Assembly: GCA_964423445.1 (NCBI GenBank)
Contig: CAYREQ010000002.1
Location: 60,641-124,640, forward strand
DNA length: 64,000 nt
Direction: 5' to 3'
Origin: an uncultured Candidatus Saccharibacteria bacterium
GTDB taxonomy: Bacteria > Patescibacteriota > Minisyncoccia > Phycocordibacterales > UBA9973
How positions within the stretch are numbered: the stretch's first letter is position 1; each line of letters opens with the position of its first letter. Both the position numbers and the translations under genes were made by a program. This document shows positions 1 through 64,000 of the stretch, one piece after another. The notes below the pieces were generated by a model, which was given only the letters and a program-made list of their open reading frames with translations, did not search any database and was not told the origin of the DNA.

Positions 1-2255
1 TAAACAATACACCTGGAGCTCATTCTGACGATATAGATCATTTGGGTCAAAGACGTGTACGTTTTGTCGGAGAAATTCTTCAACAAAAAGTACGTACAGG
101 TATGATGCAAATCAAGAGAAACATTCAAGACAGAATGTCTATCATTGATGTAGATACAGCTATGCCGATAGCTATAATAAACCAACGTCCACTCCAAGCT
201 CGTATCAAAGAATTTTTCACAACAAACCAGCTTTCACAATTCATGGCACAAGAAAACGTGCTAAATGAAATGGAGCATCTCCGTACTCTCTCAGCACTTG
301 GGCCCGGAGGTCTTACACGTGAACGCGCAGGACTTGAAGTCCGTGACGTACACCCAAGTCACTATGGAAGAGTATGTCCTATACATACACCTGAAGGTCC
401 AAACATTGGTCTTATTCTTCACCTTTCTACGTATGCAAAAATAAACGAATTTGGAATAATCGAGACTCCTTATATTAAAGTAAAAAATGGAAAAATAACT
501 GGTGAAATTCAATACTTGAATGCACTAGAAGAAGAAAAGTACAACATTGCTCACTCTGGTATCCCTTATGATTCCGAGGGGAAAATAAGTGAAGACAGAG
601 TCGAAGCTAGATTAAAGACAGAGCCTGGAACAATTTCAAAAAACGAAGTTGATTTTATTGACGTGGCTGCAAACCAAGCTTTCTCTATCGCTACTTCACT
701 CATTCCTTTCCTAGAACACAACGACGCAAACAGAGCACTCATGGGATCAAACATGCAGAAACAAGCAGTGCCTTGTGTGCTTCCAGAAGCTCCACTAGTC
801 GCTACAGGAGTAGAAGCACTAGCTTCTAGAGATTCAGGTAGATTGATAATAGCTGAAGAAGATGGCGTAGTATCTTACTTGGATGCAAGAAAAATAATCG
901 TTACCGGTAAGTCTGACAAGAAAAAGACTTATGACTTAGTAAACTTTATGAGAAATAACAACTTCTCTGTGTTCCACCAACGCCCATCTGTAAACTTGGG
1001 AGATAAAGTTAAAAAAGGTGATGTACTAGCAGACACTAGTAGTACAGTAGAAGGACAGATATCAATCGGACAAAATATTTTCGTCGCTTTCTTGTCTTGG
1101 TCTGGTTCAAACTATGAGGACGCGATAATAGTATCTGAACGTCTAGTAAAAAATAGTAAATTTACAAGTATTTACTTAGAAGAGTTTACTTGCGTGGTTC
1201 GTGATACAAAACTTGGGCCCGAAATTACAACAAGAGATATACCAAACATAGGAGAATTAAAATTGAAAGATTTGGATGAAGACGGTGTTATCCGTATCGG
1301 TGCTGAAGTACGAGAAAATGATATTTTGGTTGGTAAAATTACTCCGAAAGGAGAGACAGAGCTTACACCAGAAGAGAGATTGCTCCGAAGTATCTTTGCT
1401 GAAAAAGCACGCGATGTAAAAGACACATCACTACGTATGGAACACGGTAAACGTGGACGTATCATAGGTGTAAAAATCTTTTCACGAGATCTTGGCCACA
1501 CACTAGAAGCAGGAATAATAAAGAAAATTGTTATTGAAGTCGCACAAATAAGAAATATTTCAATTGGAGACAAGCTTTCAGGAAGACATGGAAACAAAGG
1601 AGTTATATCTATAATTCTTCCAGAAGAAGATATGCCTTACACAGCAGACGGTACACCAATAGATATTATTCTTTCTCCACTCGGTGTCCCTTCTCGTATG
1701 AACTTGGGACAGATTATGGAAATGCACTTAGGCCTAGCAGCTCATACACTAGGATATCAAGCAATCACTCCACCATTCTTGGGAGCAAAAGAAACAGAGA
1801 TAAGAGAAGAATTGAAAAAAGCTGGACTTCCAGAAAATGGAAAATTAAAACTTTTTGATGGACGAACAGGTGAAGCTTTTAATCAAGACGTAGCTGTTGG
1901 ATACATGTACATGCTAAAACTTCACCACATGGTAGAAGACAAGATCCACATGCGTTCAATTGGTCCCTACAGTCTTATCACTCAGCAACCTCTTGGGGGA
2001 AAAGCTCAAGGCGGAGGACAGAGATTCGGAGAAATGGAAGTCTGGGCACTCGAAGGTTATGGAGCAGCTTATACTTTGCGCGAAATGTTGACTATAAAAT
2101 CTGATGACATCGCAGGTCGTAGTGCGACGTTTGATTCCATTATTAAAAATGAAACGATCAGACCACCAAATTCTCCAGCATCGTTTAATGTTCTATTAAA
2201 TTATTTACGCGGACTTGCAATGGACGTGAATTTAATGAAAGACAACGAAAAATAA
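1..2255 (+). CDS. rpoB: DNA-directed RNA polymerase beta subunit, C-terminal portion (5' end lies upstream of the window)
   Basis: Reading frame is open from the window start. Hallmark RpoB motifs are present (GPGGLTRERAG, NMQKQAVP, GQRFGEMEVWALEGYGAAYTL). rpoC follows immediately. Confidence 0.95.
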   Translation, partial: NNTPGAHSDDIDHLGQRRVRFVGEILQQKVRTGMMQIKRNIQDRMSIIDVDTAMPIAIINQRPLQARIKEFFTTNQLSQFMAQENVLNEMEHLRTLSALGPGGLTRERAGLEVRDVHPSHYGRVCPIHTPEGPNIGLILHLSTYAKINEFGIIETPYIKVKNGKITGEIQYLNALEEEKYNIAHSGIPYDSEGKISEDRVEARLKTEPGTISKNEVDFIDVAANQAFSIATSLIPFLEHNDANRALMGSNMQKQAVPCVLPEAPLVATGVEALASRDSGRLIIAEEDGVVSYLDARKIIVTGKSDKKKTYDLVNFMRNNNFSVFHQRPSVNLGDKVKKGDVLADTSSTVEGQISIGQNIFVAFLSWSGSNYEDAIIVSERLVKNSKFTSIYLEEFTCVVRDTKLGPEITTRDIPNIGELKLKDLDEDGVIRIGAEVRENDILVGKITPKGETELTPEERLLRSIFAEKARDVKDTSLRMEHGKRGRIIGVKIFSRDLGHTLEAGIIKKIVIEVAQIRNISIGDKLSGRHGNKGVISIILPEEDMPYTADGTPIDIILSPLGVPSRMNLGQIMEMHLGLAAHTLGYQAITPPFLGAKETEIREELKKAGLPENGKLKLFDGRTGEAFNQDVAVGYMYMLKLHHMVEDKIHMRSIGPYSLITQQPLGGKAQGGGQRFGEMEVWALEGYGAAYTLREMLTIKSDDIAGRSATFDSIIKNETIRPPNSPASFNVLLNYLRGLAMDVNLMKDNEK

Positions 2256-2280
2256 TTTATAGACTATAAAATAAAAATAT

Positions 2281-5200
2281 ATGAAAACATTAAACACAAC
2301 TGAATTTGATAAAATTGCTCTAAGACTCGCATCTCCAGAGCAAATACAAGAATGGTCTTTTGGAGAAGTCACAAAGCCAGAGACTATAAACTATAGAACA
2401 GGGCGCAGTGAGCGTGGTGGCTTGTTCGACGAAAAAATATTCGGACCAGAAAAAGACTATGAATGTTACTGTGGAAAATACCGAAGAATTCGTTATAAAG
2501 ATATTATCTGTGAAAAATGTGGAGTGGAAGTTACTCGCTCTATAGTAAGACGAGAGAGAATGGGTCATATCGAACTCGCTACTCCTGTATCACATATCTG
2601 GTTCTTGCGTGGAGTACCTTCTCGCATGAGTATATTACTCAATATTTCTGTATCTGATCTTGAGAAGGTCATATACTTTGCTGGATATATAATAGTCAAA
2701 GTACACGAAGAAGAAAAAAAGACTATCATAGAAAATCTAGAGAAGGAGTATAAATCTAAATTGAAAAATTCTAGTGATGAGGAGACAAAAGAAAAATTAA
2801 AGAATTTACTTTCTATCACTAAAAAAGAAATTACAGAAATATATGAAGGTAAAGTTTTAAATGAAATATCTTTCCATCATTATTCTCTAAAATACGGTAC
2901 TTGTTTTGAAGCTAGCATAGGAGCTGAAGCTATATATTCTATTTTCAAAAACCTAGACCTAAATAAACTAAAACTACACACTGAAGCTATGCTTGTAAAA
3001 GCAAGTATCGTTGAAAAAGAAAAGTTACAAAAAAGACTTTCTTTGATTCGTGCTATGACTTATGCAGGAATTCGTCCCGAATGGATGTTTTTGACTGTAA
3101 TACCAGTCATTCCTCCAGTGCTTCGCCCTATGGTGGCACTCGATGGTGGTAGACACGCTACAAGTGATCTTAACGACTTATATCGCCGAGTTATAAACCG
3201 AAATAATCGTCTAAAGAAACTAAAAGAAATAAATGCTCCAGACGTAATTCTAAGAAATGAAAAAAGAATTATCCAAGAAGCAGTGGATGCTCTTATAGAT
3301 AACTCAATTGCAAAACAAAATGATTCTACAGCAATGAGTCAATCTCAGAGACGTCCCTTGAAATCTTTGTCTGACAACTTGAAATCAAAACAAGGTTTGT
3401 TCCGTCAAAACTTGCTTGGAAAGCGTGTAGACTATTCTGGACGTTCTGTAATCGTGGTTGGTCCTACTCTAAAATTGAATCAATGTGGTCTACCAAAACA
3501 CATGGCTCTAGAATTATTTAGACCATTTGTTATTTCAAAGATACTTGAATCAGAACTAGCGTTTAACATCAGAGGAGCAAATAAACTAATAGAAGAGCGA
3601 GAGGGAGTAATCTGGGCAATCTTAGAAGAAATAATTGAAGGAAAATATGTTCTTCTAAACCGTGCGCCTACTTTGCACCGTCTTGGTATCCAAGCTTTCA
3701 ATCCAATTCTTATCGAAGGAAATGCTATCCAAGTGCACCCACTAGTATGTGAGGCTTTCAACGCTGACTTCGACGGAGACCAGATGGCTGTATATGTTCC
3801 ACTACTAGATGAAGCACAAAAAGAAGCAAAAGAATTAATGGCAGCAAATAAAAACTTGCTTAAGCCACAAAACGGAAATCCAATCGTGCATCCAAGTAAA
3901 GACATAGTCTTGGGATCTTACTGGATGACTAAGAACATGGATGGAGAATTGGGGGAAGGAAAATATTTCTCAAATCCAAATACAGCTATATTAGCTTTTG
4001 AGTATGGAGTAGTATCCCTTCGTGCAAAGATAAAAGTATTAGCTACTGATAGACAAAAATATAAAAAATTTAACGGAGAAATGTTTGAGACGACAGTAGG
4101 AAGACTATTATTCAATAGTATTTTGCCAAACGACTTTTCTTTTGTTAATGACGAAATGACTCAAGGCAGACTATCAGCATTATTGGATGAGCTTATCATG
4201 CAATACGGCGTAGACAATACTCCTCCAATCCTAGACAAGATTAAAGCTTTCGGATTCAAATATTCTACAGTTTCTGGTACTACTTGGGGGCTAGACAATG
4301 TCAGTGTTCCTGCACAAAAACCAGCAATAATTAAAAAGGGTAGAGACTTAGAAGAAAAAATAATATCAGAATGGAGTGACGGTCTTCTTTCAAACGAAGA
4401 AAAATATCAAAAAGTTATTGAAGTTTGGGCAAGTGCTAAAAAAGAATTAGAAAAAGTATTGCCTAGTACTCTTGATGTAAATAGTTCTACTTATGACTTA
4501 TTCACTTCAAAAGCTAGAGGTACTATGACTTCATTGGTCCAGATGACAGGAATGAAGGGACTTATTCAAAACAACCAAGGTAAGACTTTGGAATTCCCAA
4601 TCATATCTTGTTACCAAGAAGGTCTTTCTCCTCTTGAATACTTCATAACTACTCACGGAGCTCGAAAAGGTGCATCTGATACCGCTTTGAACACTGCGAA
4701 GGCTGGTTATTTGACTCGAAGACTTGTGGACGTAGCTCAAGACGTGGTCATCACCGAAGAAGATTGTGGAACTAAAGAAGGTAAAATTGTCTCAAAAGAA
4801 AATATTTCTGGTATTGAAATTCCTCTTTCAAAAAATATTCGTGGACGTGTACTCGCTGGAGATTTGAAAGATGCACAAGGCAATGTTGTTTACAAGAAAG
4901 GATTCTTGGTAACAAAAGAAGAAGCAATAAATATAGAGAAACAAGGATTCACAGAAGTATTTGTACGTTCACCACTTACATGTCGTACTATTCACGGTCT
5001 ATGTGTAATGTGTTACGGACTTGATCTAGGAAGAAATCATCTTGTAGATCTAGGTGAGGCTGTAGGTATTATCGCAGCGCAAGCTATCGGAGAGCCTGGT
5101 ACACAGCTTACACTTCGTACATTCCACGCTGGAGGAGTCGCTGGTACTGACATCACTACTGGTCTTCCACGTATTGAAGAAATCTTTGAAAGAAGAATTC

Positions 5201-5889
5201 CAAAGAACCCAGCTGTAGTCTCAGAGACAGACGGAGAAGTAATTTCTATTACTGCAAAAGATGGTGAAGAGAAAATCATAAAAGTATTATCTGATACAAA
5301 ATTAGATGGCAAGAGTAATGAGATGGAATACATAGTAGCTTTCCGTCGAGTACCTATGGTAAAAGCAGGTGATAAGGTGAAAAAGGGAGAGCTTCTCACA
5401 GATGGTTCTGCTGACATTGCTCAAATATTCAAATTTGGAGGAAAAGAACTTGTAGAGAAATACATCATTCATGAAATCAATAAAGTTTACGAACTTCAAA
5501 ATGCTTCTATTTCTAGAAAGCACACTGAAATAATCGTTCGCCAAATGTTCTCACGCCGAAAGATAAAAGACGCAGGAGAGACAAACTTCTCTGCTGGAGA
5601 TATCGTAGAACACACTACTTTCATGGAAGAAAATATTCGTATGAATGAAATAGGTGGAACTGAAGCAAAAGCTGAGACAGTGGTCCTAGGTATTACCGAA
5701 GTATCACTTCGTACAAAGAGTTGGTTATCTGCTGCTTCATTCCAAAACACTAACCGTGTCTTAATCGAAAATGCTATCAAGGGCGGAGTAGATAACCTAC
5801 GCGGACTAAAAGAAAACGTAATCATCGGACGATTGATTCCAGCCGGAACAGGATTCAAAAAGAAAGCTTCTACTTCTAAAGAAGAATAA
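2281..5889 (+). CDS. rpoC: DNA-directed RNA polymerase beta' subunit
   Basis: 1202 aa with a Zn-finger CxxC...CxxC near the N-terminus, the catalytic NADFDGD motif, and the characteristic rpoB-rpoC gene order. Confidence 0.97.
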
Positions 5890-5895
5890 AATTTT

Positions 5896-7653
5896 ATGAA
5901 CTCTCCCGTAACAAAAATTAAGGAGAGCCTGCCAATCGAAGAAATAGTCTCTTCTTACATAAAGCTAGAAAAGTCAGGCGCAAATTTTAGGGCCAAGTGT
6001 CCATTTCACAACGAAAAGACACCATCCTTTTTTGTTTCGCCAGCACGGGGGAGCTACTACTGTTTTGGATGTAGTGCTTCTGGAGATATATTTACTTTCG
6101 TGGAAGAATTTGAAGGCTTGGATTTCAAGGGGGCATTGAAACTTTTGGCTGGTAAAGCTGGAATCCAGCTAGAGAATTTTAATCCCAAAGAAGAGAGTGA
6201 AAAAGAAAGACTTTACAGAGTGATGGAAGAAGCTACAAAGTTCTTTGAAAAAAACTTAGAAAAAAATTCTGAAGTCATTACCTATCTTAAGACAAGAGGT
6301 CTAAATGATGAAAGTATTAAAAATTTCCGTATTGGATTTGTTCCTGAAGAATGGAGACTTTTATATTCTCATCTCACACAGATTGGTTGGAAAGATAATG
6401 ATATAGAAAAAGCTGGACTCGCTAAAAAGACAGAAAAGGGAATGTATGATAGATTTCGTAATCGAATCGTGTTTCCTATCTCTGACTCCAGTGGGCGAGT
6501 CATAGCCTTTTCTGGAAGACTTTTTAAAGATGATGGAAAGTCTGCAAAGTACTTGAATAGTCCAGATACACCTATCTTTAATAAATCTCTAGTATTGTTT
6601 GGCTTGGATAAAGCCAAGGAATCTATTCGTAAAAATAATTTTTCTATACTTGTCGAAGGTCAGATGGATTTGGTATTGTCTCACCAAGCAGGTTATAAAA
6701 ATACTGTAGCCACCTCTGGTACTGCCTTGTCTGATGCTACTGTAAGCAAAGAGAATGTAGTTTCAAATCTTGGACTTGTTCGTCGTTTGTCTGAAAATAT
6801 TGTACTTGCTTTTGATGGTGATAAGGCTGGATTTAGCGCATCATTAAGGGCAGGCAAGATAGCTCTATCGCTCGGCATGGACGTAAAAGTAGCCAATTTG
6901 CCACAAGGAGTAGACCCAGCAGACTTGATATCAAAAGATGGAAATGATGCTTGGCGTAGCGCCATAAGAGGCTCAAAACACCTGATAGAATTCTTTTTAG
7001 ACAAGGTTTTACTGGACGCGAGTGGAGACAATAGAAAAGCGGGACGAGAAATAAAAGAAAAAGTGCTTCCTTTTGTAAACTCAATAGAAAGCTCAATAGA
7101 GCAAATGCATTTTATTAAAAAAATATCTGATATGTCATCTATACCAGAACAGGCGTTGAAAGATGATTTAAAAAAAATTGAACAAGAGTTGAAGTTTGAA
7201 AAAAATGAAATTAAAGAAATAAAAAATACTAGCAGTGCTATATCTAAAAAAGATTATATAGAGAAAAAACTTTTAGGTATAATTGTTTGGCAGAAAGGTC
7301 TCGGTGAATCAGAGATAGATACCGATAAAATATTGAGAGATTTGAGTACAATTTCAAAGCAGAATGAAGATTATTTTTTAGAAAAAACTAAAAACAACAA
7401 AGAAGATCTTATTTTTGAAGCAGAAGTTTTTTATGGAGGAGGAATAGACCTAAAGAAAGACATAAATGAGCTTTTGTTAAACTTAGAAGAAGAATATTTA
7501 AATGAAGATTTAGCAAAGAAAATGCAAGAATTACACAGACATTCGCAAAATAAAAACCCAGAAAAAGAAAGAGAAGTCATGGAAGAATTAAAAGAAATAA
7601 ACAATAAAATACAAAATATTAAAAATAGTCGTTTAAATAATAAGTTTATATAA
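5896..7653 (+). CDS. dnaG: DNA primase
   Basis: N-terminal CHC2 zinc finger ([11 protein letters not shown]...CFGC) and a TOPRIM region (ILVEGQMD...AFDGDKAG). Sits directly upstream of rpoD, the classical dnaG-rpoD arrangement. Confidence 0.9.
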
Positions 7654-7657
7654 AAAT

Positions 7658-8917
7658 ATGAAAACAAAAAATAAAGTAGCAAAGAAAAAAGTAATAAAGA
7701 AAAAGATAAAAGTAGTAAAGAAGGTGAAAAAACCTGTAAAAAAAGCTAAAGCAAAGGCTGTCAAAAAGATTGCAAAAAAGAAGGTAGTAAAGAAAAAAGT
7801 CATAAAGAAAAAGCCAGTAAAAATAGCAAAGAAAAGTAATAAGGCTGAGACTAAAGAACAAAAATTAAATCGTCTTTCAGATGAATTGGTAGAAAAAGGA
7901 CGCAAGAGAGGCTTTATAACCTATGATGAAATTTTGAAAGTTTTTCCTGATATTGAAAACAACATCTTATTCTTGGATGAGCTTTATGAAAAATTTGGGT
8001 TGGCATCTATCGATGTGTTAGAAGGAGGAAACTTGCTTGACCTAGATTTAGATATTACTGATAAAGACTTAAACAAAGGTTCAATGCATGATTCTATCCA
8101 AATGTACTTGAAAGAGATAGGACAATACCCACTTATTCGTGCAGGAGAAGAGAGAGATTTAGCAAAGAGAATAGAACAAGGTGATATGGAAGCAAAGAAT
8201 TTGCTCGCTCGCGCGAACCTTCGATTGGTGGTATCTATCGCTAAAAAATATGTAGGCAGAAGTGCAAATTTAAATTTACTTGATTTGATACAAGAAGGAA
8301 ACCTCGGATTATTTAAAGCTGTAGAAAAATTTGATTGGACTAAAGGATACAAGTTTTCTACTTATGCTACTTGGTGGATTCGTCAGTCTATCACTCGTGC
8401 CCTTGCTGACCAAAGCAGAACTATTCGTATACCGGTGCACATGGTAGAGACAATATCAAAATATAAACAAATAATGCGAAGACTTTCTCAAGACCTTGGC
8501 CGTGAGCCACTCGCTGAAGAGATAGCCACAGAGATGGATATACCAGTAGAGAAGATTCATATTATTGAAAAAATTAGCCAAGACACAATCTCATTAGAAC
8601 AGCCGATAGGTGACGATGATGATAAGTCAACATTGGAAAACTTTATTCCAGACGACAAGATTTTACGTCCAGATCAAGAATCTTCTCGCCGAATTTTATC
8701 TGACCAAATTCGTGAAGTCTTGGATGAATTGAATCCTAAAGAAAGAAAAATTCTTGAAATGAGATATGGCTTACTAGACGGCATACAGCACACACTCGAG
8801 AGAGTGGGGGAAGAATTTGGAGTCACTCGTGAACGTATAAGACAGATTGAAGCTAAAGTTCATGAAAAGCTTCGCCAGCATGAAAAAATAGCAAGACTTA
8901 AAAATTACTTTGATTAA
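7658..8917 (+). CDS. rpoD: Primary sigma-70 factor with a roughly 65-aa lysine-rich (KKxVxKK) N-terminal extension
   Basis: Regions 2-4 are conserved ([13 protein letters not shown], and a region 4.2 [20 protein letters not shown]). The N-terminus is a histone H1-like run of KKK/V/A repeats. Confidence 0.9.
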
Positions 8918-8920
8918 ATA

Positions 8921-8950
8921 AAAAATCCCCCATATGGGGGATTTTTTATT
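8921..8950. terminator. Rho-independent, bidirectional terminator between the convergent rpoD and dsbA-like genes
   Basis: Perfect hairpin aaaaatccccc-atat-gggggattttt, flanked by T-tracts on both strands. Confidence 0.75.
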
Positions 8951-8963
8951 TATGAACATTGCT

Positions 8964-9659
8964 TTATTGCTTCAAAGCCTTATCAATCTTTTGTTTTACT
9001 GATGGGAATTGTTCTGCTCCTGGGATAGTATCTACCATTTTACCATTTACAAAGATAAATGAAGATGGAGTACCACTGACACCTGCTTGTGAACCCTCAG
9101 TTATATCTGCTTGAATTTTGTCTACAAATTTACCACTATCTAAACAAGTTTCAAAAGCTTTAACATCTAGACCGATATATTTTGCTATGTTTGAAAGCTC
9201 AGATACTTCTAAACCATTGTTTGATGGAGTAACTTCAAAAACTCTATTAGTATATTTCCAGAAAGCTTCATTACCACCTTGTTCCCAAGCACACTCTGTA
9301 GCTTCTGCTTCATGAAAAGCTTTTGGGTGAAGTTGAGGAATAGGGTAGTGTCTAAATACCCAAGCTACATCACCATCATACATAGATACTGTCTGTTGCA
9401 TTGTCTGGTGGAAAACTTTACAGAAAGGACATTCAAGGTCTGAATATTCTACCACTATTACTTTTGCGTCCAAACTTCCGACAATATGATCATCCATATC
9501 TGCGGGCATTACTATGTCTGCATTGATACTATCTGTTACAAGAGGCACTTTCTCTACTTTTACTGGTGGTTTACTATCTTTTAATAATATAGCTCCAGCT
9601 ATGAGAAAACCTACTACTATAATCGCACTTACTATCTCTTTTTGTTGAATTTTTGGCAT
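8964..9659 (-). CDS. DsbA-family thiol:disulfide oxidoreductase (thioredoxin fold, CPFC active site) with an N-terminal membrane anchor
   Basis: N-terminal TM helix, a CPFC motif followed by the helical insertion typical of DsbA/FrnE-like proteins, and a cis-Pro region. Confidence 0.75.
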   Translation of the reverse strand: MPKIQQKEIVSAIIVVGFLIAGAILLKDSKPPVKVEKVPLVTDSINADIVMPADMDDHIVGSLDAKVIVVEYSDLECPFCKVFHQTMQQTVSMYDGDVAWVFRHYPIPQLHPKAFHEAEATECAWEQGGNEAFWKYTNRVFEVTPSNNGLEVSELSNIAKYIGLDVKAFETCLDSGKFVDKIQADITEGSQAGVSGTPSSFIFVNGKMVDTIPGAEQFPSVKQKIDKALKQ

Positions 9660-9686
9660 ATTTTATATGATAATGACTAATACGCT

Positions 9687-9717
9687 ATTGTAGCATATTT
9701 TGTAATTGTGCTACAAT
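9687..9717. promoter_or_regulatory. Inverted repeat ATTGTAGCA-N13-TGCTACAAT in the divergent intergenic region (candidate operator)
   Basis: 9/9 perfect inverted repeat (10/11 if extended) between the divergently transcribed dsbA-like and DUF378 genes. Confidence 0.3.
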
Positions 9718-9765
9718 AAATGTATTATAAAGGTCATTTATTAATTAATTTTTTTAAATAATATT

Positions 9766-10056
9766 ATGTGTAAAGGAAAATTTGGAGCATGTATGTGTGT
9801 ACCAGCTTTAATCGCTAAGATTCTACTTATAGTAGGAGGAGTAAATTGGGGTTTGGTAGGTGTAGGTATGTTTATGGGCAGTAATTTAAATCTAGTAAAC
9901 TTGATTTTTGGTTCAATGCCTACAGTAGAGGCTATTGTATATGTCGTAGTCGGTCTTTCAGCAGTCATGAGTCTTATTGGATGCCGATGCAAGACTTGTT
10001 CTAGCTGTACTTGCAGTGTTGACTCTAGTGCAAAGACAGGGGACGGAATGATGTAG
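9766..10056 (+). CDS. DUF378-family small membrane protein with a Cys-rich C-terminal tail
   Basis: Has the GGxNWGLVG signature of DUF378 (YuzA-like) in two TM helices. The C-terminus CRCKTCSSCTCS is unusual. The true start may be the internal Met at 9793. Confidence 0.6.
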   Translation: MCKGKFGACMCVPALIAKILLIVGGVNWGLVGVGMFMGSNLNLVNLIFGSMPTVEAIVYVVVGLSAVMSLIGCRCKTCSSCTCSVDSSAKTGDGMM

Positions 10057-10137
10057 TTTTTTACACCATTTGACAAAACCCAATATAGGTGGGATTATTT
10101 GCATTTTTCTGTAAATAGTGTTATAATACAACATTAT

Positions 10138-11379
10138 ATGTCTTCGGTTACAAATTTTATATTTTATATATTCATATTTCTTTCTGTTTACGCGCAGGTC
10201 TTTTTCTTCGTTACTTTCCTAGAAAATAGAAAAAGAATAATCACTAGAAACGGGAAAATAAAATTAAAAAATTACCCTCCTGTTACTATTGTAATTCCTT
10301 GCTGGAACGAAGAAACTACAGTATATAAAACTATACGTTCAGCACTAAATTTAAATTATCCGAAAGATAAATTGAAAATAATGCTGATTGATGATGGCTC
10401 TACTGATGGTACATGGAATATTATTAAAAAATTCTCAAAATATCCTAATATCAAAGTATTTAAAAAAGAAAATGGAGGAAAATATACTGCACTCAATCTC
10501 GGGTTAAAAGAAATGGATACTGAATTTTTTGGTGGGCTAGACGCTGACTCTTATGCAGACCCTGAGTCACTAATCCGTATTATGAGCTATTTCGAGAATA
10601 ACCCTGAAGCTATGGCCGTGGTTCCTTCTGTGACAGTACACAATGCAAAGACGATAATACAAAATGCTCAAAAGGCAGAGTACCACATGGGTGTATATTT
10701 CAAGAAAATGCTAGATTTCGTAGGTGCTATAAACGTGACACCTGGACCACTTACAATCTTTAGAAAGAAAGTTTTTGATGATTTGGGTCCATACAAGCAC
10801 GGACACAATACAGAAGACATGGAGATAGCTTATAGAATGCAAAAAAATCACTATAAGATAGAGCACTGTAATGATGCATACGTTTATACCAATACTCCAC
10901 GAACTATCAAAAAACTTTACAAACAAAGACTGCGCTGGATTTATGGTTTTATCAATAACACCTTAGACTACCGTGGCGTTTTATTTAGGAAAAAATATGG
11001 GAATTTCTCTTTATTTACTTTGCCACTAGGAGCACTTTCTATTTTCTCTGTGACTTATCTTTTTAGTAGAATAGTCTATTCTACTGTAGAATTTCTATAT
11101 TCAAAATTTATAGTTTATCAAACTATTGGTTTTCATTTTAATAAAATTAATTTTGACCCATTTTTCATAAACACAAAAGCTTCTATGTTTTTGGTAGTGG
11201 TCATATATAGTTTGGTTATCTTTGCTATGGTATTTGGTAGAAGAATGGCTGAGAGACGTTGGTCATTTTCTTTGTCCATGTTATACTTCTTTCCAGTTTT
11301 CAGTATCATCGCACCGTTTTGGTTTATGAAAGCTTTATACACTACTATTGTAAATAGACGTCCACCAGCGTGGAGATAA
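10138..11379 (+). CDS. Processive family-2 glycosyltransferase (cellulose/chitin/hyaluronan-synthase-like) with C-terminal TM helices
   Basis: DDGSTDGT (DxD region), a TED motif and the QRLRW (QxxRW) processive-synthase motif. Multi-TM at both the N- and C-termini. The track ORF begins at an upstream TTG (10099); ATG 10138 is preferred. Confidence 0.8.
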   Translation: MSSVTNFIFYIFIFLSVYAQVFFFVTFLENRKRIITRNGKIKLKNYPPVTIVIPCWNEETTVYKTIRSALNLNYPKDKLKIMLIDDGSTDGTWNIIKKFSKYPNIKVFKKENGGKYTALNLGLKEMDTEFFGGLDADSYADPESLIRIMSYFENNPEAMAVVPSVTVHNAKTIIQNAQKAEYHMGVYFKKMLDFVGAINVTPGPLTIFRKKVFDDLGPYKHGHNTEDMEIAYRMQKNHYKIEHCNDAYVYTNTPRTIKKLYKQRLRWIYGFINNTLDYRGVLFRKKYGNFSLFTLPLGALSIFSVTYLFSRIVYSTVEFLYSKFIVYQTIGFHFNKINFDPFFINTKASMFLVVVIYSLVIFAMVFGRRMAERRWSFSLSMLYFFPVFSIIAPFWFMKALYTTIVNRRPPAWR

Positions 11380-11386
11380 AAAATAT

Positions 11387-12079
11387 ATGGTAAAAATTGA
11401 TTGGAAAAAATATGTAATTGTGTTTTTTATTACTGTAGGTCTTTTCTTGACTGCGACTTATATCAGTAATTATTTTGGTAATAAAAAAATTGATCAGATA
11501 AAATCTATTCAAGATAAGATAGCTATAGATATATTGTCTTCCGAGACTCAATTTTCATTACTATCAGAGCTTTCTTGTAAAAATATATCAGACTCTGTGT
11601 TTTCAGGTGAATTGGGTGAATTAGGAAACAAATTAGAGTGGGGACAAGAGAACCTGGGTAGCCAAGAAGAATTAACTTATTTAAAAAAATACTATTCACT
11701 ACTTCAAATCAAAGACTATCTACTGGGTAAAAAGATATCTGAACGTTGTAAGGTAAAATCTGCTTTTATTCTTTACTTCTATACTACGGCTGAAAATTGT
11801 AGCGTGTGTGAGAGGGAAGGATTAGTACTCTCAAGTCTACGTGATAAGTATCCTGAGCTACGAGTATACTCTTTTGATTACAATACAGAGCTTTCAGCAG
11901 TAAAAGCAATGCTTCAAATCTATAAGATAAAAGATACTGAGCTACCAGCTCTAGTGCTAGACGATGAGGTACTTACAGGCTTTCACGGCATAGAAGAATT
12001 GGATGCTAAGGTTCAAAAGTCATTTAAACTACAGGAAGTAAAACCTGGAGATACTACTACAAAAAAGAGCTCACAGTAA
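11387..12079 (+). CDS. Membrane-anchored thioredoxin-fold protein (CxxC), function unknown
   Basis: N-terminal TM helix. A beta-strand then CSVC (ILYFYTTAENCSVCE) followed by LPALVLDD resembles the thioredoxin fold with a cis-Pro. No family recognised. Confidence 0.4.
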   Translation: MVKIDWKKYVIVFFITVGLFLTATYISNYFGNKKIDQIKSIQDKIAIDILSSETQFSLLSELSCKNISDSVFSGELGELGNKLEWGQENLGSQEELTYLKKYYSLLQIKDYLLGKKISERCKVKSAFILYFYTTAENCSVCEREGLVLSSLRDKYPELRVYSFDYNTELSAVKAMLQIYKIKDTELPALVLDDEVLTGFHGIEELDAKVQKSFKLQEVKPGDTTTKKSSQ

Positions 12080-12169
12080 ATTTATTAAATCTGAGCAAGG
12101 AGACAGGTTTTAAACCCACTATTTTCGCTTTAGTTATGAGTTTATAAGACTACTATTTAGTTTAAACTT

Positions 12170-12245
12170 TGGAGCCGGAAGAGGGATTCGAACCCACGAC
12201 CTTCGCTTTACAAAAGCGTTGCTCTACCAACTGAGCTATTCCGGC
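12170..12245 (-). tRNA. tRNA-Thr (anticodon UGU)
   Basis: The reverse complement folds as a cloverleaf: GCCGGAA acceptor stem, GCTC/GAGC D-arm, anticodon loop TTTGTAA, GGTTCGAAT T-loop, and 3' CCA encoded. Confidence 0.88.
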
Positions 12246-12266
12246 TTAATAAACATACTAACATAA

Positions 12267-12686
12267 TTACAAATTATTTCCATCTTTTTCCTCCTCTTTT
12301 ATTTTATGGGTAATTTCTGTAATTTTATGTTTGTAGCTTGATACAATTTTCAATAATTTTGAAGCTTCAACTTTCTGTATCAATTCTCCAGTCGAATGAT
12401 TTTTGACGTGGATATTTTGCACTTTAATCTTCAATTCCTGATACTTATTCTTTAAAAAATTAGTAGATTGAATATAAGATTTTACTATAAATACCAAACT
12501 TTTGTGCTCATACTTTTTTACACTCTCTACGGTTATATTTTTTATCTCATCTAAGTAAGGTATTTCAAATGTTACTTCTTCATGGAGTTCATATTCTCCA
12601 CTTTTTACCAAAGATAATTTTCTCCAAATCATAAAAACTATAGATAGGAGTGACACAAAAAACATTGTTAGTATTAAATATATCAT
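12267..12686 (-). CDS. Hypothetical membrane-anchored protein (139 aa)
   Basis: ORF with an N-terminal TM helix and a charged coiled-coil-like remainder. No recognisable family. Confidence 0.35.
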   Translation of the reverse strand: MIYLILTMFFVSLLSIVFMIWRKLSLVKSGEYELHEEVTFEIPYLDEIKNITVESVKKYEHKSLVFIVKSYIQSTNFLKNKYQELKIKVQNIHVKNHSTGELIQKVEASKLLKIVSSYKHKITEITHKIKEEEKDGNNL

Positions 12687-12702
12687 ATATATCTATCTAT
12701 TT

Positions 12703-13479
12703 TTATATAGAATAGCGTTTTACTTCCTTGATTTTTGCACCTGATTTTTCTAGGAGTTTACTGATAGTGTCTTCTCCTTTTATAAACACTTGGTCCATCA
12801 AAGTCTTTTCTTTAAAGTAAGTGTTTATCTTTCCTTCTAGCATCTTCTTTTTTATGTCTTCTGGTTTATCTATACTTGCTACTTCTTTTTCAAAAATCTC
12901 CACTATCATCTTCTTTGCTTCTTCTGTAATTTCAGCATCTGTGATGTATTCTGGCTTCATAGCAGTAATGTGCATAGCGATATCACGAGCGAGCTCTGTA
13001 CTGCCTCCCTCTAAACTTACGATTACTCCAGATTTATTGTTGTGTACATAAGTACCGATAGTGTCTCCAGATACTTCATATACTTCACCTAGTTGTATAT
13101 TTTCTCCAGTTTTTTGAATTATAGGATCTATTAGGTCTTTTGCCCCTTCTTTCATCTTTTCACCGCCCTCGTTTAGAGCCATAGTCGCTAATTTTTCTAG
13201 AAGAGTAGTAAAGTCTTCATTTCTAGATACGAAATCTGTCTCACAGTGTAATGGCACAAGTACAGCCTTTTTATCAGTAGATTTTATAGATACTGCACCG
13301 TCTTTTACCTCACGTCCAACTTTCTTTAATGCTATATCTGAACTAGTCTTTTTTAAGATAGCGAGGGCTTTGGTCATATCTCCCTCAGCCTCTTCCAATG
13401 CACGCTTGCATTGCATTACAGAAACACCAGTACTATCTCTTAATTCCTTAATAAGTTCAGTTGTTATTTGTGTAGACAT
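12703..13479 (-). CDS. tsf: Elongation factor Ts
   Basis: N-terminal UBA-like motif (ELRDSTGVSVMQCKRALEEAEGDMTKALAILKK). Lies downstream of rpsB, as in the conserved rpsB-tsf operon. Confidence 0.9.
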   Translation of the reverse strand: MSTQITTELIKELRDSTGVSVMQCKRALEEAEGDMTKALAILKKTSSDIALKKVGREVKDGAVSIKSTDKKAVLVPLHCETDFVSRNEDFTTLLEKLATMALNEGGEKMKEGAKDLIDPIIQKTGENIQLGEVYEVSGDTIGTYVHNNKSGVIVSLEGGSTELARDIAMHITAMKPEYITDAEITEEAKKMIVEIFEKEVASIDKPEDIKKKMLEGKINTYFKEKTLMDQVFIKGEDTISKLLEKSGAKIKEVKRYSI

Positions 13480-13530
13480 ATAATATTGTCTTCTTGGCTT
13501 ATGGCCTTGAAGTTATTAAATTTTTAATGT

Positions 13531-14295
13531 TTATTGAGTTGCTTGCTCTGGGCTAGATACAGCTTCTTTTTTTGGAGCTTTTAGAGTACCTTTTTTGTAA
13601 GCATTTGCTATAGCTTGAGTGAAGAATTTTATTGAAGGGATTACTCCATCGTTTGCTACGATAGGGTAGTCTATACCTCTAATATCTGAGTCAGAATTTA
13701 CTAAAGAAATTACAGGTACGCCCGATTTCTTGCCTTCTGTAGCTGCTATGTGTTCATTTTTTGCGTCTATGATAAACAATGCATCTGGCATTTTCTTTAG
13801 ACCGATAAGACCAGAGTAGTATCTTGAAAGTTTTTCCATTTTCTTTGCCATTACCACACGCTCTTTTTTAGTGTATTTATCAAGTTCTCCCATAGCACTA
13901 TCTTTTTGATAGTTTTCTAGTTCTGTGATTCTTTTTTTGATTTCAATAAAGTTTGATAAAGTACCACCAATCCATCTTTCTACTACGTATGGCATATCCA
14001 AAGACTCTGCTACTGATTTAATAGCGTTTTTTGCTTCTGGTTTTGTACCTACGAATAATACTACCTTGCCTGCACTTCCGAGTGTTTCTACGAATGCTGT
14101 AGCTTCATCTAGTAAAATACTTGTCTTTTCAAGGTCTATAATGTCGCCCTTGTTTTTAGTCGCATATATATAGCCAGAAACAGAAGGGTGTCTTCGTGTC
14201 TTGCTATAGCCATAATGCGCCCCAGCCTTGAACATTTGCTCTACGGCTGTGTCATTTACACTGTCTTTGTCTTTTACAATATCTCCTTTTTGCAT
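13531..14295 (-). CDS. rpsB: 30S ribosomal protein S2
   Basis: Conserved S2 core (GAHYGYSKTRRHP, VVLFVGTK, ERWIGGTLSNF). Confidence 0.92.
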   Translation of the reverse strand: MQKGDIVKDKDSVNDTAVEQMFKAGAHYGYSKTRRHPSVSGYIYATKNKGDIIDLEKTSILLDEATAFVETLGSAGKVVLFVGTKPEAKNAIKSVAESLDMPYVVERWIGGTLSNFIEIKKRITELENYQKDSAMGELDKYTKKERVVMAKKMEKLSRYYSGLIGLKKMPDALFIIDAKNEHIAATEGKKSGVPVISLVNSDSDIRGIDYPIVANDGVIPSIKFFTQAIANAYKKGTLKAPKKEAVSSPEQATQ

Positions 14296-14401
14296 TTGGT
14301 TATTCTAGCAGAAACACTCCCTTTTTGCAAACCTATTGGGGTGGTTATGTTTTATTTATATTTTTAAGGATTCTTTGCTAAAAAGAGGTTTTTCGGGTAA
14401 G

Positions 14402-15670
14402 ATGGTATGCATGAGACAATCTAAACTTTTTACAAAAACTAGAAAAGAAGCCCCTTCTGACGAAGTGTCAAAAAATGCGGAGCTTCTAATAAGGGGTGGT
14501 TTTATAAATAAAGAAATGGCAGGAGTTTACAGCTATTTGCCACTAGGTCTAAAAGTTTTTAAAAAGATTGAAAACATAATTCGAGAGGAAATGAACGCTA
14601 TTGGTGGACAAGAAATCGTACTTTCTTCACTACAAGAAAAAGAAACATGGGAACCTACGGATCAATGGAATGACGAAAATGTAGATGTCTGGTTTAAGAC
14701 AAAATTAAAAAATGAAACAGAGCTCGGTCTCGCAGTGACTCACGAAGCAGCTATAACAAAAATGCTAAAAAACTTTTTGCAGTCATATCGTGATCTTCCT
14801 CAGTATGTATATCAATTTCAAACAAAATTCCGTAATGAAACTAGAGCAAAGAGTGGTATTATGCGTTGCCGTGAATTCGTGATGAAAGATTTATATTCAT
14901 TTGATATTGATGAAAAGTCTCATTTAGAATTTTATGAAAAATCTAAGAAAGCTTACAAGACTATTTTTGAGCGTGTAGGCATAGGACATCTGACTTATCT
15001 TACATTTGCTTCTGGTGGTATGTTTTCTCCTTTCTCTCATGAGTTTCAGACTCTTACAAGCGCCGGAGAAGACATTATATACGTAGATGAATCAAAGGGT
15101 ATAGCTATAAATAAAGAAGTAAACAATGATGAAGTCTTGGAAAAACTAGGAGTAAAAAAAGAAGACTTAGTAGAGCATAGAGCGGTGGAGGTAGGAAATA
15201 TATTTACTCTAGGTACTAGGTTTTCAGATGCACTAGATTTGAAATATCAAACCGAAGATGGAGAAAAAAAGTCTGTGTTCATGGGTTCTTATGGAATTGG
15301 TCCAGGCAGAGTCATGGGTACTGTAGTAGAAGTATTGTCTGACGATAAGGGTATAATTTGGCCAGAATCAATAGCTCCATTTCAAGTACACTTACTTTCT
15401 CTCGGCGAAGATGAAGCTGTAAAAACAGAGGCAGACAAAGTCTACGAAACTTTGTTAAAAAATAATATTGAAGTCTTATTTGATGATCGTATTGGTATGT
15501 CTGCTGGAGAAAAATTTGCAGATGCTGATCTACTTGGTATGCCAATGCGTATAGTGGTCTCACAGAGAAGTATAAAAGAAAACGGTATTGAATTAAAAAA
15601 GAGAACAGAAGAAAAAGGGCAGATAGTGACGTTAGATGAGCTTTTAAAGATTTTAACCAAGAAAGATTAG
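14402..15670 (+). CDS. proS: Prolyl-tRNA synthetase (short form lacking the editing insertion)
   Basis: Class II aaRS motifs and a ProRS N-terminus (MRQSKLFTKTRKE...LLIRGGFI...YLPLG). The track ORF starts at an upstream alternative codon (14336); ATG 14402 or 14411 is preferred. Confidence 0.85.
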   Translation: MVCMRQSKLFTKTRKEAPSDEVSKNAELLIRGGFINKEMAGVYSYLPLGLKVFKKIENIIREEMNAIGGQEIVLSSLQEKETWEPTDQWNDENVDVWFKTKLKNETELGLAVTHEAAITKMLKNFLQSYRDLPQYVYQFQTKFRNETRAKSGIMRCREFVMKDLYSFDIDEKSHLEFYEKSKKAYKTIFERVGIGHLTYLTFASGGMFSPFSHEFQTLTSAGEDIIYVDESKGIAINKEVNNDEVLEKLGVKKEDLVEHRAVEVGNIFTLGTRFSDALDLKYQTEDGEKKSVFMGSYGIGPGRVMGTVVEVLSDDKGIIWPESIAPFQVHLLSLGEDEAVKTEADKVYETLLKNNIEVLFDDRIGMSAGEKFADADLLGMPMRIVVSQRSIKENGIELKKRTEEKGQIVTLDELLKILTKKD

Positions 15671-15676
15671 TATTTT

Positions 15677-16723
15677 ATGTTTGATAAGATTTACAAATTA
15701 ATTTCAAATGATATAGGCATAGATTTGGGTACCTCAAATACCTTGGTCTATTTAAAGGGTCATGGCATCGTGATAAACGAGCCATCTGTGGTGGCTGTAA
15801 ATATAAAGACAAATCAAATTCTCGCTGTCGGAATAAAAGCTAAAGAAATGCTCGGACGTACACCAGGACACATAAAAGCTATTCGTCCGCTCGTAGATGG
15901 TGTTATATCAGATTTTGAAGTCACCGAAGAAATGCTTTCTTATTTGATAAATAAAGCAAATAAAATTTCAAAGAAAATCGCTAGACCTAGAGTAGTCATC
16001 GGTATTCCTTCTGGTACTACAAATGTAGAATCACGTGCGGTGTATGACGCGGCGCATTCTGCTGGAGCAAGGGAAGTATACTTAGTAGAAGAGCCGATGG
16101 CTGCGGCTGTCGGTATACGCTTACCTATAAAAGAACCAGTAGGCTCTATGATTATAGATATAGGTGGTGGTACTACTGATATTGCTCTGATTTCTCTCGG
16201 AGGAATTGTGAAATCAAAAAACTTAAAGATAGCTGGTGATAGATTAAATAACGATATCATTTCTTATATGCGTGATGAATTTAAAATACTTATCGGAGAG
16301 CGTACAGCTGAAATGGTAAAGATTGCTATAGGATCTGTATCTCCAGGGGTGTATATGGAGTCTCAAGTTCATGGACGTGATTTGCTTACAGGCTTACCAC
16401 GAGCTGTGATTGTGACTGACTCTGATATTCGTGAAGCTTTAGCTGTATCAATTAGAGAGCTCGTGGGTGGCATAAAAGACATGCTAGAGTCCACTCCTCC
16501 TGAAATTTTATCCGACATAATGCACACAGGTATTACTCTCTCTGGTGGTGGAGCATTGATAAATGGGCTTGATCAATTATTGCAAAAAGTTTTAAAAATC
16601 CCAGTATATGTAGTAGAAGATCCACTTTCTGCAGTAGCTCGTGGCACAGGGGTGATATTAGACGACATAGATTTTTATAAAGAAGTTTTGATTGGTAATC
16701 AAAATGAGTTACCTCCTAGATAA
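15677..16723 (+). CDS. mreB: Rod-shape-determining actin homologue MreB
   Basis: Actin-fold phosphate-1 motif (IGIDLGTSNTLVY), DIGGGTTDIA, and a length of about 348 aa. Confidence 0.92.
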   Translation: MFDKIYKLISNDIGIDLGTSNTLVYLKGHGIVINEPSVVAVNIKTNQILAVGIKAKEMLGRTPGHIKAIRPLVDGVISDFEVTEEMLSYLINKANKISKKIARPRVVIGIPSGTTNVESRAVYDAAHSAGAREVYLVEEPMAAAVGIRLPIKEPVGSMIIDIGGGTTDIALISLGGIVKSKNLKIAGDRLNNDIISYMRDEFKILIGERTAEMVKIAIGSVSPGVYMESQVHGRDLLTGLPRAVIVTDSDIREALAVSIRELVGGIKDMLESTPPEILSDIMHTGITLSGGGALINGLDQLLQKVLKIPVYVVEDPLSAVARGTGVILDDIDFYKEVLIGNQNELPPR

Positions 16724-17495
16724 AAAAAATAAAAGACGAGATAGCATAAAAATTCTAATCGGATTAATAATTTTTATTTTGTTATTTTATTTTAGAGCAA
16801 GTATTTTTTCTGGATTTTCTTATGTAGGGTTGGGTGTATTTCGACCTGTAATTAGTGTCGGAAATAATTTGGGTGAAAAATTAAAAAGCATAAACGCTTA
16901 TTTCTCTTCAAAAGATTCTCTATATAGAGAAAACGAAGATTTAAAATTGAAATTAGATAGTGACAGGGAAAATAGAGCAAATTATGATTCTGTCGTAGCT
17001 GAAAATATTGAGCTCAAAGATATTCTAGGACGTAAAAATGAACAAGTAGATATGATTTTAGGTGTAGTCTTGGCAAGGCCAAATCAAAGCATTTATGACA
17101 CTTTGCTTATAGACATAGGTACAAATCATGGTGTCAAAGTAGGTGATAAAGTTTTTGCTTCTGGAAATATACCAATTGGAACAATAAGAGAAGTTTATCC
17201 AAGTTCTGCAAAAGTAGTCTTGTTTTCAAATAGTGGAGAGGTCACATCGGTAATCGTATCTGGGAAAAATGTTTCTATGGAGCTCGTAGGTAGAGGTGGA
17301 GGAAATTTTGAGATGACAATGCCTAGAGATTTTACTCTACTTAAAGGAGATCAAGTAGTATTACCTAGTATAAACAACCATGTCGTCGCTGTAGTAGAAA
17401 CGATAATTTCTGACTCAAGAGATGCTTTTCAAAAAGCTATTTTGGTAAGCCCTGTAAATTTTCAGCAATTAAAATTTGTACAGGTAGAGAAATAA
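16704..17495 (+). CDS. mreC: Rod-shape-determining protein MreC
   Basis: Directly downstream of and overlapping mreB. N-terminal TM helix, a coiled-coil, then a beta-rich domain. ATG 16704 is preferred over the upstream track start. Confidence 0.75.
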   Translation: MSYLLDKKNKRRDSIKILIGLIIFILLFYFRASIFSGFSYVGLGVFRPVISVGNNLGEKLKSINAYFSSKDSLYRENEDLKLKLDSDRENRANYDSVVAENIELKDILGRKNEQVDMILGVVLARPNQSIYDTLLIDIGTNHGVKVGDKVFASGNIPIGTIREVYPSSAKVVLFSNSGEVTSVIVSGKNVSMELVGRGGGNFEMTMPRDFTLLKGDQVVLPSINNHVVAVVETIISDSRDAFQKAILVSPVNFQQLKFVQVEK

Positions 17496-17499
17496 AATA

Positions 17500-18768
17500 A
17501 TGGATTTTAAAATTGATAAAAAAATAAATGGTTCTCTTGGGCGTGCTGGAGTTTTAAAAACTTCACATGGAGATATACATACTCCGGCTTTTGTGCCTGT
17601 GGGAACAAAAGCCACTATAAAGGCTCTTACTCCCGAAATGGTGGCAGATTTAGGAGCAGAAGTAGTGCTCGGTAATACATATCATTTATATCTCCAGCCT
17701 GGTGACGAGATAGTACGTGATGCTGGGGGGATAGGAAGATTTATGAATTGGAAAGGTCCGACCATTACAGATTCTGGAGGATTCCAAGTATTTTCTCTCG
17801 GGGTGGCTTATGGAAAAGAAATTTCAAAAGTTACAAAGATAACTGATCCTTCTTTTATGATACCAGAGCGTTTTGATGATTCTGATGCTCCAAGACTTGC
17901 AAAGATTGGGAATGATGGAGTATCTTTCAAATCACATTTAGATGGGTCTGTGCATTATATTACTCCAGAGAAGTCTATCCAGATTCAACACAATCTCGGA
18001 GCTGATATTATTTTTGCTTTTGATGAATGTACTAGCCCGACAGAAGATTTACGTTATCAAGAAGAAGCACTCGAGCGTACTCATGCTTGGGCAAAAAGGA
18101 GCTTAGAAGAACACGATAGATTAAAGCAGGACTATGCTCGCCGTCATTCGCACTCTGTCTTGGAAGGGCAAGACTTATCTGTTCGTAGCGAAGATTCCTC
18201 TGAGCATAGTCCTGCTTTGTTTGGTATCGTACAGGGTGGGCGAGATGAAAATCTGCGTAAGAAATCCGCGAAAATTATCGGTGCTATGGATTTTGATGGT
18301 TTTGGTATTGGTGGAAGCTTTGCCAAGGAAGACATGTCTACAGCAGTGAAATGGGTAAATGAAATTTTGCCTGAAGAAAAGCCTCGCCACTTGCTCGGCA
18401 TAGGGGAGCCAGAAGATATTTTTATGGGCATAGAAAATGGAGTGGATCTTTTTGATTGTGTCGCTCCTACCAGACAAGCTCGAAATGGTTCGCTTTATAC
18501 AAAAAATGGAAAGATAAATATTACTAATTCAAAATACAGGACAGATTTTTCAAAAATAGAAACAGATTGCGAATGTTACACTTGTAAGAATTATACTTGT
18601 GCATATTTATCACATTTATTTCACGGCAAAGAAATGCTAGCTGGCACACTTGCCACAATCCATAATTTATACTTCATAGTGAACTTAGTAAAAAAAATAA
18701 GACAGTCTATTTTAGACGACAAGTTTTTTGAGTTCAAGCAGGACTTTTTACAGAATTACCAAAAATAG
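17500..18768 (+). CDS. tgt: Queuine tRNA-ribosyltransferase (tRNA-guanine transglycosylase)
   Basis: TGT motifs (VLKTSHGDIHTPAFVPVGT, LGNTYHL, DSGGFQ) and a C-terminal Zn site (CxCxxC...H). Confidence 0.9.
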   Translation: MDFKIDKKINGSLGRAGVLKTSHGDIHTPAFVPVGTKATIKALTPEMVADLGAEVVLGNTYHLYLQPGDEIVRDAGGIGRFMNWKGPTITDSGGFQVFSLGVAYGKEISKVTKITDPSFMIPERFDDSDAPRLAKIGNDGVSFKSHLDGSVHYITPEKSIQIQHNLGADIIFAFDECTSPTEDLRYQEEALERTHAWAKRSLEEHDRLKQDYARRHSHSVLEGQDLSVRSEDSSEHSPALFGIVQGGRDENLRKKSAKIIGAMDFDGFGIGGSFAKEDMSTAVKWVNEILPEEKPRHLLGIGEPEDIFMGIENGVDLFDCVAPTRQARNGSLYTKNGKINITNSKYRTDFSKIETDCECYTCKNYTCAYLSHLFHGKEMLAGTLATIHNLYFIVNLVKKIRQSILDDKFFEFKQDFLQNYQK

Positions 18769-18827
18769 CTTTACATTTTGAGAGTAATTGTTATACTTAT
18801 TTCTATTGACATTGTCAAACAAAAATA

Positions 18828-20227
18828 TGAAAAAAACAAAGAAAACTAAGAAGCCGGGGAAGAATTGGCGAAAATTCTGGAAGCTCGGATCCGAAGAGTT
18901 TAACACTCAATTTTTTGACGTGAGTAAAGAAGGTGAGCTACTTGCCAAAGAAGGTCATCATATCTATAACTTAAAAAATTTGGCAAAGAAATACGGTACA
19001 CCACTCCAAGTAGTATTTCCATTTATCATAGAAGACAGACTCAAAGACCTTATCGGTTATTTTCAAGCTTATATAAAGATATATGGTTACAAAGGTAAAT
19101 TCCAATATCACTATCCGATGAAGGTAAACCAAAATAAAGAATTTATTTTGTCTCTTATTTCTGAAGGAGCAAACTTGGAGTCCACATCTGCAAATGAGCT
19201 TTGGCTTGTGAAAAAACTTTGGGAAGGTGAAAAGTTTAATAGTAAAATTCGCGTGCTTTGCAATGGTCCAAAGACTGATCAATACCTAGACTTGATAGAA
19301 GAATTACGAGCAAAGGGTATGAATATAGTTCCTATATTAGAATCATTAGACGAAGTAGATAGACTTTCAAAATATAAAGGTGATATAGGAGTGAGAGTAG
19401 ATTTAAATGTAAAAGCTGATTCACACTGGGACAAGAAATTTGACCGTTTTGGTATTTCAGAAAAAGATGCACTTGATTTGAGTAAGATGAAAAATCTAAA
19501 AATCATGCACTACCACATGGGCTCTCAGATAAAGACTCAAAAAAGTATTTTTGACGGAGTAAAGCATGCTTTTACTATATATAAAGAATTGCAAAAGACA
19601 CACCCAAATCTAGACACGTTAGACATAGGTGGTGGCTTTGGTATTCCTTATGAAAAGAAAAAGTTTTATACAGCAAAAGGAGTATCTAGCAAGCTTATCA
19701 AGATGTTGAAAAATTTGTCTGACAAAGCTGGTATTAAGCATCCAAACCTCGTAGTAGAGTGGGGGCAATATATCGTAGCTCCAGCACAGGTGACAATATA
19801 CAAAGTGCTTTCTGAAAAATCTATTCCAAAAGCAAATGCAAAGTCTTGGTATATCGTAGATGGTTCTTTTATGAACGACATCAAAGATACTTGGGCTATT
19901 CACCAAAAATATCACGTAATTCCAGGAAATAATATGATGAGCCCGCTAAAGACTACATGGTTTGCAGGTAGTACTTGTGACTCTGATGACAAATACACTG
20001 CTGGAGGAAATTATATTCTCATGCCAAAACTTCACGAAGACCGAGAGCAACTCGTAGCAGTATTAGATACAGGCGCATACCAAGACGGCCTCGCTTCTCA
20101 TCACTGCCTATTATCATCTCCTATGAAGATAGTGGCTCAAGATGGAACAATTAAAATAGCCCGCAAAAGAGAAACTGCTGATGTGATAGGTAAGCTTTTT
20201 GGTTGGACAAATGGAGACCATAAATAA
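18828..20227 (+). CDS. PLP-dependent fold-type-III decarboxylase, biosynthetic arginine decarboxylase (SpeA)-like, compact form with a Lys-rich N-terminus
   Basis: YPMKVNQN...SLISEG...LE..S..EL matches the SpeA N-terminal barrel. HYHMGSQ matches SpeA HFHLGSQ, DIGGGFGIPYE matches, and CDSDD matches CDSDG. It is about 160 aa shorter than E. coli SpeA. Confidence 0.6.
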
Positions 20228-20681
20228 AATATTTAAAAAATATCGTGGATTTTTATTTTTACCTGCTATTTTTATAGTAGGGTTTTTTTTGTTTAATTAT
20301 CTTCCTAAAAATATAAAGACAGAAGATATTCAATATGTAAAAATTGCTGGTCAAAAAATCAAAACTGATTTGGCTTTGACGAGTGAGACTAGAGCGAGAG
20401 GGTTGTCTGGACGTGTTTCACTAAAAGAAGATGAGGGTATGCTTTTTGTTTTTGATAATGTAGGTAAATACAAATTTTGGATGAAAGATATGAATTTTGA
20501 TATTGATATAGTATGGATAGATGAAAATCAAAAAGTAGTCTATATACAAAAAAATGCTATGAGAGAATCATATCCAGAAACTTTTGGTGGAGAGCAAAAT
20601 TCAAAATATGTACTCGAGCTAGTGTCTGGTTTTTCGGATAAGTATAATTTAAAAGAAGGAGATAAGGTGAATTTTGAATAA
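20199..20681 (+). CDS. DUF192-domain protein (COG1430)
   Basis: Signal/TM N-terminus and the DUF192 core (EDEGMLFVFD...KFWMKDMNFDIDIVWIDEN). Confidence 0.6.
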   Translation: MVGQMETINKIFKKYRGFLFLPAIFIVGFFLFNYLPKNIKTEDIQYVKIAGQKIKTDLALTSETRARGLSGRVSLKEDEGMLFVFDNVGKYKFWMKDMNFDIDIVWIDENQKVVYIQKNAMRESYPETFGGEQNSKYVLELVSGFSDKYNLKEGDKVNFE

Positions 20682-20703
20682 ATAATTTTTTTGTTGAAAA
20701 GAG

Positions 20704-20738
20704 AAAATCCCCACCATTGCTGGAGGGGATTTTCATTT
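20704..20738. terminator. Bidirectional intrinsic terminator shared by the DUF192 gene (+) and rnpB (-)
   Basis: Hairpin aaaatcccc-acc-attgc-tgg-aggggatttt, with T-tracts on both strands. Confidence 0.6.
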
Positions 20739-20740
20739 TG

Positions 20741-21040
20741 TTGTAGGTATCTATAAGCCGAATTTTGTGTTTTCAACCGAGGTTGAAATGATAACAATTT
20801 GTCTAGGCTTGCAATTACTCACAAGCTCGAGCGATTCTCCCACGATTTTGCAATCGGGGCACGATCTTGCACACGCGTAAGGATTTTGCCGTTTCACCTC
20901 CGTATTGGAGCTCGTCTCTGTTCGCACCTCTACCGTTACCGGCGACGGGGATTACCCGCTACGTTTAACCATTAAAAGGGCTATGTGTTCGGACTTTCCT
21001 CTATGGTGTAAACCATAGTAGTTATCCGATACCTACCCAT
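20741..21040 (-). ncRNA. rnpB: RNase P RNA (bacterial type), compact, about 300 nt
   Basis: The reverse complement contains AGGAAAGTCCGAAC (P4 5' strand), GGAGGTGAAACGG (GNRA / J11-12 region) and ACAAAATTCGGCTTATAG (P4 3' strand). P1 pairing is GGGTAGGTATC with GATACCTAC. The segment is GC-enriched and free of ORFs. Confidence 0.8.
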
Positions 21041-21140
21041 ACAATCTAGCACACTTGCTTTTTTTTGTGAAGTATGATAGTATATAAGTGTGAGTGTAGG
21101 GAGTGATTCTTACATTTATCGTAAACAATGTATGTGCCGC

Positions 21141-21171
21141 AAAAACCCACTTCGGTGGGTTTTTGTTTTTT
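21141..21171. terminator. Orphan intrinsic-terminator-like hairpin between rnpB and mltG
   Basis: aaaaacccac-ttcg-gtgggttttt followed by gtttttt. No annotated gene ends here. Confidence 0.35.
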
Positions 21172-21206
21172 ATGCGTGAGTTTTTGTGTTATAATTATCT
21201 TAATAT

Positions 21207-22046
21207 ATGAAAAAAAGAAAAATTCTCGCAAATGGTAAATTTTTTCTAAATAGAAAGTTGAAGATTTTTTTTGCTATATTTATCTTTACAGTAGGTATAG
21301 TATTTTACTCTGTTTTTCATTTTGGTTTTACCCCAGATTTACTTACAAAGTTATCTTTTTATGTTAACTTGGCAAATCCTTATGTAAAAATAGTGAGAGT
21401 AGAAGAAGGCCTACGCAAAGAACAAATAGCAGAAATAGTGGGTGAGAAGCTTGGCTGGGATGAAAAAGAAAAGAGTGAGTTTATAAATGCTCACCTAGCT
21501 TTGAATACAGAAGACCAAGAGGGTAGGTATTTCCCAAAAACTTATTTGATAGATAAAGATAGCAATCCTATCGAAGTCAGCAATACGATGTTTGAAGAGT
21601 TTTCTAAGCAGACAGAAAAAATAAAAAAGCCAAAATCTAAAGATATAATAAATGAAGATGCTGTGGTGACTATCGCTTCTATAATCCAGCGAGAATCAAA
21701 TGGTAAAGATGATATGAAATTGATCTCTGGGATTATTTGGAATCGTATTTTTTTGGGCATGAAGCTACAGATGGATGCGACCTTGCAATATGCTAAAGGA
21801 AACGAAGAAGATGGCTGGTGGGGGCAGGTAAAATCTGAAGATAAAAAAATAGACTCAGATTATAATACTTATCTTCACAATGGCTTTCCTCCAGGAGCGA
21901 TAGCAAACCCAGGACTCGCAGCAATGGAGGCTGCTTATAACCCCCAAAAGACAGATTGTATATTTTATCTACATGATAGGAAAAGTAAGATTCATTGTGC
22001 CAAAACATACGAAGAACACAAGAGGAATATAGAGAGATATTATTAG
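21207..22046 (+). CDS. mltG: Endolytic murein transglycosylase MltG (YceG family)
   Basis: N-terminal TM helix. Conserved YceG blocks (ASIIQRESNGKDDMKLISGIIWNRI, MKLQMDATLQYA, YNTYLHNGFPPGAIANPGL). Confidence 0.85.
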   Translation: MKKRKILANGKFFLNRKLKIFFAIFIFTVGIVFYSVFHFGFTPDLLTKLSFYVNLANPYVKIVRVEEGLRKEQIAEIVGEKLGWDEKEKSEFINAHLALNTEDQEGRYFPKTYLIDKDSNPIEVSNTMFEEFSKQTEKIKKPKSKDIINEDAVVTIASIIQRESNGKDDMKLISGIIWNRIFLGMKLQMDATLQYAKGNEEDGWWGQVKSEDKKIDSDYNTYLHNGFPPGAIANPGLAAMEAAYNPQKTDCIFYLHDRKSKIHCAKTYEEHKRNIERYY

Positions 22047-22087
22047 ATATTGCATTTTTGCTAGAATACTATAAAATGGTTTTATCT

Positions 22088-22161
22088 GGGCCCTTAGCTC
22101 ATCTGGCTAGAGCGCCTCATTTGCAATGAGGAGGTGGCAGGTTCGAGTCCTGTAGGGTCCA
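22088..22161 (+). tRNA. tRNA-Ala (anticodon UGC)
   Basis: Acceptor stem GGGCCCT/AGGGTCC with the G3:U70 identity pair. Anticodon loop TTTGCAA. Confidence 0.95.
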
Positions 22162-22199
22162 CAAGAAAAAACACTTTAGGTGTTTTTTCTTTTTTAAAT

Positions 22200-22271
22200 T
22201 CGGGAGTAGCTCAGCGGTAGAGCGGTCGCCTGTTAAGCGATTGGTCGTAGGTTCGATCCCTACCTCCCGAG
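22200..22271 (+). tRNA. tRNA-Asn (anticodon GUU)
   Basis: Acceptor stem TCGGGAG/CTCCCGA, anticodon loop CTGTTAA, and a GGTTCGATC T-arm. Confidence 0.93.
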
Positions 22272-22275
22272 CATT

Positions 22276-22443
22276 GTGAAAAAAATATTTATAGTTTTTA
22301 TAATCCTAGCCTTTATAGTACCTTCTGTATCTTTTGCTCACCCTGGAAGGACTGATAAAAGAGGAGGACATACTTGTCGCACAAATTGTCCCAAATGGGG
22401 TCTTCGATATGGTCAATACCATTTTCACTACAAAAAAAGATAA
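22276..22443 (+). CDS. Small (55 aa) secreted Cys-containing peptide, YHYH-motif-like. Not in the ORF track (GTG start, under 60 aa)
   Basis: GTG-initiated ORF VKKIFIVFIILAFIVPSVSFAHPGRTDKRGGHTCRTNCPKWGLRYGQYHFHYKKR. It has a signal peptide plus a GGH...YHFH pattern, as in the YHYH protein family. Confidence 0.3.
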   Translation: MKKIFIVFIILAFIVPSVSFAHPGRTDKRGGHTCRTNCPKWGLRYGQYHFHYKKR

Positions 22444-22498
22444 TCTATGAGTTCAAAAATAAACAAATATTTAATTATAAATTTTAATAAAAAATAAT

Positions 22499-22879
22499 AT
22501 GAAAATAGATAGTGGAAAATATGTAGATGGGTTTGTAATACCAATAAAAAAGAAAGATTTAAAAGCATACAAAAAAATGGCAATATGGGGAGCCGAGATG
22601 TGGAAAAAGAATGGAGCTTTGGAATACTTTGAGTGTGTAGGGGATGATATAAAAGTTAAAAAAGGAATGCCACAAAAAGGCTTTATCAAGCTTGCAGGGC
22701 TTAAACCAGACGAGACTGTGGTGTTTTCTTGGATTGTATTTAAATCTCGCAAGCACAGAGACGAAGTCAATAAAAAAGTAATGAATGACCCAAGTATGAA
22801 AGATTTTGACCCTTCTACTATGCCAGTAGACATGAAGCGTTTTGTGACCGGAGGATTCAAGCCAATAGTAGAGGCTTAA
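22499..22879 (+). CDS. DUF1428-family protein
   Basis: About 126 aa. YVDGFVIPIKKKDLKAYKKMA...ALEYFECVGDD matches the DUF1428 core. Confidence 0.6.
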   Translation: MKIDSGKYVDGFVIPIKKKDLKAYKKMAIWGAEMWKKNGALEYFECVGDDIKVKKGMPQKGFIKLAGLKPDETVVFSWIVFKSRKHRDEVNKKVMNDPSMKDFDPSTMPVDMKRFVTGGFKPIVEA

Positions 22880-22887
22880 ATATAATA

Positions 22888-22920
22888 AAAAAAATCACCT
22901 TAGAAATAAGGTGATTTTTT
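22888..22920. terminator. Bidirectional intrinsic terminator
   Basis: aaaaatcacctta-gaaa-taaggtgatttttt lies between convergent genes. Confidence 0.65.
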
Positions 22921-22933
22921 CTTTGAGATGTAA

Positions 22934-23443
22934 TTATTTTACAACTACCACAGAAGCAAATATTTCTTTTGTAGGTCCACCCTCAGTTTCAATTGCAGAG
23001 ATTTTTATATCAGTCGTACCTGTATTTTCTGCTAAGAAATTCCATTCTCTAGTACCCGCATTGTTTGGTATAGTAGATGGTTTTAATCCACGGCTTTCCA
23101 ATACTAGTGAAGATTCAGCATAAGTCATTGAGATAGAAAAATATCCTCCTGTGCGCTCTGGTATGCTGACTGTAAATTTATCTCCTTTGTTAAAAGTAAA
23201 TGTCTTGCCATTATCTTTTTCGGTAATTTTGTTAGTATTTTTTTGTTCAATTTTTGGAGTAACTACTGGTTTATTTTCTGTTGTCTCTTTTGGGGTAGTA
23301 GGAATTTCCAAATTATTTTGTTCTGCGACTGGAGATGATTCCTCAACCTTTGGAGACAATGCTTTATTTTTATTAAATACAAAAACTACAATACCAATGA
23401 TTACTAATAAAACTACTAAGATATAAATTTTGTGTTTTTCCAT
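22934..23443 (-). CDS. Secreted chagasin-type cysteine-protease inhibitor (MEROPS I42-like)
   Basis: Signal anchor, a Thr/Pro/Lys-rich linker, then an Ig-like domain carrying chagasin-like loops (ERTGGYFSI; GTREWNFLAENTGTTDI). Confidence 0.5.
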   Translation of the reverse strand: MEKHKIYILVVLLVIIGIVVFVFNKNKALSPKVEESSPVAEQNNLEIPTTPKETTENKPVVTPKIEQKNTNKITEKDNGKTFTFNKGDKFTVSIPERTGGYFSISMTYAESSLVLESRGLKPSTIPNNAGTREWNFLAENTGTTDIKISAIETEGGPTKEIFASVVVVK

Positions 23444-23518
23444 ACTGGCATTATATCATAATTAAAAATATGCAAAACACAGTAAATTATTTGCATTTTT
23501 GGTTGCAGGGAGTATTAT

Positions 23519-24415
23519 GTGTTTATGACGTATTTTACTAAGAAAAATTTAATAGAAGGGCTTTTTATAGGGTTTTTGGTTGTTTTTAGCTTTAGTATTT
23601 TTACAAATAAGGCAGATGCTCAGTATATTTATTCGACAAATACCCCGAATAATCCTTCCAGTTATGCATATTATAGGCAAATATGTCCTGCAGACTATAC
23701 TCTCACAGTCTATAATACCAATCAGTATATGTGCTACAAGATTTTTGGTGGTGGTCAAGTACTTGGGGCGTCTACGACAAACTATAACTATAATTCAATA
23801 TCATCACCTAGCTTTATAGCAGGATGTTTACCAGGATATATGTACTCTGAATTAACCGGACAGAGATGTGATGGTAATTATTATTACAACGGTAATTTAA
23901 ATGGCGGTGAAGGTGATATATCAAAGTTTGATGTCAGAGATGGGAATGATATCAATCCACAAGAGGGTGATAATGATGCAGAGATTATAGAAGTAAGATT
24001 TGATGCAGATAATAGTGATATTAGACTAGATAGAATAGAGTTTGATTTTGAATTTACTGGCAATAGCAATGGGGAAGATATACCATGGAATGTTTTTGAT
24101 CAAATTAGACTTTTATCAGACGGGGACGAGATAGCACAGATGGATAGTGACAGCAGGAGCGATTGGGATAAAGAAGATGATGATACTTATAGTATAGTTT
24201 TTTCTGGTTTAAATGAAATAATAAGAGAAAATGATAGAGCAAATCTAACCTTAGAAGTCGATATAAATTCAGATATCACTGTATTAAATAACAATGATAC
24301 TTCTTGGGATATATATATTCCTGATGATGGACTAAGGGCTCGTGATGGAAATGGAAATGCTATCTATGCTGGAAATGACTCTGATAGTGTATCAATAAAC
24401 ATTGAAGAAAATTAA
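23519..24415 (+). CDS. Hypothetical secreted protein, Cys/Tyr-rich N-terminal half and Asp/Asn-rich acidic C-terminal half
   Basis: Signal peptide. 6 Cys in the first 120 residues, then DxDxD-rich segments that look like calcium-binding sites. No family recognised. Confidence 0.4.
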   Translation: MFMTYFTKKNLIEGLFIGFLVVFSFSIFTNKADAQYIYSTNTPNNPSSYAYYRQICPADYTLTVYNTNQYMCYKIFGGGQVLGASTTNYNYNSISSPSFIAGCLPGYMYSELTGQRCDGNYYYNGNLNGGEGDISKFDVRDGNDINPQEGDNDAEIIEVRFDADNSDIRLDRIEFDFEFTGNSNGEDIPWNVFDQIRLLSDGDEIAQMDSDSRSDWDKEDDDTYSIVFSGLNEIIRENDRANLTLEVDINSDITVLNNNDTSWDIYIPDDGLRARDGNGNAIYAGNDSDSVSINIEEN

Positions 24416-24523
24416 TCTATAAAATACAATGAGTTAAATTGACAAGTAGCATAAATTATGTTACGAATATTTTGTAGTAAGTTCTTCAACAACAATTCAA
24501 CAAATTTCCTTTGGAGGTAAAAG

Positions 24524-25279
24524 GTGAAAAAACTAGTTTTATTTTTGGTTTTTTTCTTGGCGTTCACAGTGAGTGCACAAGAGGAGACTACGGAAGAATC
24601 GAAGACAAACATATCAGGAACGATAGGTTTCTCTTCCATGTACCATGATTTTGAGGTCGGCGGAGATACTTTCCGCGGCTTCGTGCAAAACAATTCCTTT
24701 ACTGTCGAGCGTAGACTTAACAAAAAAGTCAGCGTTTACGCGGACTTTTGGGGGCAGTATGCCCTCGCGAAACGGCATCCAAATGAAGCCGAAGAGTTTT
24801 ACTTCGGTGGTGGTGTCGTTTACAATCCGCGACCGACGACGACGATTGATTTCTACGCCGGAAACTCAAAGCTCAACGAGCACATCAATTTACAAATGTT
24901 CGGCGTCACTGTCGAACAAGAGACGAAGGTGGGCAAGGTGCCGTTGAAGTTTTCGAACAACTTCATCGCCTTTAAATCGTCCAGACCCCACGAATTAAAC
25001 GGGGGCGTGGTAGACAAGATGAACGTATCGAGTTTCGTTGAGCTACCAAAGAAAATCAAACTCACAGGGGAAGCCGGCATCGGTTTCGACAACGGACCCC
25101 TCGGGTTTGAAGGCCCCGCCACGCTTCTTTTTTTCGAAGGGGAAGTCGAGCGGGAGATAAATAAAAATTGGAGTGCTTTTTTCACTCTTCGTCACACCCG
25201 GCCGATAGCTGGAGAGACGCTCCGAGGGCCGATTACATCGGCATCTTTTGGAATCAAGTTCAACTTCGATTTCAAATAA
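24524..25279 (+). CDS. Exported beta-strand-rich protein, outer-membrane beta-barrel-like, encoded in a GC-rich island
   Basis: GTG start with a GGAGGT RBS. Signal peptide MKKLVLFLVFFLAFTVSAQEE. Alternating hydrophobic patterns and an aromatic-rich C-terminus (FGIKFNFDFK). GC is about 50%, against about 34% genome-wide. Confidence 0.5.
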   Translation: MKKLVLFLVFFLAFTVSAQEETTEESKTNISGTIGFSSMYHDFEVGGDTFRGFVQNNSFTVERRLNKKVSVYADFWGQYALAKRHPNEAEEFYFGGGVVYNPRPTTTIDFYAGNSKLNEHINLQMFGVTVEQETKVGKVPLKFSNNFIAFKSSRPHELNGGVVDKMNVSSFVELPKKIKLTGEAGIGFDNGPLGFEGPATLLFFEGEVEREINKNWSAFFTLRHTRPIAGETLRGPITSASFGIKFNFDFK

Positions 25280-25280
25280 C

Positions 25281-25322
25281 CGCCTACCAGAAAACCGAAT
25301 GCGTTTTCTCGTAGGCGGTTTT
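25281..25322 (+). terminator. GC-rich intrinsic terminator
   Basis: CCGCCTAC...GTAGGCGG stem followed by a T-tract. Confidence 0.6.
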
Positions 25323-25382
25323 CTTTTTATATTAGTAGACTTTAATTTTTTTAGGTATATAGTCATAGAGGAGGTGACTATT

Positions 25383-25886
25383 ATGTCATTGTTGTTATTT
25401 AAAAATTTGGCGAAATACGTCGCCAAAAGTATCGTTTTAGCTATCATGATTACCTTTGTGGTCAGTATAGCTAATGGGCAAAAAAAACAGCGTCCTAAAA
25501 AAAATGTATCTAAAAAGACCGCGATGGTGAGAGTTCACAAAAAAATTCGGCGCCCAGAGCCGAAAAGGTATATCTCACCTGTCTTACCAAAAATTTTGGT
25601 ACCGTCGGAACCCTTACACAGGGAATTACATTACACTGAGGAAAGCTGGACCGACGCGATGGCGTCGAAATTCATAATCGTTTCTTTTAGGCCAAATGGT
25701 GGAATATTGTCGTATCGTGTCATGCATGATGCCACTGAAGAACTTTTTTCCATCAAGGTCGATTCGGAAACAGCTTATCTTGTTCCTGTAAAGGAAAAGA
25801 ATGGCGACCTAGAAGGGTGCTTTATGATGGCGTACTGCAAAGTACACAACACGGCACTAATCCTTTCACAAGTTCAATGTTTCTAA
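25383..25886 (+). CDS. Hypothetical exported protein in the GC-rich island
   Basis: Strong GAGGAGGTG RBS 7 nt upstream of the ATG. Signal peptide, a basic linker and a Cys-containing C-terminal domain. The track ORF's upstream extension (25248) is unlikely to be real. Confidence 0.4.
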   Translation: MSLLLFKNLAKYVAKSIVLAIMITFVVSIANGQKKQRPKKNVSKKTAMVRVHKKIRRPEPKRYISPVLPKILVPSEPLHRELHYTEESWTDAMASKFIIVSFRPNGGILSYRVMHDATEELFSIKVDSETAYLVPVKEKNGDLEGCFMMAYCKVHNTALILSQVQCF

Positions 25887-25908
25887 TATAAAGGTATTTT
25901 TTATTCAA

Positions 25909-25935
25909 GCGCCGAGTAATCTCGGCGCAATTTTT
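25909..25935. terminator. GC-rich bidirectional terminator hairpin
   Basis: gcgccgag-taat-ctcggcgc plus a T-tract, between convergent genes. Confidence 0.6.
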
Positions 25936-25947
25936 AATTTATCAAGT

Positions 25948-27513
25948 CTAAGCAAAACCAGGGAAGAAGTCTATCTTTATATTTCTTTTAGGTATACCGA
26001 TAGATTTTAAAGTCTTTTCAAAAGCATTAACCATACCATGTGGACCTGATATATAAAACATTTTATTCATATAATTTGGGACTTCTTTTTTGATAACATC
26101 AGCATCTATAAATCCACCGTACATAGAATCTCCAGCTACGGGCTCACCTTTATCTGTGATAGCATACACGGTTTTTATTCCGAGCTTCTTTTCTGCTTCA
26201 TCAAAAATTTCTTTATAAGATATATCAGTTACTTTTTTATTTGAGTACAACAGGGTGATATTTCTTTTTTCATTTGTGTCTATCAAATATTTAATCATGC
26301 TCCTAAAAGGAGTAATTCCTATACCACCCGCAATAAAGACCAATTCTTTTTGGTGATTTTTGGGTAATACGAAATCACCAGATCTCTGCCCAGCCACTAT
26401 CTCATCACCTATTTGTAGTGCCAATAATTTGTTTTTAAAACTACTAGGCTCAGGATAAAATTTTACTCCCAAATGTATCTCTTTTTCTGTGGGAGAAGAG
26501 GCGATAGTGAAATATCTTCTATTTCCACGAGTATCTGGGCTCCTGTGTTTTAGTGTCCATTCCATATATTGTCCTGGTTTAAAATTTATTTTTTCATTAT
26601 TTTCAAAAATAAAATCAAATGTATCTGTACCTACTTCTATACGTTTTTTTAATTTCAAGAAAAGCTTTTCTTTTGGGCTGACTATATACGCAAAGATATT
26701 TCCTATAACCAAAGCCAATTCTGGAGTCGAATAAAATCCTCCTATATGCAAAGCAGGTGTAAATAAAAATCCCACCAAGATACCAAAAGAAATTCGGAGC
26801 CATTTTGTAGTAGGTGAGGTGAGTGGTTCTGTCAGCATTACAAAAGCAAAGAAAAAGAAAGCAGAATTTTTTAAGGTTATCAAGAGAGTATTTAAAATAT
26901 TTGATGAATCTGAACCTTTAAAAAATGCCAAGACGGCTATGCTGAATAAAGCAGATATGAAAAAGCTCACAAATAATTCTACATGACGTATTTTTCTAAT
27001 TATCAATACTCCACCCAATATAACGATAGGAAGCATAGCAGGCGTACCTATCCACCAGCTAGCTGAATAATTTATAGCTAAAGATACGATGACTACAGCG
27101 ATAGCGACTGGATTAAAGATATGCTTTCTATTTATTGCAAATATGTATTTTGAAGCTACACCCCAGATACTGGCCCATAATGCTAGGGGCAAAAATTGTG
27201 AGTATGTCCCGCCTTCAATTGGGGTAATTATAAAAAATAGTATTAGAGCTGTGATGTATATAGATTCTACATTTGTCGGAGCTTTATATACATAAGAAAA
27301 AACAATGTGAGAAATATATGATACTACCAGTATAAACAATAGAGATATGGTTAAGTCTACAGGTGTGTAAGGTAGTAGTTTGAAAAACGATAATACCAAT
27401 GCTGACGCAAAAAAGAAACACAATACATATAGCACCACGCGGTACATAGTAGTCTTATTTAAAAAGTTGTCTATAAAATTAAGCATAAATTTTTTCTTTT
27501 GTATATTCATCAA
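25948..27513 (-). CDS. Polytopic membrane flavoprotein oxidoreductase: N-terminal multi-TM domain fused to a ferredoxin-NADP-reductase-like FAD/NAD(P)-binding module
   Basis: About 8 predicted TM helices in the first 290 aa. Then the FNR-family RxY(S/T) FAD motif (GNRRYFTIASSP) and a GGxGxxP NAD(P) motif (FIAGGIGITPF). Confidence 0.6.
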   Translation of the reverse strand: MMNIQKKKFMLNFIDNFLNKTTMYRVVLYVLCFFFASALVLSFFKLLPYTPVDLTISLLFILVVSYISHIVFSYVYKAPTNVESIYITALILFFIITPIEGGTYSQFLPLALWASIWGVASKYIFAINRKHIFNPVAIAVVIVSLAINYSASWWIGTPAMLPIVILGGVLIIRKIRHVELFVSFFISALFSIAVLAFFKGSDSSNILNTLLITLKNSAFFFFAFVMLTEPLTSPTTKWLRISFGILVGFLFTPALHIGGFYSTPELALVIGNIFAYIVSPKEKLFLKLKKRIEVGTDTFDFIFENNEKINFKPGQYMEWTLKHRSPDTRGNRRYFTIASSPTEKEIHLGVKFYPEPSSFKNKLLALQIGDEIVAGQRSGDFVLPKNHQKELVFIAGGIGITPFRSMIKYLIDTNEKRNITLLYSNKKVTDISYKEIFDEAEKKLGIKTVYAITDKGEPVAGDSMYGGFIDADVIKKEVPNYMNKMFYISGPHGMVNAFEKTLKSIGIPKRNIKIDFFPGFA

Positions 27514-28240
27514 AACCAGTAGTCATAGTAGCGATACCATTTTTATCTATAGAGTATGCTTCAAAACCCGGTAGCTCTTCTATGAAGTATATTCCATTTT
27601 TACCCATAGCAAAAGCAGCGGTCGCATACCTATCTGCTTCAAAAATATTTGGACCAATTACTGTGATACTAGTCACGTCTTCTATTTTCTCTGTCTTGTT
27701 TTTTGGGTTGTAGATATGATCTCCTCGTACGTAGTTTCCTGAGGTGGCTATTCCTTTATTATCAAGGTAAACTTTTTTTATTATCTCTCTTTTTTTATTA
27801 AATGGATTTTGAATACCGACGCACCATGATTTTCCTTGTTCATTTTTGCCAAAAGTTTCAGTGTCTCCTCCAGCTTCTACGTAGAAATTTTTTACACCTC
27901 TATCTTTTAAGATTTTACCTGCATTAAATATAGACCAGCCTTTGACTATGCCCGAAGGGTCTATTTCTCCACCCGGAGTTACAATGTCAAAATATCCATC
28001 TGTTAGATTTTTTGTCTCCTTGGCTAATTTAAAAATTTCTTTCATATCAGTACTCATATCTTTTTCCAGTATTTCTTTTCTGTTTATTTTCATTATTTCA
28101 CTATCATTTTTATAAGTACTAAATTTTTGATCTACATATTTGAAATAATTAAAAACCTCTTCAAAAAAATTTTCTTTGGCTTCAGAATCTACAATCTCTA
28201 CTATTATAGGTGTGCCCATTATGATCTCTGTCTGTTTCAT
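27479..28240 (-). CDS. apbE: FAD:protein FMN transferase (ApbE family), short form without an evident signal peptide
   Basis: ApbE-like N-terminus (IMGTPIIVEIV) and C-terminal conserved Asp/Thr-rich metal-binding region. Overlaps the downstream oxidoreductase gene and abuts the upstream FMN-binding gene. Confidence 0.65.
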   Translation of the reverse strand: MKQTEIIMGTPIIVEIVDSEAKENFFEEVFNYFKYVDQKFSTYKNDSEIMKINRKEILEKDMSTDMKEIFKLAKETKNLTDGYFDIVTPGGEIDPSGIVKGWSIFNAGKILKDRGVKNFYVEAGGDTETFGKNEQGKSWCVGIQNPFNKKREIIKKVYLDNKGIATSGNYVRGDHIYNPKNKTEKIEDVTSITVIGPNIFEADRYATAAFAMGKNGIYFIEELPGFEAYSIDKNGIATMTTGFDEYTKEKIYA

Positions 28241-28791
28241 TAAATTTTTGCTTTACTGAGTGCACCAGATAGAGACTCACGAAATGCGGCGCTAGTAAAA
28301 GATGCACCAGACACAGTATTTACATTTGCATCTTGGGCTACTATTGCCTCACTGGTTAGATAGGGCATAGCACGCTCATTTATACGCACAGAGGTCTGTC
28401 TGCCTTGTGGGTGGTCCAAGAACTGCACATCTGTTATTTTACCTCCAGAAATTACTGCTTTTACTTGGACATTGCCGTAATAGGCATCTGCTACTGGTCC
28501 TGTATAAGATCCATCTCTATACTTCCCATTGTTTATGACAGGAGGAGTGGGTGTAGTAGGAGTAGGTGTGGTTGGTTTTGTATCTCCACTTTTTGGGGTG
28601 CTAGGAGTCGTATTTGTGACAGGAGTAGAATTTTCTGTAGTTTTATTATAGGTAGGTAAGAGTAGGCTAATATCGGACTTATTATTGTTTAAAGTTGATA
28701 TTATTGGTACATCCGCTCCCAAAATTCTCACATATAGTGTGTAGGCAGAAAATACAAAAATTAAAGCCAAAGATAAGAATACTTTTTTCAT
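28240..28791 (-). CDS. Exported FMN-binding-domain protein (NqrC/RnfG-like FMN_bind), a likely flavinylation substrate
   Basis: Signal anchor, a Thr/Pro-rich linker, then an FMN_bind domain (YTGPVADAYYGNVQVKAVISGGKITDV...SGASFTSAAF). Covalent FMN is usually attached at the S/T in the D(A/G)x(S/T)GAS(F/Y) type motif. Confidence 0.65.
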   Translation of the reverse strand: MKKVFLSLALIFVFSAYTLYVRILGADVPIISTLNNNKSDISLLLPTYNKTTENSTPVTNTTPSTPKSGDTKPTTPTPTTPTPPVINNGKYRDGSYTGPVADAYYGNVQVKAVISGGKITDVQFLDHPQGRQTSVRINERAMPYLTSEAIVAQDANVNTVSGASFTSAAFRESLSGALSKAKI

Positions 28792-28834
28792 ATAGTCATT
28801 ATACTATATATTTCATGAATTTCAGATGAAATAT

Positions 28835-29935
28835 TTAGTCCTCAAATTCTATTTCATCAGAGTGAGATCTCCTAGAATTTTGTTCATCTCTACCAGAATC
28901 GTCTTCGTCTTCAAATTCTCCTTCATCTCCATGTTCAATCTCTATTTCGTGTTCTTCTATGTCATCATCATTATCAATTCCATGGTCGTCCTCTATCTCA
29001 CCCTTGATAACATTTGAAAGCATGAGTAATTTTATTGAGTTTAATTCAGTTATCACTACATTAGGTTTATTATTCTTTAGAGATTCTTCCGCTAGGGCAA
29101 ATTTTGCATCTATTTGGTTTTGGATATTTACTGATAGATTAATCTTCTCTTTTTGGTATAAAAGCTTGATTGAGTCTAGTAAATTTTTAGCTATAGTCTG
29201 ACCGTCATCTCTAAGACCTAACTCTAAATTTTTATTGTCGTCTCTAGATTTATTTTTTGAATTTTCTAATACAGCGATAAATTTTCCAGTCTCTTTTTTA
29301 TTATCATCACTTGAGTCTTCTTTTTCTATCATATTACCGAGGACACTCTGATATGCTTGCAGGGAAGCCTGCAGTCTGATACTCAAATCAGATGATTTTT
29401 CTACTTTACCTTCTTCTTTTGAAAGCTCATTTACGCTTGTGTTGAATATAGCTACTTCATTTTTTATATTTTCTTCTAGACTAGATCTTTTAGCTTCATC
29501 TAGCTTGCCGATAGATGCTAGATGATGGGCTTCTTTTAATCTTCTCTCTATTATTCTTTCTTTCCACTCAGTTTTTTCTTCTTTAGTAAATGCAAAAACG
29601 CCAGCCAGTGGCTCATTTACAGATACCTTTACTTTATATAAAAAATCCCCAGGTACAGATTTTTCTGCAAAAGCAGAAGTCCCACCTGTGATAAATACAA
29701 TACCCACCATTGCAAACGCACCTACAAATTTACTTTTATTAATCATAAAATAATTATTTTTAAAATCCTGATAATAAAAATATAGACGATTCGTATTTGA
29801 TTTTATTACAGGACTTTCGTTTTGCATACTAGGGGAAAATTCGTTTAGTATGTGATTACGCATAAATACCTTCTCATTATCACTGAGTTTTATGTTTTTC
29901 ACTGTTTTAATTATTTTTTCAAATTCTTTATCCAT
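28835..29935 (-). CDS. Putative anti-sigma factor: single-pass membrane protein with an extracytoplasmic coiled-coil domain and a polyacidic C-terminal tail
   Basis: Overlaps the ECF sigma gene by 8 nt. Cytoplasmic N-terminal segment, one TM helix (FVGAFAMVGIVFITGG), a long helical region, and a C-terminal tail of about 60 aa that is more than 60% D/E. Confidence 0.45.
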   Translation of the reverse strand: MDKEFEKIIKTVKNIKLSDNEKVFMRNHILNEFSPSMQNESPVIKSNTNRLYFYYQDFKNNYFMINKSKFVGAFAMVGIVFITGGTSAFAEKSVPGDFLYKVKVSVNEPLAGVFAFTKEEKTEWKERIIERRLKEAHHLASIGKLDEAKRSSLEENIKNEVAIFNTSVNELSKEEGKVEKSSDLSIRLQASLQAYQSVLGNMIEKEDSSDDNKKETGKFIAVLENSKNKSRDDNKNLELGLRDDGQTIAKNLLDSIKLLYQKEKINLSVNIQNQIDAKFALAEESLKNNKPNVVITELNSIKLLMLSNVIKGEIEDDHGIDNDDDIEEHEIEIEHGDEGEFEDEDDSGRDEQNSRRSHSDEIEFED

Positions 29936-30446
29936 TTTTATTTTCTAAATTTTTTAATAATTCTTTCAGTTTTTCTTTTGCTCTACTTATCCTGACCAAT
30001 ATTGTATTTTCCCGTTCGCCAAGTAGCTCGGCCATATCTTTTGAGCTCATATCTTCTACATAGCGTAGAATGATAGCTTCTTTATCGGCAGGGGATAATT
30101 TATCTAAAAGTGAAAGAAAAACTGAATAATCGGACATACTCTCAATATTGTCTGTGTCAGATATAGATTCAAAGAAGCCCTCAGGTAGACTGCTCTCAGG
30201 TACGCTCTTTTTCTTTCTCCAAAAATCTATAACGGTATTTTTTGCAATCATATAAATAAAACTTTTTTCATTTTGTATTTCTTCTTTATTTAAATGGTTA
30301 TAAACCTTTATAAATACATCTTGGGTCAGATCTTTAGCAGTCTCCCTGTCTCCGGTTTTAAAATAACAAAATCGGAAAATAGCGTCTGCGTGAGTATCAT
30401 AAATTTGGCTAAACATATCTTTAATTTTTTCTTCTTTAGTATGCAT
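29928..30446 (-). CDS. ECF-type RNA polymerase sigma factor (sigma-70 regions 2 and 4)
   Basis: Region 2 (ETAKDLTQDVFIKVYNHL) and a region 4 HTH (SSKDMAELLGERENTILVRISRAKEKL). About 172 aa. Confidence 0.8.
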   Translation of the reverse strand: MHTKEEKIKDMFSQIYDTHADAIFRFCYFKTGDRETAKDLTQDVFIKVYNHLNKEEIQNEKSFIYMIAKNTVIDFWRKKKSVPESSLPEGFFESISDTDNIESMSDYSVFLSLLDKLSPADKEAIILRYVEDMSSKDMAELLGERENTILVRISRAKEKLKELLKNLENKNG

Positions 30447-30563
30447 AATTATTGACGAACGGCACAGTCCTTTTATTACAGTATATCACTTTTATCTATT
30501 TATTCCCTCAAAAAGATAAAAAGAGCTTGAAACTATGGTTGTAAAAGAGTAAAATTAATACAT

Positions 30564-31115
30564 ATGGATAATTTAAAATTTACGTTGACCGTAATAATTT
30601 GTGCAATACTAATCGGTCTTGGAGGTTATTGGGCTTTTACTTCTATGCAATCTAGTAGTGAGTATGTAAATAATAAAAAAATTGAAAAACTTGAAACTGA
30701 AAATGAAGATTTAAAACAACAAATAGAAAAATTAAACACACAGCTTAGCACCTCGGTGGCTAAAGTAGAGCAAAAACCCACAGAAGCTCCAGCTCCACAG
30801 CCAGAAAAACCAGCCACGACTGTAAAGAAACCTACAACTACAACATACAAAAATCAAACTCTTATAAATGAATTACAAAAGCTCGCAGACAAAGGTGTCG
30901 TGCTTGAGCAAGGTGGAGCAGGTCCGAGTGTAGGAACTGTGCAAAAATTTCTAAATGTTTACAATAAAACTTCAAATAAAATTGATAACGACTATGGAGC
31001 TACGACAAAAACAAAAGTAATAGCTTTTCAAAAAGCTCAGGGCCTCTCGGCTGATGGTGGCGCAGGCAAGTCGACATTTTTAAAGATGATATCTTGGCTA
31101 AAGAAACAAGGTTAG
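30564..31115 (+). CDS. Membrane-anchored peptidoglycan-binding protein (PG_binding_1 domain)
   Basis: TM helix, a coiled-coil, a Pro/Thr linker, then a PG_binding_1-like repeat (VQKFLNVYNK...DNDYGATTKTKVIAFQKAQGLSADGGAGKST). Confidence 0.55.
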   Translation: MDNLKFTLTVIICAILIGLGGYWAFTSMQSSSEYVNNKKIEKLETENEDLKQQIEKLNTQLSTSVAKVEQKPTEAPAPQPEKPATTVKKPTTTTYKNQTLINELQKLADKGVVLEQGGAGPSVGTVQKFLNVYNKTSNKIDNDYGATTKTKVIAFQKAQGLSADGGAGKSTFLKMISWLKKQG

Positions 31116-31181
31116 TTATCTTGAGTTTATAAAGGTCGTATCAAGATATTTTATAAATATTTTTATACATTAAAATAATAT

Positions 31182-31601
31182 ATGAAAAAAGAAAAAATTG
31201 TTTACACTTTACTTCGTTACTCGATGAGTTTTATATTTCTCTGGGCATTTCTTGATAAGACTTTTGGTTTAGGTTTTGCTACCAAAGCCGAAAATGCTTG
31301 GATACACGGAGGATCTCCTACAGCTGGATTTTTATCTTTTGCAGTGAAAGGTCCTTTTGCAGAAATATTTCACAGCCTAGCAGGTTTGGTTTGGGTAGAT
31401 TGGATGTTTATGCTAGGGCTCTTGTTTATTGGAGTGACTTTACTACTAAATAAATATGTAAAATGGGGGTGCTTGGCTGGTGTCATCATGATGGCACTGA
31501 TGTATCTATCTCTTATGTTGCCTGAAAACAACCCTTTAATCGATGACCACATTATAAACATGTTGGTATTAGCTCTACTTGCTTTTAGGACTAGAGATTA
31601 G
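31182..31601 (+). CDS. DoxX-like small integral membrane protein
   Basis: Four predicted TM helices in 139 aa with a DoxX-like pattern (LLRYSMSFIFLWAFLDK). Confidence 0.45.
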   Translation: MKKEKIVYTLLRYSMSFIFLWAFLDKTFGLGFATKAENAWIHGGSPTAGFLSFAVKGPFAEIFHSLAGLVWVDWMFMLGLLFIGVTLLLNKYVKWGCLAGVIMMALMYLSLMLPENNPLIDDHIINMLVLALLAFRTRD

Positions 31602-31684
31602 ATAGGTTGAATTTTGTACTTTTTTAGAGTATAATATAGACTAATTTATCAATAATAAACATACGCATAAAGCGAAAAAAGTAT

Positions 31685-31813
31685 ATGGCAAAAAGAAGTA
31701 CAACACTTAGTCCAAAGAAAAAATCTAGACGTTCACACAAGACTAAGAAGAGATTAGAAGTAAAGAAGACTATGCTCGCTGCAAAGTCTAAGGGGAAAAA
31801 GAGAAGAGCTTAA
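31685..31813 (+). CDS. Small, highly basic 42-aa protein (ribosomal-protein-like, possibly bL32-related). Not in the ORF track
   Basis: MAKRSTTLSPKKKSRRSHKTKKRLEVKKTMLAAKSKGKKRRA. The KRxT..S...RRSH segment resembles the bL32 N-terminus. Its pI is very high. Confidence 0.3.
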   Translation: MAKRSTTLSPKKKSRRSHKTKKRLEVKKTMLAAKSKGKKRRA

Positions 31814-31824
31814 GAATTAAAATT

Positions 31825-32505
31825 ATGAATACAGAAAATATAAAAGTTTTTGGAAAATTAGGAGTAGCTATAGGATTACTAGTTTTTTCTCTTGTCTTCT
31901 TTGTGTCTGCACAAAATTTTTCTAAACAAGGAGCATATGTAGAAGTAAAAGGATTGTCAGAAAAAATAGTAAAAGCTGACGTAGCTATATGGTCTATGAA
32001 TTTTGAAGTTAAATCAAATGACATAGATTCTCTTTACGCTAATATCGATAAAAACACTAAAGCAGTAAAAGCTTTCTTGGTGGCAAAAGGTTTTGAAGAA
32101 GCAGAGATAAACGTAGCACCAGTGAATATTTATCAAGATACATACTCTGGCTCATTGTTTAGATATAATTCTGGCACACAGCTTTCTGTATATACAAAAA
32201 AAGTTGATCTAGTAAAGACTGCATCAAAAGACACACTTGCTTTGGTAAAAGAAGGAGTGACATTAAACCAAAATTCTATTGAATTTCAGTTTTCAGATAT
32301 AAATAGTGTAAAGCCAGAAATGCTAGCTGAGGCAATAAAAAATGCAAAAGTTACCGCAAAGCAATTTGCAGATGAGTCTGGTTCAAAATTAGGCTCTATC
32401 TCTAGGGGAAATCAAGGAGTATTTGATATTACTGAAAAAGATCCAGGTTCTCCTGAATTTAAAAAGATTCGTGTAGTATCTAGTCTCAGATTTTTGTTGA
32501 AATAG
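31825..32505 (+). CDS. SIMPL/DUF541-domain exported protein (YggE-like)
   Basis: Signal anchor plus the DUF541 two-lobe pattern (YVEVKGLSEKIVKADVAIWSMNFEV...). Confidence 0.55.
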   Translation: MNTENIKVFGKLGVAIGLLVFSLVFFVSAQNFSKQGAYVEVKGLSEKIVKADVAIWSMNFEVKSNDIDSLYANIDKNTKAVKAFLVAKGFEEAEINVAPVNIYQDTYSGSLFRYNSGTQLSVYTKKVDLVKTASKDTLALVKEGVTLNQNSIEFQFSDINSVKPEMLAEAIKNAKVTAKQFADESGSKLGSISRGNQGVFDITEKDPGSPEFKKIRVVSSLRFLLK

Positions 32506-33093
32506 TTATTTCAAATCTCTAGTAGAATATTTGTTTAGCATTAGATATATAAAAAATATTATAGCTAGAGTTATAAATACATAAGAAATACCATCTAGAT
32601 AAGAATCTATCTTTAGATATGAATTCCCAAGATAAAATCCTATCAAGAACAATAGTAGAGTTTTTGGGATAGTTCCTATCATTTCAACAAGGAAATATTT
32701 CCAAAATTTTACTTCGGCTATACCTGCAGTCACTTGTATGATTGCTCCGATTCCATGAGAGATTTTACCTATCAATAGTGTTTTTACGGTGTGTTTTTTA
32801 AAGTGAGTTTTTAATTTATCGTTATTTGCTTCTTTGTATCCTAAAAATAATCCGATTTTTCTAATCCAGTTGAATTTTCCAGCATATCTACCTATAGCGT
32901 AATACATAGAATCACCTATAAGATCACCAAGTACAAGCATCGGGAAAATAATAAAAACATTTAAAAATCCCAAGTATGCCAGAAAGCCAGATAGGATTAT
33001 AATAATTGGACCTTCAAAAATAGTAATTGGGAAAATGACCAAATATTTATATTTTTCTAATATAATAAAAAGATCCGGTAAGGATATAAACAT
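32506..33093 (-). CDS. DedA-family (SNARE-associated) membrane protein
   Basis: DedA core with its re-entrant loop motifs (EGPIIIILSGFLAYLG...GRYAGKF...IGKISHGIGAIIQVTAGIAEVKFWKYFLVE). Confidence 0.75.
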   Translation of the reverse strand: MFISLPDLFIILEKYKYLVIFPITIFEGPIIIILSGFLAYLGFLNVFIIFPMLVLGDLIGDSMYYAIGRYAGKFNWIRKIGLFLGYKEANNDKLKTHFKKHTVKTLLIGKISHGIGAIIQVTAGIAEVKFWKYFLVEMIGTIPKTLLLFLIGFYLGNSYLKIDSYLDGISYVFITLAIIFFIYLMLNKYSTRDLK

Positions 33094-33123
33094 TATAAAG
33101 AGTATATGGTATAATTAAAGTAT

Positions 33124-33522
33124 ATGCAAATAAATCTACAAGGTAAAAATATAGAATTAACAGAAGCTATCAAGGACCACGTATTAAAACGGGTTACAAA
33201 CTTGGAAAAATTGCTTTCTGGCATTGAAGAAAAAGGTGGAAATGTAAATGTAAATTTTGATGTTGGAAAAAGTACACAGCACCACAAAAGTGGAGATGTA
33301 TTTCATGCAGACTGCCTCGTAAATATAGGTGGCAAGGAATTTTATTCTAGTGCTGACGAAGAAGATCTATATATAGCTATAGATAAAGTAAAAGAGAGCC
33401 TATTTAGAGAAATAAATAAGAATAAGGACAGAAAACAGACATTATTTAAGAGGGGAGCTGTGAGTGTAAAAAAAATGATGAAAGGCCTATCAAAGAGGAA
33501 TCCTTTTACTTCTAAATACTAA
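33124..33522 (+). CDS. hpf: Ribosome hibernation-promoting factor (HPF/RaiA family)
   Basis: Typical N-terminus (MQINLQGKNIELTEAIKDHVLKRV) and the beta-alpha-beta-beta-beta-alpha fold signature. Confidence 0.8.
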   Translation: MQINLQGKNIELTEAIKDHVLKRVTNLEKLLSGIEEKGGNVNVNFDVGKSTQHHKSGDVFHADCLVNIGGKEFYSSADEEDLYIAIDKVKESLFREINKNKDRKQTLFKRGAVSVKKMMKGLSKRNPFTSKY

Positions 33523-34351
33523 TTTTATAGTCTATTTCTTTTCCACCTTCAGGTATTATTTTTTCTATGACAAATTTGTCATCTTCTAGTTTGGCTTTGG
33601 TCACTATAATTCTCTTGCCATCTTTAAAAAAGAAAGTTCTAGGCCAAGCATGATATGCTCGGAATTTTCTCCAATTTTTTAAAGCATCATCTGATAGGTT
33701 AATTTCTCCATCAGCCTTAGTCATTTTTTTTACATATGTGGCTTTGTCGTGACCTTGTTCTTTTAACTCTAAATTTCCAGCCGCATACTTTTCTAAAGTT
33801 TTTACCAAAAGCTCCCCACCCAAGTCTGCTAAGATTTTTTCTAAATCTTCAATATATTCATCACCACGCAAACTTACTTTTTCTTGGTTAAGTATTGGTC
33901 CGTGGTCCATATCTTCATCTATTTTTATTATAGTTACTCCAGTCTCTATATCGCCGTTTAATATAGGAGCGACTATTGGAGCTGGCCCGCGATATATAGG
34001 AAGGAGAGAAGGATGTAAGTTTATCAGGCCAAGCTCTGTAAAATTTACAATTTCTTTAGGTATTATTTTTCCATAAGCTACGACTAATCCAAAATCACAA
34101 TTGTATGACTTTAGCTCTTCAATAAAAATACTATCCAATTTTTCTGGTTGAATAGTAGGTATATTGTTTTTTATTGCCCATATTTTTGTCGGAGGAGGAG
34201 TAATTTCTAGGTTCCTTCCAGATGGCTTGTCTGGGTTGCACACTATTACTTTCGGTAATATGCCATTTATATATAATTTTTCTAAGACAGGGACAGACAG
34301 AGGCTCTCCACCAAAAAACACAAAGTTTAGTTTTTTATCATTATTCTGCAT
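33512..34351 (-). CDS. fmt: Methionyl-tRNA formyltransferase
   Basis: Formyltransferase core (INLHPSLLPIYRGPAPI, the SLLP motif) plus a C-terminal domain. Sits downstream of def. Confidence 0.85.
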   Translation of the reverse strand: MQNNDKKLNFVFFGGEPLSVPVLEKLYINGILPKVIVCNPDKPSGRNLEITPPPTKIWAIKNNIPTIQPEKLDSIFIEELKSYNCDFGLVVAYGKIIPKEIVNFTELGLINLHPSLLPIYRGPAPIVAPILNGDIETGVTIIKIDEDMDHGPILNQEKVSLRGDEYIEDLEKILADLGGELLVKTLEKYAAGNLELKEQGHDKATYVKKMTKADGEINLSDDALKNWRKFRAYHAWPRTFFFKDGKRIIVTKAKLEDDKFVIEKIIPEGGKEIDYKISI

Positions 34352-34882
34352 TTATTTTGGAATTTCTTCTCGCAATTCTTTTGCGTGGTCTATAAAGAGT
34401 ATGCCGTTTAGGTGGTCTGTCTCGTGTTGGAATATTTGAGCTAGTAGGCCAGATCCTCCACGAGTAAATTTCTTTCCGTCTTCGTCATAAGCAGTGACTG
34501 TAGCTTTTTTAGATCGCAATGTCCTGCCATAGAGCCAGCGCACAGATAAGCAACCTTCAGGCACCCATTCTTTATCTCTGGAGAGTTTAGAAATTTTTGG
34601 GTTTATAAAGACCAAGTCTTTACCTTTCTGCTCTTTTATTTCACTGTCAGTAGGAGTCTTTTTGCCAAAATCTTTTGAAAAAATTTTTCCTGATACTACA
34701 AAGATTCTCAAAGAATATCCTATCTGTGGAGCAGCTATAGCCACACCATCATCTTGCTCTGCTAAAGAGGCAGACATTTCTTTTAGTATTCTTTTTATCT
34801 TAATTTTTTTTATATCAGAAATAGGCACCTCTTTGGCTACTTGGTGTAAAACCTTTTCTTTTTGTTGAAGAATTTTCTTCAT
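34352..34882 (-). CDS. def: Peptide deformylase
   Basis: All three PDF motifs are present: GxGxAAxQ (GVAIAAPQIG), EGCLS and HETDHL. Confidence 0.92.
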   Translation of the reverse strand: MKKILQQKEKVLHQVAKEVPISDIKKIKIKRILKEMSASLAEQDDGVAIAAPQIGYSLRIFVVSGKIFSKDFGKKTPTDSEIKEQKGKDLVFINPKISKLSRDKEWVPEGCLSVRWLYGRTLRSKKATVTAYDEDGKKFTRGGSGLLAQIFQHETDHLNGILFIDHAKELREEIPK

Positions 34883-34890
34883 ATTTTTTT

Positions 34891-36201
34891 CTAGAGTTCT
34901 TTTAAATATTCCAAAAGCTTGGTCAATTTTACTGTGTCTTGAGATCTATTTGCCATATTTCTCACAATAACTGAATTTTCCAAGGCTTCTTTTACTCCGA
35001 AAATCAGTGCATAGGGAATACCTAATTTTTCTGCAATTGCCAATTGAGATCCTAGTGAATCCTTGGACAGTGCTTGAGCTATAGGCACATGAGCTTTTCG
35101 CAAAATCTCTATGATGTTTAAGCTTTTTAGTTTTGCTTCAGAGCCGAGCTGGATAAAGTATATTTTTGGCTTTTTGATTATGCGAGGTGAAAGTTTTTTA
35201 TACCAAGGTGATTCTACAATTCTGTCCACTCCTATAGAAAAACCTACAGCTGGCACATCTTTTTTACCACCAATTTGTTTTGCTAAATAATCATATCTAC
35301 CACCTGAAGCAATTTGCACATCTATTTCTTGTCCTTCTTCATTTTTTGTTTTTGTATACACTTCAAATACAGTACGAGTGTAGTAAGAAAGTCCACGTAC
35401 CAAATTTTTATTTAGATTGTATTGTATACCCATTTCTTCTAAATACTCCAAGACTTCTTTAAAGTGTTTTTTACAAGAAGGGCAGAGGAATGATATAGAA
35501 TCTGGAGCACGCTCATTTATCTCTTTAGTCTTTTCTTCTTTTGAGTCCAGTATACGTAGTGGGTTTGTCTTTAGACGTTCTCTGTCTATCGGTGCGAGTC
35601 CGCTCAAATTTTTCTTGTAATAATTTGTTAGCTCTTTCATATACGCTCCTCGGCATTCTTTATCTCCAATAGAGTTTATGTCTATAGATATATTGTCTGC
35701 CCCAGCTTCCTCTAAGATAGTCATACCAGTCTTTATTACGAGTGCATCCATGATACTTTTTTCATTACCTAGTGAATCCAAATCAAATTGCCAAAATTGT
35801 CTGTAGCGTCCTCTTTGTGGCTTGTCATGTCTAAACACAGGACCGTACTGGTAAAACATTACTGGCTGAGGCATATTTTGCATACCTTGCTCTATATATG
35901 CACGCATTAGAGGAGCTGTGTGTTCTGGGCGTAGTGCTAGATGATCTCCACCTTTTGTTTTTAAGGTGTACATCTCTTTGTCTATAATATCTGTACCCTC
36001 GCCGATACTAGTAGTAAAAATTTCTTCGTGCTCAAGTAGGGGAGTATCTATCGGTTTAAAACCATAATATACAGCTATCTCTTGAGCTTTTTCAAAAAAT
36101 CCTTGGAAGTGATAAAAAGATTCATTCATGATATCTCTCATTCCTTTCGGTGAAGCTATCTCTTTATTTTTATTTTTTGAAACCTTAGTACTTTTTTTCA
36201 T
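34891..36201 (-). CDS. hisS: Histidyl-tRNA synthetase
   Basis: Class II motifs and HisRS signatures (GMRDIMNE, ALRPEHTAPLMRAY, GGRYD), with a C-terminal anticodon-binding domain. Confidence 0.9.
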   Translation of the reverse strand: MKKSTKVSKNKNKEIASPKGMRDIMNESFYHFQGFFEKAQEIAVYYGFKPIDTPLLEHEEIFTTSIGEGTDIIDKEMYTLKTKGGDHLALRPEHTAPLMRAYIEQGMQNMPQPVMFYQYGPVFRHDKPQRGRYRQFWQFDLDSLGNEKSIMDALVIKTGMTILEEAGADNISIDINSIGDKECRGAYMKELTNYYKKNLSGLAPIDRERLKTNPLRILDSKEEKTKEINERAPDSISFLCPSCKKHFKEVLEYLEEMGIQYNLNKNLVRGLSYYTRTVFEVYTKTKNEEGQEIDVQIASGGRYDYLAKQIGGKKDVPAVGFSIGVDRIVESPWYKKLSPRIIKKPKIYFIQLGSEAKLKSLNIIEILRKAHVPIAQALSKDSLGSQLAIAEKLGIPYALIFGVKEALENSVIVRNMANRSQDTVKLTKLLEYLKEL

Positions 36202-36211
36202 AATTTTATTT

Positions 36212-36781
36212 TTATTGTCTATATTGACCAGGTAATAAATCTATACTTGTAATAGGCATCAAGCGCACCAGAGCTTTACCAGTCAAAAGGTCTCTTTTCA
36301 CTGCTCCCCAGTATCTAGAATCAGAGCTCGCATTTCTATTGTCTCCCATGACAAAATATTCATCATCTTTTAATTCAAAATGGCTTTCAGTGCTAGAAAT
36401 ATTTTTAATGTAAGGTTCATTTAGAGTAAAACCATCAGGGTTTGCGGAATTTTTTATGGTGACTACACCATCTTTTATATCTACTGTTTCATTTGGTAGA
36501 CCAATTACTCTCTTTATAAAGTATTTTGTTTGGTCATTTGGATACTTAAAGATTACTACATCATCTCTTTGTGGGTCACTCAATTTATAAGATATTTTAT
36601 CTACTATTAAATAATCTCCATTGTCAAAAGTCGGAAACATAGAGCTTCCTGATACGACAAATGGCTCGACAGCAAACATCCTTATTGGCACAACTATTAT
36701 TAATGCGATGATAGCAAAACGTCCTAGCTCTAAAACTGTCTGCCAAAACGTCTTTTTTTGGTTTATTTCTTGTTCCATCAT
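36212..36781 (-). CDS. lepB: Signal peptidase I
   Basis: Box B catalytic Ser (VSGSSMFPTF), the box D Lys region, and box E GDNRNASSDSRYWG. Confidence 0.88.
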   Translation of the reverse strand: MMEQEINQKKTFWQTVLELGRFAIIALIIVVPIRMFAVEPFVVSGSSMFPTFDNGDYLIVDKISYKLSDPQRDDVVIFKYPNDQTKYFIKRVIGLPNETVDIKDGVVTIKNSANPDGFTLNEPYIKNISSTESHFELKDDEYFVMGDNRNASSDSRYWGAVKRDLLTGKALVRLMPITSIDLLPGQYRQ

Positions 36782-36884
36782 GTAATAATAGCATAATATT
36801 ATCTTGACATAGTGGCATAATCTGTTTTTTAATTTTACTTATTTTAATTTGCCTGATAGTCGTATGTAGTGTTATTATTAAACC

Positions 36885-37412
36885 ATGAAAATTTTAGCTG
36901 GGCTCGGTAATCCTGGAGAAGAATATGAAAATACAAGGCATAATGCTGGACGTATCTTAGTGTCTATTTTGGAGAAAAAAATGGAAGATACAAATATAAA
37001 GTTTATCAAACCAGATACTTTTATGAATAATTCTGGCAAGGTCATAGCACCTCTCATAAAGACACAAAAAGATTTGAAAAACCTAATAGTCGTTTATGAT
37101 GATATAGATTTACCTATAGGAAAAATCAAAATATCTTTTGATAAAAGCTCTGGAGGCCACAATGGTATCGAATCTATAATAAAAAAATTAAAATCTAGAG
37201 AGTTTGTGCGCATAAGGGTGGGCATAGCACCTCGTACTCCATCAGGTAAAATACGAAAACCAAAAGGCGAGAAAGCAGTACTGAATTTTTTGCTTGGTGA
37301 ATTTAAGAAAAGTGAATTAGATATCCTCAAAAAGCTTTCAAAAAAAGTAGGCGATATAGTGGAGATGGTCTTTGACGAAGGGAAAGACAAAGCTATGAGT
37401 GTATATAACTAG
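36885..37412 (+). CDS. pth: Peptidyl-tRNA hydrolase
   Basis: MKILAGLGNPGEEYENTRHNAG N-terminal signature, with the catalytic His20-equivalent and a conserved D. Confidence 0.9.
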   Translation: MKILAGLGNPGEEYENTRHNAGRILVSILEKKMEDTNIKFIKPDTFMNNSGKVIAPLIKTQKDLKNLIVVYDDIDLPIGKIKISFDKSSGGHNGIESIIKKLKSREFVRIRVGIAPRTPSGKIRKPKGEKAVLNFLLGEFKKSELDILKKLSKKVGDIVEMVFDEGKDKAMSVYN

Positions 37413-37690
37413 ATTTTATTTCTTATTCTAACAGCTTCTCTTACAGCATCTATAAATTTTTGTTCCTCTATAGTGGGTGTACTTTTTTTATCTCTTATAA
37501 ATTTTTGTAATTCAGAAGATATAAAAATAGAATTATTTATGTCATCTGAGTTATAAGCTGCCCAGCCACCTTTTAGAATCATATCTCTTATGTTTGCATG
37601 AAGCTCTTCTTTTGGTCCCTCTACCTTTATATTATTTTCTTTCAAAAATTTCTCTATAGCATTTTTGCCGAAGTTTTCATTTCCTTCCAT
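37409..37690 (-). CDS. Hypothetical 93-aa protein
   Basis: Non-overlapping ORF that fills the gap between the 3' end of dnaE and pth. No recognisable family. Confidence 0.3.
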   Translation of the reverse strand: MEGNENFGKNAIEKFLKENNIKVEGPKEELHANIRDMILKGGWAAYNSDDINNSIFISSELQKFIRDKKSTPTIEEQKFIDAVREAVRIRNKI

Positions 37691-37714
37691 ATTTTTTATA
37701 GATTTATTGATAAA

Positions 37715-40700
37715 TTATATTTCTTTAAGTGCTTCTATTATAATACTTTTTTCTCCATTTCGGTTAGATATTTTACCCGAGAAAGCTATGCATTTTTCTG
37801 GCACCAATATATCTATATTGTCTTTAAAAAGAGAAGGGAAGACTACAGCTTCTATAGATTCACTCAGGTCTGCTATCTTTAGGAAAGCCATTCTCTCATT
37901 GTTTTTTGTTACTACTTGCCTAGAAGTCTCTATGATTCCAGCCAGTGTCACTGATATGCCGTTTCCCAGAGTACCTTCTTTGTCTTCTTTTATTTTTTTA
38001 ATATTTACCGTTCTCTTTTCGAGTTTATCGCGTAGTCTATCTAGTGGGTGTCCAGAAATATAAAGTCCGAGCAATTCTTTTTCCCATAATAATTTTTCTG
38101 CTTGAGTGGCGTCTTTTCCTGGTTGGAGCTTGAAAGATGGTACTTCAGTTTTTATATTTCCAAAAAGAGAAATTTGATTTTCATTTTGTTTAGAATTTTC
38201 ATGGTTGTATTCGAGCATGCTTTCTAGGTTTGATAAAAATACTCCACGGTCACCCCACTCATCCATACTACCTGATTTTATCAAAGCCTCCATAGATTTT
38301 TTATTTAAATTTTTATGTTTTATTCTGTCCAAGAAGTCACTTATAGATTTAAATTTACCATTTGTTTTTCTCTCAAAAATTATCGCATCAGAGATATCTG
38401 TACCTAGATTTTTTATAGTATAAAATCCAAATCTAATATTTTTACTTTTGTTATTTTCACTAATAGGTTCATCTAGATTTTCAGGCAAACATGTAAATCC
38501 TCCAAAGCTTTCATTTATATTTGGAGGCAATACTTGTATTTCCATATGCTTACACTCTTCGATTATTTCAGAAATTTTTTCTACGTCACCAGATTCGGCA
38601 GTGAGAATTGCTGTCATATATTCTACAGGGTAGTTTGCCTTCATATAGGCTGTCTGATAGGCGACTTTTCCATATGAAGCCGCGTGGGCTTTACCGAAAC
38701 CATATGCTTGGAAAGGCTCAAATAGCTTCCACATCTTTTCTGCAAAAGCTGGAGTTTGCCCATTTGAAATTATTCCTGCAGTAAATTTATCCCTCTGTGC
38801 AGCCATTTCTTTTGGAATTTTTTTACCGACAGCTTTACGGAATTTGTCTGCTTCTTCCCAGTTGTATCCTGCGAGCTCTATCGCAGATAAAAGTAGGTCG
38901 TCCTGATAAACTATCAACCCATAAGAATCACCCAAGTATTTTTTCATTCTGGGGTCCATATATTTTACTAGGCTTGGGTTGTGTTTACGTTTTATGTATT
39001 CTGGAATTGATTCCATCGGCCCTGGACGATACAATGCCACCATCGCATTGATATCGTGGATGGATGTCGGCTTCAATTCTTTTAAGTATCTAGTCATACC
39101 GCTACCATTTAATTGAAATAATCCTTCTGTCTGACCACTAGCCAAAAGTGAAAAAGTTTTTTTATCGTCTAGTGGTATACGCTCTATATCTATATCAACA
39201 TTGTAAAATTGCTTTACTAGACTGACAGCGTCCGCTAAGATAGCCAAATTTCTAATACCCAAAAAGTCGAATTTTAATAATCCAGCTTCTTCGATACTGT
39301 ACATGTCATATTGAGTGATTATTTTTCCACCCTTAGGGTCAAATTGTGTCGGAGTGAAGTCTGCTAATACCGAAGGAGCTATGACCACCCCAGCGGCATG
39401 AACAGAAACGTGACGCACACACCCTTCGAGTTTTTTAGCAATATCTATTATTTCTTTCGTATCTTTTTCTTTTGTGTACGCTTCTTTTAATTCAGGGACT
39501 ATCTCCATAGCATAGTCTATTGTCATCGGCATACCTTGAGATCCCATAGGAATCATTTTAGAAATTCTATCTCCGATGCTGTATGGGTGACCTAGTGCTC
39601 GTGCCACGTCTCGTACCGCACCACGAGCCATCATAGTTCCAAATGTTCCAATCTGTGCCACTTTATCTGCACCATATTTACTCTTTACGTATTCAATCAT
39701 TTCGTCTCGTCTATTATCAGCAAAGTCCATATCTATATCTGGTGCTGAAGGACGAAATGGATTTAAAAATCTCTCAAAGGGGATTTTGTATTCTATTGGA
39801 TTTACATTTGTTATTCCTATTAAATAAGTTACTAGTGATCCTGCGACTGACCCTCTGATTGTGGTCAAAATCCCATTTTCTTTAGCATGTCGTAATAGAT
39901 CACCCACCACTAGGAAGTAAGGGGAATAGCCTTTTTTTATTATTACACTTAACTCGTATTCTACGCGTTCTAGCATTTCAGGAGTTTCTTTTATGTTAAG
40001 ATTTTTAAATCCAGCATATGCGAGCTCGCGTAATTTTTGATCATAACTTTTACCTTTTTCAATTTCAAAATTTGGGAAAACCCAGTTTCCTAATTCTAGT
40101 TTTAGGTCACACATATCCGCCACCTTTACTGTATTTTCTACTGCTTCTGGTATGTCTTTAAAAAGTTCGTAAGCTTTTTTTGAATCAATAAAAGAATAGT
40201 CTCCATCACCAAAAGAAAATTTATTTTCATCTTTTATGTCAGAGTTTGTCTGGATTGATAATAGAGTATCATGAGCTTTTGCGTCTTCAGGATTGGGGTA
40301 ATGTGAGTCTATGGTAGCTACTAGTGGTATGTTGAATTTTTTTCCTAGATTTATTAATTCTTGTCGCACTTCTTTGCCACCTTGTATATCGCCATAATTT
40401 TGTATCTCTAAGAAATAATTATCTTTACCAAAAATTTCTTGGTATTCTTGAATTATTTTTTCTGCTTTTTCTAAGTTTCCTTGTGTGATACTTTGAGACA
40501 ATTCTCCACCAAGACAACCAGATAAGGCAATCACTCCATCGGAATATTTTCGTAGTATTTCTTTGTCCATCCTTGGCTTGTAGTAAAAGCCCTCAAGGTG
40601 TGAAATGGTGACTAGTTTTATTAAATTTTTATAGCCCTCTAAATTTTTTGCAAGTAAAGTCAGGTGGTAGTATCTTTTTCCTCCACCAGCTTCGGCTGTC

Positions 40701-40936
40701 CTATCTGTACGATTTCCAGCAGTCATGTATGCTTCTACTCCTATGATTGGTTTTATCCCAGCTTTTTCTGCCAATTGGTAAAACTCAATAGCCCCATACA
40801 TATTGCCATGGTCTGTCACAGCGAGGGCGGGCATTTTGTATTTTTTAGCTAAAGATACTAAATCTTCAAGCTTTGAAAGCCCATCCAATAAGGAGTAATG
40901 GCTGTGAGTATGTAAGTGGACAAAGCTTTTTTCCAT
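37715..40936 (-). CDS. dnaE: DNA polymerase III alpha subunit
   Basis: PHP domain (HLHTHSHYSLLDG), a polymerase core, and OB-fold regions. 1073 aa. Confidence 0.95.
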   Translation of the reverse strand: MEKSFVHLHTHSHYSLLDGLSKLEDLVSLAKKYKMPALAVTDHGNMYGAIEFYQLAEKAGIKPIIGVEAYMTAGNRTDRTAEAGGGKRYYHLTLLAKNLEGYKNLIKLVTISHLEGFYYKPRMDKEILRKYSDGVIALSGCLGGELSQSITQGNLEKAEKIIQEYQEIFGKDNYFLEIQNYGDIQGGKEVRQELINLGKKFNIPLVATIDSHYPNPEDAKAHDTLLSIQTNSDIKDENKFSFGDGDYSFIDSKKAYELFKDIPEAVENTVKVADMCDLKLELGNWVFPNFEIEKGKSYDQKLRELAYAGFKNLNIKETPEMLERVEYELSVIIKKGYSPYFLVVGDLLRHAKENGILTTIRGSVAGSLVTYLIGITNVNPIEYKIPFERFLNPFRPSAPDIDMDFADNRRDEMIEYVKSKYGADKVAQIGTFGTMMARGAVRDVARALGHPYSIGDRISKMIPMGSQGMPMTIDYAMEIVPELKEAYTKEKDTKEIIDIAKKLEGCVRHVSVHAAGVVIAPSVLADFTPTQFDPKGGKIITQYDMYSIEEAGLLKFDFLGIRNLAILADAVSLVKQFYNVDIDIERIPLDDKKTFSLLASGQTEGLFQLNGSGMTRYLKELKPTSIHDINAMVALYRPGPMESIPEYIKRKHNPSLVKYMDPRMKKYLGDSYGLIVYQDDLLLSAIELAGYNWEEADKFRKAVGKKIPKEMAAQRDKFTAGIISNGQTPAFAEKMWKLFEPFQAYGFGKAHAASYGKVAYQTAYMKANYPVEYMTAILTAESGDVEKISEIIEECKHMEIQVLPPNINESFGGFTCLPENLDEPISENNKSKNIRFGFYTIKNLGTDISDAIIFERKTNGKFKSISDFLDRIKHKNLNKKSMEALIKSGSMDEWGDRGVFLSNLESMLEYNHENSKQNENQISLFGNIKTEVPSFKLQPGKDATQAEKLLWEKELLGLYISGHPLDRLRDKLEKRTVNIKKIKEDKEGTLGNGISVTLAGIIETSRQVVTKNNERMAFLKIADLSESIEAVVFPSLFKDNIDILVPEKCIAFSGKISNRNGEKSIIIEALKEI

Positions 40937-41017
40937 TTTTTTATAATAGCATAAATTACAGAAAATTCTCTTATATTTTTTTTTGTTGTTTTTTAGTGCA
41001 TTTGCTACAATATAGTC

Positions 41018-42043
41018 ATGAAAACAATAAAAGTGGGTATAAATGGTTTTGGTAGAATTGGTAGGGCTTTTTTAAAAATCGCTTATGAAAGGCCAGAAAT
41101 TGAGATAGTCGCCTTAAACGACCTAGGAGATGTAGCAAACATGGCTTATCTACTCAAGCACGATACAGTATATAGAGAGTGGAAACATGATATAAAAGTA
41201 GACGGACAGAGCCTGATAATAGACGGTAAGGTAATAAAAGTTTTAGCTGAAAAAGAACCAAATAAACTTCCATGGGGAGATATGGGAGTAGATGTGGTGG
41301 TAGAATCTACAGGACTTTTTGTGACTTTTGATAAAGCAAAAATGCACTTGGATGCTGGTGCAAAAAAAGTAGTGATATCTGCTCCAGCAAAAGAAGGAGA
41401 TGGTACTGTAAATGGAGAGACTATATTGATGGGAGTAAATGAAGACAAATTTGGCACTTGTGATATTACTTCAAATGCATCTTGTACTACAAACGCAGCG
41501 AGTCCACTTATCGCAATTTTAGATGAAGCCATAGGAATTGAAAAAGCTCTATTAAATACTGTGCATGGCTATACTGCTTCTCAAGCTATAGTAGACGGAC
41601 CAAATAAAAAAGATTTTCGTGAGGGGCGCGCAGCTGCACAAAATATAGTACCGAGCTCTACTGGAGCAGCTATCGCTGTGACTAAAGCTTTTACAAAACT
41701 ATCAGGTTTGTTTGACGGCATATCAATGCGAGTACCTGTGCCAGCTGGTTCTATGGTAGATATTACTTTTATTTCAAAAAAGCCTACTACGGCAGAAGAA
41801 GTAAATGAAATATTAAAAAAAGCGTCTAAAGATAAAAGATGGGAAAATATTTTTTCTGTCACCGAAGAACCACTTGTATCAAGTGATATTTTAGGCAGTC
41901 ACTATGGTTCAATAGCCGATCTCGGAATGACTAGAGTAGTGGGAGGGAATTTAGTAAAAGTCATGGGCTGGTATGATAATGAGATGGGTTATACATATAC
42001 TCTTGTAGACCATGTAATAAAAACAGGTAACGCAATAAAATAA
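41018..42043 (+). CDS. gap: Glyceraldehyde-3-phosphate dehydrogenase
   Basis: NAD-binding GINGFGRIGR and the catalytic ASCTTN motif. Confidence 0.93.
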   Translation: MKTIKVGINGFGRIGRAFLKIAYERPEIEIVALNDLGDVANMAYLLKHDTVYREWKHDIKVDGQSLIIDGKVIKVLAEKEPNKLPWGDMGVDVVVESTGLFVTFDKAKMHLDAGAKKVVISAPAKEGDGTVNGETILMGVNEDKFGTCDITSNASCTTNAASPLIAILDEAIGIEKALLNTVHGYTASQAIVDGPNKKDFREGRAAAQNIVPSSTGAAIAVTKAFTKLSGLFDGISMRVPVPAGSMVDITFISKKPTTAEEVNEILKKASKDKRWENIFSVTEEPLVSSDILGSHYGSIADLGMTRVVGGNLVKVMGWYDNEMGYTYTLVDHVIKTGNAIK

Positions 42044-42044
42044 T

Positions 42045-42533
42045 ATGAAAATTTATATTGGGGCAGATCACGCAGGCTATGAAATAAAAGAAAAATTGAA
42101 AGTTTATTTGAGCGAGCTTGGCCTCGGCTATGAAGTCATAGATAAAGGTGCTTTTCAGCATAATACAGATGACGATTATCCCGATTTTATAAATCCTGTG
42201 GCTACAAGTGTCGCAAGTGAAATAGGTAGTTTTGGTATTATCATAGGTGGCTCAGGACAAGGTGAAGCAATGTGTGCAAATAGAATAGCTGGCGCTCGAG
42301 CATCTGTATTTTATGGACAAGTTTTACCAAAGACGAATATAGATGTAAAAGGTGATACTAGCAATGACTCTTTTGAAATTATAAAATTGGCTCGCATGCA
42401 CAATGATGCAAATATTTTATCTATAGGGGTGAGGTTTGCCACAGAGGATGAAATAAAATTTGCTATTGAGCTTTTTCTTAAGACACCATTTTCTCTTGAA
42501 GAAAGACACAAGAGGCGTTTAGCTAAATTTTAA
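42045..42533 (+). CDS. rpiB: Ribose-5-phosphate isomerase B
   Basis: RpiB/LacAB family N-terminus (MKIYIGADHAGYEIKE) and catalytic Cys region (GSGQGEAMCANR). Confidence 0.88.
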   Translation: MKIYIGADHAGYEIKEKLKVYLSELGLGYEVIDKGAFQHNTDDDYPDFINPVATSVASEIGSFGIIIGGSGQGEAMCANRIAGARASVFYGQVLPKTNIDVKGDTSNDSFEIIKLARMHNDANILSIGVRFATEDEIKFAIELFLKTPFSLEERHKRRLAKF

Positions 42534-42535
42534 TT

Positions 42536-43255
42536 ATGGCAGAAATAATACCAGCAATATTATCAAAAAATTACGCCGATTTAAAAAACAAGATTTCACT
42601 TGTTCGCGGTATAGCACCGATAGCTCAAATAGATATTTGTGATGGAGCTTTTGTAAAAAGTATTACTTGGCCTTTTTTTGGTAAAAATGATGACGATACT
42701 TTTTTAGATAATGATTTAGATCAGCATTTTAGGAGAATTTTAAATGAACAAGAAGGTCTGCCTTTTTGGGAAGATATTGATTTTGAGCTTGATTTAATGG
42801 TCTTAAATGCTGTAGAAAACTTTGATATATATGCCAAATTGGGTCCTAGGAGAATAATTTTTCATCTAGAAGCCATAGGTGATACTGAAGAATTTAAGCA
42901 CTTCCTAGAAGGCATAGACACCTATACTAGAGACATCATAGAGATAGGTGTGGCTATAAACCCAGATACTCCTGTGGAGCAAATTTTTCCAATTGTAAAT
43001 TCTGTAGATTTTATTCAGTGTATGGGTATAGAACATATAGGTAAACAAGGAGAAGAATTTAGTGATAAATGCTTGGAGCAAATAAAAAAACTTATAGAAA
43101 AATTTTCAGATTTGATTATTTCTGTAGATGGTGGAGTAAATTTACAAAATGCACCAAAAATAATAGAAGCTGGAGCTACTCGTCTCGCTGTGGGCTCTGC
43201 ACTTTTTAATACAAATGATATAATAGGTACAGTAGAAAAATTTAAACAAATTTAA
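42536..43255 (+). CDS. rpe: Ribulose-phosphate 3-epimerase-like TIM-barrel protein
   Basis: IPAILS...DICDGAFV matches the Rpe S...DVMDG pattern. It carries an insertion relative to canonical Rpe, so the assignment is tentative. Confidence 0.55.
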   Translation: MAEIIPAILSKNYADLKNKISLVRGIAPIAQIDICDGAFVKSITWPFFGKNDDDTFLDNDLDQHFRRILNEQEGLPFWEDIDFELDLMVLNAVENFDIYAKLGPRRIIFHLEAIGDTEEFKHFLEGIDTYTRDIIEIGVAINPDTPVEQIFPIVNSVDFIQCMGIEHIGKQGEEFSDKCLEQIKKLIEKFSDLIISVDGGVNLQNAPKIIEAGATRLAVGSALFNTNDIIGTVEKFKQI

Positions 43256-43269
43256 ATTTCTACGCATAC

Positions 43270-44136
43270 ATGCCTTTTTTATCTGACAAAAAAATTGAAG
43301 AGTTAGAATTGAAAGCAAATGATATTCGCGAGAGTATTATTGATATGCTTGTAGAGGCAGGTAGTGGGCACACTGCAGGACCACTCGGCATGGCTGATAT
43401 TTTTACACTTTTTTATTTTCACGTATTAAAACATGACCCTAAAAATCCATCATGGGAGGAGCGAGATAGATTAGTGTTATCAAATGGTCATATTTGTCCA
43501 GTACTTTATGCCACCATGGCACATGCTGGATATTTCGAGAAAGAAGAATTAAAAACTTTACGAAAATTCGGTAGTCGTTTGCAGGGTCATCCACACAGGG
43601 AATATTTGCCTTATGTTGAAAATAGTTCTGGGCCACTTGGCTCTGGGCTTTCACAGGCCGTTGGAATGGCTATAGCAGATAGAATAGACAAAAAAGACAA
43701 AGATAGATTTATATATTGTTTTCTTGGTGATGGAGAATTAGATGAAGGAAACAATTGGGAGGCGATAATGCTCGCTGGGAAAAATAAACTAAGAAATTTG
43801 ATTGCCATTGTAGATAGAAATAATATACAGATAGATGGTTTTACCGAAGATATTATGCCTTTAGAGTCTCTCGGAGAAAAGTGGAAAGCTTTTAATTGGC
43901 ATGTCATAGAAGTAGGTGGACATGATTTTACAGCTTTAAATGAAGCTGTACAAGAAGCGCAAGCTATGTTTGGCAAGCCGATTGTCATAATTGCACACAC
44001 AATTCCTGGTAAGGGTGTACATGAATTTGAACGAGATTATAAATGGCATGGTAAACCACCAAGTAAAGAAGAGGCAAAGATGGCCCTACACGAACTACGA
44101 ACTCTTGGTGGAAAAATAAAAAGTGAACATCAATAA
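43270..44136 (+). CDS. Transketolase, N-terminal (TPP-binding) subunit of a split enzyme
   Basis: HTAGPLGMADIF, GHICPVLYA and the GDGELDEGNNWEA TPP motif. Confidence 0.88.
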   Translation: MPFLSDKKIEELELKANDIRESIIDMLVEAGSGHTAGPLGMADIFTLFYFHVLKHDPKNPSWEERDRLVLSNGHICPVLYATMAHAGYFEKEELKTLRKFGSRLQGHPHREYLPYVENSSGPLGSGLSQAVGMAIADRIDKKDKDRFIYCFLGDGELDEGNNWEAIMLAGKNKLRNLIAIVDRNNIQIDGFTEDIMPLESLGEKWKAFNWHVIEVGGHDFTALNEAVQEAQAMFGKPIVIIAHTIPGKGVHEFERDYKWHGKPPSKEEAKMALHELRTLGGKIKSEHQ

Positions 44137-44141
44137 TTTTC

Positions 44142-45137
44142 ATGTTAAATCCAGAATTAAAACTTAATACAAAATTATTTAACACAGACGTAGAAGAATC
44201 TCCAATACGTAAAGGTTTTGGTGAAGGCTTAGCTATGGCTGGGGACGTTGATAAAAATGTTGTAGCACTCTGTGCTGATCTGACAGAGTCTACTCAAATG
44301 CATTTATTTAAAGATAAATTTCCAGAAAGATTTGTAGAAATAGGTGTAGCTGAACAAAATCTTGTAGCTGTGGCTTCTGGTATGTCTGCTATGGGCAAGA
44401 TACCTTTTTGCTCAAGCTACGCGATGTTTTCTCCGGGAAGAAATTGGGAACAAATCAGGACGACGATAGCTTACAATGATAGACCAGTAAAAATTATTGG
44501 TTCCCATGCTGGTATATCTGTCGGCCCAGATGGTGGTACACACCAAGCACTGGAAGACATTGCTCTTATGCGAATAATTCCAAATATGGATGTATTATCT
44601 CCGTGCGATGCCATAGAAGCAAAAAAAGCTACACTCGAAATTGCTAAAATAAATAAACCAGTTTATATGCGTCTAGCTCGTGAAAAAACTCCAATCGTAA
44701 CTACAGAAGAAACTCCCTTCAAAATAGGTGAAGGGCAAATTTTTTGGATGCCAGATGTCGGTATCGCATCAGTAGGTATCATAGTCACTGGTGGCCTCAC
44801 ACATCGTGCACTTTTAGCTGCGAAAGAATTAGAAGGAGAGGGAATTAAAACAAAAGTTATGAACCTCACCACCATAAAACCCTTAGATACAAAGGCTATA
44901 ATAGCGCTTGCCAAAGAAACAAAATCAATCGTGACAGTGGAAGAACACCAAGTTATGGGAGGCATGGGTTCTGCTATTGCTGAAGTTTTAGCACAAAATT
45001 TTCCAGTGCCAATAGAATTTATCGGTGTGCAAGATAAATTTGGACAGAGTGGTACACCAGATGAGCTCATAGAGCATTATGGTATGGGAAAAGATTCTAT
45101 AAAGGAAGCTGTAAAAAAAGTTTTAAAGAGGAAATAA
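44142..45137 (+). CDS. Transketolase, C-terminal (pyrimidine-binding) subunit of a split enzyme
   Basis: Pyr-binding domain (GVAEQNLVAVASGMS, HAGISVGPDGGTHQALEDIALMR) followed by a C-terminal domain. Confidence 0.88.
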   Translation: MLNPELKLNTKLFNTDVEESPIRKGFGEGLAMAGDVDKNVVALCADLTESTQMHLFKDKFPERFVEIGVAEQNLVAVASGMSAMGKIPFCSSYAMFSPGRNWEQIRTTIAYNDRPVKIIGSHAGISVGPDGGTHQALEDIALMRIIPNMDVLSPCDAIEAKKATLEIAKINKPVYMRLAREKTPIVTTEETPFKIGEGQIFWMPDVGIASVGIIVTGGLTHRALLAAKELEGEGIKTKVMNLTTIKPLDTKAIIALAKETKSIVTVEEHQVMGGMGSAIAEVLAQNFPVPIEFIGVQDKFGQSGTPDELIEHYGMGKDSIKEAVKKVLKRK

Positions 45138-45236
45138 AAATACTCACGGACTCAGCACAAAAATTTTCTGGTGAAAATTTTCTCTGTCCGTCGCCGTCGC
45201 GACTACCAAGGCTTCCCTCGGGAGCATTTTTATTTC

Positions 45237-46232
45237 CTAAATCTTTTTAGCTATAAAATCTGCTGGAGCAGATTTTAAATATTCTTCAAGTTTTTCTCTA
45301 GAGAGCAATCCTTCTTGTGCACCTACATATTGGACTACAGACATAGAATTTACAGCCCCCCAGGCCATTGCTTCTGATAAGTTTTTTCCTAGGATAGTTG
45401 CCCCTACAAGAGTAGAAGAAAATGCATCTCCAGCTCCTGTGCGTTCAAAAGGAGGTTTTGGATCAGGGTAAGGAGGCATAAATAAAAATTCATTGCCATC
45501 ATATGCATAAGCACCTTTTGGTCCATCTGTCAGGATTATCGTTTTTGGGCCGAGCTCTCGCATTTTTTGTAATAAATCTTTCACTTCTGTGTGTTCTTTT
45601 ATTCCCAAAATAGTCTGTGCCTCTTCTATATTACAGAAAAATATTTCAGTCTTTTCGTAAATATTTTTTAATGTTTCATAGCCCATTTTTATTTGGAAAA
45701 TTCCAGGCTGGAAAGCCAATTTTACATTTGGATTATTTTTTAAATATTCTGAAATTTCCTCATGATAAGAGAGTGATTTTTCACCGAGTGAAGTGAGATA
45801 TATCCATTTTGGGTTTCCTATAGCTGGAAGTTTGTAATTAAATTCGGTGTGTTTTTGTAAGATTGTTCTCTCGTCTTCAAACCATAAAATGTAGTGATAA
45901 TTTGTAGCCAAATTTTTATTTACAGTCACAAATTCTGTAGATACACCATCTTTTTTGAAAGAACTTAGACATAATTCTCCATTTCTATCTTCTCCGATAT
46001 TTGCCACAATTGCAGACTTTAATCCGAGCCTACTGCCGGATACAGAAGCGTTACCAGCGTTCGCCACAGCGGCTATTTCGTGCACTGACTCATAAGGTAT
46101 TTTAGCTCCAAAAGCCATACAAATCTGGCAGTTTTCCTTGTCTATATCACAGGTAACATGTGCGTCTTTTAATCGTATAAAAGCATCTACGGCTATTTCC
46201 CCAATAGCTATTAAATCGTAATTATTTTCCAT
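45237..46232 (-). CDS. PfkB-family carbohydrate/nucleoside kinase (ribokinase-like)
   Basis: N-terminal GG region and the C-terminal PfkB signature GAGDAFSSTLVGA. Adjacent to the pentose-phosphate genes. Confidence 0.8.
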   Translation of the reverse strand: MENNYDLIAIGEIAVDAFIRLKDAHVTCDIDKENCQICMAFGAKIPYESVHEIAAVANAGNASVSGSRLGLKSAIVANIGEDRNGELCLSSFKKDGVSTEFVTVNKNLATNYHYILWFEDERTILQKHTEFNYKLPAIGNPKWIYLTSLGEKSLSYHEEISEYLKNNPNVKLAFQPGIFQIKMGYETLKNIYEKTEIFFCNIEEAQTILGIKEHTEVKDLLQKMRELGPKTIILTDGPKGAYAYDGNEFLFMPPYPDPKPPFERTGAGDAFSSTLVGATILGKNLSEAMAWGAVNSMSVVQYVGAQEGLLSREKLEEYLKSAPADFIAKKI

Positions 46233-46270
46233 GGTATGATTATATCATATAAAAAATAATGTAAAATCTT

Positions 46271-47710
46271 ATGTATAAGAAAATTACTTTGTTTCTCTTT
46301 GCATTTGTTTTCTTTATAAATTCTAATTTTGTTTTTGCTAGTCCGTCTATCAATGAGTTTATGTATGATTTAGACGGTGGTGATATTGATTGGATTGAAA
46401 TTTATAATACAGGTGAGGCTGTGGATGTGAGTAGTTTGAAACTTTTAGTAAGTAATTCTACTTCAAACCACGAGATAGCTTTTTATTCTGGATCTTCTGT
46501 CCTTCATTCTGGTGAATATGGAATTATCGTACCCACTTCACAAGTCGGAGCTTTTACATCAAAGTGGGGAAATTCTTTCAATATTTTTACTTCGTCTTTT
46601 TCTCTACCAAATGCGTCTGGCGTCATAGAAATAAATAATGGTGATAAAAATTCTCCATTAGATTCAGTGAGTTATGATTCAAATAAAGGTGGAGCAGGGG
46701 ATGGAAATTCTCTCCAACTCATATCAAATTCTTGGACAGCAGGAGCACCCACAGTAGGACAGATGAATAAACAAAACAATGGAAGTGGAGAAAATAATTC
46801 TGAAAACCTGAACAATAATTCCGAAAATACAAACACAAATAATTCTGTTTCAAATGAAAATAATACTGATAATTCTACAGTTAAAAAGACGAAAAATACC
46901 TCAAAAATAAAGGCTGAAATCACCACAAACACTTTTGCTTATGTCGGTGTGCCGGTAAATTTTCAAGGCAAGGTCATGGGCACTGATGGCGAGCAATTAT
47001 TTCATGGAAAATATTTTTGGAATTTTGGTGACGGAGATTTTAGAGAAATAAATATCGTGGACACAGATAAATTTACACACACATATTTTTATCCAGGAGA
47101 GTACACAGTACTCTTTGAATATTACAAAGATGCTTTTACCGAAGAGTCAGAACTCAGTCAAAAAATTATTATCAAAGTAGTAAAAGGTGGTGTGGTGATA
47201 TCAAGAGTGGGGGACAAGGAAGATTTTTTCATTGAACTTTCAAATAAAAATACTTACGACATGGATATTTCAAAATGGATTTTGAAAAGTGATTTTAAAA
47301 GTTTTACTATACCCAAAAATACAATTTTAGAACCAAATAAAAAAATAATTATTTCATCCAAGCTCACAGGTTTTTCTATCGCTGACAAAGACACATTAAA
47401 ACTCACCACCCCCCAGCTCGAAGTCGTCTCTGACTACAATTTTCCCATAACCCAGACGGTGGTTTCCAGTAAAAATACTAGAAGTTTTTCAAAGAAAAAT
47501 TATGAAAAAATTGAGGATGAATTATCTATAAATGATACAAAAATAGACCTCACCGCAAATGCTTTTTCTAGTAATTTTCTCGAAGATAAAAATTATTTAC
47601 CCTTTGTGGGATTTTTTGGCTTGATTTTGGTGAGCGGAGGCACTGTTTATTTCATCAGGAAAAGGAAAAATAACCATATTTCTAATGAAGATTTTGACAT
47701 TTTAGAGTAA
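46271..47710 (+). CDS. Cell-surface protein with a lamin-tail (LTD) / PKD-like / LTD architecture and a C-terminal membrane anchor
   Basis: Signal peptide. LTD signature (INEFMYDLDGGDIDWIEIYNTGEAVDVSSLKL). A PKD-like WNFGDGDF motif. A second LTD-like segment (ISRVGDKEDFFIELSNKN...WILKS). A low-complexity Asn-rich linker. C-terminal TM plus a basic tail. Confidence 0.55.
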   Translation: MYKKITLFLFAFVFFINSNFVFASPSINEFMYDLDGGDIDWIEIYNTGEAVDVSSLKLLVSNSTSNHEIAFYSGSSVLHSGEYGIIVPTSQVGAFTSKWGNSFNIFTSSFSLPNASGVIEINNGDKNSPLDSVSYDSNKGGAGDGNSLQLISNSWTAGAPTVGQMNKQNNGSGENNSENLNNNSENTNTNNSVSNENNTDNSTVKKTKNTSKIKAEITTNTFAYVGVPVNFQGKVMGTDGEQLFHGKYFWNFGDGDFREINIVDTDKFTHTYFYPGEYTVLFEYYKDAFTEESELSQKIIIKVVKGGVVISRVGDKEDFFIELSNKNTYDMDISKWILKSDFKSFTIPKNTILEPNKKIIISSKLTGFSIADKDTLKLTTPQLEVVSDYNFPITQTVVSSKNTRSFSKKNYEKIEDELSINDTKIDLTANAFSSNFLEDKNYLPFVGFFGLILVSGGTVYFIRKRKNNHISNEDFDILE

Positions 47711-47863
47711 GAAATAAAATAATATTTATTTCTGTGGATAACTCATAGATTTAATACTCCTAGCATACTATAATATATAGAGTATAGAAAGATATCGTTT
47801 ACCCGAGATGCCTTATTTTTTATACCTTGTGTATCCGAGATATCTTTATATATCTTAATATAA

Positions 47864-48262
47864 ATGCCAAACCTAAAAAAAGTCATTTCACTACATCAAG
47901 CATCCATCATTTCTGGTTACCATCAGGATTATTTGAGCTCGCTTATTAGAAAAGGAGAAATAAATGGAGAGAAGATGGGTGGTAATTGGCTGACTACCGA
48001 AGAAGAGATAGAGAGGTATATTTTCAAGCAAAAAATTCGAAACAAAAATTGGCTATTTAGGAATTTTTTACTTCTTATAAAAAAGACAAACAAGAGTTTG
48101 CTCTATGCAGTCGTGTGCCTGATTATTTTTTCTACAGGCTTGTATTTTTACAACAAAAATAGTGCAAGTGAAATTAAAACAAACACTCAGACAAATAATA
48201 TAAAAATTTCCAATATTAATCAGCTTGGCATCAACGAAGAATTTAAAGAATTAAAATTTTAA
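47864..48262 (+). CDS. Membrane-tethered HTH_17/excisionase-like DNA-binding protein
   Basis: N-terminal HTH (ISLHQASIISGYHQDYLSSLIRKGEINGEKMGGNWLTTEEEIERYI) followed by a TM helix. Its stop overlaps the start of the giant gene (TAATG). Confidence 0.45.
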   Translation: MPNLKKVISLHQASIISGYHQDYLSSLIRKGEINGEKMGGNWLTTEEEIERYIFKQKIRNKNWLFRNFLLLIKKTNKSLLYAVVCLIIFSTGLYFYNKNSASEIKTNTQTNNIKISNINQLGINEEFKELKF

Positions 48263-51200
48263 TGAAAACTTTTTTTAATTTCAAAAAAATACGTTTCATT
48301 TTTTCTTCACTATTAGTTTTGGTGTTTTCTTTTTTCTTGGCATCAAATTTTGTTTATGCTGCTGCTGGTGTGCCAATGCTAATAAATTTTCAAGGACGAT
48401 TGATGGACAACACAGGTGCATTACTCGGCTCTGCTGGTGGTACAGATTACTGTTATAAATTTTCTATTTGGGATGCTACTACTGGTGGAAGTAAAATTTG
48501 GCCATCTGGTTCTCCATCTACAAATACTTTGGTCACTCGTCTCGGAGTCTTTGATGCGACAATTGGAAGTGCAGATACTTTAGATCTTACTTTTACAGAT
48601 GACCAAGCTTATGTAGAAGTAGAAGTGGCAACAAAAGTGGGAGGCTCATGTACTACAGGTGGTGATGAAGTTTTTGAATCTCTTTCTCCTCGTCCACAAA
48701 TCGTCTCAAGTGGTTTTGCGATAAATTCAAAAACTGTAGGTGGATTTACTCCTGCTCAATCTGCGACAAATAATCAAATTCCAGTACTCACCTCTGGTGC
48801 GATCGTCCTTGGTCATGCGACCACTGCCGGATTAAATTCAACTGGATCAAATGCACTTACCATCGATGCAGGAACTTCTGGAATTTTAAATTTAAATAAT
48901 AATTCTAGTGGAAATATTTTACTTAGTAATGGTGTCGGCTCTACTGGATGTACACTCACAGGTGCCTCCGGTGCATTTGCATGTACCGGAGCAATCACAG
49001 GATCAAACCTCTCAGGAACAAACACCGGAGATCAGACATGGAATGGAATACTAGCACCTACAGGAACTCAGACATTAACCTTTGACGATGGAGAATTAAA
49101 TGCATGGACAGTATCATCTGACACAGAAACATTCTGGACGACAACAGCAAATTCTCTAACAACAGGAACCTTACTTTCTTCGTCTACGACTGGTTTAACT
49201 ACTGGGAAAGTTTTAGATTTGACTTTAGGTTCTGCACTTACCACTGGTGGTGCGATTAATATATCTGGTGCTTCTTACAATCCCGGAGCAGGCAATACAG
49301 GTAATGTTGCTAGTATTGCTTTTACTCATGCTGCTGGAGCAGCTTCTACTTCTACTGTAAATGGATTGAATATCGCATTCACTAATTCTTCTGGAAATAC
49401 AAGTGGTACATCTGTGACTTCAGGAATTAACATCGCTCCTACTGTAACTGCAAATGGTACACCAGGAACAGAAGAAACTTATGGTATAAGAATTCAATCT
49501 GCTGCAGGTACTGCTGGTTTTGGAACTCAAAATAATTATGGTATTAGAATTGGAAGGCAAGATGTTTCTAGTTCTGAAAATGCATATGGTATCTATCTTG
49601 ATGTACCACAAATTTCTTCTTCTGATAAGACTGGGATATATGTCGGAAGTGTCAGTGTGTCTGGTCAAAAAGGTATAAATGTAGCGGGAATGGTTGGTTC
49701 AAATACAATAGGTGTTGAAATAGGGGCAACTATGAATACAGGAGCTAGTTTTTCAGGTAAATATTTATCTGTAGGTAATCCAACCACAGGTTTTATAGCA
49801 ACAGCTAGTGATACTGGAAATTATATTTATGCTAATCGTAACAATACTATTAGTGGTGGCAATACTTTGACAGTAAGTGGATCATTGGCATCACTACTAT
49901 CTACATGTAGTGGCGCAGGAACATGTAATGACTCTGCAAAGATTTTAGAATTAACTCAAAGTTATGCGTCTGCAACTGGTGATGTTATTGCAATTTCAAA
50001 TGCTGGTTCTGGTAAAGACATTAGTGGTACAAGTAATACATGGAATGTTTCCAAGGCAGGTGCTGCTGTCTTTGTCGGTGTAAACTCCGGAGCAGGACTA
50101 CTCCAAGGTCAACTCGGTCTCACAGTTACTGGAGCAGCAGTAAATTTAAATGCTTCATCAAACTTTGCTACAAACATAAATACTGGAACAAGTACTGGTA
50201 CAGTCACTATCGGAGGTACAGCAGGTAACACTATTAATATCGGAAGTGATAATACTGTAGCGGATACTATTACTCTAGGATCTGCACTGGATTCTCTTGC
50301 TATCTCGTCAACTAATTTCAAAGTTAGTTCTGGTGGTGCTATCACCGGAGCAACTGGTCTAGTCTCTTCCGGTACTATCCAATTATCATCTCTAACTTCA
50401 AACGGACCTCTATATACAAGTGCAGGTAACGGAACTCTCACCACTACTGCACCAACTAGTGGAGCTATCGGTTATTGGTCAAGAAGTGGAACTACACTTT
50501 CACAAACTACTGCAAATGATTTGGTATCAATATCTACAAATTCCACAGTCGCTTCAAATAAAACTTTTGAATCATTACAAACAGGTGCCACCTCAGGCAC
50601 AGATTATGCAGGATATTTCTCTAATACAGGCGCTGCTACAACTAATGTCGGTCTGTATGCTACAGCAACAGGTGGTAGTAATAACTATGCTGCTATTTTT
50701 GAAGCAGGCAGAGTCGGTGTTGGTGTTACAGCGCCTCTCTTCCAATTACAAGTTGCTGGCACCACTTTGATTCAGCCAGACTCTACTTGGAGTTCTGGGG
50801 ATACTTCTATTTTATTGTTTTCTGACGATAGTTCAAATTTTATAAAAGCTTACTTCACGCCAGCAGCTAACTCAGGCAGTTTAGAGGTTCGAGGTTATTC
50901 TGGAGTTGACCTCACAACAAATTTGGGAGTAGTCTTGCACTCTACTCAACAAGCAATGACAAACATCGGTAGCAACAACGATGCTGATGCATTGCTCGAA
51001 ATTAATGGTAATCGTACGGTTACTGCTTGGGGTCTAAACGGTATTCAACTACAAGCTTCTGCTTCTACCTTCACGGATTCATCTACTGCTATTTCTGGCA
51101 CAGCAACAAATGCAGTCTTCAACAGCTTTGGTATTCCAACTCTAGCGGCATCAAACGCCACAGTTACGACAACCAACGCTGCTACTCTATATGTAGCTGG

Positions 51201-54200
51201 AGCTCCTACTGCAGGCACAAACCAAACTATTACCAATGCTTACTCACTTTGGGTAGATGCAGGCACAGCAAGATTTGATGGCGATGTTACAATCTCTGGT
51301 ACTTGTACTGGTTGTGCATCTACTTGGAACGCAATCACAAACCCTACAGGCACTCAATCACTTACATTTGATGATGCAGAATTAAACGCATGGACAGTAT
51401 CATCTGACACAGAGACTTTCCAAACTATTACTGCAAACTCACTAACTACTGGAAAGATACTTTCACTTGCTTCTTCTTCATTAACTACAGGAACATTACT
51501 TGATTTGTCTAGTAACGGTACAGCAGCAGGAGCATCACAAACAGGATTAAATATTTCTCTTGCTGGAACAAATGGAACAAGTGGTATTACTTCTTACGGT
51601 GCACAAATATCAAATGTGCACGCAGGTGGTACTTCTACAAATGTAGCTTTGCAATTATCTGCAACAAATGGAACTACTGCTAACTACGCTTTGTTAGTTC
51701 CAGCTTCAAGTGGAAGTGTCGGTATCGGAACCACAACACCAATAGCTGTGTTTGATGTGCAAGGTGCAAGTTATTCTTTGGGTGGTACAGGAGATGCTAG
51801 TGGAAATGGTTCCACTACTGCATTCGATGCCAGTACTATTCTTAATTATTTAAACGGTGGCTCAATTACTCAAGCAAACTATGCAAACGCAGATATTAAT
51901 GGTGATGGCTTAGTAAGCTTCTTAGATGCTGAATTGATTTCTCAGTATGTTTCTACAGCAATCACTCTTTCACAGGCTCAGCATTCAGTTGGAAAATATA
52001 TTGCTGGTAGAGCAATCTCAATTGCTTATAACGAGAATGTTGGTATTGGATATTTAACTACAGCTCCTGATAGAAAATTAGATGTCTATGATGCATCCAA
52101 CCCACAATTGAGATTAACCCAAGCTGATAATTCTGTGTACAGTGATTTTAAAATGGATAGCAATGGCGACTTGATTATTGTCGTTGATGGAGCTACAAAC
52201 CAGTTAGTTTTGGATAATGGCGGTAACATCGGTATCGGTGACACCACCCCAGCTGCCCTATTTACAGTAGGTAACACTGACCTCTTCCAAGTAAACTCTT
52301 CAGGTGCAATTGCTGCAGTAGTAGGTATCACAAACACAGGAATCAATACAAATACTTTCCAATCTGCCACAGCACTTACAGTAGCAAGAACAGGTACAAA
52401 CTATGCATTGCAAGTAGACACAAACACAGCTTCAAGTGAGACAGGATTAAAAATTACTGCAGCTGCTGCAGCTGGAGGAGTTGCTCTCGCTACAATTTCT
52501 TCAGGTACAGATGAATTCATGACTATCGATGCTAAAGGTGCAGGTGAAGTAAGAATCGGAGGAATTTCTACCGGCTCCATATTATTTGCTGGAGGTTCTG
52601 GTTCTTCTGGTTGTACTATTACTACAGCTGGTGCACTCACTTGTTCTGGTGCTGGATCTTTCTCAAACCTCTCAGGTACAAACACAGGAGACCAGACAAT
52701 TACTCTAACAGGTGATGTTACAGGAAGTGGTACAGGAAGTTTTGCTACTACAATTGCTGCTGACTCAGTAGCTCTAACTACAGATACAACAGGTAACTAT
52801 GTTCAATCTATTACAAACGGTTCTGGTATCTCAGGAGGTAACGGAGGATCTGAAGGTGCCGCACTTACTCTTGCACTCGGTGCACTCACTGCAGATTGGA
52901 ATCAAACTGGAGCATTCACTATTTCTCTAAACAATTCTTCTGCTGGACTTAAGATGTTAGAAAATGGAGGAACTCCTACACTCTTTGGTATCTTTGATGT
53001 AGCTGATCTTACTTCAACTGACAAAACATATACCTTCCCAGATACTTCAGGAACAGTATGTATCTCCGGAGGAACTTGTGCTGCTTCTTCTGTAGTTTGG
53101 AATACAATCACAAACCCTACAGGCACTCAATCACTAACTTTTGATGACGGAGAATTAAATGCATGGACAGTATCATCTGACACAGAAACTTTCCAGACTA
53201 TTACTGCAAACTCACTTACTACAGGCATATTATTATCAACCTCATCCACTGCCTTAACTACGGGGAGAGTATTGAGTGCAACTTTGGGTTCCGCCCTTAC
53301 CACAGGTGGCCTACTTTCTACTACTGGTGCATCATACAATCCAGGTGCATCTAATACTGGTAGTCTTATAAATTTAGCTTTTACTAATGCTGCTAATAAT
53401 ACTTCAGGCAGCTCGAATGTTACCGGTATAAATATTTCTCCGACAATTTCGGCTGCTGGTTCTGGTGGTAATCAATATACTTTCGGTATTGATATTCAAG
53501 ACGCTGCGGGTACGCCCGGTGTTGGAACTCAAGATATTGTTGGTATAAGAATTGGTAATCAAGGTAGAAGTGGCGCAGAAACTAGTTATGGTTTAATAGT
53601 AAATTCTCAGAGTGGTTCGACTAATAACTATTCCGCAATCTTTTCAGGAGGTAATTTGGGTATAGGTGATTCAACTCCAAACTCACTATTTACAGTTGGT
53701 TTTAATGATTTATTCCAAATCAACACCACAGGTCAAATAGGTTCACAACAAGCTCCAGTATCTGATTATCTTTTTGCTCTAGCTGGTACAACTGGAAATG
53801 ACAATTCAAGAATTATTGATATTACTCAAGCGAATAATACGTTAGAAGATTCTATTGTAATAAAAATAGCAAATACAGCCAATGTTGGTGTAGTTGACAA
53901 TGTGGGATGGGTTATTTACAATACAGACTTTAGACTTACTCCTACTGCTACAATTACCAATGATGGTGTAGCAGATTTATTTGGAAGTTATAATAATGTT
54001 AATCCATCTAATATTACTTTATCTGATGGAGTTAGTGATGCATTTGCAAGAGGTAGCCTCAATTACGTGGCCGGTAGCATTATATTTAATAGTGCATCTG
54101 GTTCAGATAGTTATGGGGAAGTAGGGGTTGGAGGTACCGTGGAAAGCTCCCCTACTTTAACTAGTGTGAGTGCGGGTTCTAGCTTCAATACCTATGCTGG

Positions 54201-57200
54201 GCAATTTATTAATAGTGCTACATCTGCTGGTAATGCAGATTTAGCCTCTACTGGATACGGTGTTTACTCTCTGATAAATGGAAATTTGACTACATCTGGA
54301 GACACTCTTCATTATGGAGGTTATTTTAATACTAGCGGTACAGCCGATACAAATTACGGGATATATTCTACAGTAACAGGAGCCACCACAAATTACGCAG
54401 GAATATTTACAGGTGGAAATGTAGGTATCGGTATCACTGCACCTACATCTGTCTTGCATGTACAACAATCTGCAGATTCAGCAGTCACTGCGACTCCAGT
54501 AGCTTTTGATGTAAACAGTGTCGGTGCAAGTGGTGAACTCACTGCAAGTAGCAGCGTACAGACTTTTGCTCGTATCGCTCCCACAGTCAACCAAACTTCT
54601 ACTGCAGGCTATACAGCATTACTAATAAATGCTACACAGACAGCCACAGGTAGTGGAGCAAAATTATTACAAGATTGGCAAGTAGGTGGTTCATCTGTCG
54701 CAAAGATAGATAGTGCAGGTGCTCTTACAGTTACTTCATGTACAGGCTGTGGAGGTGGAGCAACAGCTTGGACTAGCATAGCAGCTCCAGTCGGCACCCA
54801 GTCACTAACCTTCGATGACGGAGAATTAAATTCATGGACAGTATCAAGTGATACAGAAACTTTCCAGACTATCACTGCAAACTCACTTACTACAGGTATA
54901 TTAAATTCATATGTTGCAAATGCTCTCACTACTGGTGAAGTATTAAATATTTCTCACACTACATCTGTGATAGCTGATGGAGGTTCACTTATCAAAGCAT
55001 CTTCTACGTCAGCAGATACAGGAGGCTCTACTCAAGGTGTATTGCTAGACCTTTCTTCTACTGCATCCACTGCAGGTACACAATTCTTGCAGACATACTC
55101 TGGTCTTACCACAGGTATTGGACAAAAGATTGTAACAAATGGTCTCACTACTGGTACAGCATTTATTATTCCACACACTACAAGTGTGATTGCAAACGGT
55201 GGATCACTTGCAAGACTTTCTTCTACGAGTAATGATACATCCACAACCACTGGTGTACTTCTAGATTTGTCTTCTACTGCATCCACTGCAGGTACACAAT
55301 TCTTGCAGACATACTCTGGGCTAACTACTGGTATTGGACAATCAATCGTGGGTAATGCTCTCACCACTGGCTCACTACTTAGTATTTCTTCAAACGGTAC
55401 AGGAGGTACTACTGGCCAAAAAGGAATTAGTGTAGATTTGTCTGGAAGCAATGGTAGTGGATCACAGACTACTTATGGTGGATACTTCAGTAATACTCAT
55501 GGAGGTAGTGGCACAAACGTCGCACTATATACTACAGCAAGTGGAGGTACTACAAACCTTGGATTAAATGTAAACGCTGGGCAAGTGCTCATCGGAGGTA
55601 CTACTTTATCTACTAGTACTGAAGCAAAAATTAATATAGTTTCCTCTATGGCTTCAAACGGTTCTACTACTGCTATCGCTGGTATACATGGAGAATTTAC
55701 AATAAATCCATCAGGTGGTGGTACACAAGTCGGAAATCGTTTTGTCATGAACAATGCTCCTACATCTAGTGCAAACACTTCTATCAACCAAATAATAAGA
55801 ACTATAGACAACACATCACTAGCAAACTTGGTTCGTGGTATTGAAGTGGTATCAAATGCTGGTAGTAATACTGCAGGTACAAACACAGGTATCCGAACCA
55901 CAGGGGCTACATTTGGTATTCAGGCTATTACATCAGGTACAGCCGGAGGTGTGGCATTACCTGCTGCAATTTATGCAGAAAATACTGGTACAACTCAAGG
56001 AGATATAGCAAGATTTTACACAGGCTCTATGACTTCTGCACCATCGATGGTTCAGCTTTATCATGAAACTTCTACATTTACAGGAGCTGCAATACTTATA
56101 GATATGGCAGTAGGTGCAGCAGACGACACAAAATTTACCGGTAATTTCTTGGACTTTAAAGAGAGAAGTGTTCAGAGATTTAAAGTAACAGATCAAGGAG
56201 TAACCTCCATGGGTCTTGGCAACACTGCATCTACAAATGCTGTATGTTCTAGTCTCGCAAATGCCACAGGCCCTACTGCAGGTACGGCATATGAAATACG
56301 AGATTGTAATGCTGCTCCAGCCGCTGACTACGCCGAGATGTATCCAGTAGAATCCGGAGTAGAATTTGGAGACATAGTAGCTACGGGTACAGAGATGGTA
56401 AATACATATGATGTGACAGATGGAAATATTGATTGGACAAAAATAAAAGGAAAAATTACTAGACTTGAAAAATCTACACAAGCTTACCAGAAAAATATTA
56501 TAGGAATAGTATCAGACAACTTTGGAGACTTTACTTCAGCGGGTCACAACATAAAAGATGCTGATAATCCTATGCCTATCGCTTTGAATGGTCGTGTGCC
56601 AGTAAAAGTGTCTAATAGCTCAGCACCTATATTACCTGGAGATTATTTGACTACATCAGGAGATGAACCTGGTAAAGCTATAAAAGCTACCAAGGCAGGC
56701 ATTGTGATAGGTAAAGCTATAGAATCTTGGAATCCAAATACAGGTAAAGCCACAGTCATGGTTTATGTAGAACAGGGATATTACAACGGAGAAAATATAA
56801 ACAATTACACTGGCCTCGTATTAAATGGCTCTATAGAAGACTCTGCTTTGATTTTAGAAAAATTATTGAGTGACCAAACTGAATATAATGCACTCAATGT
56901 TTCTGAATTACTCACTGATCGTGTAGTAGCAGGACTAGAGATGATTACTCCTAGATTGGTAGCTTCAGTGATAAATACAAAGACACTAAATGTTTCCGAA
57001 GGTGCGACAATCAATGGCCTCGTAGTATTCGGAGGCACACCAGAGCTTCCTGGTAAAGTCACATTTGATTCACAAGTAGAATTTAACCTACCTCCAATAT
57101 TCAACAAAGATACTGCTGGTTTTGCTGTGGTCAAAGAAGGGGACAAGAGCGTACGTGTAGAATTTGAAGAACCATATATGGTGACACCGGTCGTCACTGC

Positions 57201-57624
57201 TTCTATGACTTTTGAAGTCACTGACAATATAGACGAAGTCACTGCAGAAGATTTGTTTAACCAAAATATATCTTCACTCGTAGTCCAAAAAGATGAGACA
57301 GGATTTACAATACTATTAAACAAGACAGCTCCACAAAATATTCGCTTCTCATGGATTGCACTAGGCGTCAAAGATGCTACAATTTTTGAGAGTCTAGGGG
57401 AAGGACTAGAAATCACTACTCCAGACTCAAATCAAGATTCCAGTGGAAATGGGGGTCAATCAAACGAGCCGGATCCAGCTCCAGCTCCAGCTCCAGATTC
57501 TACACCTGATCCGACGCCAGAAGAAAACCCAGATCCACAAGTAAGCCCAGACCCAGAACCCACACCTGACCCAGCACCAGAGCCTGATCCAACACCAGAA
57601 CCATCTCCCGAACCAGCACCATAA
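48262..57624 (+). CDS. Giant (3120 aa) secreted, repeat-rich surface protein (putative adhesin)
   Basis: Signal peptide. Thr/Ser/Gly/Ala-rich beta-type repeats. At least 4 copies of a roughly 43-aa module (WNxIxxPTGTQSLTFDDGELNAWTVSSDTETFQTITANSLTTG). A dockerin/EF-hand-like DINGDGLVSFLDAELISQYV motif. A distinct C-terminal domain of about 450 aa. A terminal Pro/Asp/Glu-rich PxPxP tail. Confidence 0.7.
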   Translation: MKTFFNFKKIRFIFSSLLVLVFSFFLASNFVYAAAGVPMLINFQGRLMDNTGALLGSAGGTDYCYKFSIWDATTGGSKIWPSGSPSTNTLVTRLGVFDATIGSADTLDLTFTDDQAYVEVEVATKVGGSCTTGGDEVFESLSPRPQIVSSGFAINSKTVGGFTPAQSATNNQIPVLTSGAIVLGHATTAGLNSTGSNALTIDAGTSGILNLNNNSSGNILLSNGVGSTGCTLTGASGAFACTGAITGSNLSGTNTGDQTWNGILAPTGTQTLTFDDGELNAWTVSSDTETFWTTTANSLTTGTLLSSSTTGLTTGKVLDLTLGSALTTGGAINISGASYNPGAGNTGNVASIAFTHAAGAASTSTVNGLNIAFTNSSGNTSGTSVTSGINIAPTVTANGTPGTEETYGIRIQSAAGTAGFGTQNNYGIRIGRQDVSSSENAYGIYLDVPQISSSDKTGIYVGSVSVSGQKGINVAGMVGSNTIGVEIGATMNTGASFSGKYLSVGNPTTGFIATASDTGNYIYANRNNTISGGNTLTVSGSLASLLSTCSGAGTCNDSAKILELTQSYASATGDVIAISNAGSGKDISGTSNTWNVSKAGAAVFVGVNSGAGLLQGQLGLTVTGAAVNLNASSNFATNINTGTSTGTVTIGGTAGNTINIGSDNTVADTITLGSALDSLAISSTNFKVSSGGAITGATGLVSSGTIQLSSLTSNGPLYTSAGNGTLTTTAPTSGAIGYWSRSGTTLSQTTANDLVSISTNSTVASNKTFESLQTGATSGTDYAGYFSNTGAATTNVGLYATATGGSNNYAAIFEAGRVGVGVTAPLFQLQVAGTTLIQPDSTWSSGDTSILLFSDDSSNFIKAYFTPAANSGSLEVRGYSGVDLTTNLGVVLHSTQQAMTNIGSNNDADALLEINGNRTVTAWGLNGIQLQASASTFTDSSTAISGTATNAVFNSFGIPTLAASNATVTTTNAATLYVAGAPTAGTNQTITNAYSLWVDAGTARFDGDVTISGTCTGCASTWNAITNPTGTQSLTFDDAELNAWTVSSDTETFQTITANSLTTGKILSLASSSLTTGTLLDLSSNGTAAGASQTGLNISLAGTNGTSGITSYGAQISNVHAGGTSTNVALQLSATNGTTANYALLVPASSGSVGIGTTTPIAVFDVQGASYSLGGTGDASGNGSTTAFDASTILNYLNGGSITQANYANADINGDGLVSFLDAELISQYVSTAITLSQAQHSVGKYIAGRAISIAYNENVGIGYLTTAPDRKLDVYDASNPQLRLTQADNSVYSDFKMDSNGDLIIVVDGATNQLVLDNGGNIGIGDTTPAALFTVGNTDLFQVNSSGAIAAVVGITNTGINTNTFQSATALTVARTGTNYALQVDTNTASSETGLKITAAAAAGGVALATISSGTDEFMTIDAKGAGEVRIGGISTGSILFAGGSGSSGCTITTAGALTCSGAGSFSNLSGTNTGDQTITLTGDVTGSGTGSFATTIAADSVALTTDTTGNYVQSITNGSGISGGNGGSEGAALTLALGALTADWNQTGAFTISLNNSSAGLKMLENGGTPTLFGIFDVADLTSTDKTYTFPDTSGTVCISGGTCAASSVVWNTITNPTGTQSLTFDDGELNAWTVSSDTETFQTITANSLTTGILLSTSSTALTTGRVLSATLGSALTTGGLLSTTGASYNPGASNTGSLINLAFTNAANNTSGSSNVTGINISPTISAAGSGGNQYTFGIDIQDAAGTPGVGTQDIVGIRIGNQGRSGAETSYGLIVNSQSGSTNNYSAIFSGGNLGIGDSTPNSLFTVGFNDLFQINTTGQIGSQQAPVSDYLFALAGTTGNDNSRIIDITQANNTLEDSIVIKIANTANVGVVDNVGWVIYNTDFRLTPTATITNDGVADLFGSYNNVNPSNITLSDGVSDAFARGSLNYVAGSIIFNSASGSDSYGEVGVGGTVESSPTLTSVSAGSSFNTYAGQFINSATSAGNADLASTGYGVYSLINGNLTTSGDTLHYGGYFNTSGTADTNYGIYSTVTGATTNYAGIFTGGNVGIGITAPTSVLHVQQSADSAVTATPVAFDVNSVGASGELTASSSVQTFARIAPTVNQTSTAGYTALLINATQTATGSGAKLLQDWQVGGSSVAKIDSAGALTVTSCTGCGGGATAWTSIAAPVGTQSLTFDDGELNSWTVSSDTETFQTITANSLTTGILNSYVANALTTGEVLNISHTTSVIADGGSLIKASSTSADTGGSTQGVLLDLSSTASTAGTQFLQTYSGLTTGIGQKIVTNGLTTGTAFIIPHTTSVIANGGSLARLSSTSNDTSTTTGVLLDLSSTASTAGTQFLQTYSGLTTGIGQSIVGNALTTGSLLSISSNGTGGTTGQKGISVDLSGSNGSGSQTTYGGYFSNTHGGSGTNVALYTTASGGTTNLGLNVNAGQVLIGGTTLSTSTEAKINIVSSMASNGSTTAIAGIHGEFTINPSGGGTQVGNRFVMNNAPTSSANTSINQIIRTIDNTSLANLVRGIEVVSNAGSNTAGTNTGIRTTGATFGIQAITSGTAGGVALPAAIYAENTGTTQGDIARFYTGSMTSAPSMVQLYHETSTFTGAAILIDMAVGAADDTKFTGNFLDFKERSVQRFKVTDQGVTSMGLGNTASTNAVCSSLANATGPTAGTAYEIRDCNAAPAADYAEMYPVESGVEFGDIVATGTEMVNTYDVTDGNIDWTKIKGKITRLEKSTQAYQKNIIGIVSDNFGDFTSAGHNIKDADNPMPIALNGRVPVKVSNSSAPILPGDYLTTSGDEPGKAIKATKAGIVIGKAIESWNPNTGKATVMVYVEQGYYNGENINNYTGLVLNGSIEDSALILEKLLSDQTEYNALNVSELLTDRVVAGLEMITPRLVASVINTKTLNVSEGATINGLVVFGGTPELPGKVTFDSQVEFNLPPIFNKDTAGFAVVKEGDKSVRVEFEEPYMVTPVVTASMTFEVTDNIDEVTAEDLFNQNISSLVVQKDETGFTILLNKTAPQNIRFSWIALGVKDATIFESLGEGLEITTPDSNQDSSGNGGQSNEPDPAPAPAPDSTPDPTPEENPDPQVSPDPEPTPDPAPEPDPTPEPSPEPAP
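49038..49165 (+). repeat. Intragenic repeat copy 1 (WNGILAPTGTQTLTFDDGELNAWTVSSDTETFW module)
   Basis: Near-identical sequence recurs at about 51324, 53097 and 54767. Confidence 0.8.
51324..51452 (+). repeat. Intragenic repeat copy 2
   Basis: About 85-90% nucleotide identity to the other copies. Confidence 0.8.
53097..53225 (+). repeat. Intragenic repeat copy 3
   Basis: About 85-90% nucleotide identity to the other copies. Confidence 0.8.
54767..54900 (+). repeat. Intragenic repeat copy 4
   Basis: About 80-85% nucleotide identity. The module reads WTSIAAPVGTQSLTFDDGELNSWTVSSDTETFQTITANSLTTG. Confidence 0.75.
55030..55345 (+). repeat. Tandem duplication of about 220 bp inside the giant gene (GVLLDLSSTASTAGTQFLQTYSGLTTGIGQ)
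   Basis: Two near-identical protein and DNA segments sit about 220 bp apart. Confidence 0.75.
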
Positions 57625-57635
57625 AAATGTAAATT

Positions 57636-58625
57636 ATGAGCGATACCAAAGAGTTAGTAAAAAGAAATAAAATTTTAGAACGCCGATGGAAAGTCACTAT
57701 TATTTTAGTAATTATCTTTATTATTACTAGGCCAATAGCCTTATATTTAGTAAAAAACTTTATAAATAAATCAGCAGAAGAAGCTATAAAAAATGATTAT
57801 CCACTTATTGATCCAGCTAGACAGTTTATTTCTCAAGAAAATTTTATCACAAATGTTCAACCATTACGTGAGTATTTAAATGAATTATCAGAAAAATATC
57901 CTAACTCTCTGTCTATTTATTATGAACAATTAAATTCCGGAGCAAATATTGTAGTAAATAAAGATCTAAAGTTATATGTCGCTAGCTTGATTAAATTACC
58001 AATTGCAATTGTGGCAGTAAAACAAGTAGAAAAGGGAATATGGGATTGGAATACAAAATTTGCTATTAAAAGTGAGGATTTAGATCAAGACTCTGGAAGT
58101 GTTTATAAAAATATTATGAATTTTGATCCAAACAATGATGTTCTCACTCTAGAGCAATTAATCTCTGCTATGTTGATTGATTCAGACAATACCGCAAAAA
58201 ATATTTTAGTTAATAATTTATCTAAAAAAGATTTTAATGATTTTGAACAAGAGGTTGGGTTTCAAGATGTATTTGATGAAAATGGGCACGCTTCAGCTAA
58301 AGAATATAGTAGAGTACTCAGAGTATTGTATACTTCAAGTTTCTTGGAAAGAAAAAATTCTCAAAAAATATTGGAGTTATTAGATAAAGCTAAATTTAAA
58401 AATTTCTTATCAAGGGGTGTTCCTGCTGATGTTACTTTTCCTCATAAGTATGGAGAAAATGCAAATGAAAAAATATTTGCAGATACTGGTATAGTTTATG
58501 TGCCAAACAAGCCTTACATGATTACAGTAATTTTTAAATCAAAAGATGTAACTGAAGAGAGTGTAAAGTTTGCTGAGGGTTTAATGAAAGAAATTTCAGC
58601 AAAAGCTTACGAAACTTCTAAATAA
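57636..58625 (+). CDS. Membrane-anchored serine hydrolase with a class-A beta-lactamase / PBP-like fold
   Basis: N-terminal TM helix. SxxK (ASLIK) and SDN (DSDN) motifs with class-A-like spacing. No clean KTG triad (HKYGE instead), so it may not be a true beta-lactamase. Confidence 0.5.
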   Translation: MSDTKELVKRNKILERRWKVTIILVIIFIITRPIALYLVKNFINKSAEEAIKNDYPLIDPARQFISQENFITNVQPLREYLNELSEKYPNSLSIYYEQLNSGANIVVNKDLKLYVASLIKLPIAIVAVKQVEKGIWDWNTKFAIKSEDLDQDSGSVYKNIMNFDPNNDVLTLEQLISAMLIDSDNTAKNILVNNLSKKDFNDFEQEVGFQDVFDENGHASAKEYSRVLRVLYTSSFLERKNSQKILELLDKAKFKNFLSRGVPADVTFPHKYGENANEKIFADTGIVYVPNKPYMITVIFKSKDVTEESVKFAEGLMKEISAKAYETSK

Positions 58626-58628
58626 TTT

Positions 58629-59195
58629 TTATATAGTTCGCATCTTTAAAACTTTTTTAAAGATTTTTTTGTTACTATTTTCTTTTGAAATAGTAGGAGA
58701 AGATTCTATATTTTTATTTAATAATTTTGCTAAATTATAAGTGACTTGTGGATAACTTTCCTTTCTATTTTTTAGAAAAACTTCGTTGCCAATTTTTGTC
58801 TTACTAGGGGAGGAGATTTTTTCTTCTTTTAGAGCAGGTAAACCGAGGGCGTAAGCCTTAAAAGTTAAAAAATTCTGCGGAGAAATTATTTTTAAAATTT
58901 CTCCTATTGTGTCTATATCTCCGACATCTGTCAAGTAAAATTTCCCATCAGAAGCCTGTAATTTGAGTTGGTTACAATCTGTAACCAACTGGTTTTGTTT
59001 TGTATTTAAACGATTTTTTAATACCTTCCAATAGTTCCTAGGATTTGTGGAATTTGTGGTAACAGAGACAATATCTACGATAGAGAAATACCATTTTTCT
59101 GTTTTCTCATCCCATTTTTTTCGTATTACGTCAAATTTTATTTTCTTTTGCCCCATTTCTTTTTTTAGCATAGTTATACATATAGTATATAACAA
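58629..59195 (-). CDS. Bro-N / DinD-like DNA-binding protein (phage antirepressor N-terminal-domain family)
   Basis: KWYFSIVDIVSVTTNSTNPRNYWKVLKNRL parallels the DinD/Bro-N core (xFWSARELAPLLDYRDWRNFQKVLARA). Confidence 0.45.
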   Translation of the reverse strand: MLYTICITMLKKEMGQKKIKFDVIRKKWDEKTEKWYFSIVDIVSVTTNSTNPRNYWKVLKNRLNTKQNQLVTDCNQLKLQASDGKFYLTDVGDIDTIGEILKIISPQNFLTFKAYALGLPALKEEKISSPSKTKIGNEVFLKNRKESYPQVTYNLAKLLNKNIESSPTISKENSNKKIFKKVLKMRTI

Positions 59196-59386
59196 AACTC
59201 TATAATCCTACAATATATATAAATAAAATTTATTTATAAAAAATAGTAAATTTACTATACAAATTTTTTTTGTATTAATGTATAATTATTAGTATAAATT
59301 TTGTGAAAAACTTTTTTATAAAAACTATTAAATTATTTTACTCTTACACAGAGTTTTTTTCTCATATTAAATTTAATAAAAAATTT

Positions 59387-62300
59387 TTGAAAAATTTATT
59401 TTTTCAATCTTTTAAATTTTCTATCTCTCTGTTTATAATAATTGGTCTTACTTATTCTCCTTCATCACCTGTCAGCAATGTGAAATCTTTGGAAGCTGCC
59501 ACTACTACAGTGATACTAACTTCAGGCACCACTTGGGCAGTACCCGCAGATTGGAATGACAATGCAAACTGGATAGAAGTAATAGGAGGAGGAGGAAAAG
59601 GTTTTTCCGCAGCTGCTACTGGTGAAGGAGGAGGTGGAGGAGGTGCGTACTCTCTTTCAAGAAATGTGAATATGCCAGAGTCTACTACTGTCACGATAAA
59701 TGTCGGATTAGGAGGTACTTCAGCTGGAGTCAACGGAGGGGATACATTTATTTGTAATACACAAAATAGTGGAGGAACTTGTGACGCGATAACAGATGGA
59801 GCAGTGGTGACTGGAGCAAAAGGAGGACTAACTGCTACTAGCATAACTGGTGTTGCTGGAGGCTCAGCTGCTTCCGGCGTTGCTACAGGCGCTTGGGGTG
59901 TAAAATTTTCTGGAGGTACAGGTGGAACAGGAAATGCTACAGGAAAGAACGGAGGTGGAGGAGGAGGTGCTGCAGGACCAAGAGGGCCAGGAACAAATGG
60001 AGGAGCTGGAGGAAACTCTACTACAAACCACGGTGGAGGAGGAGGAGGAGGAAATGGAGGAGCTACAGCTGCTGGAACTGCGGGTAGTACTACAGGAGGA
60101 GCTGGGGCAAATGGATCATCTGCAACCGGATCAGGAGCAGGGGGAAATGCAAACAACGGTACTGCAGGTACAGCAGGAACAGGAGGAGGTGGAGGAGGAG
60201 GAGACAGTACTTTTTCTGGAGGTGCAGGTGCTACAAGTACAAGTGAATGGAGTGGTACACATGGAGCAGGAGGTGGAGGAGGAGGTGCTGGATCAACAAG
60301 CGGAAACGGGGGAAACGGAGGACTTTATGGAGCAGGAGGAGGTGGAGGAGTTACTGGTGGACTTGGTGCAAATGGTATCATTGTAATTACATACATTCCT
60401 ACCACTGTAGCTCTCACTACTGTATTTATAACTTCAGGAACTTCTTGGTCTGTTCCTGCAGATTGGAATTCAACAGAAAATTTTGTGGAAGTAATCGGAG
60501 GTGGTGGTGGAGGAAATGATATACAGACAAATGGCTCAGGAGGTGGAGGAGGAGGAGCATATGCTCTCACCAGAAATGTAAGCTTGACCCCTGGAGGAAG
60601 CGCCACTATACAAGTAGGCGCAGGAGGAAATGGTACACCGACTGCAGGTACTGATACTTGGTTTAATGGTGCATCTTGTGCAGCTTCTTCTACTTGTGCA
60701 AAAGGAGGATCAGCGGGAGGTACGACTTCTGGAGGAGCGGGAGGTCTTTCTACTACGAGTATAGGAAGTATAAGATATAAAGGAGGTACAGGAGGAGGAG
60801 GAAACAACACAGGAGATACTTCAGGAGGAGGTGGAGGCGCAGGAGGACGAAGAGGTATAGGTGCAAATGGAGGAGCTGGAAATTCGACTGCCACCGAAGG
60901 AGGAGGAGGTGGAGGAGGCGCAGGAGGTGGAGGCTCAAACGGAACAGCCGGTGCTGCAGCGGCAGGAGGCGCAGGAGGAAATGGATATGGAGGTTCTGGT
61001 GGTGGTACTGCTGGAAACAATGTGACTTGTGGAAGTGGAGGTACTGGAGGAGCTGGAACTGCGGGCACTGGTGCTGGAGGAGGCGGAGGAGATAAACTTT
61101 GTGGAGGAGGTGCGGGTTCTATAGGACAGGAATGGGATGCTACCCATGGTTCAGGTTCTGGAGGTGGAGGTTCTGGAAGTACTACTGCAGGTGCTGGACT
61201 CGTAGGAGGAGCTGGAGGAACATATGGAGGAGGAGGTGGAGGAGGAGGAACTACAAACCTCGGAGGTGCTGGAGGTCAAGGATTAATTGCTGTAACTTAT
61301 AGACCAGTAGCAGTGACTGCTACGACCACAGGTACGCAGACTGCAAATATGACTGTGGGTGCCACTAATCAATACGTAGGTGGTGCATTTGCATTTTCTT
61401 CTACAGCGTCTCTCAGTATAAATGGAATTACTATTACAGAAAGTGGTACAGCTGATGGAACAAATTTAGATAATATAAAACTTTATTATGAGAGCGATAC
61501 CAGTGCTTCTTATGACTGTGCGTCGGAATCTTATGCAGGAACCGAATTACAATTTGGCTCCACGGATGCAGATGGATTTTCTGCGGCGAATGGTACTGCT
61601 ACATTTTCTGGTTCTTCTATAGGTATTTCATCCACATCTACTTTGTGTGTTTATGTAGTATTGGATGTGACGTCTGGTTCTGCAAGTCAGACGATAGAAC
61701 TTTCTATAAATTCTTCTACTGATTTTACTACTGCAAGTAGTCTAGGTACACGCTCTGGAACTTTCCCACTTGCAATTTCTGGTACTACTACACTTCAAGC
61801 AGCAGCAGGAATCACAGTTTCTGGTATTCTATATGGACCAGATGGCACGACGCCAGAACCAAATGTAAAAGGATTGCGTTTGTCAGTAAATGGAGCTGCT
61901 AGTCAGTCCACAAGCTCTACAGTTACCACCGGCGCATTTTCTTTCACTGTATCACCTGGTCCTTCAGATGGAGACGTTATTACTATATGGGTAAATAATG
62001 AATTACAATTTGGTACTTTAGTTCTAAAGTATGGACCTAATGGTTGTAGCCCAAACTGTAGCGTACCAATACAAGAAAACGTTATCCTGATAAAGGATAA
62101 TAGCTCAGGAGCAAATATCTCAAACACTAATCTCGCTGGTTGTGATATAGACACGGGGACAGGCTGTACAGATGCTGATATTAAATTTACTTCAAACGCT
62201 GGTAGCTTAGTAGTATCAGATGGTATTGGATTAACTACTTTAAGTGATTTTACACCAGGGGGAACTATAACCATGAGTTCGTCTGCTGATGGTGCCGATA

Positions 62301-64000
62301 GTAATCTAGATGGAGATATCACTATAGGTTCTAGTACTACTTTAGATATGGGCACTAATGCTCTATCTATCGGTGGAGATTTTACAAACTCTGGGACATT
62401 TACAATTGATACTGGACAGACTACGACATTTACAGCTACAGCTACAGGGCACACCATAGCCGCTGGAGGAGTGGGTGAGAGTTTTTACAATATGGTATTT
62501 AATGGTAGTGGAGGAGATTGGATTTTAGGATCTGGAGATTTTTATGTAGATGGAGATCTCACAATTTCTGCGGGAACTTTTAAGGGACCATCAGGTGCAG
62601 GAAATTTATTTATTCATGGAAATTTTACAGGTACAGGCACGGGAACTTTCAATAGTACAAGTAGTAATGGATATACTACTATAGGTAAACCTGCATCTGG
62701 AAATATAAATTTTGGAGGAGCGACACAGTGGACTTTTGATAATGGATTATTTATTGGTGATGCTAGTGGTACAGGTACAATCACAAAGACCGGAGCCGGG
62801 GCGATAAGTGTGACAAATGGAAAATTCTCACTGACAAATAGCACCACATTTAATGCTGGCAGTGTTGATTATTTTATAAACAGTAGTGGTACAGGTGCAA
62901 GTAAGCCGTTTGACATTCAAACAGGCTCTACTTTTTCTGCGCAGACTTCTAATGTCTATTATGTGGGCACTAGTGCTACTGACATTACTGCACTTTCTTA
63001 TTACAATTTAACATTTGCTCCAGCGTCTGGTTCTCAGACATACACTCTAGGCACAGCTACGTCTCAGACATTAACAGTAGGTAATCTATTTCAAACAATA
63101 TCTGCTGGTGGAACTATGCTCACAATAAATGCAGACACATTTGATCCGGTGGTGGATGTAAATGGCACATTTTATCTAGACCTTAATTCTACTTTTATAG
63201 CCTCTGCAAGTGTGGGAATGACAGTAGCAGGAGCTTTTAGTAATGAATTCGGCGGAACATTTACTCATAGTAATGGAACAGTCACCATGGATGGTGCCAG
63301 TACTTTCAATATCAGCAATACGAGCGCTTTTTACAATTTAATTTTTAACAATGCTTCTGGTACATGGACAGCGACGGGGGACTTGAACATTGGAAATGTC
63401 CTCACCATAACAGCAGGTAATTTTAATGCTTCTTCTCGTACAATTACTTTCTCAGGAAGTGGTACACAATTTGTAAACAACGCGACATTTACACAAGGCA
63501 CTTCAACAGTAGTATATTCTTCAAATAGTGCTCAAAACATAACAGCTCTAAATGGCTCTGGTTCTACAAACGCTTATTATAACTTAGAAGCAAAGACAAG
63601 TATTGTAAACAACACGAAAACTATTTTAGGTAATACTACAGTCAAAAATGTACTGACCATAGGTTCAAGTAATCCTATTCACTCGCTTGCAACTTTGGAT
63701 TTAGGTTCTTACACTTTGACATTGAGTGGTTCTGGAACTCCAATAACATTTGGTGATGCTGCGACTGGTAGGTTTACTGCAAATACAGGAACAGTTATAT
63801 ATACTTCCACTACTGGAATTTCAGCTTTATCTAGTTTGGCAATGACAAGTAATAATGCATTTTATAATTTGACCATAGATGGAGATGGAGGAGGAGACAC
63901 ATTTACTACGGGTCAAGATTTCACTGCTACTAATGATTTGACTGTGACAACTGGAGATATTCTTTCTAGTGCGAATAATGTAATAGTGAATGGAGTAGTA
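59387..64000 (+). CDS. Second giant secreted glycine-rich / beta-helix-like surface protein, continuing past the window end. Absent from the ORF track because there is no stop in the window
   Basis: One frame is open from the in-frame stop at 59276 through 64000, more than 4.6 kb. Candidate starts are TTG 59387 (giving a signal peptide MKNLFFQSFKFSISLFIIIGLTYS) or GTG 59303. The N-terminal half is poly-Gly with two copies of a TSGT(T/S)W(A/S)VPADWN...EVIGGGG...GGGGGGAY(S/A)L(S/T)RNV...GIIVITY(I/R)P module. The remainder is Thr/Ser/Gly/Asn-rich beta-type repeats. Confidence 0.65.
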   Translation, partial: MKNLFFQSFKFSISLFIIIGLTYSPSSPVSNVKSLEAATTTVILTSGTTWAVPADWNDNANWIEVIGGGGKGFSAAATGEGGGGGGAYSLSRNVNMPESTTVTINVGLGGTSAGVNGGDTFICNTQNSGGTCDAITDGAVVTGAKGGLTATSITGVAGGSAASGVATGAWGVKFSGGTGGTGNATGKNGGGGGGAAGPRGPGTNGGAGGNSTTNHGGGGGGGNGGATAAGTAGSTTGGAGANGSSATGSGAGGNANNGTAGTAGTGGGGGGGDSTFSGGAGATSTSEWSGTHGAGGGGGGAGSTSGNGGNGGLYGAGGGGGVTGGLGANGIIVITYIPTTVALTTVFITSGTSWSVPADWNSTENFVEVIGGGGGGNDIQTNGSGGGGGGAYALTRNVSLTPGGSATIQVGAGGNGTPTAGTDTWFNGASCAASSTCAKGGSAGGTTSGGAGGLSTTSIGSIRYKGGTGGGGNNTGDTSGGGGGAGGRRGIGANGGAGNSTATEGGGGGGGAGGGGSNGTAGAAAAGGAGGNGYGGSGGGTAGNNVTCGSGGTGGAGTAGTGAGGGGGDKLCGGGAGSIGQEWDATHGSGSGGGGSGSTTAGAGLVGGAGGTYGGGGGGGGTTNLGGAGGQGLIAVTYRPVAVTATTTGTQTANMTVGATNQYVGGAFAFSSTASLSINGITITESGTADGTNLDNIKLYYESDTSASYDCASESYAGTELQFGSTDADGFSAANGTATFSGSSIGISSTSTLCVYVVLDVTSGSASQTIELSINSSTDFTTASSLGTRSGTFPLAISGTTTLQAAAGITVSGILYGPDGTTPEPNVKGLRLSVNGAASQSTSSTVTTGAFSFTVSPGPSDGDVITIWVNNELQFGTLVLKYGPNGCSPNCSVPIQENVILIKDNSSGANISNTNLAGCDIDTGTGCTDADIKFTSNAGSLVVSDGIGLTTLSDFTPGGTITMSSSADGADSNLDGDITIGSSTTLDMGTNALSIGGDFTNSGTFTIDTGQTTTFTATATGHTIAAGGVGESFYNMVFNGSGGDWILGSGDFYVDGDLTISAGTFKGPSGAGNLFIHGNFTGTGTGTFNSTSSNGYTTIGKPASGNINFGGATQWTFDNGLFIGDASGTGTITKTGAGAISVTNGKFSLTNSTTFNAGSVDYFINSSGTGASKPFDIQTGSTFSAQTSNVYYVGTSATDITALSYYNLTFAPASGSQTYTLGTATSQTLTVGNLFQTISAGGTMLTINADTFDPVVDVNGTFYLDLNSTFIASASVGMTVAGAFSNEFGGTFTHSNGTVTMDGASTFNISNTSAFYNLIFNNASGTWTATGDLNIGNVLTITAGNFNASSRTITFSGSGTQFVNNATFTQGTSTVVYSSNSAQNITALNGSGSTNAYYNLEAKTSIVNNTKTILGNTTVKNVLTIGSSNPIHSLATLDLGSYTLTLSGSGTPITFGDAATGRFTANTGTVIYTSTTGISALSSLAMTSNNAFYNLTIDGDGGGDTFTTGQDFTATNDLTVTTGDILSSANNVIVNGVV

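Follow-up and report, generated by a model that had tools for sequence, protein, structure and literature searches.

CPR bacteria (Patescibacteria) are treated as monoderm, and porins are thought to have been lost from them along with the outer membrane. This locus raises the question of how a low-GC genome of the group comes to hold two GC-rich genes, the first of which appears to encode a small outer-membrane channel, and where such a protein could act. By the window we mean the whole stretch of DNA that was analysed, 64 kb long and with a GC content of 0.362.

The GC-rich two-gene island within this low-GC genome, which belongs to an ultra-small CPR bacterium, is real, as the composition of both genes confirms (positions in Table 1). 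ORF1 has a GC content of 0.474 and a GC3 of 0.560, and ORF2 0.405 and 0.440, as compared to 0.32-0.37 and 0.19-0.34 in the genes adjoining the island. The mean GC3 over 53 ORFs of the window is 0.261 (sd 0.062), and the highest value besides these two is 0.339. In 300-bp windows the GC climbs from 0.28-0.34 to 0.50 over 24650-25250, stays at 0.41-0.44 across ORF2, and is back at 0.30-0.33 past 25950. The share of NCG codons is 8.4% in ORF1 and 7.2% in ORF2 (background 1.1%), and the CpG observed/expected ratio is 1.44 and 1.21 as compared to 0.64 for the window. Both starts are preceded at 6-8 nt by GGAGG, a site found at none of 38 other genes (2 of the 40 window genes in total), and the same motif precedes the ORF2 homologues of the relatives L002 and L009. 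The compositional break, the strong ribosome-binding sites and the GC-rich terminators described in the initial annotation are thus all present. Its statement that nothing else in the window resembles the island is correct for GC3, CpG and ribosome-binding sites but too wide for raw GC, which reaches 45-51% at 60-62 kb because a glycine-rich protein is encoded there.

Table 1. Positions of the island genes, their signals and the bordering features within the window.
Feature	Position	Strand	Evidence or conservation	Remark
tRNA-Asn(GTT)	22200..22272	+	ARAGORN, Rfam	One border of the variable interval 22273-25947 containing the island
TTGACA, candidate -35 box 5' of ORF1	24439..24444	+	Inside upstream block conserved between window and L002	
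GGAGG Shine-Dalgarno, ORF1	24513..24517	+	Conserved in L002	6 nt ahead of GTG start
ORF1, 251 aa	24524..25279	+		Sec signal peptide, then predicted 12-stranded transmembrane β-barrel
ORF1 intrinsic terminator	25278..25329	+		GC-rich hairpin 25278-25320, then T-tract
Promoter-like site for ORF2, TAGACT-16-TATAGT	25336..25363	+	Consensus scan only	
GGAGG Shine-Dalgarno, ORF2	25370..25374	+		8 nt ahead of ATG
ORF2, 167 aa	25383..25886	+		Signal/anchor helix, cationic linker, β-rich C-terminal domain
ORF2 intrinsic terminator, GCGCCGAG-TAAT-CTCGGCGC then T-run	25909..25935	+	Consensus scan	
RnfD/NqrB-like + FAD/NAD-binding fusion gene	25948..27513	-	Pfam matches	Convergent with ORF2; conserved resident flank

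ORF1 is closed by a strong terminator and a promoter-like site stands ahead of ORF2, so that the two genes are probably separate transcription units. The hairpin of the ORF1 terminator, which is also inverted repeat I8, folds with -24.7 kcal/mol (z -6.8), and that of ORF2 (25909-25928, also GC-rich) with -16.9 kcal/mol (z -5.3). The consensus scan gave an additional promoter-like site at 24402-24430.

The island is not recent. In the comparison with L002, dS amounts to 0.97 in ORF1 and ranges from 0.48 to 0.78 in the flanking genes, which implies that the island predates the split between the two genomes and speaks against the recent transfer first suggested. The dN/dS of ORF1 is 0.045; it is a real gene under strong purifying selection. 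Between the window and L009 the synonymous sites are saturated, and the enrichment in GC3, CpG and NCG codons is retained in all three lineages. Under neutral amelioration the foreign codon signature should have faded, and it has not.

The place where the island lies varies between relatives. The fusion gene on its 3' side, here called the NQR-like gene, is the first of an FMN_bind-ApbE-NQR-like block, and the distance from the tRNA-Asn to this gene is 3.7 kb in the window, with five genes, and at least 8.6 kb in L002. In L016 the corresponding distance, between a tRNA-Asn of 96% identity and the 3' end of the NQR-like gene, is 426 bp. We scanned the flanks, up to 6 kb and fewer where contigs end, of 80 metagenome loci with NQR-like orthologues, some of them 67-73% identical, and neither island gene was present in the DNA fetched. 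Conserved synteny of the kind expected of an ancient resident is therefore found in a narrow clade and not in the flanks scanned from these 80 other relatives. A functional tie of the island to the ApbE/FMN_bind/RnfD-like block was considered and rejected, as the block is conserved in the 80 relatives without the island in the flanks scanned. The deviant GC, codon and dinucleotide composition, the variable interval starting from a tRNA-Asn and the patchy distribution are all reminiscent of tRNA-adjacent genomic islands. Contrary to these, no integrase or mobility gene was found in the interval, and when the surroundings of the island were searched for att-like direct repeats or inverted repeats, only AT-rich matches at chance level turned up. 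The GC-rich genes are also 2.2 kb from the tRNA with genes of native composition between, and the island is old enough to have diverged together with its flanks. Scans of viral contigs with ORF1 and ORF2 were negative for a phage origin, and the matches in BFVD, at 7-13% identity, were no more than generic OMP folds.

The signal peptide, amphipathic strands and aromatic C-terminal motif noted initially in the first product were all recovered. By inspection, the signal peptide of ORF1 comprises residues 1-18 (VSA/Q; nt 24524-24577), so that the N-terminus reads MKKLVLFLVFFLAFTVSA/QEE, and the predicted model has a helix at residues 2-17. An N-terminal Sec signal peptide was likewise found by inspection in 14 of 14 family members. 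The public gene calls cut the signal peptide of ORF1 short, which hides what kind of protein it is. The mature part of about 232 residues is barrel throughout in the model. The barrel is closed, and its dyad-amphipathic strands run antiparallel and are even in number, 12 of them being predicted between residues 28 and 250, with the first at residue 28. The C-terminus, GIKFNFDFK, contains a GxxFxF motif. G243 is invariant in 14/14 sequences and F246 in the eight closest, and eight of the 14 members have a terminal F or Y, while ORF1 of the window ends F-K. Judged from the alignment, the C-terminal motif of the family resembles the β-signal (GxxOxO and a terminal aromatic residue).

Among 1.84 billion proteins the ORF1 family has 13 representatives (clusters at 50% identity), all uncharacterised. 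Sequence searches of Pfam, NCBIfam and the PDB gave no family for ORF1, ORF2 or their homologues, the best PDB hit to ORF1 being an unrelated protein at E 2.7. There is no paralogue of ORF1 within the window, and a scan of genome contigs with the ORF1 sequence alone recovered a close relative only. In the literature on barrels, porins, outer membranes and BamA in CPR, Patescibacteria, Parcubacteria and Saccharibacteria we found no such protein described.

We made comparisons with known barrels. The small monomeric porins of the KdgM/NanC type (PDB 4pr7, 4fqe, 2wjr; VhGalP 8xua) are like ORF1 at the level of the predicted fold only; their identity to it is 5-11%, ORF1 has no Pfam family or PDB sequence match, and they belong to proteobacterial outer membranes whereas ORF1 is encoded in a CPR genome. 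The profile of the COG4313/Phenol_MetA_deg channels (PF13557; PDB 4rl8) scores 15.7 bits (E 0.016) with ORF1, under the gathering cut-off of 22 bits. That match is limited to residues 57-113, and only two of the 14 family members have any match. Known features of the COG4313 channels are an N-terminal helix and a pathway for hydrophobic substrates; ORF1 was compared to these channels by profile score. Autotransporter β-domains (type Va; NalP 1uyn/1uyo, EstA 3kvn, Hbp 3aeh, EspP 2qom) differ in that ORF1, whose barrel begins at residue 28 of 251, has neither a passenger domain nor a pore-filling α-helix, and it has no match to the Pfam Autotransporter family. ORF2 does not supply the missing part, being a separate gene past a terminator and missing from other loci of the family.

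ORF2 is a predicted exported or anchored protein restricted to this clade. An N-terminal signal or anchor helix (residues 1-32) is followed by a variable linker rich in Lys, Arg and Pro (residues 33-78, pI 11.6), and in a three-sequence alignment by a conserved β-rich C-terminal domain (residues 79-167) with three Cys and the end QVQCF; the AF2 model is of low confidence (pLDDT 45). Only three ORF2 clusters were found among 5.8 billion, all from the clade of the window, and no homologue in any candidate donor. An obligatory pair of ORF1 and ORF2 was rejected: apart from the terminator and promoter-like site between them, an opposite-strand gene separates the two homologues in L009, and ORF2 is missing beside other members of the ORF1 family. 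In this reading the polycationic linker of ORF2 would be disordered and followed by a small conserved C-terminal domain, and ORF2 would not be an obligatory partner of the barrel.

Every carrier contig of the ORF1 family that could be placed is of Patescibacteria/Parcubacteria type. RpoC of the window shares a 90% cluster with 'Candidatus Paceibacterota', L002/L007 is labelled Candidatus Saccharibacteria, and the nearest named relatives of PolA from L005 are Patescibacteria, Liptonbacteria, Parcubacteria and Jorgensenbacteria. GluRS and Def of L093, which also encodes a sortase, match those of a 'Patescibacteria group bacterium' exactly; for L006, L011, L012 and L095 the taxonomy is by gene content or synteny only. 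On contigs with 42-58% GC the family genes deviate at most 2 GC points from their own contig, with the exception of L006 (51.5% against 58.4%), and the contigs with 51-58% GC have CpG observed/expected ratios of 1.18-1.37, similar to the island. Three of these higher-GC contigs have a common synteny around the family gene (FtsK, an RNase H-like gene and an aminotransferase).

On balance, we lean towards an old lateral transfer within the CPR, from a higher-GC to a low-GC lineage, of two Sec-exported envelope genes of which ORF1 encodes a channel-type barrel. The recipient would be a low-GC Paceibacterota/Parcubacteria lineage and the landing site the variable interval between the tRNA-Asn and the FMN_bind-ApbE-RnfD-like block, with the acquisition taking place before the window genome and L002 diverged. 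The two envelope genes would be transcribed separately and their products exported by Sec. ORF1 would lose its 18-residue signal peptide and fold into a small 12-stranded β-barrel, with a hydrophobic belt around the outside and a polar lumen, whose strands are linked by short turns at one end and by longer loops at the other. This predicted fold is built like a monomeric outer-membrane channel of KdgM/NanC/COG4313 size, and we infer that it may serve as a passive pore in some lipid layer beyond the CPR cytoplasmic membrane. That layer would be a partner's or host's outer membrane or else an unrecognised outer lipid layer of these Parcubacteria. Enrichment retained in three lineages despite saturated dS counts against the transfer, as a single old event followed by neutral amelioration fails to explain it. 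It also counts against it that ORF2 lacks a homologue in the candidate donors and that no integrase, att-like repeat or phage relative was found.

Possible, but to be held more tentatively, is that the ORF1 proteins are genuine transmembrane porin-type barrels restricted to the CPR. They may sit in an unrecognised outer lipid layer of Parcubacteria, or be self-inserting channels exported into a partner's outer membrane to tap its periplasm, in either case spreading laterally among CPR as a host-interaction module whose codon signature and strong Shine-Dalgarno sites are kept by selection or repeated transfer. A precedent for an OMP-type barrel working in a membrane other than the producer's is chlamydial OmpA, which is delivered to mitochondria (PMC12890168), and one reading of ORF1 needs such a function in a foreign membrane. 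In the OmpA-type cases, however, the producer is diderm and BAM assembles the barrel first, whereas for ORF1 both the delivery and the host are hypothetical.

It is rather unlikely that the pair is a vertically inherited resident, its GC- and CpG-rich codons and Shine-Dalgarno sites being kept by gene-specific selection, for instance to produce an abundant envelope protein at a very high level, and no transfer having taken place. An anomaly that persists in three lineages in spite of saturated dS is what such selection would give, and the barrel-ORF2-NQR synteny is shared. In the NJ tree the window and L002 group with L009 and P0012, at a bootstrap of only 62%, which fits descent within the clade, and the family genes in other CPR contigs have SD-like motifs that most of their neighbours are without. 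However, RpoB/C, EF-Ts, S2, GAPDH and MreB of the window have an ordinary GC3 of 0.23-0.27 and no Shine-Dalgarno site, and high-expression codon bias was set aside as the source of the GC3 shift, RpoB/C, EF-Ts, S2 and GAPDH showing none. Translationally preferred codons do not typically include NCG and CGG, and the signature matches the bulk composition of the higher-GC carriers. Moreover, the relatives at 67-73% NQR identity, which are closer than L009, have no island beside the NQR-like gene.

The CPR have been described as monoderm (PMC8871954; 10.1101/2021.05.31.446380), and placed in a monoderm clade said to descend from diderm ancestors by loss of the outer membrane (10.1101/2021.05.31.446380). 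The barrel could then be a vestige, a porin that a few Parcubacteria kept after their outer membrane was lost and later exchanged among themselves. The ORF1 family comprises two deep branches with Patescibacteria in both, and the conserved β-signal-like C-terminus also agrees with such a history, but we consider it improbable: the family amounts to just 13 clusters, the gene is in 0 of the 80 NQR-like loci in the DNA fetched, and there is no sequence link to a diderm OMP family, neither in Pfam, where the best match stays below the cut-off, nor among PDB sequences.

Even less probable is a secreted, soluble or toxin-like barrel, such as a pore-former against competitors, in place of a resident envelope channel. 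The Sec signal, the small size and the short loops are in keeping with it, and domains for outer-membrane biogenesis were found neither in the 27 ORFs scanned, of about 53 in the window, nor in the flanks of about 10 kb of eight carrier contigs. A recent acquisition from a Gram-negative donor, which might be the episymbiont's host, is highly improbable; the predicted OMP fold, the β-signal-like C-terminus and the foreign composition would suit it, but neither an exhaustive HMMER scan nor a word-indexed search gave a homologue traceable to a diderm contig, all placed carriers are Patescibacteria, and dS is about 1 against L002. The Gram-negative or host donor proposed at first does not agree with these results. 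We give hardly any credence to an assembly chimera, also proposed, or a binning contaminant, for which the compositional break is the sole support: the same junctions, identical or homologous, occur in four other, independent assemblies (L001-L004; a Logan contig, SRR12487045, a JGI contig, 3300045372, and the NCBI assemblies GCA_964472335.1 and GCA_020049755.1), and island and flanks diverge together at about 85% nucleotide identity.

A conserved protein under selection, Sec-exported and with the predicted architecture of a small outer-membrane channel, clashes with the monoderm picture of the CPR. Curated databases lack the family, and the only contigs to which it has been traced are of CPR type; ORF1 is therefore a clonable candidate for testing the ideas of an outer lipid layer and of a pore in the host envelope. 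If the transfer we favour took place, the locus would also be a clean example of gene exchange within the CPR across very different GC contents.

The GC-rich two-gene island reported in the initial annotation was confirmed. In 300-bp windows the GC content rises from 0.28-0.34 to 0.50 across 24650-25250, is 0.41-0.44 over ORF2 and 0.30-0.33 past 25950. The compositional anomaly is located at synonymous sites: GC3 is 0.560 in ORF1, the barrel gene, and 0.440 in ORF2, as compared to a mean of 0.261 (sd 0.062) for the 53 ORFs of the window, where the highest value after the island genes is 0.339. NCG codons make up 8.4% of ORF1 and 7.2% of ORF2 (background 1.1%), and the observed/expected CpG ratio is 1.44 and 1.21, respectively, as compared to 0.64. 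Both genes end at GC-rich terminator hairpins, -24.7 kcal/mol (z -6.8) for ORF1 and -16.9 kcal/mol (z -5.3) for ORF2, and both have a GGAGG 6-8 nt 5' of the start. None of the 38 other window genes has this motif, and only one of them has any Shine-Dalgarno 4-mer. In several host genes a TATAAT-like box precedes the start codon by a few nt; together with the near-absence of Shine-Dalgarno sites this suggests leaderless or non-SD initiation in the host. On other CPR contigs, the ORF1-family genes also tend to have SD-like motifs while their neighbours are without. The claim that nothing else in the window resembles the island holds for GC3 and GGAGG, but not for raw GC, which is also 45-51% at 60-62 kb. 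The glycine codons of a very large Gly/Thr-rich ORF, and not its third positions, are the cause of this, and the same ORF explains the strong G skew there; it has a signal or anchor segment and runs past the window end.

Positions of the island genes and of other features in the window and in related contigs
Sequence	Positions	Strand	Feature
Window	20738-21037	-	Bacterial RNase P class A RNA
Window	22273-25947		Interval from tRNA-Asn to NQR-like gene: DUF1428, p169, p298, ORF1, ORF2
Window	24524-25279		ORF1, GTG start, 251 aa
Window	25383-25886		ORF2, 167 aa
Window	25948-28791	-	NQR-like gene (RnfD/NqrB-like + FAD/NAD-binding fusion, 521 aa), ApbE flavin transferase, FMN_bind protein
Window	48262-57624	+	3120-aa protein, dockerin type I domain
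Window	59279-64000	+	Gly/Thr-rich ORF, >1570 aa
L002	64-8690		Interval from tRNA-Asn to NQR-like gene
L002	5330-8694		Two extra low-GC genes (971 aa, 148 aa) between ORF2 and NQR-like gene
L006	8868-9452	+	Second OMP-like gene, 194 aa
L014	7520-8800		GC-rich segment directly after NQR-like gene
L016	7546-7971		Interval from tRNA-Asn to NQR-like gene

A chimeric assembly, one of the suggested explanations, does not agree with the finding of an identical ORF2 with the same flanks in a Logan contig (SRR12487045) and a JGI contig, and of the gene pair, with GC changing at the same point relative to the genes, in GCA_964472335.1 (L002/L007, a close relative labelled 'uncultured Candidatus Saccharibacteria bacterium') and in a contig of GCA_020049755.1 (L001). 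A recent transfer fares no better. Between the window and L002, the amino-acid identity is 93% for ORF1, 65% for ORF2 and 79-90% for the flanking genes, and dS is 0.97, 1.06 and 0.48-0.78, respectively, so the island must already have been present in the common ancestor of both genomes. The ORF1 dN/dS of 0.045 implies that the gene is strongly constrained.

The convergent neighbour of ORF2 is the NQR-like gene, and in L016 its 3' end is separated by 426 bp from a tRNA-Asn of 96% identity. The corresponding interval is 3.7 kb in the window and at least 8.6 kb in L002, with partly different gene content, and the island therefore sits in a variable interval beside the tRNA. It is an old insertion. 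The two extra L002 genes are absent from the window and their products had no Pfam family. No integrase or att repeats were found at the interval, and no phage relatives of the island genes. At 80 metagenome loci with an NQR-like orthologue (41-73% identity), no ORF1- or ORF2-family genes were present in the sequence retrieved, which extended to at most 6 kb on each side as the contig allowed. One other contig, L014, has a segment of 50-58% GC in a 40% GC background, with a roughly duplicated element (starts near 7523 and 7803) and a membrane ORF of 191 aa that is rich in His and Cys, a hint that foreign DNA has a hotspot here. ApbE and/or FMN_bind genes lie beside the NQR-like gene in most of the 27 loci checked among the 80, and the block resembles an extracytosolic flavinylated redox module, here encoded by a CPR genome.

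The OMP-like nature of the first product was upheld. An AlphaFold2 model of ORF1 from a 14-sequence alignment (pLDDT 90, pTM 0.82) has 12 β-strands after the signal helix, with connections of 2-4 residues on one side and 3-10 on the other, and family-averaged hydropathy gives each strand a hydrophobic and a polar face. A 12-stranded OMP-type barrel is thus confidently predicted. GxxF/YxF is kept at the C-terminus of the family, where the last residue is F or Y in 8 of 14 members. In the public gene call (P0003, 213 aa, on a 137,685-bp contig) Met39 is taken as the start, so that the signal peptide is lost, as is most of strand 1 (window 24524-24637); a true start at the upstream GTG is supported by the homologues as well as by the GGAGG site. 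ORF1 is, as read from sequence, a real and selected protein that is predicted to be exported. Pfam, NCBIfam and PDB sequence searches gave no match at threshold, the best being Phenol_MetA_deg (E 0.016, 15.7 bits, cut-off 22 bits). A word-indexed search of 5.8 billion clusters gave the close relative as the sole match. When 1.84 billion representatives were scanned exhaustively with HMMER, 13 proteins were recovered (six with E < 1e-30), all 242-259 aa with a signal peptide.

This family is tiny and unclassified, and all carriers that could be placed are CPR. The window has the gene content that small CPR genomes typically show, and its RpoC shares a 90% cluster with a representative named 'Candidatus Paceibacterota bacterium'. 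Among outside homologues, P0006 is the closest (38% identity); it is on the 57% GC contig L005, where the adjacent PolA has its nearest named relatives in Patescibacteria, Liptonbacteria, Parcubacteria, Jorgensenbacteria and Brennerbacteria. Synteny with L005 is seen in L010 and L095, and L011 PolA ranked above the named CPR matches. On the distant branch, GluRS and Def of L093 (P0016) match 'Patescibacteria group bacterium' exactly; this contig also has a sortase gene. None of the carriers was traceable to a diderm, which argues against a Gram-negative donor. The surprise at such a barrel in a monoderm was well founded, since CPR are assigned a monoderm envelope (PMC8871954; 10.1101/2021.05.31.446380); no outer-membrane biogenesis domains were found among the window genes scanned, and no OMP-type barrel from CPR came up in full-text literature searches. 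The second OMP-like gene in L006, directly 3' of P0007, encodes a signal peptide, an alternating hydrophobic pattern and the C-terminus MRAYF, with no Pfam or NCBIfam match, so this carrier may have several barrel proteins.

The foreign origin of the island was supported, as its composition matches the higher-GC CPR carriers. Gene and contig GC are 0.559 and 0.569 in L005, 0.515 and 0.584 in L006, 0.555 and 0.546 in L010, 0.528 and 0.509 in L011, and 0.437 and 0.420 in L012; of these five, only L006 differs by more than 2 points. The CpG ratio of the four 51-58% GC contigs is 1.18-1.37, similar to the island, as compared to 0.92 in L012 and 0.64-0.77 in low-GC genomes. This agreement suggests a donor from the higher-GC Parcubacteria.

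A third lineage, L008 and L009 (37% GC), has the order barrel, OmdA (opposite strand), ORF2 homologue, NQR-like gene, with a P0012-like barrel of 30% identity to ORF1 and a GC3 of 0.48 and 0.51 as compared to about 0.3 in neighbours. A neighbour-joining tree groups the window and L002 with L009 and P0012, with a bootstrap of only 62%. Two observations do not agree with a simple history. Synonymous sites are saturated between the window and L009 (dS about 2, NQR-like gene), yet the foreign codon signature is retained. Furthermore, conservation of ORF1 is the highest in its neighbourhood at short distance and the lowest at long distance. Both could stem from repeated transfers to this one interval or from selection on the composition of these particular genes.

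ORF1 would form a passive channel of small size, placed in a lipid layer beyond the cytoplasmic membrane, either the outer membrane of a partner cell or an outer layer of the CPR cell that has gone unrecognised. The sole precedent cited is porins able to function in a foreign membrane (PMC12890168).

ORF2 is represented by only three clusters, all in the window's clade, and was not found beside other ORF1-family members. A terminator and a promoter-like site separate it from ORF1, and we treat it as part of the compositional island, not as an established partner of ORF1. Two parts of the protein are conserved, a signal or anchor segment at the N-terminus and a C-terminal domain of about 90 aa that contains three Cys and ends in QVQCF; the Lys/Arg/Pro-rich linker between them (pI 11.6) is variable. 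The AF2 model of ORF2 is unreliable (pLDDT 45).

Elsewhere in the window, the dockerin protein has a proline-rich C-terminus and is probably a giant surface protein. The RNase P RNA (112 bits) appears to be a shortened form, 300 nt as compared to the 367-position model.

Follow-up and report, generated by a model that had tools for sequence, protein, structure and literature searches.

A three-gene operon on the minus strand of a Candidatus Saccharibacteria contig (CAYREQ010000002.1) probably encodes an NQR/RNF-like flavin wire that spans the membrane, made of two subunits, and the enzyme needed for its maturation; the wire would pass electrons from NAD(P)H to an acceptor outside the cell. The operon lies at positions 25948–28791 of the 64,000-nucleotide stretch of DNA that was analysed, henceforth referred to as the window. 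It is a new member of the published NQR/RNF-like flavinylation-associated class (Méheust 2021 eLife, PMC8238504), a representative of which, the Ktedonobacter racemifer complex, has been modelled with AlphaFold-multimer (Huang 2024 mSystems, PMC11334425), and it does not differ from that class in kind. The core of the original prediction, an ApbE/FMN_bind/membrane NAD(P)H-flavoprotein module for outward flavin-based electron transfer, is supported by the analysis described below.

Results

The operon consists of three overlapping minus-strand genes encoding an FMN_bind protein (28240–28791), an ApbE-family protein (27479–28240) and a membrane fusion protein (25948–27513). The original description of three genes overlapping start to stop was confirmed at the level of the open reading frames. 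The junction between the FMN_bind and ApbE genes is TAATG, with base 28240 common to both, and the two genes are translationally coupled. The overlap first given for the ApbE and fusion genes, 27479–27513, holds for the longest possible fusion ORF, which starts at TTG and encodes 521 aa, but not for the shorter form that is probably the true one. Homologues begin MLNFIDNFLNK, and the start is therefore probably the ATG at 27486, which would give a protein of 512 aa and an 8-nt overlap with ApbE (ATGCTTAA). Coupling between the ApbE and fusion genes is tight with either start.

A consensus scan identified a candidate promoter-like site (CTGAAA-16-TATAAT, 28798–28825, minus strand) that stops 7 nt short of the FMN_bind ATG, which would allow an mRNA with little or no leader. 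Sister loci retain TTCAT..ATTCAT and TATAGTATAAT at the corresponding position. The gene directly upstream, also on the minus strand, encodes an anti-sigma-like membrane protein (28835–29935; DUF5667, PF18915 E 4.8e-8; one TM segment at about aa 71–89) and is overlapped by 8 nt by that for an ECF-type sigma factor (29928–30446, minus strand; Sigma70_r2 / r4_2; TIGR02937 90 bits). The pair is associated with the operon and lies outside its core; the anti-sigma-like gene is present upstream of the module in 10 close loci only. At the other end, a perfect 8-bp GC-rich hairpin (25909–25928) separates the stop codon of the fusion gene (25948) from that of a converging plus-strand ORF (25248–25886) and probably marks the end of the operon. 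Its T-run is found on the plus strand only, and it is therefore primarily a terminator of the neighbouring plus-strand gene.

The gene order FMN_bind–ApbE–fusion on one strand was observed in approximately 60 of 80 independent loci, spanning 42–89% identity and several phyla. Because order and strand recur to this extent, the arrangement is not due to chance. Loci bearing the module belong mostly to Patescibacteria, with a few from Chloroflexota and other phyla. Clustering of all flanking ORFs of 76 loci yielded no further gene conserved alongside the three, whether for an acceptor, a transporter or an RnfA/E-like protein, and no electron acceptor was found to be genetically linked to the module among these neighbours. 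Recurrent neighbours were limited to ECF sigma factors (17/76 loci) and VIT1-like proteins (5/76 loci). The family in Patescibacteria comprises 331 clusters at 50% identity (E ≤ 1e-30), compared to the 127 clusters reported by Méheust 2021. Natural fusions of FMN_bind to ApbE or to the membrane domain, which would have fixed the topology, were absent from the 120 closest ApbE and 120 closest fusion-protein homologues, and from the 150 best membrane-domain representatives (maximum 589 aa). Literature searches combining Patescibacteria and ApbE returned nothing, and those combining Saccharibacteria with RnfD or FMN-binding returned nothing relevant; for Rnf-like systems and flavinylation from 2022, only Huang 2024 was retrieved.

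The NqrC/RnfG-like FMN_bind subunit (183 aa; 28240–28791, minus strand) matched PF04205 in the domain search with an E value of 2.4e-7, exceeding the gathering score, and its residues 96–181 matched PDB 8p2a (E 1.2e-14). The protein begins with MKK and a hydrophobic anchor at about aa 4–21, as judged by hydropathy, followed by a Thr/Pro-rich linker at about aa 50–85 and the domain at aa 96–181. Residues 161–164, SGAS, align with SGAT in 8p2a, a flavinylated domain of solved structure, and form the predicted ApbE flavinylation motif (codons TCT GGT GCA TCT, 28300–28311, minus strand), of which Ser164 would be the FMN acceptor. Anchor and motif are both present in 71/71 FMN_bind orthologues, and in each of them [ST]GA[ST] precedes the C-terminus by about 20 aa. 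The PF04205 match and the alignment of SGAS with SGAT agree with the original assignment of this protein as the covalent-flavinylation target, and supply the candidate serine/threonine that the assignment had left to be located. Other flavinylation motifs in the window are chance matches in a 3120-aa Gly/Thr/Ser-rich protein, and no paralogues of ApbE or FMN_bind were found in the window.

The second gene (27479–28240, minus strand) encodes a compact ApbE-family FAD:protein FMN transferase of 253 aa. PF02424 was matched with an E value of 7e-43 (147.5 bits), and the AF2 model (pLDDT 93) aligned by Foldseek with Listeria FmnB (7esb), its best structural match, and with other ApbE structures (E 1.5e-21, TMq 0.87, TMt 0.70). 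Canonical ApbE structures are covered only to about 70% (TMt 0.67–0.71), and residues 106–157 of E. coli ApbE have no counterpart, leaving the compact enzyme approximately 52 residues shorter internally. ATSG166-168, H175, D203 and T207, as aligned to E. coli ApbE, are invariant across the subfamily; catalytic roles are assigned to these conserved residues on the basis of published ApbE work. Domain, fold and conserved FAD/Mg2+ site residues all identify the protein as an FAD:protein FMN transferase, predicted to install FMN on Ser164 with FAD as the donor.

The lipoprotein signal and mature architecture of about 300 aa typical of characterised ApbE proteins are lacking. The protein begins MKQTEIIMGTP, and an N-terminal extension is impossible because the ORF begins directly after an in-frame stop. 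An N-terminal hydrophobic segment is absent in 66/66 syntenic orthologues, all of 241–264 aa, and no signal peptide, lipobox or TM segment was found in the operon's ApbE, in these orthologues or in its 120 closest database homologues (214–263 aa). The lack of an obvious signal peptide, initially remarked on for this one gene, is thus a conserved trait of the family and not a peculiarity of the gene.

The third gene (25948–27513, minus strand) encodes a protein of 521 or 512 aa that joins an NqrB/RnfD-like membrane domain to a FAD/NAD(P)H module of the FNR type. The membrane domain (aa 10–280; 26674–27486, minus strand) has the NqrB/RnfD fold and about 10 helices, as judged by the AF2 model and hydropathy, instead of the eight originally counted. 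It matched PF03116 (NQR2_RnfD_RnfE) with an E value of 4e-9, above the gathering score. The FNR-like domain (aa 283–521; 25951–26667, minus strand), presumably cytoplasmic, matched PF00175 (NAD_binding_1; E 8.5e-17) and PF00970 (FAD_binding_6). Of the two motifs assigned to it previously, GGxGxxP is present as GGIGITP (396–402), while the proposed RxYT reads RxFT (R333-Y-F-T336-I-A-S; RYFTIAS, 333–339).

Conserved motifs of the membrane domain are NxES, KHxFNPA, (S)A(S/T)WW, TEPxTxP and TPE. The domain is shortened where NqrB and RnfD carry their flavinylated Thr, having approximately 50–60 fewer residues than these proteins, and when the PDB was searched by single-sequence and profile HMM methods only its C-terminal half aligned to RnfD/NqrB. 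SGAT does not occur in it; the closest vestige is the (S)-A-(S/T)-W-W of residues 150–154, in a stretch outside the HMM alignments to NqrB/RnfD, where 71/80 sequences have Ser/Thr at position 152 and the remainder have Asn, Ile or Glu. From the distribution of Lys/Arg clusters, the (S)A(S/T)WW loop would face outwards, and the N-terminus, the FNR domain and every other loop would be on the inner side. NCBIfam rnfD, nqrB and nqrF scores were far under the curated cut-offs (rnfD 26.6 vs 207 bits). The fusion protein is not a plain NqrF paralogue. With SGAS present in the FMN_bind protein as well, neither of the results named in advance as refuting the original prediction was obtained.

Discussion

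The proposed electron path begins at the FNR-type domain of the fusion protein, which would oxidise NAD(P)H and reduce its own FAD. Non-covalent flavin(s), which by analogy with NqrB/RnfD we infer to be bound by the membrane domain, would carry the electrons through the membrane to FMN held covalently as a phosphoester on Ser164 of the membrane-anchored FMN_bind subunit, and Ser164-FMN would then hand them to an acceptor beyond the cytoplasmic membrane. Gene structure, domain and fold identities, the flavinylation motif, conservation and synteny are direct observations, whereas cofactor content, electron direction, topology and acceptor in this scheme are inferred.

The NQR/RNF-like systems share this architecture exactly, with a PF03116 membrane domain fused to PF00175 and placed beside FMN_bind and ApbE, and they occur in matching taxa, namely the candidate phyla radiation (CPR) and Chloroflexota, the latter including K. 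racemifer. As in the class defined by Méheust 2021, N-terminal PF03116 and C-terminal PF00175 are found in one protein, the FMN_bind protein bears the [S/T]GA[S/T] motif (SGAS), and ApbE and FMN_bind are encoded immediately upstream in conserved synteny. The membrane domain of the class has been described as lacking the flavinylated Thr of NqrB/RnfD (PMC11334425). A reductase partner that had been called atypical, the fused membrane flavoprotein, is in fact the defining component of the class (PMC8238504; PMC11334425), and its novelty was therefore overrated. New relative to the published class are an ApbE that is always compact, at about 250 aa, and devoid of a signal peptide, and the larger size of the family in Patescibacteria; new for the closest clade is the ECF sigma/anti-sigma pair directly upstream of the operon.

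Resemblance to Na+-NQR and RNF extends to the NqrB/RnfD fold of the membrane domain, the FMN_bind counterpart of NqrC/RnfG, the FNR domain resembling the FAD/NADH part of NqrF, and ApbE-dependent covalent FMN. In contrast to the six-subunit NqrA-F and RnfABCDGE complexes, the operon has counterparts of only two of the six subunits. It lacks NqrA, RnfB/C and the NqrD/E or RnfA/E intramembrane Fe-S pair, and its FNR part is without the 2Fe-2S domain of NqrF; none of these genes was found in the operon, its flanks or the window ORFs scanned, nor as a conserved neighbour across 76 loci. Because NqrD/E (RnfA/E), NqrA, RnfB and RnfC are all absent, electron flow is likely to be one-way. With these subunits missing and a shorter membrane domain that appears to lack the SGAT threonine, neither the semicircular electron path nor ion pumping is expected.

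In the flavin-based extracellular electron transfer system of Listeria monocytogenes (Ndh2, EetA/B, DmkA/B, FmnB and PplA), electrons travel by way of Ndh2 and demethylmenaquinone. Like the wire proposed here, that system draws on NADH, ends in an exported flavoprotein of the FMN_bind type and includes an ApbE-family enzyme, FmnB. For the operon, however, we propose that one fused protein crosses the membrane with no quinone step, and ApbE has no export signal, whereas FmnB is an exported lipoprotein. None of the Listeria-type genes (Ndh2, EetA/EetB, DMK synthesis, FmnB, PplA) was found among the window ORFs scanned or the conserved neighbours. In Klebsiella pneumoniae, a soluble fumarate reductase is flavinylated by a cytoplasmic ApbE (PMC12052999), which likewise has no signal peptide and is encoded alongside its substrate. 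The substrate there is soluble and cytoplasmic, whereas the one here is membrane-anchored and homologous to periplasmic NqrC/RnfG.

A signal-less ApbE and an exported-looking target, with its domain behind a signal-anchor, together present a puzzle, as the published model leaves the attachment of FMN unexplained. Méheust 2021 recognised extracytosolic flavinylation systems by a signal peptide or lipidation site on ApbE and/or FMN_bind; hydropathy suggests such a segment on FMN_bind, and ApbE has none. Flavinylation could instead take place on the cytoplasmic side, with the FMN_bind protein modified before or during export, or with its domain facing the cytoplasm and bridging the FAD of the FNR domain to the membrane domain, which would itself reduce a membrane or external acceptor. 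A compact, signal-less ApbE is universal in the NQR/RNF-like module homologues examined, cytosolic ApbEs with cytosolic targets are documented (PMC12052999), and TAATG coupling would produce ApbE beside its substrate. Modification inside the cell would also require no export of FAD, which would suit a minimal cell, and the K/R balance at the FMN_bind anchor is weak, with 2 positive charges before it and 0–4 after. Against this, the anchor resembles the signal-anchors of NqrC/RnfG, whose domains are periplasmic, and exported proteins typically contain Thr/Pro-rich linkers of this kind. No credible twin-arginine motif for export of a folded domain was present among the FMN_bind N-termini whose anchor passed the hydropathy threshold; one match, in locus L080, came from an over-extended ORF on a high-GC contig and was rejected. 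Furthermore, the published AlphaFold-multimer model places the FMN_bind domain on the outer face (PMC11334425), and there seems little need for an FMN on the cytoplasmic side between FAD and the flavin of the membrane domain. We regard cytoplasmic-side flavinylation in this operon as unlikely. Slightly less doubtful is the general proposal that flavinylation throughout NQR/RNF-like systems is not extracytosolic, and that a dedicated compact ApbE modifies FMN_bind in the cytoplasm, followed by threading across the membrane or by use of an inner-face FMN domain. If this were true, surveys that admitted only systems in which ApbE or FMN_bind has a signal peptide would have undercounted Patescibacteria flavinylation systematically, and many “non-respiring” CPR cells could have this module as their main redox device in the membrane.

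An assimilatory role, in which extracellular Fe(III) is reduced for uptake, is less probable still. Méheust et al. gave this reading to a VIT1-bearing subset of clusters, VIT1 being present in 6/127 (PMC8238504), and a VIT1/CCC1-like membrane protein was likewise observed near the module in 5/76 loci (e.g. L056, 8372–9073). Linkage at about 5–7% of loci is rare, however, and cannot define a general function, and neither VIT1 nor another iron transporter is encoded near the operon in the window.

It is very improbable that the operon is a remnant or a scattered part of an ion-pumping RNF or Na+-NQR, with the remaining subunits encoded at other places in the genome. The fusion protein is publicly annotated as “RnfABCDGE type electron transport complex subunit D” and weakly matches TIGR01946 rnfD and NqrB, but all of the NCBIfam scores fall well below their cut-offs, a fused FNR domain takes the place of RnfC/NqrF, the membrane domain has no SGAT, and no RnfA/B/C/E or NqrA/D/E was detected among the window ORFs scanned or as a conserved neighbour in 80 loci. 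Virtually no likelihood attaches to a ferric-reductase/NOX/MsrQ-like bis-haem membrane domain with His pairs ligating haem b, raised originally as a ferric-reductase-like feature to look for, since PF01794 was not matched, the PF03116 match and the NqrB/RnfD fold indicate flavin-based and not bis-haem chemistry, and H131 and H256 form no four-His haem cage, the former lying within KHxFNPA, which presumably matches the NPA motif of NqrB, and the latter in a symmetry-related hairpin.

The preferred reading remains a flavin wire directed from NAD(P)H to the outside. Patescibacteria are usually portrayed as fermenters without an electron transport chain. The most plausible role of the module in such fermentative cells is disposal of reductant, or reduction of external Fe(III), O2 or another oxidant. 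The class is known from genomes and AlphaFold models only, so that a first biochemical test could be made on any of its members. The compact, signal-less ApbE is relevant to how exported proteins acquire covalent flavins when FAD itself has no way out of the cell, and to whether published estimates of CPR flavinylation run too low. A widespread, conserved NAD(P)H-to-outside flavin wire would give Patescibacteria a means to shed reducing power or to reduce external substrates.

Organization of the operon

ORF calling returned three minus-strand genes at the positions originally predicted: an FMN_bind gene (28240-28791, 183 aa), an ApbE gene (27479-28240, 253 aa) and a membrane-FNR fusion gene (25948-27513, 521 aa as the longest ORF). 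The first two are joined by a TAATG junction in which base 28240, as claimed, belongs to both, closing the stop codon and opening the next start codon. The overlap at 27479-27513 (35 nt) applies to the longest possible fusion ORF, which opens with TTG, but not to the likely start codon. Since the fusion homologues begin with MLNFIDNFLNK, the real start is most likely the ATG at 27486, which would yield a 512-aa protein and an 8-nt overlap (ATGCTTAA). A perfect GC hairpin (25909-25928) lies between the fusion gene and its convergent neighbour.

A promoter-like CTGAAA-16-TATAAT sequence ends 7 nt 5' of the FMN_bind ATG, and the promoter-like elements TTCAT..ATTCAT and TATAGTATAAT are kept in sister loci. 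The spacer (28792-28834, minus strand) carries the direct repeat TTCAT-N5-6-ATTCAT, conserved at equivalent positions in L002-L009 and L024 of the comparison loci, followed ~17 nt beyond by TATAGTATAAT, whose end is only 6-7 nt from the ATG. This arrangement suggests that the operon is transcribed from a promoter of its own and that its mRNA is leaderless or nearly so. The two genes directly upstream (28835-30446, minus strand) encode an ECF sigma factor and an anti-sigma-like DUF5667 membrane protein whose C-terminal tail is acidic. This same-strand pair was found directly upstream in the closest clade only (10 loci). Of 76 loci, 17 have ECF sigma genes in the neighbourhood of the module, in varied orientations.

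Protein subunits

In the FMN_bind subunit, a Thr/Pro-rich linker connects an anchor, made up of MKK and a hydrophobic stretch, to the FMN_bind domain (PF04205), which is homologous to NqrC/RnfG, periplasmic subunits of NQR/RNF. Its proposed role as the covalent-flavinylation target was supported by alignment to the covalently flavinylated domain of 8p2a (E 1.2e-14), which places SGAS (161-164) opposite SGAT; Ser164 is the predicted FMN acceptor.

The second protein is an ApbE-family FMN transferase (PF02424, E 7e-43). Superposition of its AF2 model (pLDDT 93) on known ApbE structures, Listeria FmnB among them, gave TMq 0.81-0.87 but spanned only ~70% of those structures; nothing in it corresponds to residues 106-157 of E. 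coli ApbE. The ATSG motif, His175, Asp203 and Thr207 are invariant across the subfamily. The window's ApbE, whose ORF begins immediately after a stop codon, has neither a signal peptide nor a lipobox nor a hydrophobic segment. All three are likewise missing from each of 66 syntenic orthologues and from the 120 closest database homologues (214-263 aa).

The third protein combines PF03116 (NQR2_RnfD_RnfE) with FAD_binding_6 and NAD_binding_1, which upholds the predicted fusion of a membrane protein to an FNR-type module. The number of helices was revised from eight to approximately ten based on the AF2 model (pLDDT 84.6, pTM 0.80), in which the FNR domain follows directly. Lys/Arg clusters put the N-terminus, alternate loops and FNR domain inside, and a conserved (S)A(S/T)WW loop outside. 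The suggested ferric-reductase-like heme domain was rejected because no PF01794 signal was present. Compared to NqrB/RnfD, the membrane domain is ~50-60 residues shorter in the region of the flavinylated threonine. At remnant position 152, 71 of 80 sequences have Ser or Thr; the residue is not invariant, a variability compatible with the published non-conservation of this flavinylation site.

Distribution of the module

Fusion homologues number in the thousands in the protein database. Nearly all of the 120 closest are 495-527 aa (two are shorter), almost all contain PF00175 and PF03116, and the named sources are Patescibacteria metagenome-assembled genomes. The membrane domain alone retrieved 331 representatives at 50% identity (E <= 1e-30). 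The 80 genomic loci fetched for comparison (42-89% identity) were mostly from Nomurabacteria/Paceibacterota and other CPR lineages, with a few from Chloroflexia, Anaerolineae, Thermoleophilia and Dormibacterota and some from bins labelled as other phyla.

The order FMN_bind-ApbE-fusion on a single strand was observed in ~60 of the 80. In five loci (L018, L020, L023, L030 and L045, about 5400-7500 in each) the fusion gene comes immediately after FMN_bind, without an intervening ApbE, and the upstream neighbour is a divergently transcribed sigma factor gene; in L036, ApbE is on the opposite strand ~3 kb away. Clustering of all flanking ORFs from 76 loci identified no conserved fourth gene. VIT1-like proteins recur nearby in five of the 76. 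The window (31182-31601, plus strand), L001 and L005 also encode, close to the module, a small membrane protein with several passes (139 aa) that matched no Pfam family; in L041 (4165-4746) it is the gene just ahead of FMN_bind and has the same orientation.

Other features of the window

Four ORFs with N-terminal hydrophobic segments (169, 298, 251 and 212 aa) occupy 22934-25886; none matched a Pfam family above gathering score, and homologues of the latter three were found only in L001, the closest locus. A DsbA/Thioredoxin_4-family protein (8964-9659, minus strand) is likely another extracytoplasmic redox protein, with no quinone-linked partner in view in its region. The bacterial type A RNase P RNA (20738-21037, minus strand; 112 bits against a gathering score of 100) covers only 300 nt of a 367-position model, suggesting a reduced RNA. 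A 3120-aa Gly/Thr/Ser-rich ORF (48262-57624, plus strand), which has a single dockerin-type domain and ends in a repetitive, acidic tail, is probably a giant surface protein; its eight [ST]GA[ST] matches occur by chance. The 59400-62500 region, with GC up to 0.48, strong G-over-C skew, short AGGTGGAGG and AGGAGGAGGTGG repeats and no Rfam match, probably codes for Gly-rich sequence on the plus strand, the ORFs listed there being Pro-rich, antisense-looking frames.

Class assignment and proposed electron path

Méheust 2021 (PMC8238504) defined NQR/RNF-like systems as flavinylation-associated clusters encoding a fusion of a PF03116 membrane domain with PF00175, and reported 127 of them, chiefly in Actinobacteria and CPR. 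The window locus agrees with this definition feature by feature, in support of the predicted flavin-based electron-transfer module. As literature searches found no experimental study of any NQR/RNF-like member, the operon is a further member of an already described, uncharacterised class. Huang 2024 (PMC11334425) modelled the Ktedonobacter complex, noted that its membrane subunit has lost the flavinylation site, and proposed that FMN bound covalently to the small subunit visits the flavin pocket of the membrane subunit.

In the best-supported path, NAD(P)H would reduce FAD in the cytoplasmic FNR domain, and electrons would move on to one or more non-covalent flavins within the NqrB/RnfD-fold domain, to covalent FMN on Ser164 and finally to an acceptor outside, with ApbE as the putative maturation enzyme. 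Ion pumping is not expected: no NqrD/E or RnfA/E gene was found among the window ORFs scanned, and without these subunits there would be no return path. The rest of the window carries genes for housekeeping, glycolysis and the pentose-phosphate pathway and, as originally noted, none for respiration; a role in redox balancing or external-substrate reduction fits this gene content.

The signal-less ApbE contrasts with the sole canonical ApbE motif of the operon, which is carried by a domain that follows a signal-anchor. The FMN_bind subunit may be flavinylated before it is exported, its FMN domain may face inward, or ApbE may leave the cell by an unconventional route; cytosolic ApbEs are known, acting on cytosolic substrates (PMC12052999). 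Genes without predicted signal peptides were removed by Méheust 2021 (PMC8238504), where flavinylation was reported as under-represented in CPR, and signal-less ApbE may contribute to that under-representation. The remaining interest of the operon lies in this puzzle of ApbE topology and in how prevalent the module is among Patescibacteria.
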